Source: a virus
Taxonomy: Duplodnaviria; Caudoviricetes
Strand: one strand, 5' to 3'
Virus record (IMG/VR): IMGVR_UViG_3300037484_000186
Location: 1 to 46,966 of that record
DNA: 46,966 nucleotides
Shown: positions 1 to 46,966 of the stretch, piece by piece
How positions within the stretch are numbered: the stretch's first letter is position 1
Layout of the letters: every line of letters starts with the position of its first letter
Program-made: the position numbers and the translations under genes
Notes under the pieces: model-generated
Seen by the model: only the letters and a program-made list of their open reading frames with translations
The model's database searches: none
What the model was told of the DNA's origin: nothing

Positions 1-32
1 CCGTCATCATTGTTGTCATGAAACGCTGACAA

Positions 33-320
33 GTGTCAGGTATTGCTGGTTTGTTAAATACCGTGTCGCTCCCGACGTGGGCCACGGCCTGTATTGCCTT
101 CACTTCAGTATTGGTCTCGGAGATTGCGTGGGTTCTTTGTGTTCGATGGACCGCCCACACAAAAACTTTCAAGGCCGCATGCGGGGCTTCAGGCATGGTC
201 ATAGTCGGCTGGTTTGGGTTGATCGTGTTGCTCGGCAACCCTCTGGTGGCCATCCCATTTGAGATGGCTGGAGCTTTCGCTGGAACCTACATCGCAATAA
301 AGATCGACAAGGGGAGATGA
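33..320 (+). CDS. Small multi-pass membrane protein (holin-like or hypothetical)
   Basis: 95 aa with about three hydrophobic segments and a basic C-terminus; abuts the next ORF; lies in the lysis/late region. Confidence 0.5.
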   Translation: MSGIAGLLNTVSLPTWATACIAFTSVLVSEIAWVLCVRWTAHTKTFKAACGASGMVIVGWFGLIVLLGNPLVAIPFEMAGAFAGTYIAIKIDKGR

Positions 321-605
321 ATGCAAAGGACAATTTCGTGGGAGAACCCCACAACGTACACCGATGGAACTCCTATCGGTTCCGAGGGATCTACCCTCTT
401 CGTGCATGTCTGGAAGGATGGGGTTGAGGTCTACCAGACGCTCCCCAACATAACCACGTTCCCCATCGAGGTAAACCCCGGTGTGACAAACGCGTGGCAG
501 CTTCAGGCGGAACTTAACGGGCAGAAGAGCGCACTCTCCCCCGCGTACTCTTACACCGAACCTTTTCAGGTACCGATGTCCCCGGTCAATCTCCGGGTTT
601 CCTAA
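321..605 (+). CDS. Single fibronectin type III-like domain protein
   Basis: ISWENPTTYTDGTP...VHVWKDG...GQKSALS...PMSPVNLRVS pattern typical of phage Fn3 modules; GGGGAG SD upstream. Confidence 0.55.
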   Translation: MQRTISWENPTTYTDGTPIGSEGSTLFVHVWKDGVEVYQTLPNITTFPIEVNPGVTNAWQLQAELNGQKSALSPAYSYTEPFQVPMSPVNLRVS

Positions 606-660
606 GGGGCATCTGGGAAGCCATCGTCCGTTTTTTCCGAAATTTATTTGGAGGTAGTGC

Positions 661-1101
661 ATGAGTTTCCTCGCAGCAATCCCGATTATTGGGAACGTAA
701 TTGATGGCATCTTTGGCACTATCGACAAACTTGTCCTAGACAAAGATGAAGCCGCTAAACTCAAAGCCGAGATACAACTCCAAACCATGAAACTCGACTA
801 TGGGGCATTTGAGGCAGAGATCAATGCACGCTCCGCGATCATCCAAGCTGAGGCGAAAGGTGAGTCGTGGACGCAGCGCAACTGGCGACCAATCTTGATG
901 CTTTCCATTGTCGCGATCATTGTCAATAACTATCTGGTCTTCCCGTACATGGATCTGTTTGGCTACCAAGCAACCCTCCTTGAACTCCCTGATCGCATGT
1001 GGGGTCTCATGGAGATCGGCGTTGGTGGCTACGTTCTGGGTCGCTCAGGAGAGAAGATTATAACGCAGGTGTTCAAGAAACCAACAGGAGGTAAAGAGTA
1101 A
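661..1101 (+). CDS. Holin (3TM holin family)
   Basis: GGAGGT SD; motif AEAKGESWTQRNWRP, hydrophobic helices and GGYVLGRSGEK C-terminus characteristic of this family. Confidence 0.75.
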   Translation: MSFLAAIPIIGNVIDGIFGTIDKLVLDKDEAAKLKAEIQLQTMKLDYGAFEAEINARSAIIQAEAKGESWTQRNWRPILMLSIVAIIVNNYLVFPYMDLFGYQATLLELPDRMWGLMEIGVGGYVLGRSGEKIITQVFKKPTGGKE

Positions 1102-2600
1102 TGAACATTTCCAAAGTTGTTTCTGCTACGCAAGACAAAGCTTTTTGTATGTTGGGCGCGGATGAGTTCTGGCCCAACGCTGACATGACGGCCACTTGTG
1201 AACGCGTGGTCGGCCAGCGAGTTTCCAAAGGAGCAAACTTCTCGGTCATTGACGCTATTCACGCTATTGGCCTCGGAGCAGAGACCGTGTTGTACGACGC
1301 CATCCCTGAGGTTGCTTACGCAGCCACAGGAGGGCTCACCGAAGTCAAAGTGCTTGCGGCGGGACTCGGTTATTCCGTAGGAGACCTGCTTACGCTGGCT
1401 CAGGCTGGCGGGAGTGAAGCCAACGGGATTGTCAAGGTTGCTCAGGTGTACGGAGACGGTTCCGTCAGGTCGGTGGTCATCAGTGCGGCAGGAACCGCAT
1501 ACGCCCTCGGAGTGACCGCAACAGTCGGTTCTGGTGGAACCACAGGTTCTTCCGGCGCGACCTTTACGGTTGTGAGTGTGGCTGGTGCCCCGACGCTTGA
1601 CAACGAGACCATCACCATCCCCGGTCTTGCTGCAGCCCTTGCCGCACCGGGTACTACCTACAAAGTATATGTTCATGGCATCGAATACATTTTGTCTACG
1701 GACTTCTCTCGCTCTGGTGACGACATCACCTTCACCCCCGGAACAGTCGCAGTCGGTGGTTTGAAAGTCCTCACCATGACGGACGACGGGGTTGGGTATG
1801 CGGAAGACGAAACCATCGCTCTCTCGCAGACTGGTGGAACCGAAGCTGGTGGTGTGGTCACTGTGGACACCGTTGACGGTTCTGGGAACATCCTCACCTA
1901 CCACATCTCCGCTGCAGGAACTGCGTACCTTGTCGGTGCGTTGACTTCTGCTGCTGGGTCTGTCGCTGGGACTGGCGCTGTGTTCACTGCGGATGTTGTC
2001 GGCAAATGGCCGATGGACCACCAGAGTGTCAAGGTGGTTGTCACTACCGCTGTGGATGCGTATGCATTCGCTTGCCCGACCGCATGGACCGCCAACGAGG
2101 AATCCAACTCTACTGGTGCATTGGTTGTGTCAGCGACCACCGGAGCAGAAGAGGCGTATGTGGCTATGACCATCACCACGCACTACACCTTAGCAGACCA
2201 AGTGGTCACCCTGACCGCAGCCGGTGTTGCATTACTCACCGCTGGTACAGATCTCCTCAAGATCTCCCACACGTTCGCCAAGTGGAACAAGATCCCCACT
2301 TCCTACGTGATTGGGGCAGGAGAGGTTATAAAGGTGTGGGACGGGGCCGCAGTTCTTCCTGCGGACGCTGACACCCTCAAGACCGTGACAACTCACTATG
2401 TTGTGACCGATGCGACCGTTGTCACTCTCGAAGATGCGTATGCACCTGCTGCTGGGGTTGTCGTTACGGTAGTGCTTAGGTCTCCAGCGGTGGTGATCGT
2501 GCAAAGCGATTTCCTCGCATTCGTCTCGACCCATGGGGGATACAACTACAGGCAGTTCGTCCCTGCGGCCACAACTGCGGGTTCGCTCGCCTATGTCTAA
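1101..2600 (+). CDS. Putative virion structural/adhesin protein with duplicated beta-rich GxGY repeats
   Basis: 499 aa rich in Ala/Val/Thr/Gly; two copies of GxGY...GG(S/T)EAxGxVxV...G...ISAAGTAY; repeated TTHY motifs; translationally coupled to the holin. Confidence 0.6.
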   Translation: MNISKVVSATQDKAFCMLGADEFWPNADMTATCERVVGQRVSKGANFSVIDAIHAIGLGAETVLYDAIPEVAYAATGGLTEVKVLAAGLGYSVGDLLTLAQAGGSEANGIVKVAQVYGDGSVRSVVISAAGTAYALGVTATVGSGGTTGSSGATFTVVSVAGAPTLDNETITIPGLAAALAAPGTTYKVYVHGIEYILSTDFSRSGDDITFTPGTVAVGGLKVLTMTDDGVGYAEDETIALSQTGGTEAGGVVTVDTVDGSGNILTYHISAAGTAYLVGALTSAAGSVAGTGAVFTADVVGKWPMDHQSVKVVVTTAVDAYAFACPTAWTANEESNSTGALVVSATTGAEEAYVAMTITTHYTLADQVVTLTAAGVALLTAGTDLLKISHTFAKWNKIPTSYVIGAGEVIKVWDGAAVLPADADTLKTVTTHYVVTDATVVTLEDAYAPAAGVVVTVVLRSPAVVIVQSDFLAFVSTHGGYNYRQFVPAATTAGSLAYV

Positions 2601-2817
2601 ACCGATCGATTCCAACGCCTCAGCGCTTAATGATCTCTTCAGTGAGACCGTAAAGGCGCTCTCAGCGAAGATTGCGAGCGGTAAAGCCTCTGCGAGCGAT
2701 CTTAAGAACGCGATTCAGCTTCTGAAGGACAACAATGTCACCTGTGAAGTCAAAAAGGCAGACCCATTTGAACGCCTGAGCGATCCGCTCCCCTTCACAG
2801 CAGAACCCGAGCAATAG
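2593..2817 (+). CDS. terS: Terminase small subunit (T7 gp18-like)
   Basis: MSKPIDS... with ASASDLKNAIQLLKDNNV motif and LPF C-terminus; immediately upstream of terL. Confidence 0.85.
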   Translation: MSKPIDSNASALNDLFSETVKALSAKIASGKASASDLKNAIQLLKDNNVTCEVKKADPFERLSDPLPFTAEPEQ

Positions 2818-2829
2818 TCAAGCAAAATC

Positions 2830-2875
2830 AGGGGGTTACCCGCCTATCTGCAAAAAGGTAGGTGAGTAACCCCCT
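2830..2875 (+). promoter_or_regulatory. Long intergenic stem-loop, possible RNase III processing site
   Basis: AGGGGGTTAC-CCGCCTATCT / AGGTAGGTGA-GTAACCCCCT, about 20 bp imperfect stem with no U-tract; same position as T7 R18.5 between terS and terL. Confidence 0.45.
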
Positions 2876-2943
2876 CCCATTGCGTATTGCGTCGAGCCCA
2901 CCCCCCAAAGAATTAGAAATTTGGGCATTCCTGAAGAGGTTTT

Positions 2944-4605
2944 ATGACCCCTGACGAAAAATTGGTCCTTGAGGACTTCCGAAACTTCCTTTTCATAGTC
3001 TGGAAGCACCTACGATTGCCTGACCCTACCCCCATGCAATACGAGATCGCGGAATACCTCCAGCACGGCCCGAAACGACAGATCATCGAGGCATTCCGTG
3101 GGGTGGGGAAGAGTTGGATCACATCTGCATTCGTTTTATGGAGGTTGCTACGTGACCCCAATGAAAAGTTTCTTATCGTATCAGCTTCCAAGCAACGATC
3201 CGATGACTTCTCGATATTTACCCAGCGACTCATTACCGAGATGCCCATTCTGCAACACCTTGCTCCCACAGACGACCAGAGAAGCTCTAAGATTGCATTT
3301 GATGTTGCTCCAACCAGAGCTGCGCATGCTCCATCCGTCAAATCTGTGGGTGTATTTGGACAGATGACTGGTTCTCGTGCTACTCACATCATCGCTGATG
3401 ACGTGGAGGTGCAGAACAACAGTGACACGGAAGATAAGAGGGACAAGCTCCTGCAGACGGTCATGGAGTTCGAAGCCATCATCGTCCCTGAGCTTGGGCG
3501 CATTACTTACCTCGGTACGCCACAGACAGAAGCTTCGGTCTACAACAAGCTTAGGGAGAAGGGGTACCACTGCCGCATCTGGACCTCAAGATACCCATCT
3601 GAATCAGAACTCAGCAAGTATGAGGGGTTCCTAGCCCCTTCGATAGTGGAAGCGCTGGCGAAGAATCCTAAGTTAGTCGGGTCTCCAACTGACCCCAAGC
3701 GCTTCACTGCGATAGACCTCTTGGAAAGAGAGGCCGCGTACGGGCGCACAGGCTTTGCGCTTCAGTTCATGCTGGACACAAGCCTCAGCGACATGCTGCG
3801 TTTCCCGCTCCGAACATCCGACCTCATCGCTCTGGAATGTGCAGGGCTGAAGGGGCCTATCTCTATCGGATGGGCGTCGGGCTTGGCTCAACAGATTAAG
3901 GAGTTACCTAACGTAGGTTTCACTGGAGACCGCATCTTCAGACCTATGTTCATTGATGAGAAGTGGACGGAGTATGAAGGTGCGGTAATGACCATAGACC
4001 CATCAGGGAGGGGAAGAGATGAACTCGGTTTTGCGGTGGTTAAGCAACTTATGGGCGTACTGTATTGCACGTGTTGTGGAGGACTACAAGGCGGCTACGA
4101 AGAATCAAACCTAGTCAAGCTAGCGAACATAGCCAAGGATCACCAAGTCAAGTACATCATCATTGAGTCTAACTTCGGTGATGGCATGTTCACTAAGATT
4201 CTTCAGCCTATCCTTGGAAAGATATACCCATGCACTACCGAAGAGATCAGACACAATGTCCAGAAGGAAAAGAGGATTATCGATACACTAGAACCAGTCA
4301 TCAACAGGCATAGACTGGTCTTCGATGTCGATCTGCTTAAGAAAGACTTGGTGTACGAAGACGTTCGATACTCCCTCCTCTACCAGCTCACCCACATCAC
4401 CAAGGACAGAGGAAGTCTGAAGCACGACGATAGACTGGATGCCTTAGCTATGGCTGTCGCCTACTGGGTTGAGAGCATGGTTAGAGACGAGAAGACAGCG
4501 ATAGATGACCATCGTTCTCGACTTCTCGATGAAGAACTCACCACCTTCATGGACAACATACTGGGCTCTACACCTAAGAGTAACTCTTGGTGTAGACTTA
4601 GGTAG
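2944..4605 (+). CDS. terL: Terminase large subunit (T7 gp19-like)
   Basis: Walker A AFRGVGKS, Walker B IIADDVE, YLGTPQ, nuclease motifs IDPSGRGRDE and HDDRLDAL. Confidence 0.97.
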   Translation: MTPDEKLVLEDFRNFLFIVWKHLRLPDPTPMQYEIAEYLQHGPKRQIIEAFRGVGKSWITSAFVLWRLLRDPNEKFLIVSASKQRSDDFSIFTQRLITEMPILQHLAPTDDQRSSKIAFDVAPTRAAHAPSVKSVGVFGQMTGSRATHIIADDVEVQNNSDTEDKRDKLLQTVMEFEAIIVPELGRITYLGTPQTEASVYNKLREKGYHCRIWTSRYPSESELSKYEGFLAPSIVEALAKNPKLVGSPTDPKRFTAIDLLEREAAYGRTGFALQFMLDTSLSDMLRFPLRTSDLIALECAGLKGPISIGWASGLAQQIKELPNVGFTGDRIFRPMFIDEKWTEYEGAVMTIDPSGRGRDELGFAVVKQLMGVLYCTCCGGLQGGYEESNLVKLANIAKDHQVKYIIIESNFGDGMFTKILQPILGKIYPCTTEEIRHNVQKEKRIIDTLEPVINRHRLVFDVDLLKKDLVYEDVRYSLLYQLTHITKDRGSLKHDDRLDALAMAVAYWVESMVRDEKTAIDDHRSRLLDEELTTFMDNILGSTPKSNSWCRLR

Positions 4606-4733
4606 ACATGAAGGTGTCTGCTTAGGTGTCCTGTATAGGTTTCAGTGGTAGGTGTTGGTCATGCAAACACCTAAGTAACACCTAAATGACGAGTGTAGAC
4701 TTAGGTTTCTGCTTAGGTATACACATAAGCATA

Positions 4734-4749
4734 CTCCTGTAGTGGGGGG
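4734..4749 (-). promoter_or_regulatory. Putative phage RNAP promoter, leftward copy
   Basis: Minus strand reads CCCCCCACTACAGGAG, 15/16 identical to the motif at 26689. Confidence 0.4.
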
Positions 4750-4763
4750 AAAGGTGTAACCTA

Positions 4764-5117
4764 TTGAAAAGTAAGGTGTCCCTCAAGAGGGTAAAGATCC
4801 CTGAAAAGGTGTTGATTGCAGGAAAGTGGTGGAAGCTGGGTCACCTGACGAAGAAGGAAGCCCAGAGCAAAAACAAGGATGGACTCTTCACTCACGGACA
4901 GACCTACGATGGAGCCAAGATCATCAAGTATTACCCTGTGATGCACGGAGAGGAGATGCTAGATACTCTTCTCCATGAAGGTCTCCATGCAATACTCTCG
5001 GAACGCTCATGGGAGTTAGGTGGCTGGAAGGATGAAGAAAGAGCAGTCAGGCTGCTTGTCTGCGATGTGATGACATTTCTCAAGCAAGTTGCTGATGTGA
5101 ACCTCAAAGAAGCATGA
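4764..5117 (+). CDS. HExxH zinc metallopeptidase-like protein
   Basis: DTLLHEGLHA motif followed by DEERAV; G-rich SD upstream of a TTG start. Confidence 0.65.
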   Translation: MKSKVSLKRVKIPEKVLIAGKWWKLGHLTKKEAQSKNKDGLFTHGQTYDGAKIIKYYPVMHGEEMLDTLLHEGLHAILSERSWELGGWKDEERAVRLLVCDVMTFLKQVADVNLKEA

Positions 5118-5865
5118 TTGTCAACTTAGGGGGCACCTATTGTCAACCTGAGGGTTGCTTAGGTGCCCCCTTGTATTTTGGTAGAAATCTCTGAAACACC
5201 TACCGATGTTTGCGGGGGGTCAAAAACCCCCCATAGGGTCAAGAACCTGAGTCCAGTACACACCTAAGCAACACCCAATTCAACACACAAAGCATGTCCT
5301 AAGATCCTAACACCCTAATACATAAGAGATAACAAGGGACAGTGAGTCCACTGCTACACCAGAGCATGTCTATTGGTGGTCCAAGTGAGTGCTCAGGTGT
5401 GTGCGCAGCGCGTGTGTTTACTACCACCTGCCTCTTTTCAACAGCACACCTAAGCATCCAAGCGCACACCTGAGCACTGCTTGTGTCCTACCAAAGCCAT
5501 GCTTCCAAAGCATGGCGCTCGCCTAGCATTGGCTCACGCCACTTCGAGGCACTGCTCTTGTGCCTAGCCTATGGTGTGCCCACTCGCTCGCTATGTGTCT
5601 GGGCTATTGAACATAACCGCCCAGCCACCACCTACAAACGATTCGCTCATGTAATGCAGGGCGCTATTCGCTCATCCCGGTATCGCTCGACTCGGTCTGT
5701 GGGGTGTGTGTGTGGCTCGCTCCACTCCGAGGTGCCCCTGCAAATACGCTAAGGTCACGCCACAGGTGTTGCTTGTGTCATGCCCTTAGCAGCAGGGGGA
5801 AGCGTCACCTCTCCGTTCCACTTTAGTGAAGCCACACACTCTAAGACGCTGGAAGGAGCCAGAGC

Positions 5866-6180
5866 ATGACAAGCTACGAACTGAATCAGATGCTGATCGA
5901 AAGGTGCAACAGGCAGACCGAGAAGATCACCTGCCTCAAAATCGAACTCGAAGAGGCACAGGCAGTCAACTCAGATCTCAAGTCCACAGTGCGTGTAACT
6001 ATGGATGCCCTGAGCGTAGCAAAGGGCGGATACCAAGTGCGCAAGCAGAACCAAGGCACAGTCGAGAACCTCAGGCTTGCACTCGAAGGGCTCTTGACTG
6101 CACCAGAAGAGCAGCATGACGCGGCAATCGAGTTCGCAACCAAGATCATGTCACTGACAGAAAGCGAGGTCAGCTTCTAA
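5866..6180 (+). CDS. Hypothetical early protein, coiled-coil
   Basis: AAGGAG SD; helical heptad-like composition; stop overlaps the next start. Confidence 0.7.
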   Translation: MTSYELNQMLIERCNRQTEKITCLKIELEEAQAVNSDLKSTVRVTMDALSVAKGGYQVRKQNQGTVENLRLALEGLLTAPEEQHDAAIEFATKIMSLTESEVSF

Positions 6181-6419
6181 TGCCCTACACCCGAGCAGAC
6201 ATAGGCAAGACAGTAGCACCTCACATACCACAACCACTGCACGAAGAACAAGTGCAGTTCACAGACGATAGACCAGACGAACCTACCAAGTGCTCGATAT
6301 GCAAGGGCACAGGCGAGGTCAGGTTCGACTACATCAACAAGCACAAGGTCATCATCAACGGATATGTTTTCAAGCCGGGTGTGAACGTGGTCTGCAAGCC
6401 GTGCGAATGCATGGACTGA
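6180..6419 (+). CDS. Small zinc-finger protein
   Basis: CSICKGTG and CKPCEC motifs (DnaJ-like CxxCxGxG). Confidence 0.65.
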   Translation: MPYTRADIGKTVAPHIPQPLHEEQVQFTDDRPDEPTKCSICKGTGEVRFDYINKHKVIINGYVFKPGVNVVCKPCECMD

Positions 6420-6762
6420 TCTAACCTTATGGCCTTAGGCAGAGGCGAGAGCCAAAGCCGAAGGCCATAGGTCTACTGATTATAAACAAAGTCAACGGCA
6501 ACACCCAAGCAGACACCTAACGCATACAAAGGAGGAGACGGTGAAAATGAATAGAGCTTGGTTCACCGGCTCTCGTTCAAATCCCTTCCTCCGCTACCGC
6601 AGGGGGTGGTCTTCGCTCAAACATGATGCTATCGCTCGACGAGGCGTCACCGCCCTGCAGTCGCTCCGGCCCTTCGGGTGCAGGGATTTTCACTCATTAG
6701 ATCATGGCGGAGGCGGAGCCGAGCATGCTCGCTCCTTCGTCGCTGTGCGAAAGGAGCTGACC

Positions 6763-6909
6763 ATGCACGAAGTCCACGGACAGAACAAGAAAACCCTCAA
6801 ATACGAAATGATTGCAAGCGAGATCAGCAAGCAAGAGCTGGATATGCTTCTCAAGCAGGAGCGAGACAACTACGTCTACATGACAGTATCGCGACTGCGA
6901 TATCGGTAG
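6763..6909 (+). CDS. Hypothetical early protein (48 aa)
   Basis: AAGGAG SD before ATG 6763 (MHEVHGQ...); the upstream part of the track ORF crosses a structured non-coding block. Confidence 0.6.
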   Translation: MHEVHGQNKKTLKYEMIASEISKQELDMLLKQERDNYVYMTVSRLRYR

Positions 6910-6961
6910 CCAACCAAGATCAAAGGTGAGGTGCTGAAAGCACCGAACGAAGGAGGAAGTC

Positions 6962-7201
6962 ATGATCCGTCTGAGCCCGAACGTGATCTACAACGCCTCG
7001 ATCAAGCCGCTGATCGCCAAGGACGAGAAGACCAAGGAAGTGAAATGGCCGGGATTCAGGCTCGACCACTACGTCAAGAGCCCGAACTTCCTCGTCACCG
7101 TCACGTCCACTGCGGACACCAGCAAGTACGAGCCCATCGACCGCAAGGCGGGCTCCAAGCACGCCGAACAGATGGCGGCTGCGCGGGTCACGAGCACGTA
7201 G
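6962..7201 (+). CDS. Hypothetical early protein
   Basis: AAGGAGG SD; strong C/G third-position codon bias. Confidence 0.7.
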   Translation: MIRLSPNVIYNASIKPLIAKDEKTKEVKWPGFRLDHYVKSPNFLVTVTSTADTSKYEPIDRKAGSKHAEQMAAARVTST

Positions 7202-7284
7202 CGTAGACCAAGCTCTCATGCATCAACCGTGCGTCAGCCCGAGAGGGCGAGGGTGCGTGAGGGCTTGGATGTATGCTTTTGTGC

Positions 7285-7313
7285 TTGACAAGTCTTTCGG
7301 GGCTTGCTATGCT
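7285..7313 (+). promoter_or_regulatory. Host sigma70-type early promoter
   Basis: TTGACA (7285-7290), 17 bp spacer, TATGCT (7308-7313); the spacer carries the inverted repeat CAAGTCT-TTCG-GGGCTTG. Confidence 0.75.
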
Positions 7314-7338
7314 TGGGAGAATGGCGAGAGAGGAGGCT

Positions 7339-7425
7339 GTGAAAATGAGTAAAACCGAGCAGTGGCTGCTCCTGTTCAACGTGGTCATATGGGGCTACGT
7401 GGCGCTGTGGATAATCGCGAGATGA
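7339..7425 (+). CDS. Micro-ORF, 28 aa hydrophobic membrane peptide
   Basis: AGGAGG SD, GTG start; MKMSKTEQWLLLFNVVIWGYVALWIIAR. Confidence 0.6.
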   Translation: MKMSKTEQWLLLFNVVIWGYVALWIIAR

Positions 7426-7438
7426 AAAGGAGAAGGCT

Positions 7439-7537
7439 GTGAAAACCCTGTGGCTATTGCTGGGCTTTGGTTCGTGGGAGTCAGGTGTGGGCGTTGCATT
7501 GCTCATGGCGGCGCTGAGGGACAGGGGGAGATTGTGA
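7439..7537 (+). CDS. Micro-ORF, 32 aa hydrophobic peptide
   Basis: AAGGAG SD, GTG start; MKTLWLLLGFGSWESGVGVALLMAALRDRGRL; GTGA overlap with the next ORF. Confidence 0.5.
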   Translation: MKTLWLLLGFGSWESGVGVALLMAALRDRGRL

Positions 7538-7650
7538 AAATCAACTTCCAGCACAGCAAGGTGAACCAACTCACGGTCACTCTCAAGCGAGAGTCACCGG
7601 GGGAGTACTACGGTGCTTATTACCAGCGTGTGAACCGCAAGTACCTTTAA
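7534..7650 (+). CDS. Micro-ORF, 38 aa
   Basis: GGGGGAG SD, GTG start; MKINFQHSKVNQLTVTLKRESPGEYYGAYYQRVNRKYL. Confidence 0.55.
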   Translation: MKINFQHSKVNQLTVTLKRESPGEYYGAYYQRVNRKYL

Positions 7651-7660
7651 GGAGGAACCA

Positions 7661-7870
7661 GTGGAATCAGAGCACACATGGCACTCCATTGGCGACAGGG
7701 TGCAAAGAGCGCGCCCAATCGATGCCATAGGCCACACCAAGCAACTCACAGGTCCGATCTTGACTGTGACCAAGATCCGCAACCACAAGCCCATTGATGG
7801 GCCAGAGATGCGCAACACCGTAGCAGAGCTGGACGATGGCTCATGGGATTTCGTCTGGAACTTGTATTAA
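7661..7870 (+). CDS. Hypothetical early protein (small beta/SH3-like)
   Basis: AAGGAGG SD; 69 aa. Confidence 0.65.
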   Translation: MESEHTWHSIGDRVQRARPIDAIGHTKQLTGPILTVTKIRNHKPIDGPEMRNTVAELDDGSWDFVWNLY

Positions 7871-7882
7871 GAGGAGGAGCTA

Positions 7883-8017
7883 GTGAAAATCCTGCTGATC
7901 GTCTACACCCTGCTCTTGCTGTGTCTCTTCGAACTCAGAACACACGATCCAATTGCTGAGGCATGGCAGTGCAGGTGTGACACCTGCTGTGAATATCTTG
8001 AGGAGGTAGCGAAATGA
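7883..8017 (+). CDS. Micro-ORF, 44 aa with N-terminal hydrophobic helix and Cys cluster
   Basis: GAGGAGG SD; MKILLIVYTLLLLCLFELRTHDPIAEAWQCRCDTCCEYLEEVAK. Confidence 0.55.
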   Translation: MKILLIVYTLLLLCLFELRTHDPIAEAWQCRCDTCCEYLEEVAK

Positions 8018-8094
8018 GTCTGGTCATCATTCTGCTGTGCACCACTGGCTGGGGCTACTTGCTCTACCGGGTCATCGAGGACAGCGAGCTGTGA
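8014..8094 (+). CDS. Micro-ORF, 26 aa hydrophobic peptide
   Basis: GAGGAGGT SD and ATGA overlap; MSLVIILLCTTGWGYLLYRVIEDSEL. Confidence 0.55.
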   Translation: MSLVIILLCTTGWGYLLYRVIEDSEL

Positions 8095-8144
8095 TCGAGC
8101 TGATGCTTGCTGGTGTGCTGATCTGGTTCGCGTTGTTCGATTGA
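8091..8144 (+). CDS. Micro-ORF, 17 aa hydrophobic peptide
   Basis: GTGA overlap, GAGG upstream; MIELMLAGVLIWFALFD. Confidence 0.4.
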   Translation: MIELMLAGVLIWFALFD

Positions 8145-8151
8145 CCAAGAT

Positions 8152-8214
8152 GTGGCATTTACCGCTGGTCTGCAGCCAGCTGACTGACCCCGGTCAAGGT
8201 AAGGGGTATGCCAC
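8152..8214 (+). ncRNA. Putative branched structured RNA preceding the tRNA-like pair
   Basis: Nested helices GTGGCAT/ATGCCAC and TTACC/GGTAA enclosing hairpins GCTGG-TCTGCAG-CCAGC and TGAC-CCCG-GTCA. Confidence 0.4.
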
Positions 8215-8220
8215 TCAAAT

Positions 8221-8309
8221 GTTCCTATCGTCTATTTAGGACGCCCGACCTCAATCGGGGAAAGCAGGTAACTAGCTCCATAGGAGCGGGAATCCGGCTG
8301 GGAACGCCA
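8221..8309 (+). tRNA. Atypical tRNA-Glu-like RNA copy 1 (6-nt anticodon loop CCUCAA, T-loop expanded by an extra hairpin)
   Basis: Acceptor GTTCCTA/TGGGAAC + G + CCA; D-stem GTCT/GGAC; anticodon stem CCCGA/TCGGG; T-stem GCAGG/CCGGC with a 25-nt loop containing GCTCC-ATA-GGAGC. Confidence 0.75.
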
Positions 8310-8317
8310 AATTGAAT

Positions 8318-8389
8318 GTTCCTATCGTCTAAAGAGGACGCTGGGCCTCAACCCAGAGATGCAGGTGTCAAAACCAGCTGGGAACGCCA
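8318..8389 (+). tRNA. Atypical tRNA-Glu-like RNA copy 2 (6-nt anticodon loop CCUCAA)
   Basis: Same acceptor and D stems; anticodon stem CTGGG/CCCAG (compensatory changes relative to copy 1); T-stem GCAGG/CCAGC, loop TGTCAAAA; encoded CCA. Confidence 0.8.
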
Positions 8390-8409
8390 ATTACTTTGAG
8401 GAGACTGTG

Positions 8410-8637
8410 ATGATGAAACTGCAGCACTACTGTCCAGATTGGGACTACCTCTTGATCGGACCGGGGATGCCTGAGATGGAGGCATGCTTGTGTGTGGCTG
8501 TCACTCCTCCTATTGGGTGCAGCAACATCAAGAAACCTGATTGCTGTGACCACCCAGAGCGTGGGGTCTGTGAAGGAAAGTACGGAGAACTCACCGAAAG
8601 GTTATACACTTCACCGCTGGTGCACAAAGATGCCTGA
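8410..8637 (+). CDS. Small Cys-rich hypothetical protein
   Basis: GAGGAG SD just after the tRNA-like pair; HYCPDWDYL...CLC...CCDH...C. Confidence 0.55.
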   Translation: MMKLQHYCPDWDYLLIGPGMPEMEACLCVAVTPPIGCSNIKKPDCCDHPERGVCEGKYGELTERLYTSPLVHKDA

Positions 8638-10720
8638 TCCAGAAATAATAGTAGGCCCTGAATGGCAAAGAATCGAAATAGATCCTCGTGGTTTTATGCT
8701 GATTGGCGGGCTCACAGGGCGGATAGAACACAGAGAGGAGGCTCCAGCAATGCCTTTGCCTTTCACCAGAGGCAGGTTGTACCAACTGATGGAAATCGGA
8801 AGCGGAGACGCATGGTATCAAAACGACCGTAACCACTACAAATATCGTCTTTGGTACTACGATTTTGAACATAATACAAACGGGGCACAAGGAGAAGGCC
8901 CAGAGGCTAACTTCTGGGGTGGACATTTCATTCCACTCGATCCTGCGCTTCGTGGTGGGAGCCAAAGTAGCTGTGTCTGTTTCTGGTCAGGGCGTTGGGA
9001 AGGAATGACTCTCAGTGTTGGAAGTCTCCACACCGATGATGTGAGAGCGTGGCACAATCTTTCAAGCGTCGCACAACAGATAGCATTGGGCAATATACCA
9101 TATGAACCACTACCCCCACCAGACGGGGCTTTTAATGCTGAGCAGATCTACATCATTCTTCATGTTGGTGATGGAGATATGTTCCAAGGACAGCAAAGTC
9201 GTTTTGTAGGGCAGTTGGTCAGAATTCGTAATTGGGAAGGACGATACCGGGGTGGGGGTTACACCGGCTGTGGTCTCCGGGCTCTCAATCCATACTGGCG
9301 CTACAGAACTGTGACTATGCACAGTGTGTTGCTGGAAGAATTCAAAGGAGAAGTCCCTGAGTACAAACCCAATCCTCCTCCAAAGGAGCGCATGAGACCA
9401 GCGGGAGGTGAACCGAAACTCATGGAAGAGAAAACGGTGGATATCAAAATCGAGAACGGAGGAGGGAATCTCGAAGCTGTGTGGGATTTAGTGTGGCACA
9501 CTTACAGAGACTTTCTTTATGATTGTGATGGTGCAGCCGGATTAACACATGACCAACGGCTTGTACTACGGAAAACTCAAGATGATCTTTATACTGGTAT
9601 TTCGCATATTGATCTCGATAAGTTTTACACAGAAAAAGGTGCAAAGATCACTCGTCCGATCAAAGAACTGCTTGTAAAACACATCGGGAAAGAAGCAACA
9701 GCCCCCCTGTTTGCTGCTTTCTGCAAGGCAGTTGGGGAACTCTATGCAACAGTCGATGCTACTGCCACACTGCATCCTGTGTATTTCACCAACGGGAAAA
9801 TGGGTTCATGTGGAGACAGTGATTCCTGTTTCGGACCGGGAGGGTGCAACAGCTACAACGGGAGGTTTATTGATAAATCAATGTCCATGGGGGTAATCAC
9901 GATTGCACCCAAAGACGCAAGGTACGCAAAAGGACGAGTTATTTTTTGGATTCTGGATGCAACTCATGCGCACATCCTGAACAAATACAGTCGGAGCGGA
10001 GAGCGTGAACTTCCCTACAGTGTTTTTGTTCGCGCGCTGGAAGTATTGTCCGGTGCGACTCTTTCGTTCGCCCATAAATCGGGTGAAACTCTTCCGATTT
10101 ATGTTAATCACGGATATCACCTCTGCACAGCGATCGACGGAAACTTCTCTTCTATCACCGAAGATTTCCGGTGGGTTTGCCCTGCTTGTGGCCACAGAGG
10201 GAGTCCTAATTCTTTCGAAAGTGAGAGTGATGGGACTAGGCATTCAATTGGGTGTTGCCAAGATTGTTTGGGTGCCCAAGAGGAAGATGACGATAACATG
10301 CATACATGTGTGTACTGCGAAGAAATAGTGCATGATGACGATGTGCGGTTTCCCAACGATGAACCTGTTTGTACCAGCTGTTACGACGAACACTTCTTTT
10401 CTTGTGCGCACTGCGGAAATTCCTACGATAACGATAATGGTGTTGAAGTACACAGGCGAGGACGTTCAGTTACTGTGTGCTCTGGGTGCTATGAAAACTG
10501 CTACGCAGAGTGTCCTGAGTGCGAGGAACAATTCGAAATAGACAAAATGATTGGGCATGATGAAGAATACTACTGTTCCTCCTGCGCAGATAACTGCTTA
10601 GGTACATGTATTACGTGTAAGGAAACATTCAAAACAATTGAGCTGGATGCAGATGACCGGTGCGAAAACTGTGCTGAGGAGGCAGAAAACGATTCAAAAG
10701 CGGAAGCGAGGGCATCGTGA
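8630..10720 (+). CDS. Large multidomain protein: duplicated N-terminal domain, central putative enzymatic domain, C-terminal array of CxxC zinc ribbons
   Basis: ATG 8630 overlaps the previous stop (alternative start 8750 has a GAGGAGG SD); about ten CxxC pairs in the acidic C-terminal part; central SC...KGRVIFW...NKYS motif. Confidence 0.75.
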   Translation: MPDPEIIVGPEWQRIEIDPRGFMLIGGLTGRIEHREEAPAMPLPFTRGRLYQLMEIGSGDAWYQNDRNHYKYRLWYYDFEHNTNGAQGEGPEANFWGGHFIPLDPALRGGSQSSCVCFWSGRWEGMTLSVGSLHTDDVRAWHNLSSVAQQIALGNIPYEPLPPPDGAFNAEQIYIILHVGDGDMFQGQQSRFVGQLVRIRNWEGRYRGGGYTGCGLRALNPYWRYRTVTMHSVLLEEFKGEVPEYKPNPPPKERMRPAGGEPKLMEEKTVDIKIENGGGNLEAVWDLVWHTYRDFLYDCDGAAGLTHDQRLVLRKTQDDLYTGISHIDLDKFYTEKGAKITRPIKELLVKHIGKEATAPLFAAFCKAVGELYATVDATATLHPVYFTNGKMGSCGDSDSCFGPGGCNSYNGRFIDKSMSMGVITIAPKDARYAKGRVIFWILDATHAHILNKYSRSGERELPYSVFVRALEVLSGATLSFAHKSGETLPIYVNHGYHLCTAIDGNFSSITEDFRWVCPACGHRGSPNSFESESDGTRHSIGCCQDCLGAQEEDDDNMHTCVYCEEIVHDDDVRFPNDEPVCTSCYDEHFFSCAHCGNSYDNDNGVEVHRRGRSVTVCSGCYENCYAECPECEEQFEIDKMIGHDEEYYCSSCADNCLGTCITCKETFKTIELDADDRCENCAEEAENDSKAEARAS

Positions 10721-11802
10721 GCATCGACTACTCCAAGCACCACCTGATTGATATCCTGAAGTCTACACCTGAGCAACTCCTGAAGGATGCTTTGGCCCTG
10801 TCACCTAAGGCAATCGCAGGAGATGGATTCGTGTTTGTGCCGGGGGACAAAAGGATGCCACTTCTGGTAGCGCACGTCGACATTATACACCCAACAATAC
10901 CTGCGTTGGTCATGTGGGATGAGAAATCTGCATCATTAGTTTCACCAACAGGTCTTGGTGCCGACGACAGAGCAGGTGTGTTTGCAATTCGGACTTTGCG
11001 GGACAACATAACCCCAAAACCTGCTCTGCTTTTCTGTGATGAAGAAGAGATTGGTGGAGCAGGAGCATTTTCAGCAGCTTTCGGGGTCTACGATGAGCTG
11101 TGTGAGTTCCCATACTTCTTGGAGATCGACCGACGAGGACACGGAGAGTGCGTGTTCTACAACAATGAGGGGCCAGCCTTCACAAAATACGTGGAGAAGT
11201 TTGGGTTCAAGGAGGAGTGGGGCAGCTTCAGTGATATCTCGATTCTTGGTGAAGAGTGCAAAAAGTGTTCTGTGAATGTTTCCGCTGGATACCACGGAGA
11301 GCACACCAAAGAGGAACGGCTGTTCCTTGGTAGTCTGGAGAACACTATCAAGAAAGTCAAACGGATGCTCTTGGGTGCTTTGCACACCAAGGGTGGTTTG
11401 ACGTTCAAGCTCCCGAAACCTAAGTATAAGTTCTCAAGATCCAGCTATCGTTATGGGTTCGGGAACACAACTTCAGTTCATGGCGGTCTTGAGTGGTATG
11501 ACCGTACAGGTTGGCGTGACCCAGATGAAGACGAGTTCAATGCACGTTATCAGTTAGGCGTGGATGGGGCATATGCATATAGTGCACCTAATAGCATTAC
11601 AAAGTTCTCAGATTTTGAAAACACAGAAAAGGAGTACTCACGAAGATCAGAAAAGAGACAGCTTGACTACTGCGAGTGGTGTGGTGCTACGGCAATGCTT
11701 AGATACACCGATCTCTACTATGGTTACTGCTGCCCAGCATGTATCAAGGATTTGGAAGAGATTGGTCATGGTGACTATTCCAGCGAAAAATACGCTGGGT
11801 AG
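10717..11802 (+). CDS. M28/M20-clan zinc peptidase-like protein with C-terminal zinc finger
   Basis: Metal-binding motifs AHVD, LGADDRAG, DEEEIGG, EIDRRG, SD and YHGEHT; C-terminal CEWC/CPAC; GTGA-coupled to the upstream gene. Confidence 0.85.
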   Translation: MSIDYSKHHLIDILKSTPEQLLKDALALSPKAIAGDGFVFVPGDKRMPLLVAHVDIIHPTIPALVMWDEKSASLVSPTGLGADDRAGVFAIRTLRDNITPKPALLFCDEEEIGGAGAFSAAFGVYDELCEFPYFLEIDRRGHGECVFYNNEGPAFTKYVEKFGFKEEWGSFSDISILGEECKKCSVNVSAGYHGEHTKEERLFLGSLENTIKKVKRMLLGALHTKGGLTFKLPKPKYKFSRSSYRYGFGNTTSVHGGLEWYDRTGWRDPDEDEFNARYQLGVDGAYAYSAPNSITKFSDFENTEKEYSRRSEKRQLDYCEWCGATAMLRYTDLYYGYCCPACIKDLEEIGHGDYSSEKYAG

Positions 11803-11877
11803 AGGAGAAACGTGATGTGGTGGTGTTGTTCGGCAGACTATCCCAATCACGATGAGAATTGCAAAGGAGGAGAAGCA

Positions 11878-12198
11878 ATGAGAGTGCATTTCGTTCTGAA
11901 CCACGGAGGAACCCCAGCGAGTAAGCTGGCCGACGTGGAGATCCACTTCGAAGAGGGATTGCTGGCTGGCATGAAGCTCGTCGGCTGTTCCGTCTGGCGA
12001 ACCAAGAAAGGCGAGAAGCCGACTGTCCTCGTACCGTCGCGCTCCTATGCAACTGCTAGTGGGGTTCGCTATTTCGAACTTCTCCGAGCTGAGGACGAGA
12101 AATCCGAGGAGAAACCTGTGAAAAGGTTCAAAGAGTACATCCAAGGGGAGTACATGAAGATCGCTGGGCTTCCTGTTGATGGTGAACCGGCGAACTAA
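11878..12198 (+). CDS. SpoVG-like nucleic-acid-binding protein
   Basis: AAGGAGG SD; KLADVEIHF...MKLVGCSVW...VLVPSRSY...YFELL...IQGEY matches the SpoVG pattern. Confidence 0.65.
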   Translation: MRVHFVLNHGGTPASKLADVEIHFEEGLLAGMKLVGCSVWRTKKGEKPTVLVPSRSYATASGVRYFELLRAEDEKSEEKPVKRFKEYIQGEYMKIAGLPVDGEPAN

Positions 12199-12467
12199 TG
12201 GGCGCAGCTAGCGAAGCTTTCGATCAACTCAGCAAGGAAGAAAGGCTGACGCTGCTGGAGATGTTGGGGTTCGATGAGCCCCAGCGTTACCAGATTCGTG
12301 AGTCTATTAACCTCACCTATGGGTGTATGTACTACGAGGTGCAAGAAGAACTGGATCGATGTTTCATCCGGGGTGTCTGGAGGCGTCCCGTTGAACTCGT
12401 GTTTGGCAAGAATACCTTGAAAAGATCCAAGCGAAGCATCCCCCGCCGACGCAAGAAGGTAGCTTGA
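12198..12467 (+). CDS. Hypothetical protein with basic C-terminus
   Basis: Coupled TAATG start; 89 aa. Confidence 0.6.
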   Translation: MGAASEAFDQLSKEERLTLLEMLGFDEPQRYQIRESINLTYGCMYYEVQEELDRCFIRGVWRRPVELVFGKNTLKRSKRSIPRRRKKVA

Positions 12468-12488
12468 ATCGAACCGGGGAAATAATTC

Positions 12489-12517
12489 TTGACAGCATAT
12501 CTATTCCAACCTACTAT
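12489..12517 (+). promoter_or_regulatory. Host sigma70-type promoter for the regulator-integrase operon
   Basis: TTGACA (12489-12494), 17 bp spacer, TACTAT (12512-12517); AT-rich upstream segment. Confidence 0.75.
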
Positions 12518-12702
12518 ATTCAGGTGGAAGCCGACTGCTTCTTACTCTGAAGGGGGTGACACTTGGTCGGATGCGAAGTGGATGGGGTGAAAATTACGGT
12601 TGCAGAAGGTGCGTGGGTTTCTGTAGAAACGCCAGACCACAAAGGAGAACTATTCATCGAAGCCGATGGAATGACAGACAAACAGAAAGGGGACGTGATT
12701 CG

Positions 12703-13074
12703 ATGGATCGCAGGATTAGCAGCACTCGCCGGGTCGTTTCCGTTATCAGAGAGCTTGTTGACCCCGAAGTGCCCCTGCAGCAGCTAGCTCTCCTCCTGCT
12801 GATCGCTGAAGCTGGAGAGGAAGGAATCACCATGCCTGATGCCGGGGATAAATTGGGTATGGGTCAGACCTCCGTGTCAAAGAACGCGAAGGCGCTGGGA
12901 AGATATGCCGAGCAGCACGGCGGTTTCATGACGATCAAAGGTCTTGAACTAGTCGAGGCTCGCCCGGATTTGCTGGAGCGTCGTAGGTTGCGAATGACGT
13001 TGACTCCCAAGGGGGAGCGGGTCATCAAGCGTATCATGGATGAGGTGAGTAGTGGCAGTTTACAAGCGGGGTAG
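12703..13074 (+). CDS. MarR-family winged-helix regulator (putative repressor or directionality factor)
   Basis: EGITMPDAGDKLGMGQTSVSKNAKAL HTH and DLLERRRLRMTLTPKGE wing; AAAGGGG SD; adjacent to the integrase as in other temperate T7-like phages. Confidence 0.85.
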   Translation: MDRRISSTRRVVSVIRELVDPEVPLQQLALLLLIAEAGEEGITMPDAGDKLGMGQTSVSKNAKALGRYAEQHGGFMTIKGLELVEARPDLLERRRLRMTLTPKGERVIKRIMDEVSSGSLQAG

Positions 13075-14047
13075 GGTTTGGTACTACAACATTCTTGTGA
13101 ACAACAAGCGCATCAGGCGGTCGACCACGGCGGTTGATGAACGTGGGGCAGAGGTCGAAGCTGAGCTTGCGAGGCGGAAGTATACTGCCGAAGCTTCGGT
13201 TCCTACCACAGGTCTGTCACTGAAATCAGCCATCATGCGGTGCTACTCTGAGGAGTGGCGCAACAACAAGGATGGGCTCCGCACGGTCAACCGAACACTC
13301 AAGATTGTGGATATACTGGGAGACATCCCGCTGAGGAAGGTGGATGAGACCGCCATCTCACAGCTCACCACCGCCCTCACGGAGAAGGGCCTTGCACCAG
13401 CGACTATGAATCGGTATCGTGCATACCTGAGGCGTGTCCTGAATGTAGCCCATAGGAAGTGGAGGGAGATTGACCGAGTGCCCTATATCCAGAACACGAA
13501 GGAAGTGCCAACTAGGTTCAAGGTGTACACCGAGGAAGAGGAGAGACAGATCCTCTGCTACAGCCCGCTTGAGTTCAGGGATCTAGCGATACTCCTGCTG
13601 GACACCGGACTCCGACTCAGTGAAGCTCTGAGGCTCGACTACAGGAACTGTTCCGTAGATGTCCGAGGTGGGATTATCACGGTCTGGGCAGACGCAACCA
13701 AGGGGGAGAAGTCTCGGGGAATCCCGATGACCACCCGTGTTGTCGAGATGTTCAACCGTCGTTGGACCGAAATATCGAGGAGAGAAGAAGCTGCTTGGAT
13801 CTTTCGGTTCCGAGACGAGCACGAAGTCGAGCGAATCTGGAACAGGTTCAAGAGATCTCAGGGTATCACCGATCCTGCGTGGGTGATCCACGCGATGCGC
13901 CACACCTTTGCATCTCGTTTGGTTCAACGAGGTGTGGACCTGTACGTGGTGAAAGAGTTGCTGGGGCACTCTACCATCAAAGTCACAGAAAGGTATGCCC
14001 ACCTGAACCCAGCGAAGCTGGCTCAAGCCATGAGTGTGCTGGAGTAG
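13052..14047 (+). CDS. int: Tyrosine recombinase/integrase
   Basis: Catalytic residues in TGLRLSE, TKGEK, HAMRH, LLGH and TERYAH; N-terminal arm-binding-like segment. Confidence 0.95.
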   Translation: MAVYKRGRVWYYNILVNNKRIRRSTTAVDERGAEVEAELARRKYTAEASVPTTGLSLKSAIMRCYSEEWRNNKDGLRTVNRTLKIVDILGDIPLRKVDETAISQLTTALTEKGLAPATMNRYRAYLRRVLNVAHRKWREIDRVPYIQNTKEVPTRFKVYTEEEERQILCYSPLEFRDLAILLLDTGLRLSEALRLDYRNCSVDVRGGIITVWADATKGEKSRGIPMTTRVVEMFNRRWTEISRREEAAWIFRFRDEHEVERIWNRFKRSQGITDPAWVIHAMRHTFASRLVQRGVDLYVVKELLGHSTIKVTERYAHLNPAKLAQAMSVLE

Positions 14048-14121
14048 TGTGGCTGCGGATGTGCATAGCAGAGCCACAACCGGGGATGGGGCGATTTGTA
14101 AGTGATTGATTTGATTGGTGC

Positions 14122-14160
14122 GGCGGCATAGCCAAGCGGTAAGGCAGAGGACTGCAAATC
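14122..14160 (+). mobile_element. attP: Putative attP core: 5' half of a tRNA-Cys(GCA)
   Basis: GGCGGCATAGCCAAGCGGTAAGGCAGAGGACTGCAAATC covers the acceptor 5' strand, D-arm and anticodon loop; no 3' half follows; 75 bp downstream of int. Confidence 0.85.
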
Positions 14161-14198
14161 ACTGAAATCCCCGGCTTTTACCAATACTTGTCCCACTC

Positions 14199-14219
14199 TG
14201 TGCCATAATTGTGTCATAA
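14199..14219 (+). repeat. Tandem direct repeat, candidate integrase arm-type sites
   Basis: TGTGCCATAA (14199) and TGTGTCATAA (14210), about 40 bp from the attP core. Confidence 0.5.
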
Positions 14220-14221
14220 AG

Positions 14222-14234
14222 ACACCCACTACAG
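14222..14234 (+). promoter_or_regulatory. Putative phage RNAP promoter upstream of the RNAP gene
   Basis: CACCCACTACAG is identical to the core at 26690-26701; resembles T7 CACTATAG. Confidence 0.45.
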
Positions 14235-14279
14235 CTACGAAGAACATTTTGAATAGCTTTGGGCCGATATCATGCCCTC

Positions 14280-14338
14280 AACTATTCCCTTCTGCGTTAC
14301 AATGTGATATCATTATTGTAACGCAGTATGGAATAGTT
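14280..14338. promoter_or_regulatory. Long imperfect palindrome (operator, cruciform or RNA hairpin) before the RNAP gene
   Basis: AACTATTCC..CTGCGTTACAAT-gTGATATCAtt-ATTGTAACGCAG..GGAATAGTT. Confidence 0.65.
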
Positions 14339-14367
14339 TCGGGCTACTCTGTTAAGAAAGGAGACCC

Positions 14368-16761
14368 ATGACCAGCAGTTACCAACAGCAATTGGCACTG
14401 GAGCAAGAAGGCGTATCGTTAGGCATCAAGAAATACCGGGAAAATCTGCTGGATCGAGACCTCACTGACCTACCTCCCGGTCTCAGACTGATGAAAATGG
14501 TCATGGAACCCTTCAGCAAACGCATAACAGAGTGGCTGGATGAACCCGGAGCTGGTCAAGCAAACCGTTGGAAACCCTTCTTTCGGCAGTTCGACCCAAA
14601 TGTAATTGCTTTCTTAACAGCAAAGAACATCATCAACCACCTAGCTTCTAGTGTAACAAGATCTTATCAAAGCATAGCGTTGGGTGTCACGGACATGTTG
14701 TGTTCTCACCTAGACTATGAAGCTTTCAAGAGAGAATCTCCGGGTCTGGTGTACACCATAGAGAAAGATAACAGATGGGCTTCAGCATCCCACAGAAGAG
14801 CTACCCTCCTAAGAGCAAAGAAAAAACACATGGGTGACTCAACAAGTATCCCTGCTCCGACCAAACTTCATATAGGACATCGCTGCATAGAGATGTTCAT
14901 AGAGTCTACGGGGTTGGTGGAGAAGGTGTTGCTCAGGAGAGTTTCTGGCAAAGAGAACTACATTCTGCAAGCTACTAAGATCACTCAGGAGTGGCTTGAG
15001 AAGGCCAACAGCGATTGTGAACTCCTGCAACCCATGTTCTTTCCCATGATCGTTACCCCTAGGGATTGGACCAGTCCAGTCGGAGGTGGATTCCTCACCA
15101 ACCACGGTACTCTCCAAGTCCCACTTGTCAAGACAAACCACAAGGAACTGATGGCGCTGGCAGACCAAGATCTGAGCAAAGTGTACGCGGCCATCAACGC
15201 TGTCCAACATACTGAGTGGCGGATCAATCGTCGTATCCTTGATGTCATGTCTGAAGTTTGGTTGGTCGGGGATAGAGCGGGACTTCCTGCCAAGGAAATT
15301 CAAGAGATCCCCCGCAAAACTTGGGAGGAGACAGCGAACCCAACTCGGGAACAACTGATAACGTGGAAAAAAGCAGCTACCACAGTTTATGAGCAACACG
15401 CGAGGAACAGCAGCAAACGCATAGCCACAGAAATCAAACTTCACATTGCCAAGAGGATGATGAATGAGCAGAAAATCTACTTCGTCTGGAACCTCGACTG
15501 GAGAGGGCGCATGTACCCGATCCAATCGTTCGTCAATCCTCAAGCAGATGATAGCGGAAGAGCGCTTCTTGAGTTTGCTGATGGAAAAAGTCTGGGGAGC
15601 GATGGGGCGTTCTGGCTCGCCGTACACGGGGCCAACACCTTCGGCTACGACAAAGCGAGTTTCGAAGAAAGGGTAGAGTGGGTGATCGAGAATGAACCAG
15701 CTATTCTCGGCACAGCAGACGACCCGATGAGCATGCTGGCGTGGTGGGAACAAGCAGACTCTCCATTCCAGTTTCTTGCTTTCTGCTTTGAATGGGCGGG
15801 GTACAGACAAGAAGGGGAAACATATGTTTCGAATTTACCTGTTGCTCTGGATGGTTCATGTAACGGCCTCCAGAACTTTTCGGCTATGCTTCGGGACGCG
15901 GTGGGCGGTAAAGCTACTAATCTGGTCCCATCTGAAAGCCCAAGCGATATCTATCAACAAGTTGCCAACCTACTCAGCGAAAAAGTTAGCGTTGATAGCG
16001 CGGCTGGAGAAAGACTGGCTCTTCCGTGGGTTGGTCACATTGATCGAAAGATAACCAAACGAGGCGTAATGACCACGCCCTACGGCGTGACGCGATACGG
16101 GCTGACTAAGCAACTCCAATTTGAAGTCGAAAAGATCGACAAGAATTACCTCGGAGTGGAGCTGGCAGGGCCGTATTACATGTACCTCAGTAGTCACCTC
16201 TACGATGCCATAGGCGAAGTCGTGGTAGCGGCTCGCAGTGCTATGGTGTGGCTACAAAAGGTCGCAATGGTGGTCGCCAAGACCGACAAGGTAGTCCGGT
16301 GGTCGACACCCATCGGTTTCACCCCGTGCCAAGAGTACCACCGGCAAAAGCTAATTCGTGTGGATACACTCTTCGGTGGCATCAGGGTGCGTTTTGGTCT
16401 CTGGAAGGACACCATCAGAATCGACAAACGTAGGATGTCGAATGGCATCGCTCCCAACTTCGTTCATTCTCTCGATGCATCTCACCTGATGAGCACCATT
16501 AATCTATGCCGAGAAAATGGGCTACAAAATTTCAGCTGCGTTCACGACAGCTTCGGTACTTTGGCTGCAGACGCCGGAAAACTCGCCTATTACCTGCGAG
16601 AAGCCTTTATCACACAGTACAGCGGGGATGTTCTTCAATCGTTTCGCGATGAGGTGATCGCACAGCTTCCACCTGAACTGGTGGATGAAATTCCACCGCT
16701 ACCTGAGAAGGGAGATCTCGATCTTCAGAAGATCAGGGAATCACGCTATTTCTTTGCCTGA
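14368..16761 (+). CDS. Single-subunit T7-like DNA-directed RNA polymerase
   Basis: DWRGRMY, motif A DGSCNGLQ, motif B RKITKRGVMTTPYG, PNFVHSLDA, motif C VHDSFG. Confidence 0.98.
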   Translation: MTSSYQQQLALEQEGVSLGIKKYRENLLDRDLTDLPPGLRLMKMVMEPFSKRITEWLDEPGAGQANRWKPFFRQFDPNVIAFLTAKNIINHLASSVTRSYQSIALGVTDMLCSHLDYEAFKRESPGLVYTIEKDNRWASASHRRATLLRAKKKHMGDSTSIPAPTKLHIGHRCIEMFIESTGLVEKVLLRRVSGKENYILQATKITQEWLEKANSDCELLQPMFFPMIVTPRDWTSPVGGGFLTNHGTLQVPLVKTNHKELMALADQDLSKVYAAINAVQHTEWRINRRILDVMSEVWLVGDRAGLPAKEIQEIPRKTWEETANPTREQLITWKKAATTVYEQHARNSSKRIATEIKLHIAKRMMNEQKIYFVWNLDWRGRMYPIQSFVNPQADDSGRALLEFADGKSLGSDGAFWLAVHGANTFGYDKASFEERVEWVIENEPAILGTADDPMSMLAWWEQADSPFQFLAFCFEWAGYRQEGETYVSNLPVALDGSCNGLQNFSAMLRDAVGGKATNLVPSESPSDIYQQVANLLSEKVSVDSAAGERLALPWVGHIDRKITKRGVMTTPYGVTRYGLTKQLQFEVEKIDKNYLGVELAGPYYMYLSSHLYDAIGEVVVAARSAMVWLQKVAMVVAKTDKVVRWSTPIGFTPCQEYHRQKLIRVDTLFGGIRVRFGLWKDTIRIDKRRMSNGIAPNFVHSLDASHLMSTINLCRENGLQNFSCVHDSFGTLAADAGKLAYYLREAFITQYSGDVLQSFRDEVIAQLPPELVDEIPPLPEKGDLDLQKIRESRYFFA

Positions 16762-16799
16762 TAGTATGCAGCAAGGCATTACAAACGAGAGGAGAGTAC

Positions 16800-16997
16800 A
16801 TGAGCAAGGCTTATGGGTTGTACCTCAGTTACAACCGCTGGTTACACCAGCTTCCGCTGGATGTGTGCGAGCACATTGAGGTAGCGGATGAGACAGAGAC
16901 AGATCCAGCTGAACTGGATGAGCAGTGGAGTGAGGGGTGTTTCCCCGAGGGTGACGAGATCATTACACCTGACGCAGATGACGAAGAAGACGGGTAG
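16800..16997 (+). CDS. Small highly acidic protein
   Basis: GAGGAG SD; 20 Asp/Glu versus 2 Lys/Arg in 65 aa. Confidence 0.65.
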   Translation: MSKAYGLYLSYNRWLHQLPLDVCEHIEVADETETDPAELDEQWSEGCFPEGDEIITPDADDEEDG

Positions 16998-17199
16998 TAG
17001 GCTCGTATTCGTCCTGCTTACCACTATCTGCTTGGGCTGTGCTGCTGGGATGAAGGAAATACCTACACCCACACCCGGACCACCCATGACGTTCAAAGAG
17101 TGGCAACGACATCACAACGAATACCTCTGGGACAACGAGTGTAAATCGGGTCTCAAAGGTAGTGACCTGATAGCCCCCGGCTATCAATGGAGGATTTGA
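16978..17199 (+). CDS. Putative small lipoprotein
   Basis: MTKKTGSR-LVFVLLTTICLG|C signal-like N-terminus followed by a Pro/Thr linker; stop abuts the SSB start. Confidence 0.45.
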   Translation: MTKKTGSRLVFVLLTTICLGCAAGMKEIPTPTPGPPMTFKEWQRHHNEYLWDNECKSGLKGSDLIAPGYQWRI

Positions 17200-17838
17200 A
17201 TGGCTGAAAAGAAAGCAAGGCTCCCGCGTATCACCACACCCAAGGGAGTAGCAAAGTACCCGTGGCTGTCGAAGCCCGACGTACAGTTCAATACCGATGG
17301 AGTGTACAAGGTCAACTTGCTCATTCCTGCGGCTGAAGCAAGTGAGCTGTGTGAGAAGTTGGACGCAGCTGCAGATGAGGCAGTCGAGCTTGCTAAGGCG
17401 GCTGCAAAATCTCCCGCGCTCGCCAAGCAGATCAAGCGAGCCGACCCCTACCATACCGCGTTGGATGACGCGGGAGAAGACACCGGCAACATCGAGTACA
17501 GATTCAAGATGAATGCTCGGGTCAAGTTCCAAGACAACACGATCAAGGACATGAAGCCCATGATCTTCGACGCGACTGGGAAACAGATCCCTACCTGCCC
17601 GAATGTCTACGGTGGATCACTTCTCAAGATCAACTTCTCCCCGAGCCCCTACTATGCAGCCAATAATAAGACTGCTGGGGTCTCACTTCGCATGAACGCC
17701 GTGCAGATCATCGAGTTGGTAACCGGAGGCGGCGGAGACGCTGGTGCTTTCGGGTTCGACAAGGAAGAGGGCGGGTTCGAGGCCGCTTCGATAGACAACG
17801 GTGGTGAAGCCCCCGGTGCCGGATCAACTGATTACTGA
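17200..17838 (+). CDS. ssDNA-binding protein (T7 gp2.5-like)
   Basis: TTPKGVAKYPWLSKPD, GGSLLK, GVSLRMNAVQIIEL; acidic tail ending in an aromatic residue. Confidence 0.93.
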   Translation: MAEKKARLPRITTPKGVAKYPWLSKPDVQFNTDGVYKVNLLIPAAEASELCEKLDAAADEAVELAKAAAKSPALAKQIKRADPYHTALDDAGEDTGNIEYRFKMNARVKFQDNTIKDMKPMIFDATGKQIPTCPNVYGGSLLKINFSPSPYYAANNKTAGVSLRMNAVQIIELVTGGGGDAGAFGFDKEEGGFEAASIDNGGEAPGAGSTDY

Positions 17839-18220
17839 CCAACGAGGGCTCCGCGAAGGGTATAGAAGCGGGCTCGAAGAGAAGGTAGCCGGGGAACTGA
17901 AAGCCCTCGGCATACCTTTCCTCTTTGAGAAAGTTAAGATCAAGTTTGAGCAACCAGCCAAGCAACGATCTTACACCCCCGACTTCACCTTCTCCAACGG
18001 AGTCATCGTAGAGACCAAAGGTCGCCTAACTACCGCTGATCGACAGAAACATCTCTGGATCAAGGCACAGTATCCTGATTTAGATATTCGCTTCTGCTTC
18101 AGCAACCCGCAGACACGCATAGCTAAAGGATCACCAACAACCTATGCGTTGTGGTGTGACCGTAACGGATTCAAATATAGTAGAGGATCAATCCCTACAG
18201 CGTGGCTCCCGAAGAAGTAA
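17801..18220 (+). CDS. Endonuclease I / Holliday junction resolvase (T7 gp3-like)
   Basis: YRSGLEEKVA, YTPDF, IVETKGR, DRQKHL, LDIRF; start codon uncertain. Confidence 0.95.
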   Translation: MVKPPVPDQLITDQRGLREGYRSGLEEKVAGELKALGIPFLFEKVKIKFEQPAKQRSYTPDFTFSNGVIVETKGRLTTADRQKHLWIKAQYPDLDIRFCFSNPQTRIAKGSPTTYALWCDRNGFKYSRGSIPTAWLPKK

Positions 18221-18735
18221 AGCGGTGTTCAAAGTGCCGGGAGATAAAACCTTTAACTGAGTTTTCCAAAAGCGAAACACGCTGCAAGCGTTGTGTACAC
18301 GACTACTATGCCGCTGATTCAAAAAGAAGATGCAAGCAGATAGCACTAAACACCAAGGTTCGAAAGGACATAAACTACCAACGTGCTTTGTCGTTACTTG
18401 GTGGGTGTTGCACATGGTCTGGATGTTCAGTCAAAGATCCAATCATGCTTGATTTTCATCACCGAGACCCTGCTCAAAAAGATGGGGAACTTGGTAGGTG
18501 GCTACGAGAGCGTGTTTGGTCTCCTGTTTTAGAAGCTGAAGTACTGAAGTGTAATCTTCTATGTTCCAACCACCACCGTTTAGCACACTACCTATTGAGA
18601 AAGGAAGAACCATATGTCTCAGAAGTTATCCCCGCAGCAGAAAGTAGTTATCTCCCACCTGTTAACCGGACAGCCGCTCACGCCGGTATCCGCCCTCGTG
18701 AACTTCGGAGTGGGGCGTCTTGCTTCACGCATTGA
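18202..18735 (+). CDS. HNH-type endonuclease-like zinc-finger protein
   Basis: CSKC..CKRC, LDFHHRDP and KCNLLCSNHHR motifs; C-terminal extension overlaps the next ORF. Confidence 0.7.
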   Translation: MAPEEVKRCSKCREIKPLTEFSKSETRCKRCVHDYYAADSKRRCKQIALNTKVRKDINYQRALSLLGGCCTWSGCSVKDPIMLDFHHRDPAQKDGELGRWLRERVWSPVLEAEVLKCNLLCSNHHRLAHYLLRKEEPYVSEVIPAAESSYLPPVNRTAAHAGIRPRELRSGASCFTH

Positions 18736-18874
18736 CGAGCTGAAGAACCACAAAGGGTATGGTTGTATTGAGATGACCATGAAAAAGGTCGGAAAGAAAA
18801 AGTACGGGAGTTACTCGTTGCCTAGGTGCAAGTTCTGCCGCGACAATGCGCGAGAAGATGGTGTCCTTGCCTGA
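18614..18874 (+). CDS. Small winged helix-turn-helix protein
   Basis: QQKVVISHL..G.PLTPVSALVNFGVGRLASRIDELK motif; AAGGAAG SD. Confidence 0.75.
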   Translation: MSQKLSPQQKVVISHLLTGQPLTPVSALVNFGVGRLASRIDELKNHKGYGCIEMTMKKVGKKKYGSYSLPRCKFCRDNAREDGVLA

Positions 18875-20528
18875 GAGTGAGTTCATAGCCCATACACCGT
18901 GTGAGAAGTGTGGATCTAGTGATGCCAATTCTCTCTACACGGACGGGCACACCTACTGTTTCAGCTGCAAGCATCGCACACAGGGGGACGGGGCTGAAAA
19001 AGCCCCTCCCCTTTCTATTCGAAGGGAAGGCCGAATGTCGGAGCTGATTACGGACTATGAGATAGGCCCCCTGCTTAAGAGGAGGATCAGTGAAGAAACC
19101 TGCAAGAAGTTCGCGTATGGAACTGGTATCTATCGTGGGAAACCTGTACACATTGCGCCCTATTATTCCCTTGACGGAGAACTCGTCGCCCAAAAGCTCA
19201 GATTCCCCGGCAAAGAGTTTAAGTTTGTCGGAGATCCATCAGCAGCTGGGCTATACGGTCAGCAGCTGTGGAGAAATAGTGGAAGACGAGTCGTAGTTTC
19301 AGAGGGCGAGCTTGATGCGATGTCTATTGCTCAAGCTTTCAATCTCAAGTGGCAAGCTGTGTCAGTCCCCAACGGTGCACAGGGGGCCAAGAAATCCATC
19401 GCAAAAAATTTAGAGTGGCTTGAGGGCTTCGATGAAGTTGTACTCGCGTTTGACAATGACGAACCCGGTAGAGCAGCAGCAAGAGAATGTGCTCAGCTCT
19501 TTACTCCGGGTCGTTGCAAGATTCTTTCATGGCCTACAGGTATTAAAGACGCCAGCGACATGCTTCAAGCTGGAAGAGAGGGTGAAGTTGCCACACTGGT
19601 ATTCCAAGCCAAGTCTTACCGGCCTGATGGCATCCTTGCTGGAACAGAACTCAAGCAAAAGATAGATGAGTTCCGAGCAGGTGGTGGGACGTACTTCAGT
19701 TACGACACCCTCCGTCCGAAGCTCGATCTGATGACCCGAGGGTTGCGCAAGGGTGAGCTGGTAATGCTCACGGCCGGCACAGGTATCGGGAAATCTACTG
19801 AAGCAGCAGAGCTAGGGTTTGATCTACTGACCAGACACAAACTTACCATCGGGTATGTAGCGTTGGAGGAGAACCCTCTGCGTACATCGCTGCGTATGAT
19901 GAGCATTGAACTGGATCGTCCTCTCCACCTTGGGTTGGGCGGTATCACAGAAGAGGAGTATGAGAGAGCCTATGTTACGACTGTCGGCTCGGGTCGCTTT
20001 TATCTCTACGACCACTTTGGTTCTCTTGAAAGCGACAACCTCTTATCCAAGCTTAAGTTTCTGGCTAACGGTTGTGGCTGTGACTTCATCGTGCTCGACC
20101 ACATTTCTATTGCTGTATCGGGTCGTGAAGATGGAGACGAACGGAGGATCATAGACAACCTGATGACACACCTGCGTTCCCTTGTGGAACAAACAGGTGT
20201 AGGAGTCATTGCCATCTGCCACCTCAAGAAGCCGCAGGGTAGCGCAACATCTCATGAGGAGGGCGGGAGGGTTACTCTCGATGACCTTAGGGGTTCAGGC
20301 TCCATCAAACAGCTGAGTGACACCGTAATCGGAATCGAAAGGAACCAACAGGATAAGGACGAGTCCGACTACTGTTTGCTCAGGGTGCTCAAGTGTAGAT
20401 TCACGGGTGAGACAGGTATTGCTGACACCCTCCACTACAACAAGCAAACCGGGAGACTCATCGCTGTCGAGCGAGAGGCTCTTACTGAGTTCCAGAGTGA
20501 GACCAAAGAAACCAAGAAGGAGTTCTAG
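18846..20528 (+). CDS. DNA primase/helicase (T7 gp4-like)
   Basis: Zinc ribbon CEKC..CFSC, TOPRIM EGELDA and FDNDEPG, Walker A AGTGIGKS, LDHISI, LRGSGSIKQLSD; start may be 18858. Confidence 0.97.
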   Translation: MREKMVSLPESEFIAHTPCEKCGSSDANSLYTDGHTYCFSCKHRTQGDGAEKAPPLSIRREGRMSELITDYEIGPLLKRRISEETCKKFAYGTGIYRGKPVHIAPYYSLDGELVAQKLRFPGKEFKFVGDPSAAGLYGQQLWRNSGRRVVVSEGELDAMSIAQAFNLKWQAVSVPNGAQGAKKSIAKNLEWLEGFDEVVLAFDNDEPGRAAARECAQLFTPGRCKILSWPTGIKDASDMLQAGREGEVATLVFQAKSYRPDGILAGTELKQKIDEFRAGGGTYFSYDTLRPKLDLMTRGLRKGELVMLTAGTGIGKSTEAAELGFDLLTRHKLTIGYVALEENPLRTSLRMMSIELDRPLHLGLGGITEEEYERAYVTTVGSGRFYLYDHFGSLESDNLLSKLKFLANGCGCDFIVLDHISIAVSGREDGDERRIIDNLMTHLRSLVEQTGVGVIAICHLKKPQGSATSHEEGGRVTLDDLRGSGSIKQLSDTVIGIERNQQDKDESDYCLLRVLKCRFTGETGIADTLHYNKQTGRLIAVEREALTEFQSETKETKKEF

Positions 20529-20993
20529 ATGGCAAAGCATAAACTCGTCATAGAGATTGACGACGAACAACACACAGTCGCCGTCGATCATGACGGGAAG
20601 CAATACCTCCTTGAATCTCTCGCCTTAATCGGGGGGAATGCCGTGACCAAGGAGCTGTTCCTCCAGATGTTCGGAGCTTCCGCCGATGCAGCGTGGGCGT
20701 ATGGGCAGGGGTTCCGCCTCTCCCGTACCCCCGAAGCACCTGAGGGGCTCAACAATTTCTATAAGCAATGCGCGGCTCACGTCTGCAACATCATTGATCC
20801 TGCTGCATTTCGCAATGAGGTTGGAGCGGAGGAGATTCTGAACATGTGGGAGTGCACCGACCAGAGCAAGTGGTTCGGGCAGGACTCAGAAGACGTGCTG
20901 GCTGACAAAGAGAAGAGCGAAGCCAGAAAGAAAGCTGTGTCTCGTGCAATGGCAGGACCAGATGCACCCATTGACCCAAAGAAGTGGAGCTGA
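20529..20993 (+). CDS. Hypothetical protein
   Basis: AAGGAG SD; abuts neighbours. Confidence 0.7.
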   Translation: MAKHKLVIEIDDEQHTVAVDHDGKQYLLESLALIGGNAVTKELFLQMFGASADAAWAYGQGFRLSRTPEAPEGLNNFYKQCAAHVCNIIDPAAFRNEVGAEEILNMWECTDQSKWFGQDSEDVLADKEKSEARKKAVSRAMAGPDAPIDPKKWS

Positions 20994-21263
20994 GTGTACA
21001 TAACAGAGATGGTTGCATACGAAGCCGCTCATGCAACTGAAGAAACTCCGTGGCGGTGCATGAAGTGCGAGACATTAACTCAGCATTCAGCTGAGGGGAT
21101 CACCCCGCATCTTATAGAACATGGGTTCCCTGTTGCATTGCTCAAGAAAGAACATGATGCAATCTTTCTTCACCCCGAACCAGTTAAGAAAGGAGAGACA
21201 GAGGATGGGTTCATTCACGAAGAACTTTCGCAAGCGATTGCTGCGGAAGAAACTGGAGACTAG
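20994..21263 (+). CDS. Hypothetical protein with C2H2-like motif
   Basis: WRCMKC...HLIEH; GGAG SD. Confidence 0.55.
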   Translation: MYITEMVAYEAAHATEETPWRCMKCETLTQHSAEGITPHLIEHGFPVALLKKEHDAIFLHPEPVKKGETEDGFIHEELSQAIAAEETGD

Positions 21264-21270
21264 TAAGACC

Positions 21271-21384
21271 ATGAACTTGTATCTGATCCAGAGAGTGTCA
21301 CAGCTCATGGATGAGAATAAGAAACTCAAAGATGTTCCAGTTCCTCAGACCGAGGCGGTGGAACTATACAAGGAGGCTGTATGA
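21271..21384 (+). CDS. Small hypothetical protein (37 aa)
   Basis: MNLYLIQRVSQLMDENKKLK...; fills the gap and is ATGA-coupled to the next ORF. Confidence 0.45.
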   Translation: MNLYLIQRVSQLMDENKKLKDVPVPQTEAVELYKEAV

Positions 21385-21572
21385 GAAGCATTACATTAAC
21401 CGAAGGGGGCTTTACCTGCGTAGTCACTGAAGACCCAGCGCAAGATCTTACTATCCGGGGCTGGGAATGCCTTATTCGTCAGGCATTAGTTGGTGTTGGT
21501 TTCCATCCTGAGAGTGTAGATGATCTGTTCAATGAAGAGAATGCATGGATCACACAGAAAGAGGATGCTTAA
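21381..21572 (+). CDS. Hypothetical protein
   Basis: AAGGAGG SD; LVGVGFHPESV motif. Confidence 0.65.
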   Translation: MRSITLTEGGFTCVVTEDPAQDLTIRGWECLIRQALVGVGFHPESVDDLFNEENAWITQKEDA

Positions 21573-21580
21573 GGAGGCCT

Positions 21581-23407
21581 ATGTTAGTTTTTGACCTAGA
21601 GACCGATGGATTATTGCCTGAAGTTTCAGTAGTCCACACGTTGTCAACCTATGACACCGAGACCAGAGTATCCACCACCTATGATCTGAAGGAAGTCCGC
21701 AAAGGCATCGACATTGTGATGTCAGCACCTTCTATCGTCGGACACAACATCATCATGTACGACCTCCCAGTCATCAAGAAATTATATGGGCTGGAACCTA
21801 AGGGCCGGGTGAGAGACACCATAGTTCTTGCGCGACTGGCCTACTCCGAGATCAAGGATGTGGACTTCGCTCTCGCCAGAGACGGCAAGCTCCCCGGCAA
21901 ACTCATAGGCAGTCACTCCCTCAAAGCGTGGGGTCATAGGCTTGGGGAGTACAAGGGGGATTATACCGGAGGCTGGGAGAAGTGGTCGCAGGAAATGAGC
22001 GACTATTGTAAGCAGGATATCGTGGTAACCACGTGCTTGCTCCAGAGGATTAACGCCAAGGAATTGCCAGAGGCGGCCATCGAGTTGGAGCATCAGGTAC
22101 AGCACATCATCTACCGTCAGCAATCATACGGATTCCTGTTTGACAAGGACAAGGCTGAGAAGCTGTACTCAACCCTGCTCAAACGACAGAAGGAACTTGG
22201 GCTGAAGCTGGCTGAGTTCTTCCCGCCGTGGACCAAGGAAGAAGTCTTCATCCCGAAGAGGGGCAACAAGACCAGAGGGTATGTAGCTGGTGTTCCCTTC
22301 ACAAAGGTAAAGATCATTGAGTTCAATCCGGCATCTAGAACACACATCGCTCAGCGTCTCACAGCAATGTATGGCTGGAAGCCAAAGCAAGAAGACTTCA
22401 CCGACGACGGTACGCCCAAGTTGGATGAAGAAATTTTGAAGGCACTCCCCTACCCGGAGGCCCCCTACCTCGCTGAATACTTCCTTATCCTCAAACGGAT
22501 TGGGCAGCTGGCAGAGGGGAAGGAAGCATGGCTAAAGAACATCGAGAAGGATGGGCGCATCCATGGCTCAGTAAACTCGATAGGTGCAGTAACAAGGAGA
22601 ATGACTCATGCACATCCAAATGTCGCTCAAACTCCCCGTGTGGGTACCCCTTATGGTGCAGAATGTCGCGATCTGTTTGGTGTTCCTGACGGGAGATCTC
22701 TTGTGGGCGCTGACGCTAGTGGCCTTGAGCTTCGGTGCCTCGCTCATTACTTGGCGGCGCATGACAATGGAGCATACGTTCGAACGGTTGTTGAAGGCAA
22801 TCGAGACGACGAAACTGACGTGCATAGCATTACCTGCAAAGCAATAGGACTCAACCCAAAAACTATTTATACTTTCGGATTGATGACAGCCACAGGTAGA
22901 GACTTTGGAAAAAGATTTATCTACGCCTTTCTGTACGGCGCAGGGAACCTGAAACTAGGTTCGATCCTTGGCAAAGGGGCCGCAGCAGGAGCACAAATGA
23001 AGACCGACTTCATGGCAAAGATCCCCGGCTTGTCGGTCTTAAAGACGGCGGTAGAGAACGCCGCGCGAGCCAACGGAATACTCCGTTCGTTGGACGGCAT
23101 GCCTATGAAGGTGCGCTCTCAACACGCAGCACTCAACACCCTGCTACAAGGAGCGGGGGCGTTGGTTATGAAGAAAGCACTGGTGCTGCTCGATCAGCAG
23201 CTACAGATGCATTACCAACTTGGTGTTGACTACGAGTTCGTCGCCAACATTCACGACGAGTGGCAGATTGAATGCAAAACTGAACACGCAACAGCAGTAG
23301 GAGAGCTTGCTAAGTTCTCATTTGTTCTTGCTGGCAAAGCACTTAATCTTCGCTGCCCGTTGGCTGGTGAATACAAGATAGGAAAGACATGGGCTGAGAC
23401 CCACTGA
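21581..23407 (+). CDS. polA: Family A DNA polymerase with 3'-5' exonuclease (T7 gp5-like)
   Basis: Exo motifs FDLETDG, GHNIIMYD, YCKQD; motif A DASGLELR, motif B KRFIYAFLYGAG, motif C IHDEWQ; AAGGAGG SD. Confidence 0.97.
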   Translation: MLVFDLETDGLLPEVSVVHTLSTYDTETRVSTTYDLKEVRKGIDIVMSAPSIVGHNIIMYDLPVIKKLYGLEPKGRVRDTIVLARLAYSEIKDVDFALARDGKLPGKLIGSHSLKAWGHRLGEYKGDYTGGWEKWSQEMSDYCKQDIVVTTCLLQRINAKELPEAAIELEHQVQHIIYRQQSYGFLFDKDKAEKLYSTLLKRQKELGLKLAEFFPPWTKEEVFIPKRGNKTRGYVAGVPFTKVKIIEFNPASRTHIAQRLTAMYGWKPKQEDFTDDGTPKLDEEILKALPYPEAPYLAEYFLILKRIGQLAEGKEAWLKNIEKDGRIHGSVNSIGAVTRRMTHAHPNVAQTPRVGTPYGAECRDLFGVPDGRSLVGADASGLELRCLAHYLAAHDNGAYVRTVVEGNRDDETDVHSITCKAIGLNPKTIYTFGLMTATGRDFGKRFIYAFLYGAGNLKLGSILGKGAAAGAQMKTDFMAKIPGLSVLKTAVENAARANGILRSLDGMPMKVRSQHAALNTLLQGAGALVMKKALVLLDQQLQMHYQLGVDYEFVANIHDEWQIECKTEHATAVGELAKFSFVLAGKALNLRCPLAGEYKIGKTWAETH

Positions 23408-23496
23408 GGAGGTGTTGTGCAAATTAAATATTGGCAACGAACTTGGGGAGGCATCTTAGGAACCGGCCCCCGCAACGACACATGGGAGGACATTAC

Positions 23497-23949
23497 GTGG
23501 AAGACAAGATCAACCATCCCGTCCACTACACACACGGGATCGAGTGTATCGACTTCATTGAGAGCCAAGATCTCGGCTATCATGCCGGGAATGCTGTCAA
23601 GTATATTACTCGCTATCGCTTCAAGAATGGCGTGGAAGATCTGAAGAAAGCTCGTTGGTACCTTGACCGACTGATCCTGCTGACTGAGGAAAATAAGGTG
23701 GACGACAACGGGTGGAATGAAGATTGTTTCAAACCACTTGGTATCGAAAGCATACACGCACTGGAGCAGACAGAGCACGAGAAACATATAGCAGAGTGCA
23801 AGAAAATGTTTGATTACACCTATGCACAGCGAACACAAGCTCCTATACCGTGGTATCTTGGGCCTGATTGGAGTAAGGATGTTTGTCCTCCAGCAACAGA
23901 AGAGTGTATGTTGAAGTGCAATCATTGTGGGCACAACGCTCGTGGCTAA
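23497..23949 (+). CDS. DUF3310 / T7 gp1.7-like nucleotide kinase domain protein
   Basis: INHPVHY..IECID..GNAVKYITRYRFKNGVEDLKKARWYL; GGAGG SD before GTG 23497. Confidence 0.85.
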   Translation: MEDKINHPVHYTHGIECIDFIESQDLGYHAGNAVKYITRYRFKNGVEDLKKARWYLDRLILLTEENKVDDNGWNEDCFKPLGIESIHALEQTEHEKHIAECKKMFDYTYAQRTQAPIPWYLGPDWSKDVCPPATEECMLKCNHCGHNARG

Positions 23950-24703
23950 GCGCGTAGAGCTTCTGGTCGACGGAGACATCATTCTGCACAGGTTCGGGCA
24001 CTCAGCCCAGATGGATATTGATTGGGGAGGAGACGAAATTGCCAGAGGAGTTGCTTGCGTTGATGAGGTAACTCAGGATGTTAAGAATTTCCTTCAAGCA
24101 ATACTCCAGCGAAACAAGGCAGCAGACCTGACCATCTGTTTCTCAGGCCCTCGTAACTTTCGCTATGCTGTGCTGCCAAGCTACAAGTGGAACCGGAAGG
24201 GGCTGGAGAAACCAGTCCTCTTCGGAGCCATCAAGAGCTACCTCATAGCGAACTACCTCTGCTTGGAACAGGATAAGCTGGAGGGGGATGATCTCATGGG
24301 GATCATCAGCACCGGGGAGCGGGGTAAGCATGTCATTTGCTCCATCGACAAGGACATGAGACAGATCCCCGGCAAGCATTACAACTGGACCAGCAATAAG
24401 AAAACCACGGTAACCAAGGCTGCGGCTGATCTGTGGTTCTACACCCAGATCCTCACGGGCGACCCCGGCGACGGCTACACGGGGATACCGGGGGTTGGGC
24501 CAAAGAAGGCCGAGAAGATATTAGAAGCACTGGTCGAAGATTGCAAAGGCGGAGAGTGGGCAGCTATCGTGAGTGCTTATGAGTTCGCTGGTCTCACCGA
24601 GGCTAACGCAATCCAGCAAGCTCAGGTTGCAAGGATTCTCAGGCACGGCGAATACAACTTCGATACACAGGAGATTAAACTTTGGGTTCCTTCACAAGAC
24701 TGA
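23927..24703 (+). CDS. 5'-3' exonuclease (T7 gp6-like)
   Basis: LVDGD, NFRY..YKWNR, LEGDD, SIDKD, GDPGDGYTGIPGVGPKKA. Confidence 0.95.
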   Translation: MGTTLVAKRVELLVDGDIILHRFGHSAQMDIDWGGDEIARGVACVDEVTQDVKNFLQAILQRNKAADLTICFSGPRNFRYAVLPSYKWNRKGLEKPVLFGAIKSYLIANYLCLEQDKLEGDDLMGIISTGERGKHVICSIDKDMRQIPGKHYNWTSNKKTTVTKAAADLWFYTQILTGDPGDGYTGIPGVGPKKAEKILEALVEDCKGGEWAAIVSAYEFAGLTEANAIQQAQVARILRHGEYNFDTQEIKLWVPSQD

Positions 24704-24804
24704 AGCTGGCGTATGCCTTCTTCAAGACCAACGGGTACGTCGACTACTATGCACTTCGGGCTCGCTATGCACTCCTGCTCTCTGCAAAGAAGTTTGGAGA
24801 GTGA
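24682..24804 (+). CDS. Micro-ORF, 40 aa
   Basis: AGGAG SD, TTG start; MGSFTRLKLAYAFFKTNGYVDYYALRARYALLLSAKKFGE; GTGA-coupled to the RNR gene. Confidence 0.4.
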   Translation: MGSFTRLKLAYAFFKTNGYVDYYALRARYALLLSAKKFGE

Positions 24805-26666
24805 CGCCATATCAGGAGTTCATATACAAACGGAGCTACTCTCGGTGGATTGAAGAGAAGGGACGAAGGGAGAATTGGGATGAGACTGTCCAACGATACA
24901 GTGATTTCTTTGCTCCCAGAGTTCCTGCTGGCATGCAGAGTTGGTTTGATTCGGCTATCAGTGCAATCAGACGCATGGATGTCATGCCTAGTATGCGTTG
25001 CCTCTGGAGTGCGGGCGCTGCGTTAGAGAACGACAACATCGCAGGGTACAACTGCGCCTACACAGCTATTGATTCAGTCAAGACATTCAGTGAGATCCTC
25101 TACATCCTTATGAATGGTGCTGGCGTTGGGTTCTCGACCGAACGTCAGTACACCAACCTGCTCCCGACTGTGCCGTCCGTGCTCACCGTGAATGAGTTTG
25201 GTAGGTTCAGAGTAGCTGATAGCAAACTAGGTTGGACTGAAGCATATCATCTTCTTCTGACCAAGTTATACGAAGGACAGATCTTTCCGGTAGATCTTTC
25301 GCTGATCCGTCCTAAAGGCGCTCCATTGAAAACATTCGGGGGTCGCGCCTCTGGCCCTGAGCCACTCTTGCAGCTCATCAAGTTTACCGTCAGGACATTC
25401 AAGGGAGCAGCAGGACGCAAGCTCAACTCCCTTGAGGTCTACGATCTGGTGTGCATGATTGCCAACTGTGTGGTCTCAGGAGGAGTCCGCAGGAGCAGCA
25501 CCATCAATCTCAGCAACCTCTCTGACACCCGCATGCGGGATGCCAAAGTTGGGCAGTTCTACATCGAACACCCACAGCGAATGCTCAGCAACAACTCCGT
25601 AGTCTACACCGAGAGACCAGACATGAGGATCTTCGTAGAGGAGTGGGCTCACCTCATGAACTCAGGGAGTGGAGAGAGGGGGATCATCAATCGTGAAAGC
25701 CTTATGGCCGCGGCATCTAACACCGGAAGAGATGAACGAGATTTCGGAACAAATCCTTGTGGGGAAATTATTCTCAGGAACAAACAATTTTGTAATCTCA
25801 CCGAAGTCATCGTCCGACCTGACGACACCTTCCTCACCCTCAAGCGAAAGGTTGGATACGCCACGCTCTTGGGGGTACTCCAGAGCAGTCTCACCACCTT
25901 TAAGTATCTCTCACCTGAGTGGAAGACCAACTGTGAAGAGGAGAGGCTTCTGGGAGTCTCTCTAACAGGATTGATGGACAACCTTTCTATCTGGGGGCAC
26001 CTTAACGAACTCAGAGGAGCCGCGTGGTATCATGCTAAAGAAGTATCAAAAGCAATGGACATTGCTTGTCCAAAAGCAGTCACTTGTGTTAAGCCTAGTG
26101 GCACTGTGTCTCAGTTGGTTGGCTGCGCAAGCGGTGTTCACCCAAGACACAGCCCTTATTACATTCGTAGGGTTCGTGTGTCTTCAACTGATCCTGTTGC
26201 TCGTCTTCTTATAGATCAAGGAATCCCGTATCATCCTGAGACAGGGCAAGACCTAGACACAGCAAATACTTTAGTCTTTGAGTTCCCTCAAGAGTCTCCC
26301 TACGGGAGTGTGTTCAGGGATTCGATGAGTGCCTTGGCCCAGCTCAGGGGTTGGCTCAAGATCAAGCAAAGTTGGTGTGACCACAACCCCAGCTGCACGA
26401 TCTACGTCAGGGAATACGAGTGGCTGGAGGTAGGTGCTTGGGTCTACAAGAACTGGGACTGGATTGGGGGCCTTTCTTTTCTGCCTCACGATGGAGGAGT
26501 CTATGAACTTGCTCCGTATGAGGAGATCACCAAGGAGCAGTACGACGAAATGCTCAAGGATTCCAAGCCTATAGACTGGTCCCGTCTCACAGAATACGAG
26601 CACAATGACAATACTGAAGGTGCCAAAACCTACGCTTGCACGGGTGACCGCTGCGAAATTGTCTGA
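24801..26666 (+). CDS. nrdJ: Class II (adenosylcobalamin-dependent) ribonucleotide reductase
   Basis: PSMR, YNC, GGRASGP, GGVRRS, TNPCGEI, FCNL, KPSGT and C-terminal CTGDRC redox pair; no small-subunit gene nearby. Confidence 0.92.
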   Translation: MTPYQEFIYKRSYSRWIEEKGRRENWDETVQRYSDFFAPRVPAGMQSWFDSAISAIRRMDVMPSMRCLWSAGAALENDNIAGYNCAYTAIDSVKTFSEILYILMNGAGVGFSTERQYTNLLPTVPSVLTVNEFGRFRVADSKLGWTEAYHLLLTKLYEGQIFPVDLSLIRPKGAPLKTFGGRASGPEPLLQLIKFTVRTFKGAAGRKLNSLEVYDLVCMIANCVVSGGVRRSSTINLSNLSDTRMRDAKVGQFYIEHPQRMLSNNSVVYTERPDMRIFVEEWAHLMNSGSGERGIINRESLMAAASNTGRDERDFGTNPCGEIILRNKQFCNLTEVIVRPDDTFLTLKRKVGYATLLGVLQSSLTTFKYLSPEWKTNCEEERLLGVSLTGLMDNLSIWGHLNELRGAAWYHAKEVSKAMDIACPKAVTCVKPSGTVSQLVGCASGVHPRHSPYYIRRVRVSSTDPVARLLIDQGIPYHPETGQDLDTANTLVFEFPQESPYGSVFRDSMSALAQLRGWLKIKQSWCDHNPSCTIYVREYEWLEVGAWVYKNWDWIGGLSFLPHDGGVYELAPYEEITKEQYDEMLKDSKPIDWSRLTEYEHNDNTEGAKTYACTGDRCEIV

Positions 26667-26688
26667 AACACGACAAAAGTGTACGAAA

Positions 26689-26704
26689 CCACCCACTACA
26701 GGAG
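26689..26704 (+). promoter_or_regulatory. Putative phage RNAP late promoter
   Basis: CCACCCACTACAGGAG lies in the gap at the start of the structural module, the position of T7 phi6.5. Confidence 0.6.
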
Positions 26705-26727
26705 GGATCTTGATTACTACTAAGGGT

Positions 26728-26898
26728 ATGCTTGAGTTTTTAGAGAAGAGTTTCCCCGACCGCTGCCCTGACTATGGCATGGGCCGGGATTCATTCGTAG
26801 CTTATTCAGCAAAAGTGTCGCTGATACGTTTCATTCGTTTCAAATTAGAAGAGGCTCAGGAATCCATCCCGGAGGTTCTGACTATCAACCGAGAATAG
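26728..26898 (+). CDS. Small conserved protein preceding the portal module
   Basis: LEFLEKSFPDRCP motif common before the portal in T7-like phages; start may be TTG 26710. Confidence 0.65.
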   Translation: MLEFLEKSFPDRCPDYGMGRDSFVAYSAKVSLIRFIRFKLEEAQESIPEVLTINRE

Positions 26899-26908
26899 GA
26901 GACAGACA

Positions 26909-27097
26909 ATGTGTTTCGCTCCAAAAGTTACCGCTCCTCCCCCGCCTCCTCCCCCGGCACCTCCGGTAAATCCGATCCAGATCGCTCCTACCGAGGATGC
27001 TGCGCTGGCGAAGAAGCGAAAGAAGCTCGGGCCTTCTGCTTTGCAGATTCCGTTGGTTGGCAACCCGACAGCAGGACTCGGCATCCCGAGTGCCTAA
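26909..27097 (+). CDS. Small virion protein (T7 gp7.3-like position)
   Basis: MCFAPK, poly-Pro, KKRKKLGPSALQIPL..GLGIP; AGGAG SD. Confidence 0.75.
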   Translation: MCFAPKVTAPPPPPPPAPPVNPIQIAPTEDAALAKKRKKLGPSALQIPLVGNPTAGLGIPSA

Positions 27098-28703
27098 CCC
27101 GGAGGTTGTCAATATCAAAGGTAGGTGGTCGAAGTTAGATGGTGATAGGAGTCAGATTCTTCAAAGAGCAAGAGACTGCGCGAAGATCACTATCCCTCAG
27201 CTCCTCCCGCCGCAGGGCTCAACTGCCAACACCAAGTTCAACACACCTTGGCAATCCCTTGGTGCTCGCGGGGTAAACAACCTCGCCAGTAAACTGATCC
27301 TCGCTCTGTTCCCGCCCAACCAAGCTTTCTTCCGTCTCAAATTGGATGATTCTGTCGTCAAGAACTTAAGCCAAGAAGCCAATGCGAAGACTGTCGCTGA
27401 GGCTGGCATGGCAACGATGGAGCAGATGATCCTTGATGACATGGAGAGCAGGTCGATCCGCATGGGGGCGTTCGAAGCCTTCAAGCACCTGATCGTTACC
27501 GGGAACTCTCTCGTCTACTTGGACGACAAGCAGGGGGTTAGAGTCTATAGGCTCGACCAGTATTGCATCAAGCGTGACCCTATGGGAAACGTGTTGGAGA
27601 TCATCACAAAAGAAGAGATCAGTTACATGGCTCTCCCTCCTGAGATCCAATCTCAGATCGAGATGGAAGAGGAGGAGAAAGCAAGTGTTGATTCCAAACC
27701 TCTTGAGTTATACACCCGAGTAGTTCGCGTTAATGATGCGTGGGAGATCTCTCAGGAGATCAAAGAGACTGTTGTAAGTTCTTCCAAGGGTACATACCCT
27801 CTCGACAAGAGCCCGTTCATCCCACTGAGGTGGAGTGCGCTGGCTGGAGAGGACTACGGGCGTGGGTTGGTCGAGGAGTATCTCGGCTACCTGCAATCGT
27901 TAGAGGTTTTGACTCAGGCTATTGTGGAGGGCTCCGCTGCGGCTGCTAAGGTGTTGGTCATGGTCAACCCTAACTCCACCACCCGAATCAAGAAGGTGGC
28001 TGAAGCAGCCAACCTCGATGTGATCGAAGGTGTTGCTACGGATGTAACCTTCCTCCACTTGGAAAAGTTTGCTGATTTCAAGGTAGCTTTAGAAACACTC
28101 AACTCCATCAAGACCGAACTGTCAGCGTGTTTCCTCCTGAACTCCAGCATCCAGCGTCAAGGAGAGCGGGTTACCGCTGAGGAAATCCGGTACATGGCGA
28201 AGGAGCTTGAGGACGCGCTGGGTGGGGTCTACTCCGTTCAGAGCAAGGAGTTCCAGCTCCCGCTGGTGAAGATCAGCAAGCTGTACATGGAGCGTGGGGG
28301 CCGTCTCCCGGTTCTCCCTGAAGACAAGGTAAAGCTCGTCATCACCACAGGACTTGAAGCACTGGGTCGCTCTCATGATCTGGTGAAACTCAATACATTC
28401 ATGCAGGAACTGCAGGTTCTCGGGCCTGAGGTTGTCGCGGAGTATTTGCAGGTCAGCGACTACATCACCCGTGTTGCCAACGCCACAGGTATTGATCCCA
28501 AGGGTCTCGTTAAGCCCGAGGCGGAAGTGTTGGCTAACCGGCAACAGCAAGCACAGCAAGCCCAGCAAGCACAGATGATGTCTGATGGTATCAAGTCAGG
28601 TGCTGCTGCACAATTCACTAAAGGAATGATGGACAACGCAAATGCAGGAGACCCAATGGGAATTGGTGAAAGGATGTCTCCCGGAGCAACCACAGGAGCT
28701 TAA
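27090..28703 (+). CDS. Portal / head-tail connector (T7 gp8-like)
   Basis: PWQSLGARGVNNLASKL, GEDYGRGLVEEY, ERVTAEEIR, TGLEALGR. Confidence 0.97.
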   Translation: MPNPEVVNIKGRWSKLDGDRSQILQRARDCAKITIPQLLPPQGSTANTKFNTPWQSLGARGVNNLASKLILALFPPNQAFFRLKLDDSVVKNLSQEANAKTVAEAGMATMEQMILDDMESRSIRMGAFEAFKHLIVTGNSLVYLDDKQGVRVYRLDQYCIKRDPMGNVLEIITKEEISYMALPPEIQSQIEMEEEEKASVDSKPLELYTRVVRVNDAWEISQEIKETVVSSSKGTYPLDKSPFIPLRWSALAGEDYGRGLVEEYLGYLQSLEVLTQAIVEGSAAAAKVLVMVNPNSTTRIKKVAEAANLDVIEGVATDVTFLHLEKFADFKVALETLNSIKTELSACFLLNSSIQRQGERVTAEEIRYMAKELEDALGGVYSVQSKEFQLPLVKISKLYMERGGRLPVLPEDKVKLVITTGLEALGRSHDLVKLNTFMQELQVLGPEVVAEYLQVSDYITRVANATGIDPKGLVKPEAEVLANRQQQAQQAQQAQMMSDGIKSGAAAQFTKGMMDNANAGDPMGIGERMSPGATTGA

Positions 28704-28751
28704 TCTCCCAACCATAGCAATCCCAAAACAAACTGAAAGAACAGGTGATCC

Positions 28752-29528
28752 ATGTCCCAAGAAGCAATCGACGCGGGTACCGTTGTCGTTGCCGCAGACA
28801 CGTCTGCCGCAGCTGAAACGTCCGCTGTAGCACTACCGTCCGAGACTACACCTGAATCAACCCTTCTCGCTGGCAAGTATAAGACTCCTCAGGAGTTGGA
28901 GAAGGCGTACAAGGAACTTGAGAAGAAGCTCGGAGCACCGAAGCCTGAAGTTGAGGTGAAGCCCGAACCAAAGCCAGCGACCAAGCCCGAAGGTATCACT
29001 GACCCAGATCCTGCAGCTGTTGCTGCTGCTGAGTCTGCGGGTCTCGATCTCACCAAGCTCAATGCCGAGTATGAAGAGTCAGGCGCGTTGAGTGAGGACA
29101 GCCTCGCGAAGCTTGCGAAGGTTGGCATCCCGAAAGAGATGGTGGATGACTACATTGCTGGGCAGGAAGCGCGAGCTGTTGCTCAGGTTGGTAAAGTTCA
29201 TGCTCTGGTTGGTGGGGAAGCTGAGTACAAAGCCCTTCTCACTTGGGCAGCGGCGAATGTTTCCGAAGCTGACAAGGCAGTGTTCAACAAGAATATCAAT
29301 GGAGACTTCGACTCGCAGAAGTTGGTGGTCGAAGCTCTGCAGGGAAAGTATATCAAGGCAGTAGGTAGTGCGCCGAAGTTGCTGGTGGGCGAAGGTGCTC
29401 CCCCGGTAGGATCGGGATACGAGTCTCGCGCTCAGATGACAGCCGACATGTCTGATCCTCGGTATGCCAAAGACCCAGCGTTTCGTGCGAAGGTTGAGCA
29501 GAAGGTCGCAAAGACCACTGCGTTCTAG
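28752..29528 (+). CDS. Capsid scaffolding protein (T7 gp9-like)
   Basis: LLAGKYKTPQELEKAYKELEKKLG and DMSDPRYAKDPAFRAKVEQK. Confidence 0.93.
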   Translation: MSQEAIDAGTVVVAADTSAAAETSAVALPSETTPESTLLAGKYKTPQELEKAYKELEKKLGAPKPEVEVKPEPKPATKPEGITDPDPAAVAAAESAGLDLTKLNAEYEESGALSEDSLAKLAKVGIPKEMVDDYIAGQEARAVAQVGKVHALVGGEAEYKALLTWAAANVSEADKAVFNKNINGDFDSQKLVVEALQGKYIKAVGSAPKLLVGEGAPPVGSGYESRAQMTADMSDPRYAKDPAFRAKVEQKVAKTTAF

Positions 29529-29537
29529 TTTCATCCC

Positions 29538-29750
29538 CTGAGGATAATACAAATTCAAAACCTCAGGCTTGCTAGGGGCCTCAGGGTGGTAAGCCGGGAA
29601 CGCTATGTGCCTCGACCCCACCCCGCCCCTAGCGCTCCACAATCACCCAAAGCAAAGTAAGCCCAATCCCAGCACACCCCTGAGGGGGCAGCTCGGCTAG
29701 GACACCTTTCTTTTGCGTAGGCGGTTGTCGCAAACCGTTTCACACAAAAT
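29538..29750 (+). promoter_or_regulatory. Structured 5' leader of the capsid gene
   Basis: Helices CCTGAGG/CCTCAGG, GCTAGGGGC/GCCCCTAGC, GGGTGG/CCACCC and CCC-TGAG-GGG in a 240 bp intergenic region. Confidence 0.45.
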
Positions 29751-29768
29751 CAAAGGAGATACAAAGTC

Positions 29769-30788
29769 ATGGCTTCAGCTGCAACTGTAGCGTTGTTCGG
29801 TGAACTTGCTGGTACTGGTGGTGCTGCGCCTACGATGGCCCAGCGTACCGCCCTGTTCCTCAAGGTGTTCGGCGGTGAGGTTATCACCGCGTTTGAGAAG
29901 AAGTCGCTCATGCTCGACAAGCACCAGATTCGTACCATCCAGTCCGGGAAGTCTGTTCAGTTCCCCACGACTGGTCGCGTCATGTCTGCTTATCACGTTC
30001 CGGGGACGGAGCTGGTGGGTCAGGCAGTTGTAACGAACGAGCGCATCATCACCATCGACGCGTTGCTCACCTCCAGTGTCTTCCTCGACACGTTGGACGA
30101 GGCGATCTCGCACTTCGATGTCCGCTCGATCTACTCCACGGAGATGGGGCGTCAGCTTGCCCGCAACTTCGATGAGTCCGTGATGATGGAGGTCTTCCGG
30201 GGTGCGAAGTCTGCTCCTCTGATGTCTCACAACCTCGTGGCTGCGTCCAAGGTTCAGTATCTCGGCGCGTCCTACGATGGGTTCTCGGTTGCGAATAAGG
30301 CGGCTGCGCTTGCTACCGCCATCTTTACTCAGGCTGCAATTTGGGATGAGCAGTTCCTCGATGGGGAGCGGTACCTCGCCCTGAAGCCTGTGGACTACAA
30401 CGCCCTCGTGCAGAACACCGCAGCGATCAACTCCGACTGGGGTGGGGCAGGTGCGTATTCGGACGGCACGGTTCTCCGCATTGGTGGAGTCAACATCATC
30501 AAGGCTCCTGCGCTCACGGGCGTGGTTGAGGTTGACACGACTGCGTTGACCACTGGTGTCGCGGCTGGTGCTGCGGTTCAGGTTGGGCACGGTGCTGCTG
30601 GTGACACCGACGTTCGAGCGATCATGTTCACCAAGGACGCGATTGGTACCGTCAAGCTCATGGACATCAGCACTGAGGCCGGGTACGACATCCGGCGTCA
30701 GGGTACGCTGCTCGTCGCCAAGTATGCGATGGGCCACGGCGTTCTGAATCAGGACGGCTGCGCGTACTTCGCGAACGACGCTAGCTAA
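29769..30788 (+). CDS. Major capsid protein (T7 gp10-like)
   Basis: ALFLKVFGGEVITAF, RTIQSGKSVQFP, ITIDALL, DVRSIYSTEMG, KYAMGHGVL; AAGGAG SD. Confidence 0.97.
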   Translation: MASAATVALFGELAGTGGAAPTMAQRTALFLKVFGGEVITAFEKKSLMLDKHQIRTIQSGKSVQFPTTGRVMSAYHVPGTELVGQAVVTNERIITIDALLTSSVFLDTLDEAISHFDVRSIYSTEMGRQLARNFDESVMMEVFRGAKSAPLMSHNLVAASKVQYLGASYDGFSVANKAAALATAIFTQAAIWDEQFLDGERYLALKPVDYNALVQNTAAINSDWGGAGAYSDGTVLRIGGVNIIKAPALTGVVEVDTTALTTGVAAGAAVQVGHGAAGDTDVRAIMFTKDAIGTVKLMDISTEAGYDIRRQGTLLVAKYAMGHGVLNQDGCAYFANDAS

Positions 30789-30853
30789 TTAGTATACTCC
30801 TCAAGCCTCTGGTCTAACGACCAAGCGCAAACGTGAGGGGTCTTGGTTCACCT

Positions 30854-30892
30854 AAGGGGACACTCAGGTAAAACTGGGTGTCCCCTTTTTTT
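30854..30892 (+). terminator. Rho-independent terminator after the capsid gene (T-phi equivalent)
   Basis: AAGGGGACACTCAG-GTAAAA-CTGGGTGTCCCC followed by TTTTTTT. Confidence 0.9.
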
Positions 30893-30946
30893 CTTTTGAA
30901 AGGGAGAGGCTTCGGCCATCGTCCACAAATAATACAGGAGGCACAC

Positions 30947-31957
30947 ATGGCGTTTCCAACGGACTGGTTGTACCGCAAAAGCATAACGCTGAGTAGAGCG
31001 TCAGGTGCTGTCACCAATTATCAGATGAAACTGTTGGTAGGTGAAAGTTCAGGTGCGACAGGAGAAGATGTAGATTGTGGAGGGTTGTGTAAGACAGACT
31101 TCTCCGATCTTCGTTTCACTGCTGCAGATGGCACTACCCTGCTCGATTATTGGATCGAGAGCGTCTCGGGTGCAACACCGAACCAGCTTGCAACTGTATG
31201 GATCGAATTCGATTCTATCGGAACCGGAGCGACCACTTTCTACATGTACTATGGAAATGCTGCCGCGACCGCCGCCTCCAATGGGCCTAACACATTCCCA
31301 TTCTTCGATCACTTTGATGGTGCGTCTCTTGATCTTACGAAATGGACGGATCATGGGCCGGGGGGCTCTCACTCATTCGCCCAATCCGGATCTGTTCTTA
31401 CCATAACGTCGGTATCAGAATCAGATTATGCGTTCTTGGACACAGACATAGCCTTCGGGGTTAATTATGCATTTCGTTCCCGCTCCAATATAGACGCGAC
31501 CGGGACGACGGGGATCAAACAGAAGAATTGTTGGTGGAATGCTTCCGGAGATTCTCCTGATAAATTTCTTGGTTTTGCTTGCGGTTATCCATACGCCGGA
31601 TATGTTGGGCTGCGAACTTTACAAACTACCGGGCAAGAGAACCAAGTTAATTTAAGCAACGCATACGCTGGATACCATATATTTGAGTCAATTCGAAATG
31701 GGTCAACAAATGTAATTTATCAGATTGACGGCACAACCGTTGCTACGGTCACTGCTCAGGTTCCTTCGGGGGACAACAAACCGGCTTTTATTGCGTATGG
31801 TATTAGTTCTGTTGTGTTGTCTGATTGGGCGTTAGTACGCCAGTATGCTGCAACAGAACCCGCTTGGGGATCGTGGGGTTCTCAGGAAGCTTTAGGTGGT
31901 GGCTCAGTAATGAACTCTCATTTCTTCGTCATGTTATTGGCGGGAGGAGGCAGATAG
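30947..31957 (+). CDS. DUF2341-like domain plus lectin/LamG-like beta-sandwich virion protein
   Basis: WLYRKSITL, DFSDLRFT..DG..LDYWIE, YMYYGN, FFDHF, DWALVRQY...EP; AGGAGG SD. Confidence 0.8.
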   Translation: MAFPTDWLYRKSITLSRASGAVTNYQMKLLVGESSGATGEDVDCGGLCKTDFSDLRFTAADGTTLLDYWIESVSGATPNQLATVWIEFDSIGTGATTFYMYYGNAAATAASNGPNTFPFFDHFDGASLDLTKWTDHGPGGSHSFAQSGSVLTITSVSESDYAFLDTDIAFGVNYAFRSRSNIDATGTTGIKQKNCWWNASGDSPDKFLGFACGYPYAGYVGLRTLQTTGQENQVNLSNAYAGYHIFESIRNGSTNVIYQIDGTTVATVTAQVPSGDNKPAFIAYGISSVVLSDWALVRQYAATEPAWGSWGSQEALGGGSVMNSHFFVMLLAGGGR

Positions 31958-33796
31958 TTGAAAAAGAATACCGCTACAAAATGGATCGTCTTCGCCTTCG
32001 ACCGAACGGACAACACGCCGAAGACTGGAGATGCCGCGAACATCACCGCAAATGTGCGGATTGATGGTGGTGCGGCAGATGCTGTAGATGACACCAACCC
32101 CGCCGAACTGGAAGACGGGTACTACGTCTTCGACATCACCGCTGCTGAGTGCAACGGAGATCTCATCGTCATTTGCCCCGCCAGCACTACCGCCAACATC
32201 CAAGTCATAGGCGTACCCGGAGCTGTGTGGACGGACACGCTGTCCGCTGAGATAGCTGTAGTTGACGGGATCGTAGATGACATTCTCGTTGACACGGCTG
32301 CTATCCCAACCGACGCCGTTATTGCAGACGCCGTGTGGGATGAAGTTCTTAACGTGGCTGGGCACAACGTAGCGGCTTCTGCAGGAAAAAGATTACGACA
32401 GGTTGGTCTTGTTGTCGGAGGCAGTGTTAACGATGCAGCCGCGACTACCACTTCATTTATCTCAGATGTTACTGGAAAAGCCGACGGATTCTATAAGGAC
32501 CAAGTAATCCTATTCACTTCCGGGGCTCTTGATGGGCAGACCCAAGTAATCGCTGACTACAACGGAACTTCTGGCCTAATGACGATGGCCCACCAACTCA
32601 CCAGCGCGCCGGCCAATGGAGATGCGTTTGATATTATTCCTACTCATGTTCACTCTGGTGATGAGATCGCAGAACATGTTTGGGCTGATGCGAACGGGGT
32701 ACAGATAGCTGCGGATACAGCGGCTATACTCGTAGACACCGGAGCAACCCTTGACGCTAAGATCGACTCGATCCTCGCGGACACGGGCACAGATATCCCC
32801 GCTGCTATAGCGGCAGTTCAGGCCGATACGACTGCTATTCTTGCAGACACGGGTACAACCCTTAATGACAAGATCGACCTGCTTGGTGTTGACACTGCGG
32901 CTATTCTCGTGGACACCGGAACAGATATCCCAGCGGCTGTTGCTGTTGTTGATGCAAACGTGGATGCGATCCTCGCTGATACGGACGAGCTGGAAACTGA
33001 CTGGGTGAACGGCGGAAGATTAGATCTCCTGCTTGATATTGCTTCTGCTACTAACCCCACCGCCGCAGACATTGCGGATGCCGTGTGGGATGAGGCGATT
33101 TCTGGGCATGCTGCTGCTGGTTCCACCGGTGAAGCTCTGGCGGCTGCTCAATCTGCTGGTGATCCTTGGACTACCGCCCTCCCCGGCGCTTATGCAGCTG
33201 GGACGGCTGGGAAGAAACTTTCTGACATGGCCGTTGAAGTCACCGCTGTCCTTGTGGATACCGGGACGGATATCCCAGCGGCTCTCGCTGTGGTGGATGC
33301 AAACGTAGACGCCATTCTGGCAGACACGGGGACAGACATCCCAGCAGCTATTGCTGTTGTTGATGCGAACGTAGACGCCATTCTGGTGGACACCGGAACG
33401 GACATTCCTGCAGCCATTTCTGCGCTCCCCGCTGGCTCTGCCCCTACCGCTGCTGCTATCGCAGACGCGGTGTGGGATGAGGTGGTCACCTCTGGTCATG
33501 CTGTTGGCAACTCTGCTGCTGTCAAGTTGGTAGCGGCAGCCGCTGGGCTGGCTACGTCCGTAGCTGGACTCGGGGCCATAGCGAATGTCATCACCGTCAC
33601 AGTTTCTGGTGTTCCTCTGCAGAATGTGGATGTCTGGGTGACCTCTGACGAAGCCGGGACCACTGTGGTCGCCGGAACGCTCCAAACCGATGTCAACGGA
33701 CAGGTGACTTTCTATCTGGACGCTGGAACCTACTATGTCTGGCAGCAGAAGACCGGCTACAACTTCACCTGCCCTGACGAACTCACAGTAACCTAA
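31958..33796 (+). CDS. Asp/Ala-rich repeat fibre-like structural protein with C-terminal beta-sandwich
   Basis: IADAVWDE x3, DTGTDIPAA x5; C-terminal TDVNGQVTFYLDAGTYYVWQQKTGY. Confidence 0.7.
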   Translation: MKKNTATKWIVFAFDRTDNTPKTGDAANITANVRIDGGAADAVDDTNPAELEDGYYVFDITAAECNGDLIVICPASTTANIQVIGVPGAVWTDTLSAEIAVVDGIVDDILVDTAAIPTDAVIADAVWDEVLNVAGHNVAASAGKRLRQVGLVVGGSVNDAAATTTSFISDVTGKADGFYKDQVILFTSGALDGQTQVIADYNGTSGLMTMAHQLTSAPANGDAFDIIPTHVHSGDEIAEHVWADANGVQIAADTAAILVDTGATLDAKIDSILADTGTDIPAAIAAVQADTTAILADTGTTLNDKIDLLGVDTAAILVDTGTDIPAAVAVVDANVDAILADTDELETDWVNGGRLDLLLDIASATNPTAADIADAVWDEAISGHAAAGSTGEALAAAQSAGDPWTTALPGAYAAGTAGKKLSDMAVEVTAVLVDTGTDIPAALAVVDANVDAILADTGTDIPAAIAVVDANVDAILVDTGTDIPAAISALPAGSAPTAAAIADAVWDEVVTSGHAVGNSAAVKLVAAAAGLATSVAGLGAIANVITVTVSGVPLQNVDVWVTSDEAGTTVVAGTLQTDVNGQVTFYLDAGTYYVWQQKTGYNFTCPDELTVT

Positions 33797-33806
33797 GGAG
33801 GGAACC

Positions 33807-34418
33807 GTGGCTGACTTAACCGTAACCGGCACAGGAGCAGCGGCTCCCGCTTCACTTTCGCTCTATCACGTAACAACTGAACTGGAAGCAGTCAATGTGA
33901 TGTTGGGGGCTATTGGCGAACAACCCGTCAATAGCCTCGACATCTCCACCATCTCTGAAGTCTCGATTGCGAGCGGCATACTCTATGAGGTATCTCGTGA
34001 GATGCAATCTCGGGGGTGGTCCTTCAATGAAGAGGACGAATATGAGTTGGCAGTGTCGGAGGGGGAAATCCCTCTTCCGACAAACTGCTTGAAGGTTGTG
34101 GTCACTGGAGAGTACGACTACATCATACGTCGGGGGAACCGCCTGTACAACAGGACCGACCACACCTTCGTTTTCGATGCAGCTGTGGAAGCGACTATTG
34201 TATTCTTTCTACCCTTCACAGATCTTCCGCAGTCGGCAAGATCTTACATCACGATGCGGGCTGCTCGGAAGTTCCAGATGAGGGTTCTTGGGTCTGACTC
34301 CATTCTCAAATTCACCGAAGTCGAAGAGAACCAAGCATGGCTCACCCTGTGCGCGGAGGAAGTAGACCAAGCTGGCTACAGTATGGTCGACCAGTCTCTT
34401 CGGCAGAACAGAGGATAA
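33807..34418 (+). CDS. Tail tubular protein A (T7 gp11-like)
   Basis: TELEAVNVMLGAIGEQPV, QSRGWSFN, RGNRLYN, YITMRAARKF. Confidence 0.95.
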   Translation: MADLTVTGTGAAAPASLSLYHVTTELEAVNVMLGAIGEQPVNSLDISTISEVSIASGILYEVSREMQSRGWSFNEEDEYELAVSEGEIPLPTNCLKVVVTGEYDYIIRRGNRLYNRTDHTFVFDAAVEATIVFFLPFTDLPQSARSYITMRAARKFQMRVLGSDSILKFTEVEENQAWLTLCAEEVDQAGYSMVDQSLRQNRG

Positions 34419-34419
34419 C

Positions 34420-37314
34420 ATGCCTCTGATTTCTAAAACCATTACAGGAATGTATGGCGGCGTGAGCCAGCAACCCGCAGCTCTCCGCATCGACAACCAG
34501 TGTGAGGAGATGGTCAACTGCGTCCCCACACTTGTCGATGGGGTGTACAAGCGCCCCCCTACTGAGTTTGTGGAGGTGCTGACAGCAAGTGATGTTTCTT
34601 CAGCAAAAGTTCATTTCATTGATCGAGATGCTGCTGAGAAATACGCAGTCGTCTTTACTGGAGACGCCACTAACCCGATTGAAGTCTTCTCTTTGCTTGA
34701 TGGTACAAACAAGGTCGTTGGCTATCAGGACAATGATGCACGAGACTACGCGGTAGATCTCAACACCCGAGCAAACATTAAAGCACTCACCATCGCTGAC
34801 TCTACGATTGTCGTCAATAGTATGAAGACACCGGCGATGACGGGCACAGCTGGAGGCACGTGGTACCCGTTCGCTATTGCTAATGTGTTGCATGGTGTAG
34901 CGAGCACGGACTACAAAGTGTATATCAACGGAGATTTAGCTGGAGCGTACACTACAGGTGCAACAACTTCGCCCGATACCTACAAAACCTCCAACATCGC
35001 CAGTGAGCTATACGACGATATTATTGATTGGATCGCAACGCAGGATTCCCCTATCGATTGGCAGGTGGTCTTCGGTGGTTCTTCGATCATGCTGTTCAAT
35101 TCCAACGGTGATGACTTCACCTTCAAGGTTGAGGATAGTTGGGGGAATGCCGCGCTCGTCGGCATCAAGGAGCAAGCACCAAAGTTGGAAGACCTTCCAA
35201 ATAGAATGCCAGATAGCGCTGGGTTTTCCACTGATGTCTTCTCTGGCGGTCAAGCGAACGAATATTGGTGGAATGTGCTGCTTGTAGAAGATCTAACCCA
35301 ACCAAGCGGATATCGTATGCTTGGGGATTCCAAGATGAACAACGTGGCCTACGCGCAAGCGATGGACTACTGGGAGCAGTTGTGCACTAAGATTCTCGTT
35401 GATCCTGATTTAGTGGTTGAACCACTGGCCGTACAGATCTTAGATGCACCAGAAGTGGGTGACCAGTGGTACAGCGAAGATTGGACAGTTTACCGAGACA
35501 GCACTTATAAGTTGTCAGCGTGGCGCACTGATGGGGTTCGCACCCGTCTTTACCACGGTATTTGCCATAGGGAAGGGTCTGGTGGTGCTCTTGAGGCTCT
35601 TGTTGTTGGAGACCAGATGTGGAACGGGAGCGCGTGGGTTCCGAGAAGCGGTTACGGCCAGCAATTCTCAGGGGATCACCATATCTCCGTTTCCCGCCAT
35701 GATGTAGTGGACTTCACCAACATGGCTGTAAAGATTTACGGAGAAGGAACCAAGACCGACTTCATCGGTTACTACCTTAGGTGGAAGGAAGCCACAGCCT
35801 CGGGGATGAACGCAACAGGGACATGGGTAGAAACGGTAGCTGGTGGGTTGTACAACGATATTGACGCCACCACCATGCCACACAAGTTGATTCGTAACGG
35901 AGACGGGACATTCACCCTCAGCAGAATAGACTGGGCGTCTCGTACAGTTGGGGATATGGATTCAGCCCCGAACCCTAGTTTTATTGGCAACCCAATCAAT
36001 GATGTCTACTTCCACAAGAATCGAGTTGGATTCCTCGCGGCAGGTAACGTCATCATCTCCAAATCAGATGACTACTGGGATTTCTTTCCCACCACGGCGT
36101 TGGAAGTGTTGGATGACGATCCAATCGATATCACCATCCCCTCAACCGGCGTAGACGCTCTTCGATGGGCGCTGCCCAACAAGGGGGATCTTCTGATCTT
36201 CGGGCCATCTGACGAGTACATGCTGACTTCAGGAGACCAGATCTTCAGTGCGAAAAGCGCCTCGATGGATGCGAACACTAATTTCCCTATTAGCGCTTTA
36301 GCGGCCCCAGTTCGGTGTGGAGCCAATGTCTACTTCGTCTCTCCCAAGGGGGACTTCGCGGCGTTCCACGAATACTTCACCCAGCCCCAGACGCTGACGG
36401 ATGATGCAGCAAATGTTGCTGCGCACTGCCCGCAATATCTTCCAGCTGGTATTTCTTGTGTTGTCCCATCACCAACATTCAATCTTTTGTTGTCGTGCAC
36501 CGGGGATGACACCACAATCTACGGGTATAAATATTACTGGGCGGGTGAACAGAAAGCGCAGTCTGCGTGGTTCAAGTGGACGTTTGACTTCTATGTCAAA
36601 GCCATCACGATCATTGACAACTATGTTTACATCATCGCAGACAATGGAACAGAAACTTCCTTAGAGAAAATCAATCTGGAACGAGCCACAGAAACAGGCT
36701 TCAACTTCCTTGTGCACCTCGACCACAAGACCTACCACACAGATGTAACGAATTATGATTCTGTGGATAATTGGTCTACTTGGGATCTAGGGCACACCTT
36801 TGTTAACGAGCTGTTAATAGGGGATTGGTGCTTGGTGGATTTAACCACTGGGAAAGAGATTATCGGGCTTGTCTATGTCGATGCCACCCAAGTAAAAGTT
36901 CGCGGTGACTATCAGGGGTACTCGGTGGTCATTGGAGAAAAGTATACGCAATCCTTTACCTTCAGTGAGTTTGGGGTTCCAGCGCCCAAGGGGAACGTCT
37001 ATACCCCGCAAGGTAGACTCCAACTCCGTACACTCATGGTTTCATTCCTTGACACCATGATGTTCGATCTGGTGGTAACCCCTACAGGTACTGTTGAAGG
37101 AGGGCGCGTTCCTATTACACACCAATACACAGGTGTAGAGTTGGGGCTTGCTACACTTGGGGCTGTAACTCTCGCTTCCAAACGCCAACGCTTTATCGTT
37201 TGGGCAAATGCTGTTGGTGTAACGCTCACGCTGCAGAACAGTTCATTCTACCCTGCCGTCTGGTACGAAGCCAGCTGGGAGGGGTACTACACTTCAAGAA
37301 ATCAGGGGATCTAG
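34420..37314 (+). CDS. Tail tubular protein B / nozzle (T7 gp12-like) with a ~170 aa insertion
   Basis: GGVSQQP, KRPP, TMPHKL, NPSFIG, NRVGFL, DDDPID, QSAWFKW, GRLQLR. Confidence 0.95.
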   Translation: MPLISKTITGMYGGVSQQPAALRIDNQCEEMVNCVPTLVDGVYKRPPTEFVEVLTASDVSSAKVHFIDRDAAEKYAVVFTGDATNPIEVFSLLDGTNKVVGYQDNDARDYAVDLNTRANIKALTIADSTIVVNSMKTPAMTGTAGGTWYPFAIANVLHGVASTDYKVYINGDLAGAYTTGATTSPDTYKTSNIASELYDDIIDWIATQDSPIDWQVVFGGSSIMLFNSNGDDFTFKVEDSWGNAALVGIKEQAPKLEDLPNRMPDSAGFSTDVFSGGQANEYWWNVLLVEDLTQPSGYRMLGDSKMNNVAYAQAMDYWEQLCTKILVDPDLVVEPLAVQILDAPEVGDQWYSEDWTVYRDSTYKLSAWRTDGVRTRLYHGICHREGSGGALEALVVGDQMWNGSAWVPRSGYGQQFSGDHHISVSRHDVVDFTNMAVKIYGEGTKTDFIGYYLRWKEATASGMNATGTWVETVAGGLYNDIDATTMPHKLIRNGDGTFTLSRIDWASRTVGDMDSAPNPSFIGNPINDVYFHKNRVGFLAAGNVIISKSDDYWDFFPTTALEVLDDDPIDITIPSTGVDALRWALPNKGDLLIFGPSDEYMLTSGDQIFSAKSASMDANTNFPISALAAPVRCGANVYFVSPKGDFAAFHEYFTQPQTLTDDAANVAAHCPQYLPAGISCVVPSPTFNLLLSCTGDDTTIYGYKYYWAGEQKAQSAWFKWTFDFYVKAITIIDNYVYIIADNGTETSLEKINLERATETGFNFLVHLDHKTYHTDVTNYDSVDNWSTWDLGHTFVNELLIGDWCLVDLTTGKEIIGLVYVDATQVKVRGDYQGYSVVIGEKYTQSFTFSEFGVPAPKGNVYTPQGRLQLRTLMVSFLDTMMFDLVVTPTGTVEGGRVPITHQYTGVELGLATLGAVTLASKRQRFIVWANAVGVTLTLQNSSFYPAVWYEASWEGYYTSRNQGI

Positions 37315-37797
37315 ATGGGACAACTTGAGTACCGAGAGTTCGTGAAAGAAGACTTTGAAGATGTCATGGCTCTCGATCTCAGGCCGATAGAACTGAGAGA
37401 GGGCTTAGCTTCCACAGGCGAAGAGCCTATGGAGCGCTTGGCCCTCTCTATCTCCCTATCTCGCTACCTGTGGGTCATCACCTACAAGGAGAAGATCTGC
37501 GGGATCTTTGGTTTCGCGATCAATAAGGAAGAGGAGATTGTTTATGGAACACCTTGGATGCTGTCCAACGATCTACCCTTTGCCTCATACAGCAATCGAG
37601 GATTATTCTTGAGAACTTCTAAGCATATCGTCATGTTTATGCGTAGTAAGGTCGATATGCTGATGAACATAATTTCACTAGAGAACAAGGAATCTGTCCG
37701 CTGGCTCCGCTGGCTGGGCTTCTCCTTGGACGAAAATACATCATTCACATTTGACCGCGACCCTGAACTGCACTTTGTGTGGTTCAGCATGCGGTAA
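37315..37797 (+). CDS. T7 gp13-like protein (putative acetyltransferase fold)
   Basis: LRPIELRE, GTPWML, NKESVRWLRWLGF; syntenic position. Confidence 0.8.
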   Translation: MGQLEYREFVKEDFEDVMALDLRPIELREGLASTGEEPMERLALSISLSRYLWVITYKEKICGIFGFAINKEEEIVYGTPWMLSNDLPFASYSNRGLFLRTSKHIVMFMRSKVDMLMNIISLENKESVRWLRWLGFSLDENTSFTFDRDPELHFVWFSMR

Positions 37798-37811
37798 AGG
37801 AGGAGAGGCCT

Positions 37812-38345
37812 TTGTGTTACCCAATTATTTACTATGGCGTTATGGCCGCGTTAACCATGGCGACAACGGCTTACAGCGTAAAGACCCAAAACGATCAGGC
37901 AGAAGCGGCGTCAGAGTCTGCGAAGAACACGGCTGTTGCTGACTACATGGCTGTTGAAGATGCCCGTGGGCAGGTGAACACCCAAGCAAATGCCGAAGCA
38001 TTGAAGCTGAAACGCCAAGCTTTGATTGAACGTGGTCGTATTGTTGCTGGGCAGTCCGAAGCTGGTTTCTTTGGGAACTCTCCTCTTCGTGAGCTGTGGA
38101 ATAATCGGTTAAAGGAACGGGAAGCTCTTGGGACCAACGTGTTCAATCAAGGTAATGCTTTGATGCAGAACACACGTGATGCTGGGAGTATCTTTGCCAC
38201 AGCTACCGGCAGAGCTAACGAAGCTCGTGCCAGTCGTATTGGTAATCTGGCAGCTGGGCTGCAAATTGCAGGTGCCGGGGTAGAGGGCGTTACGCAAGGT
38301 TATAGCATGTATAACGCAATATACAAACCGAAGAGGGTGCAATAA
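37812..38345 (+). CDS. Internal virion protein (T7 gp14-like)
   Basis: MCYP start after an AAGGAGG SD, Ala/Gln-rich helices, glycine-rich hydrophobic C-terminus. Confidence 0.8.
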   Translation: MCYPIIYYGVMAALTMATTAYSVKTQNDQAEAASESAKNTAVADYMAVEDARGQVNTQANAEALKLKRQALIERGRIVAGQSEAGFFGNSPLRELWNNRLKEREALGTNVFNQGNALMQNTRDAGSIFATATGRANEARASRIGNLAAGLQIAGAGVEGVTQGYSMYNAIYKPKRVQ

Positions 38346-40228
38346 TGCCGGGAGGAATCTATAGAAGCGAAAAAATGCGCGGTCGTGCTCAGGCCGAAAC
38401 GCAATTGGTTGCTCCCGCCGTTAAGGTGGTTGCTTCCCCAACAGACCCGTTTATCCGTACTTTTAAGGATGACCCGACCAATAACATCTTTGCTCAACTT
38501 TCTGGTCTTGTGAAGAGCACCGGGAAAGCCGCTGTCATTGGCGCGCAGGAAGCCTCCTCTCAAGGCGAACGCGAGTGGAACCCCGCTGCCCCAGATATTG
38601 AGGGGCCGAATGGAGAGCTAATCCCCGGCACGGAGTCTACCCGCGAGGCCCCCAAGGGTCTCATGGGGAAGATCTTCACTCCCGCCTACAAGACTGGATA
38701 CGACAGGATTGACGGGGAACACAAAGCTTCCCTCTACTACAACGAAGCCTATCAATATGCACAGGACAATAAGCTGCAAACGAAGCAGGAACTGGAAGCT
38801 GGGCTCGGTGCTATCCGACAAAAGTATATGGGGAGCATGGTCTCAGATGTCCAGATGGATGCGTGGTTGCCCAAGGCCGCTGCGGTCGAGGAGAAGTTAA
38901 TCCACGATCACGTGGTGGAAGGTGTCAAGCTTCAGCACAACGAAGCTACGGTGGCCCTCAATGGGGTTCTCCGAGATCGAGCAGTTTCCAATATCTTAAT
39001 GCCTGAATTAGCCACAATAGGAATAACCAGTCTGGAGCAGTTGAAGACAGACGAGGGGATCGACCTTCTGCAGGACAACATTGCGACTATCGGCCCGGCG
39101 CTCCGCTCCAAACTCCGCACATTCCTCACCAGTGCTCAGATCGAGTTTGGCGGGACACACTCTAAGGCTGAGATTTCTGAGATGGTGACCAACCTCATGA
39201 TCGGGATTGCGGGGGAAACACTAACTCCTGAACTCCTCGACTTTGCTAAAGAGGGAGAGAGTGATGCGCCGGGGGCTCCTACCCTGCGTGACAGGAACGA
39301 CCCACAAGGAAACAATCTTGGATCAAGGATTGACCACGCAGACAAGCAGATCGAGCAGAGTCGCCACACGATGGTGGTACAACGGCGAGAAGAGAAACGT
39401 AGAGTACAAGCCGAAGCTGTACAGAAAGCTAGTGTGGATTACGCTCTATCAGCTGGAAAGCTGTGGAACCTGCCAGTAGGGGAATACCCTGCCGCTCTGG
39501 AAGCGATGGAGCGCCAGAAGGAAGCCCTTGCTGCAATGCCGGGAATCACAGTCTCTCAGTATGTAGAGGCTGGACAAATCCTCAATTCAATTGCGAAACG
39601 CGGGAGTCATCCTGCCGCTACTCCACCGGAAGTTGAGGAAGCTTTCTGGACGAAGTTTAGTCACGGGGACATGACTGTCGGGTATGTGGCTCAGCACTGG
39701 CGTGAATACTCCGAACAGGACATGAGCACCTTCTATTCTCTTGCTGGGCATCAAGCGTCTCAGCGCATGGAGAAAGACAGAGCGAAACGAGACGAATACT
39801 TTTCGGATCGTGAGATGAACAAGTTGGCTTACGACGAGATCGAAAAGGAAGTTAATCCAACTGACCCAGCTGGCCTCGGCAAGCTGGACGACAACGGAGC
39901 TACCAACGCTATTGAAGCAAGGAATATGCTCGCAACATTGTCTAATCAGTGGTCCAAGAAGAATGGGAATAAAGCCCCTGATGAAGAGGCACTAGATAAG
40001 ATCAGGGCTACAGTGCGCACGAAATACCCACCCTTCAAGGCCCCTAGCGCGAGTGAGTGGGCAACCGCCGAGAAACAGTTAACGGATTCCCCTCAGGGAT
40101 TTCCCGCAACACAGGAGGCATTCCAAGCGCGGTACAACAGCTTGACCACCATGCAGCGCTATGTGGTCTCCTCCAGACTCAAGGGCCAAGCCGCTCCGAA
40201 GCCCCCAGTAAAGCGCTCCTACAAATAA
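38345..40228 (+). CDS. Internal virion protein (T7 gp15-like)
   Basis: 627 aa helical protein; call rests mainly on synteny. Confidence 0.65.
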   Translation: MPGGIYRSEKMRGRAQAETQLVAPAVKVVASPTDPFIRTFKDDPTNNIFAQLSGLVKSTGKAAVIGAQEASSQGEREWNPAAPDIEGPNGELIPGTESTREAPKGLMGKIFTPAYKTGYDRIDGEHKASLYYNEAYQYAQDNKLQTKQELEAGLGAIRQKYMGSMVSDVQMDAWLPKAAAVEEKLIHDHVVEGVKLQHNEATVALNGVLRDRAVSNILMPELATIGITSLEQLKTDEGIDLLQDNIATIGPALRSKLRTFLTSAQIEFGGTHSKAEISEMVTNLMIGIAGETLTPELLDFAKEGESDAPGAPTLRDRNDPQGNNLGSRIDHADKQIEQSRHTMVVQRREEKRRVQAEAVQKASVDYALSAGKLWNLPVGEYPAALEAMERQKEALAAMPGITVSQYVEAGQILNSIAKRGSHPAATPPEVEEAFWTKFSHGDMTVGYVAQHWREYSEQDMSTFYSLAGHQASQRMEKDRAKRDEYFSDREMNKLAYDEIEKEVNPTDPAGLGKLDDNGATNAIEARNMLATLSNQWSKKNGNKAPDEEALDKIRATVRTKYPPFKAPSASEWATAEKQLTDSPQGFPATQEAFQARYNSLTTMQRYVVSSRLKGQAAPKPPVKRSYK

Positions 40229-40242
40229 GGAAGGGGAAGTAG

Positions 40243-43200
40243 ATGGGCCAAAAGCTCTCTGAACTGATCGGTGATATCTACAAGAATGCTCCCCCGCCTA
40301 ATATTGAAGGGGTGCAATATAGTGACATACCGGATACAACCCCTGCATCACAGACGGTTGTTCCTGTTGCAACTCCCGAACCAAAACCAGTAGTTCGCCC
40401 TCCGGTCGAAGAGGCCCCGCCCCCTGCTCTCATAGAGGGGGTCGTTGGGCACTCCGGGGAAGGAGCAGAAGCCGCTGAGTTTGTTGGCAAGCGGGTGGCT
40501 GGTGGTGCACTTGGTGCAGCTGCAGCAGTTGCAGAACTCCCCGCAGACATCGCTGAATCGGCATATGACTTTGTAGCTCAAGGCAGGATAGCGAAAGCTA
40601 CCGGGCTGTCTGAACACATGAAGGGCTATGGGATCACCGACAAGTATCGCGAGATCTTCGTAGACCCCGCAAAACGAGCATCCCTTCAGCTCACACAGGA
40701 CGATGAGGTCACCACGAGTTCCGAGAAGCTCTTTGGTGCTCTGACCTCCGGCGCTGGGCACATGGGGGTTCAACTCACCACTGACAAGATGCTGGGTAAT
40801 GCAATCGTTGGTTTCATCACGAAGCGCAACCCTGTGGTCGGAGCGCTCCTTATTGCCACCAAGAGCAGAGATCAACTTGCTCGAATCATCCCTGATTGGG
40901 TGATCGGCATGTCCGCTAGACGCGGCGCAGAGCACTACAACGACACCAAGGATCTTGTTGCTGCTGGGGCTTCTATGGTTGAGGCCGCTGCAGAGGGACA
41001 GGTGATGCACCTCATCCCGACTTCTCCTATTAAGGGAGCTGCGGGTTGGGCTGCGTTTGGTGCTGGGTCTCGTTTCAAGGAAGACCTGAAGCGCGATGAA
41101 CTCTCCAGTTGGGACGAGTACAAGTTCTCGACTGCGGAGTCCGTTGGGTTTCACCTCGCATTCATGACCACACGGACGATGAGCGAACAAGCTCAGACGC
41201 CTGTGGAGAAAGCTTACACCAAATCGATCCTGAGCCAGCTGGAGCAGGACGGCGCAGTGGATATTCGCAAACTGAAATACATCATCAACGACCCCACTAC
41301 TTCTCCTGAGATGCAGAAGGAAGCCGGTCGCTTAGAGATGATCCTTGCTGACGAACGAGCTTTGTCTTTCCCAGAACTATTGGCGGATCTCGAAGCCAAT
41401 CGTGCCACCTTGGAAACTGTACCCCCGGAGCCGTCCATTACTAACAACGCTTCCGGGGAATCCGCAGCATCTGTGGAAGCCCTTAATAGGGTTGTGTCTG
41501 AGAAAGCCAGTGGAAAACAACGATATAAGATTGACGTAAGAACCAAGAAAATCGTTCCGATCTTTGGAGTAGATGCCGTTGACATGCGTGCTACTAATCC
41601 ATTCGACATTATAATTCAGGACGGAGTAGGAAAGGAAGGAGGGCCAGCTGTTCTTAGTCGGGGGAAATCAATCTCTCCTGAGACAGAGAAACTAGCAATG
41701 ACCCTCGTGCTCGGACAACGCACTCCGATACCTAAACCATCCAACTGGGATCGTTTCAAACCAGACTACGCCGAACTTGGTGATGTTCATCGCTCTGCGG
41801 CCAATGAGATCCAAGCAAAGATGGACGCAGGAGAATTACACCAAGAAGATGCCCAGACAGACAAGTCATGGAAGATGTGGTTCCAAGACAAGACTCCTCT
41901 CCTCTTCGATCAGCGTGGGACCGTAGGGCCAGACATAGGCCCCCGTGAACCACGAAAGATGTTTGAGCGAGTTCTGAAGGAGGAACCAACCGAAGAGTAC
42001 ATCGCTCGGATGGATGCACTTCTTGGGAAGACTGGAGATGATGTCTGGAAGGCCGCAGCTGAACAGCGGTTCAATGTCGGGCAGAAGGTTAAGGCCCACG
42101 ACCGCGACAACTATGGCGAGGTGGTGGAAGAGAAGATCAACCCAGTTACTAAGGAAGCTATTTACACAGTTCGTTTTGTGAGCCCAAAAGGTGATGAAGC
42201 TATTGTTCAGTTCACTCCAGAAACCCTCTCTCCCATCGGCAAGGACGGCAAACCCAAGCAGACCGGGCCTTTAGACCCCAATCGACCGGGGCGGCACATC
42301 ACTGATATGCACGCTCGCAGGGTGGTAGAAGCTCTGCATGCGTTGGATCAGGGGCGTGCTTACGAAGATGTTAAGAACGCCGGTGCGCTGAACTTTCACA
42401 ATATGGGTTCGAACGAAGAGGCCTTGAGGGTTCTCGCTCAGATCCATGACGTAGCGTCAGAAGTAATTGAACCCACGCGGGAGATGGGGCAAACCCTTCC
42501 GGGTATCCACAGAACCGCTATGGGGATGACTCCAACACTCGACAAGATCAGAACGTGGTACATGGGCACAAAGAATCTCGCCCAGAAGATCACGGCTGCA
42601 CGTATCTCCCTGTTGTGGTCTGCAACCCGTCTGGCAGAACTCAAGATCAAGACCATGACGGAAGGCGCAACGCCTGAGGACGCTGCAGAACTTGCAGAGT
42701 GGTCCAAGACACACATCAACATGCAAGAGTTGGTGGAGGGGTCGATCAGCAACATCGCCCGTGGGTTGGGCGCTCTTCGAATCAAGATCGAGGCAAAAGA
42801 CATAATGGGCGCTTCCTCGCCCGAGGAAGTTATCAAGATAATGAGCCGCCACAAGGCCGGTGCAACGAACCGAGTCATCGCTGGTTGGCTGGAACTGTAT
42901 AAGGGGTGGATGTTCTCCAACCCCGGCACACACATAACGAACACCGCTGGTAACCTCGCAGTCCAGATCGGCAATACCGCCGAGGACTATATCGCCGCTA
43001 CGTTGGGCAGAGTTCGCATGGCGGATGCCAGCGACCGCGTTATGTATAAGGAAGCGCACTCTAAGCTCGCTGGTCGTATGGTTGGCTGGCAGCTGTCTAG
43101 CAAGTACATGGTTGATCTTGTAAAAGCTAGCGCAGATGTCTACAGCGAGGCGCGAGCAACTGGCAAGGGTCACGTCGAGTCGGCTCGTTTAGCGGAAGAC

Positions 43201-44952
43201 GCCTTGAACCTGAAGGGCCTTGCTCCCTATGAGAACAAGTACAACGAAGACACACGTTCCTTCACCTCGACTTCATTACTAGGGAAGCCAGCGGAGGATC
43301 AGAACTTCGGGGTGCTCATGGGTCGCACAGGACTTGACCTGTTGGGCATGTCGTCTCGGTCTCCTCTCACGGCGCTTGGTCTGGAAGACAACTACTTCCG
43401 AGAAGTCAGTTACACCGCTTCTATCTCAGGCATCGCTATCCGGGAGAGCTTCAAAGAAACAATGACCGATCAGCAGCGCAAGGATTTCGTGTCCGGGTTC
43501 ATCAAGGCCCACACGATGCTGCTGGAGGGTAATCTCAGGGCGCACTCCAACGAAGAGCAGAAGCAGATCGAGAAGTACGCCAAGGACGGTAGGTTCCACG
43601 AGGAAGCTTACGATCAGGCCGCAAAGGATGTATTCGCCAACGACTTCTCAGGAGATGGAGCTGTTCCAAACCTCTTGGAAGCTGGGCGACTCTTCCTCCA
43701 GAAAACACCTCTGGCTCAAGTCCTCTGGCCCACTTACAAGACACCTTGGCACATCCTTCACTACATCACGCAACGCACTCCGGTTCTCAACGCTCTGAGC
43801 TGGGAATACCGGCAGGAGATGAAGGCCGGTGGGCGTAGGCGAGATATGGCTGTAGCCAAGATGGTATACGGCTCCATGCTGTACACCTTAGGAGCTTCAC
43901 TGTATCTCAACGGCGACATCATGCCTGACACCGACAAAGACCTCAAGGGGTCTGCGAAGGCGCTGGGTGTGCGCAGGGACTCCATCCTGTTCCGTGGCAA
44001 AGCATATGAGGTAGGAGGGGCTGATCCATTTGGTTCCTTCCTCGCACTCTCCGCTCGGATCGGGTATCTGGTGCACAACACGGTTGGGGTTAGCAACACA
44101 GGAGATCTCAACCTGTTCGACCAGACGTATGACACGAATGGTAACTTGATGCAGGTTCCTTTGGTCGGGGCTGGTGGGCAGGGGTGGAAACCCGCAGAAG
44201 CCATGTCGTATGGCATCATGGCGTTCTCCTCCTTGTTCTTCGACAAGAGCGTTCTGCGTCAGGTCAAGGACACAATGAACTTCACCTCTGGGTCGCCGGG
44301 GTCTATGAAGTCCGGTACCAGAATGCTGTCTCGTGTTGGTGTGGGGTTAACGCTCCCCTTCAATGGGGCGTTCCGTTTCGCCAACTCTTTTGACAACAAG
44401 TACATGCGGGATGCAGAGGGGTTTGTCGATCAGTATCTGGCGCAAGCCGCCCCCGGCAATGTGAAGCCCGTGTTCGACATCTTTGGTGAACCTGTCCCCA
44501 GCATGCAAAAGTGGGGCTGGTTCATCCCGCAGTCTCTGGTAAATCCCACGCACTCTCCGATTCGGGCTCTCATCATGAAGTTGGAACTTCCTGTTGCGGG
44601 TATTCTCGATAGTGAGTGGAGAGGACTGCAGCTCACTGAAGAGCAAGGGGTTCGTCTTAATGAACTGGTCGCAGAAGGTGGTTTGGAAGACAAACTGAAC
44701 CGACTGATTGAAAGACCGAGTTTCCAACAGCGCAAAGACTCTCCCGGCAGCATTGGGTACAACACCAAGGGAGACGCCATTCTCACTTATGTTCGAGCAG
44801 CTCGCCGTCAGGCACACGCTCGCTTGAATAGGGAAGAGAAAGCGCAAGGTCAATCGCTTACCGACCAGATTCGTGAGAAGAAGAGAAATATTCGCAACGA
44901 TGAACCTTCCCGATCTACCGGCTGGGAAAAACTCACCGACAAGTTCGACTAA
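40243..44952 (+). CDS. Large internal virion/ejection protein (T7 gp16-like)
   Basis: 1569 aa; SNPGTHITNTAGN, LGLEDNYFR, LWPTYKTPWHI and DIFGEP motifs typical of this class; synteny. Confidence 0.8.
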   Translation: MGQKLSELIGDIYKNAPPPNIEGVQYSDIPDTTPASQTVVPVATPEPKPVVRPPVEEAPPPALIEGVVGHSGEGAEAAEFVGKRVAGGALGAAAAVAELPADIAESAYDFVAQGRIAKATGLSEHMKGYGITDKYREIFVDPAKRASLQLTQDDEVTTSSEKLFGALTSGAGHMGVQLTTDKMLGNAIVGFITKRNPVVGALLIATKSRDQLARIIPDWVIGMSARRGAEHYNDTKDLVAAGASMVEAAAEGQVMHLIPTSPIKGAAGWAAFGAGSRFKEDLKRDELSSWDEYKFSTAESVGFHLAFMTTRTMSEQAQTPVEKAYTKSILSQLEQDGAVDIRKLKYIINDPTTSPEMQKEAGRLEMILADERALSFPELLADLEANRATLETVPPEPSITNNASGESAASVEALNRVVSEKASGKQRYKIDVRTKKIVPIFGVDAVDMRATNPFDIIIQDGVGKEGGPAVLSRGKSISPETEKLAMTLVLGQRTPIPKPSNWDRFKPDYAELGDVHRSAANEIQAKMDAGELHQEDAQTDKSWKMWFQDKTPLLFDQRGTVGPDIGPREPRKMFERVLKEEPTEEYIARMDALLGKTGDDVWKAAAEQRFNVGQKVKAHDRDNYGEVVEEKINPVTKEAIYTVRFVSPKGDEAIVQFTPETLSPIGKDGKPKQTGPLDPNRPGRHITDMHARRVVEALHALDQGRAYEDVKNAGALNFHNMGSNEEALRVLAQIHDVASEVIEPTREMGQTLPGIHRTAMGMTPTLDKIRTWYMGTKNLAQKITAARISLLWSATRLAELKIKTMTEGATPEDAAELAEWSKTHINMQELVEGSISNIARGLGALRIKIEAKDIMGASSPEEVIKIMSRHKAGATNRVIAGWLELYKGWMFSNPGTHITNTAGNLAVQIGNTAEDYIAATLGRVRMADASDRVMYKEAHSKLAGRMVGWQLSSKYMVDLVKASADVYSEARATGKGHVESARLAEDALNLKGLAPYENKYNEDTRSFTSTSLLGKPAEDQNFGVLMGRTGLDLLGMSSRSPLTALGLEDNYFREVSYTASISGIAIRESFKETMTDQQRKDFVSGFIKAHTMLLEGNLRAHSNEEQKQIEKYAKDGRFHEEAYDQAAKDVFANDFSGDGAVPNLLEAGRLFLQKTPLAQVLWPTYKTPWHILHYITQRTPVLNALSWEYRQEMKAGGRRRDMAVAKMVYGSMLYTLGASLYLNGDIMPDTDKDLKGSAKALGVRRDSILFRGKAYEVGGADPFGSFLALSARIGYLVHNTVGVSNTGDLNLFDQTYDTNGNLMQVPLVGAGGQGWKPAEAMSYGIMAFSSLFFDKSVLRQVKDTMNFTSGSPGSMKSGTRMLSRVGVGLTLPFNGAFRFANSFDNKYMRDAEGFVDQYLAQAAPGNVKPVFDIFGEPVPSMQKWGWFIPQSLVNPTHSPIRALIMKLELPVAGILDSEWRGLQLTEEQGVRLNELVAEGGLEDKLNRLIERPSFQQRKDSPGSIGYNTKGDAILTYVRAARRQAHARLNREEKAQGQSLTDQIREKKRNIRNDEPSRSTGWEKLTDKFD

Positions 44953-44961
44953 GGAGTCCAG

Positions 44962-45402
44962 ATGAATAAGCAACTCATTGTCGAGCAACTCAAGCTCGAT
45001 GAGGGGTTCTCTGCGGCTTCTTTCTGGGATATCAAACAGTGGACGTGGGGGTATGGGACAAAAGCTCCCGGCCCCTACGTCACTATTACCAGAGAGCAAG
45101 CCGAGGTAGAACTCTCCAAGGCAGTAGACAAGGCTATCAACGGGTATTCCGCAATCTTCTATAACTGTGGTACGCCCATCAATGAAGTGCGGGAACACGC
45201 ACTAGTAAACATGGTTTACAACATGGGTACGATGGGCGTCTACAAATTTGCAAAGATGATTGATGACATCGAAGACGACGACCCGAACGACTGGAAGGAA
45301 GTTGCAAACCGTGCGCGACAGTCGCTCTGGTACAAACAAGTCACCAAACGAGCAGAGCGTATCTGCAAGGAACTGGAGAAAGGGGTAAAGAGTGGCGTAT
45401 AG
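44962..45402 (+). CDS. Lysozyme (GH24/T4-like endolysin)
   Basis: DEGF catalytic Glu, TWGYG, ALVNMVYNMG, SLWYKQV..RA. Confidence 0.88.
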   Translation: MNKQLIVEQLKLDEGFSAASFWDIKQWTWGYGTKAPGPYVTITREQAEVELSKAVDKAINGYSAIFYNCGTPINEVREHALVNMVYNMGTMGVYKFAKMIDDIEDDDPNDWKEVANRARQSLWYKQVTKRAERICKELEKGVKSGV

Positions 45403-46105
45403 ATCAAAAGTCTTCTACACAGGAGACGGGGGTGAACAGAACCTATCCGTCACGTTCCCCTACCTAGACATCTCTCACACCCATGTGCGCTTTGATGATG
45501 TTCTGCAAGAAGACAACACATGGAGCTGGCTTAACGAAGCAACCATCACACTTACCGCCGCGAGCGGCGCTGTGGTCGAGATCTTCCGATCTACCCCCTA
45601 TGAACCGTTGGTCACCTTTACAAACTCCTCGCTTCTTACCGAGGATGACCAAAACACGGCAGCTCTTCAAGCAATATACCTGATTGAAGAACTGTTGGAT
45701 GGGCAGACGATCTTAGAAGCTACGGTGGACAGTTTCAATCTAACTAACAACACCTTTGCTGTCACGTTTGTCATCAATGGTGGGGGTGAAACGATCGGCA
45801 CTGGAGAAAAGGGGCATATTCAGATCCCGTTCCCTTGCACGATACTTGAGGCGCATGCTTATGGGGATCAGTCAGGTAGTATTGTGGTGGATATCTGGAA
45901 GGACACCTATGCCAACTTTCCACCAACCGATGATGACTCTATCACCGCCGCAGCCCCGATCACTATTGTCACAGCTACTAAATCTAAGGACACCACACTT
46001 ACTGGTTGGATAAAGACAATTGCCGCTGGGGATGTCCTTGCTTACAACGTAGACAGTTGCACGACTATCCAGCGGGTGACGATCACCCTCGTGGTGGAGA
46101 AGTAA
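45392..46105 (+). CDS. Short tail fibre/adapter with T7 gp17-type N-terminal anchor
   Basis: YTGDG..VTFPYL..VEIFRSTP..F..SSLLTEDDQN...QAIYLIEE; small C-terminal beta domain. Confidence 0.85.
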   Translation: MAYRSKVFYTGDGGEQNLSVTFPYLDISHTHVRFDDVLQEDNTWSWLNEATITLTAASGAVVEIFRSTPYEPLVTFTNSSLLTEDDQNTAALQAIYLIEELLDGQTILEATVDSFNLTNNTFAVTFVINGGGETIGTGEKGHIQIPFPCTILEAHAYGDQSGSIVVDIWKDTYANFPPTDDDSITAAAPITIVTATKSKDTTLTGWIKTIAAGDVLAYNVDSCTTIQRVTITLVVEK

Positions 46106-46106
46106 G

Positions 46107-46565
46107 ATGGCTGGGCAATACCCTGTCGCCCTAACACCGGGGGTAGGAGGATTCGGTTCCACCAACCAAAGCACGTGGTACAACGGAGGAGGGTGCCAAC
46201 TGAATTTTCCTAGTTTGAATGTTGGCTTATACATATTTGTTTATGATGAAAACGCAAGCGGCATGGTTGGTGACATAGACCCCTCTTACCAAGCAACCTA
46301 TGAACTTCTCTCTACCACTGAAGTGAAGATTAGATTTGCGTGTTTAGCTCGTGGGCTAGGCCTCACTGGAAATTGGTACTGGGGGATATGGTGGAAACAA
46401 CAGGGGCACGAAACCTATACAAGTACACCATACAATGCAGATCGCGCCGGAAGTACTGTGTGGAGGCAGGTTCCAATAGAAATCACTTGTCTCTTGGATA
46501 TATTTACACTTGGCGTGCCTCTTGGTGCGTTCTCTGAATCAACTTACGGAACAATAATCGGATAG
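46107..46565 (+). CDS. Hypothetical tail-associated protein
   Basis: Aromatic/Gly-rich beta-type sequence directly after the tail fibre gene. Confidence 0.6.
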   Translation: MAGQYPVALTPGVGGFGSTNQSTWYNGGGCQLNFPSLNVGLYIFVYDENASGMVGDIDPSYQATYELLSTTEVKIRFACLARGLGLTGNWYWGIWWKQQGHETYTSTPYNADRAGSTVWRQVPIEITCLLDIFTLGVPLGAFSESTYGTIIG

Positions 46566-46577
46566 CAAAGGTGGTTA

Positions 46578-46880
46578 ATGGTGACAAATATGACACACGA
46601 CGAAATAGCGATGGTAGTCACGGACGCTATTCGCGCGGTACTATCAGATCCAGAGCTGCACTGCCGATATAAGTTCAGCCCGGAGAAACACGAGGCCGAA
46701 CACGAAGCCCTACGAAAATTCATCAAGGTGATGGGAAGAATCGACGATATCAAATGGTCGATCTTCCAAAAGGCTGTGGTATGGGCGTTGGGAGCTCTTC
46801 TCGTGTTCGCGGCAATCTCCTTCGCCGCAAAATTCGAGATTCTGAAGGCTCTCGCCTCGATCCCCGCGGTATGGAGATAA
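46578..46880 (+). CDS. Membrane protein (holin/antiholin-like)
   Basis: AAGGTGG SD; helical N-terminus and one C-terminal transmembrane segment. Confidence 0.6.
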   Translation: MVTNMTHDEIAMVVTDAIRAVLSDPELHCRYKFSPEKHEAEHEALRKFIKVMGRIDDIKWSIFQKAVVWALGALLVFAAISFAAKFEILKALASIPAVWR

Positions 46881-46966
46881 TCATGCACAACAAAACGCTC
46901 GACCTCATAATCCGTGTGGATGGAGGGGGGTGGGTCCAGTGGTGGTCGCGGTAGCCCCGGTGGTCA

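Follow-up and report, generated by a model that had tools for sequence, protein, structure and literature searches.

A stretch of phage DNA of 46,966 bases (the window), a complete-looking virus record with a permuted genome, encodes two tandem RNAs that resemble tRNA-Glu and have anticodon loops of only six nucleotides. The best explanation of both RNAs is that each is a dedicated glutamate donor for the GNAT-like enzyme encoded next to them, a reading to which we give a probability of roughly 0.4 and toward which the gene context tilts.

The source virus is, by its gene set (terminase, integrase, repressor-like gene, single-subunit RNA polymerase, and T7-type replication and virion genes), a temperate T7-like phage, and its RNA polymerase is at most 40% identical to that of any cultured phage. 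Both RNAs lie in the early region, between genome-end repeats (~4600-5500) and the integrase and polymerase genes. Short CCTAAG/CTTAGG repeats at 4590-5500 flank the place where the terminal repeats of the permuted genome probably join. The 5' half of a tRNA-Cys gene between integrase and polymerase is likely the attP core; it occurs exactly in 10 of 401 genomes (phylum of G062, an 'uncultured delta proteobacterium' genome), with other phyla barely sampled, and so names that phylum as a candidate host group only. L038 likewise holds a tRNA-Cys 5' half (7395-7470), with a full tRNA-Met(CAT) immediately after it. Sigma-70-like sites in the region are no more numerous than in shuffles, and blastn against cultured phages with the RNA region or the RNA itself gave no match.

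Features of the early region (all on the plus strand)
Feature	Position	Strand	Basis or remark
Sigma-70-like promoter match, candidate only	7285..7313	+	10/12 matches with TG; upstream of small early ORFs and the RNAs
tRNA-Glu-like RNA, copy 1, 89 nt	8221..8309	+	sequence, folds, parse, model R1 74 bits
Copy 1 T-loop, 25 nt, with inserted hairpin	8269..8293	+	folds; hairpin 8275-8287
tRNA-Glu-like RNA, copy 2, 72 nt	8318..8389	+	sequence, folds, parse; seed of alignment A3
Small Cys-containing ORF	8407..8637	+	RBS 8398-8403, starts 9 nt after copy 2 CCA
696-aa S-C-motif protein	8630..10720	+	profile/alignment, models, fold searches (weak, Z up to 6.2)
M28/M20-type two-metal peptidase	10717..11802	+	PHROG 4191 'peptidase', E 1.9e-17
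Tyrosine integrase	13052..14047	+	context: temperate phage
tRNA-Cys gene, 5' half, likely attP core	14122..14158	+	kept in three phages
T7-like RNA polymerase	14368..16761	+	context: early region ends here

Two cloverleaves with six-nucleotide anticodon loops

The original prediction placed two tandem cloverleaves here, 8 nt apart and each with a 7-bp acceptor stem, G73 and an encoded CCA, and that is what the sequence holds, in a 7/5 acceptor/T-stem geometry. The anomalies it described are likewise seen in both copies: the 6-nt anticodon loop CCUCAA (8249-8254 in copy 1, 8346-8351 in copy 2), a 5-nt D-loop without GG, no TTC, and a purine mismatch at position 51:63 (A.G in copy 1, A.A in copy 2). 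Both have a 4-nt variable region with A46, and their anticodon stems, as had been pointed out, differ in sequence yet pair fully. The T-loop of copy 2 is 8 nt long, not 7, and the hairpin in the T-loop of copy 1 (5 bp with an AUA triloop) had gone unmentioned.

Standard tRNA tools had been expected to miss these RNAs or to call them pseudo or undetermined, and ARAGORN indeed reported 0 tRNA genes in the window; an Rfam search of 3000-14000 returned nothing at the RNA coordinates and no Y RNA match either. A scan for the exact geometry found 2 sites in the window; in 40 resampled windows with the same dinucleotide frequencies it found 0. The folding z-scores, taken alone, are modest (-2.0 and -2.3). 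In an alignment of 17 distinct 72-nt homologues, pairing holds in 96.9% of cells, and both partners vary at 11 of the 21 pairs, a covariation matched by 0 of 500 shuffles but inflated by relatedness, with 8 invariant pairs partly fixed by the search pattern. The proposal that covariation here reflects a selected structure is supported by these homologues. Pseudogene decay was rejected on the covariation together with the fixed anomalies, and a CRISPR-like or tandem repeat was rejected, there being just two diverged copies.

The first search patterns constrained the 5' acceptor letters and the D arm and nothing else, leaving the anticodon loop free. The patterns thus build in the invariance of the 5' acceptor and the D-stem, but not that of A46, the anticodon loop, CCA or the 3' strand of the acceptor. 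They returned 28 stretches from the viral set, with true cloverleaves on 2 contigs, and 60 from the metagenome set, with 17 true loci; chromosomal homologues were rejected because 0 of the 19 stretches matched in species genomes fold as the family. Twenty-one of the 23 distinct non-window homologues obtained with loop-free patterns have a 6-nt C(C/U)UCAA loop, the other two having a 7-nt loop with C33 and a stunted arm, and a 7-nt loop containing U33 is found in none of the 23. The anomalies are thus conserved rather than decaying.

A model built from 17 homologues (R1) recovered a copy with an 8-nt loop at the syntenic position in L037 and a second RNA type with an 8-nt D-loop, and a distant clade of the neighbour protein led to a 6-nt-loop copy on a different backbone (L118). 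A second pattern, with the 6-nt loop fixed and the D-loop freed, returned 85 stretches (80 with flanks), which brought in a 224-kb phage (L138/G006), one partial copy (L157) and a further T7-like phage, L162/G007, that has two copies. The 6-nt loop is thereby found in at least three other phage backbones. In total there are 33 distinct odd sequences: 29 with clean 6-nt loops (a script count of 30 includes the mis-parsed L063), one with a 7-nt loop and C33, two with 8-nt loops and one stunted. Since the homologues come mostly from one phage clade, they are not independent events. The copy at L138:5145 was rejected as a normal tRNA-Glu(UUC), as it has an 8-nt loop.

Genomes carry 1-3 copies, which sit among variable small genes and are spread between early genes. 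Hairpins are inserted into the T- or D-loop in window copy 1, L043, L045, L075, L048, L056 and L162; in L043, L045 and L075 the T-loop insert resembles that of copy 1, with different paired stems. In L048 (34-141) and L056 (1777-1884) the T-stem is interrupted at the EF-Tu site by two inserted hairpins, and in L162 (4832-4928) a hairpin lies inside a 29-nt D-loop.

Several other loci drew attention during the searches. L007 has an extra base-paired non-coding stretch (2850-2940, minus strand) between its tRNA-Glu-like copies 2 and 3, with no R1 match, and an assembled relative aligned at window 8315-8365 has an ordinary tRNA 3' end directly upstream of the family copy. Other tRNA-like genes with 6-nt loops on different bodies occur in large phages (L237 16963, L241 16168, L245 16044), and more such genes (~10.8-15.4 kb) lie in L260, L261, L265, L271 and L301; ARAGORN returns '???' for these genes of both sets. 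It labels as SeC(UCA) some tRNAs that have a short variable arm and a CTTCAAA loop (L266 6584 and 10543, L155 5994), possibly opal readers or relatives of the short-loop family. Two unrelated carriers, L118 (4168-5487) and L138, have Ro60/TROVE genes near the RNA; L138 (2083-3522, 6018-6719, 9876-11387) encodes Ro60/TROVE, an enzyme of the CCA-adding type and, immediately behind the RNA, a peptidase S51. None of the 49 window proteins scanned against PHROGs is a TROVE protein.

Glutamate identity, decoding and EF-Tu

According to the available portion of PMC9976931, the E. coli GluRS identity set consists of U34, U35, C36, A37, weak G1-C72 and U2-A71, U11-A24, U13-G22:A46 and the lack of nucleotide 47. 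The set quoted in the original prediction matches it and is kept in both window copies, which have G1:C72, U2:A71, U11:A24, U13-G22:A46, no 47, U35, C36 and A37. Position 34 is C in both, a point against charging by GluRS, for which a modified U34 acts as a strong determinant in E. coli (PMC9976931, same portion). Across the 33 sequences the loop keeps Y-U-C-A in 31 (CUC in 25, UUC in 6), CCA is encoded in 28, G1:C72 is present in 30, and A46 is found in 32 by script and in all 33 with L063 parsed by hand. An alternative reading of CCUCAA as a UCA (Sec/opal) anticodon was rejected because position 34 switches between CUC and UUC, giving CUUCAA as well, and the 7- and 8-nt variants retain CUC-A.

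Loss of the elbow motifs, also put forward originally, holds for both window copies and for most homologues (G18G19 and TTC are each lost in 30/33) but is not universal, as two members, the G007/L162 copies, retain a normal T-loop and L162 also has the D-loop GG. Because the G007 copies keep a normal T-loop, the core feature of the family is, on the sequences compared, the short anticodon loop and not elbow loss.

The tRNA-Glu genes of the candidate hosts have normal loops and the same type of D-stem and T-stem as the RNA family, which is therefore a derived tRNA-Glu. Canonical tRNA-Glu with an augmented D helix (candidate-host L339-L346) shares with it the D-stem, G1:C72 and a short variable region with A46, and further G73 in most, a related T-stem and CUC/UUC anticodons; unlike the short-loop RNAs, it has 7-nt loops with U33, the D-loop GG and the T-loop TTC. 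By this comparison canonical bacterial tRNA-Glu is clearly the ancestor of the short-loop family, and the family itself is likely a GluRS-recognised, non-decoding variant of tRNA-Glu. In G006 a 6-nt-loop copy adjoins a normal tRNA-Glu(CUC) within a tRNA array, so the short-loop RNA is not a replacement, and normal tRNA-Glu genes are present in the candidate hosts searched. An elongator tRNA should not tolerate hairpins in its T- and D-loops, at the elbow and the EF-Tu site; the inserts therefore argue against an ordinary elongator role. We found no literature on decoding by 6-nt loops or on GluRS acceptance of a loop without position 33.

The purine mismatch at 51:63, proposed originally as a means of avoiding EF-Tu, is present in both window copies and in 15/33 distinct sequences altogether, with two more carrying an insert there and one unparsed. 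We scored EF-Tu affinity with Table 2 of PMC3239215 and, as the reference, a value of -10.1 obtained from rows of its Table 3; these rules do not cover a 51:63 mismatch (as in both window copies) or inserts, and 15 members were scorable. The values are -9.6 (eight members), -10.1, -10.5 (two), -9.3, -9.2 and -8.1 kcal/mol (two), against a mean for Glu of -10.3/-10.4 kcal/mol in the same available part of PMC3239215. Thus just 2 of the 15, at -8.1 kcal/mol, are as weak as the known EF-Tu outliers, the remaining 13 falling at -9.2 to -10.5, and C51-G63 is found in the normal tRNA-Glu of candidate hosts too. The EF-Tu argument is thus supported only in part: avoidance, modest by these rules, stays plausible for the family but is not its main signal.

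The adjacent gene pair

The small ORF behind the RNAs has a relative after the RNA of L007. The 696-aa protein that follows consists of an N-terminal part, a helical domain, a GNAT-like domain (~9731-10183) and CxxC zinc-ribbon repeats, and the GNAT-like domain carries the invariant Cys of the S-C motif; among 28 relatives K, C, R, N and N are invariant. Most homologues are ~410 aa long with one GNAT-like domain. The window protein has ~270 extra N-terminal residues (8630-9430), which most homologues lack and to which nothing in Pfam matches.

Searches with the 696-aa protein against Pfam, PHROGs and PDB sequences gave zinc-ribbon noise or nothing, Foldseek with its domain models gave nothing, and BFVD gave two unnamed matches; the S-C-motif protein of G007 has no match among cultured phages. 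An Atlas lead was PcfJ (0.88), with the family on 36% of that cluster. Residues 268-518 were modelled (two confident models, domain pLDDT 88.8), and in a structure search 42 of 50 rows were titled acyl-, acetyl- or aminoacyl-transferases, at Z 4.4-6.2. Among the tRNA-dependent ones were Sbb17 (Z 5.2), FemX (4.9), FemA, L-PGS (4.8) and MprF (4.4); CoA-dependent acetyltransferases tie with or outrank these, and the fold match is weak, with a best Z of 6.2 at an rmsd of ~4 A and none at Z 8. The use of aminoacyl-tRNA by GNAT-fold enzymes is established, and Fem-type enzymes have two GNAT domains (PMC12945691, available part); Glu-tRNA use is named in that part for LanB dehydratases and for no GNAT enzyme. 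Like FemX, Sbb17 and MprF/L-PGS, the neighbour protein has a GNAT-like beta-sheet core by structure search, with weak scores; unlike them, it shows one GNAT-like domain in the modelled residues 268-518, an invariant Cys and a zinc-ribbon tail. We predict from the models that it is a GNAT-like transferase.

In the adjoining peptidase, H53, D55, D83, E110, E111, D138 and H196, which we take to be metal ligands, are invariant in 10/10 homologues, two of which have weak Pfam M28 matches. The peptidase occurs in 278 viral contigs and in 56 of 50,697 cultured phage records.

An S-C-motif protein follows the RNA in 12 of the 19 loci examined, and 6 of the other 7 loci are shorter than 1.7 kb. G006 and G007, near-complete records that are unrelated to each other and were reached by way of the RNA, each carry an S-C-motif gene that abuts a peptidase gene: in G007 the two come right after its two RNAs, the S-C-motif gene being very distant, recognised by eye and below domain-profile detection, and in G006 the pair lies 27 kb away. 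Fragment L119 has the pair without the RNA, and the RNA-bearing fragments L157 and L063 have no pair within the available sequence.

Starting from the peptidase, R1 matches occur in 20 of 49 other peptidase-bearing viral records, and the 30 extracted of the 34 R1 matches listed from the 49 records are ordinary tRNAs; so are, in the 10-kb flanks of 76 peptidase loci, 36 of 44 R1 matches, the other 8 having been dropped as identical duplicates. No 6-nt loop was found among the R1 matches examined from the 49 records or from these flanks. A structural rescan of the 76 loci gave only one degenerate 6-nt CUUCAA gene, without G1:C72, U11:A24 and CCA, and the cultured phages H1 and Calle_1 have the gene pair with a normal tRNA-Glu. 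The gene pair thus accompanies the RNA across backbones and mostly occurs without it; the link is one-way.

Around the 76 other peptidase loci no tRNA type is commoner than Glu and Leu, which tie for first place, a ranking that has no background control. Twenty of 26 clusters with tRNAs near peptidases include a Glu tRNA, 12 have at least two Glu genes, and several have degenerate T-loops. Normal 7-nt loops and degenerate T-loops are combined in tRNA-Glu(CUC) genes near the peptidase genes of L297 (17516), L298 (14055), L267 (13168) and L289 (17106), which are possible intermediates. Cellulophaga phage Calle_1 (NC_062744.1) has two identical normal tRNA-Glu(UUC) genes, at 38961-39035 and 41414-41488, 3-6 kb from the pair; in NC_062744.1 the annotation of the second is shifted by ~50 bases.

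A proposed glutamate donor, its rivals and its relatives

If the RNAs are glutamate donors, an early transcript from a host-polymerase promoter would be processed to CCA-ended mature RNAs, host GluRS would charge these with glutamate, and the short anticodon loop and broken elbow would keep the charged RNAs off the ribosome. That the RNAs are transcribed early, processed, charged and excluded from decoding, all together, we consider probable. The GNAT-like transferase, encoded 240 nt downstream, would then move glutamate to an acceptor, perhaps a host or phage protein or one in the cell envelope, a step about half as probable as the preceding ones together. The adjacent peptidase may trim or reverse the glutamyl mark, and phages with the enzyme pair but no short-loop RNA would use ordinary tRNA-Glu. 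Tentatively, these elements would make up a three-part glutamylation module of a U33-deleted tRNA-Glu, a Cys-dependent GNAT writer acting early in infection and an M28 peptidase as eraser or trimmer. The one-way co-occurrence counts against the donor reading, because the enzyme pair does not need the short-loop RNA.

The main rival, which we regard as unlikely, is a decoy or sponge: by mimicking tRNA-Glu the RNAs would soak up a host anti-phage effector directed against tRNA-Glu or the GluRS-tRNA complex, and the short loop would make them uncleavable or useless to the ribosome, an idea of the same standing. Candidate effectors are an anticodon nuclease, a CCA-modifying or acylating toxin and a HipA-type kinase. 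The early region of T7-like phages houses counter-defence genes, and the position of the RNAs there, their number of 1-3 per genome among variable small genes, the Ro60/TROVE genes of two carriers, the CCA-adding enzyme of one and the prevalence of the enzyme pair without the RNA all fit a decoy. A nuclease decoy, however, would need only part of what is kept, namely the charging determinants of the acceptor, CCA and D-stem in addition to the anticodon, and the fact that one rare gene pair recurs with the RNA in unrelated backbones also speaks against it. A competitive inhibitor of host GluRS, lowering host Glu-tRNA or modulating the stringent response, would suit a non-decoding body with all recognition elements; the phage itself needs Glu-tRNA (Glu codons make up 4-9% in ten window genes), and the intact CCA and acceptor suggest turnover rather than blocking, which makes this very improbable indeed.

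The remaining readings give the RNAs other clients. A ribosome-proof Glu-tRNA might feed the host glutamyl-tRNA reductase (HemA) and raise tetrapyrrole synthesis (B12, heme, siroheme); a B12-dependent class II ribonucleotide reductase (PF21995, 24573-26666) is among the window's gene products, and the reductase GluTR reportedly reads a U13-G22:A46 / missing-47 core, the same as in the short-loop RNAs. Yet no tetrapyrrole genes are present among the 49 window proteins scanned and the link to the GNAT-like/peptidase pair is left unexplained, so that we find this improbable. We judge it no more probable that the cloverleaves are processing signals, excised by RNase P/E/Z so that the polycistronic early message is divided and the ribosome-binding sites behind them become accessible, much as RNase III sites punctuate early mRNA in T7. 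A Shine-Dalgarno sequence often lies within ~20 nt after the CCA (window copy 2, L043, L046, L078, L086, L091, L118, L138), position -1 is a pyrimidine in 32/33 and the copies are spread between early genes, but the fixed anticodon-loop sequence, the switching between Glu anticodons at Y34 and A46 all go unexplained, copy 1 is followed by copy 2 and no gene, and the G006 copy lies inside a tRNA array. A working but odd elongator tRNA-Glu, either a nuclease-resistant isoacceptor or a frameshift-promoting tRNA, might account for L162 with its normal T-loop and D-loop GG, for the members with near-normal predicted EF-Tu affinity (-10.1 to -10.5), for the existence of 6-, 7- and 8-nt loops alike and for the major capsid gene (29769-30788), which prefers GAG over GAA by 12:1. 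Against this, U33 is absent from the 6-nt and 7-nt loops, G18G19 and TTC are missing from nearly all members, several T- and D-loops hold hairpins, and GAA and GAG are equally used over ten window genes together (239:233); we think such an elongator distinctly improbable.

Among known systems, the glutamate-donor reading recalls the non-proteinogenic tRNA-Gly of Staphylococcus, donors for FemXAB (PMC9976931 and PMC3239215, available parts). In both cases there is a second dedicated tRNA that keeps its synthetase identity but not the elbow motifs, and a GNAT-fold transferase is its presumed client; here the amino acid is Glu rather than Gly, the RNA is phage-encoded, and charging and partner are predicted from sequence. 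The conserved change is an anticodon loop one base short, whereas in staphylococcal tRNA-Gly, as the available parts have it, it is mainly in the T-stem. Helicobacter pylori tRNA-Glu(UUC), an extra copy beside a normal one, is a weak EF-Tu binder (-8.0) flagged by its T-stem alone (PMC3239215, available part). The short-loop RNA is likewise an extra tRNA-Glu beside a normal copy, and two family members (L162) reach -8.1 kcal/mol; unlike the chromosomal H. pylori gene as described there, most members are only mildly weakened or unscorable. Allo-tRNAs and selC* have 8/4 or 9/3 acceptor/T stems, some of them in phages and some proposed to be non-translational, in the part of PMC5389517 at hand; like the short-loop RNAs, they are non-canonical cloverleaves overlooked by standard annotation, and unlike them they lack the 7/5 geometry with Glu identity.

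Bacterial Y RNAs (YrlA-type tRNA mimics) have a Ro60-binding stem and a Ro60 gene nearby; this assignment was rejected on the Rfam result for 3000-14000 and the lack of TROVE among the 49 window proteins. The RNAs are members of none of these four groups. We found no description of the short-loop RNA or of the module in the open-access text searched, so that a listing in a phage ncRNA screen is possible; among dedicated tRNAs the short-loop RNA is a real and apparently undescribed variant.

The usual view of phage tRNAs is as codon supply or as replacements against nucleases, and the programs that count them overlook the short-loop family entirely. If the RNAs are built for charging without decoding, they would be to phages what the cell-wall tRNAs are to staphylococci, arrived at by a different route, with one base less in the anticodon loop. 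They would give a widespread orphan phage pair, the S-C-motif GNAT-like protein and the M28 peptidase, a testable substrate, and may offer a natural design for ribosome-orthogonal aminoacyl donors.
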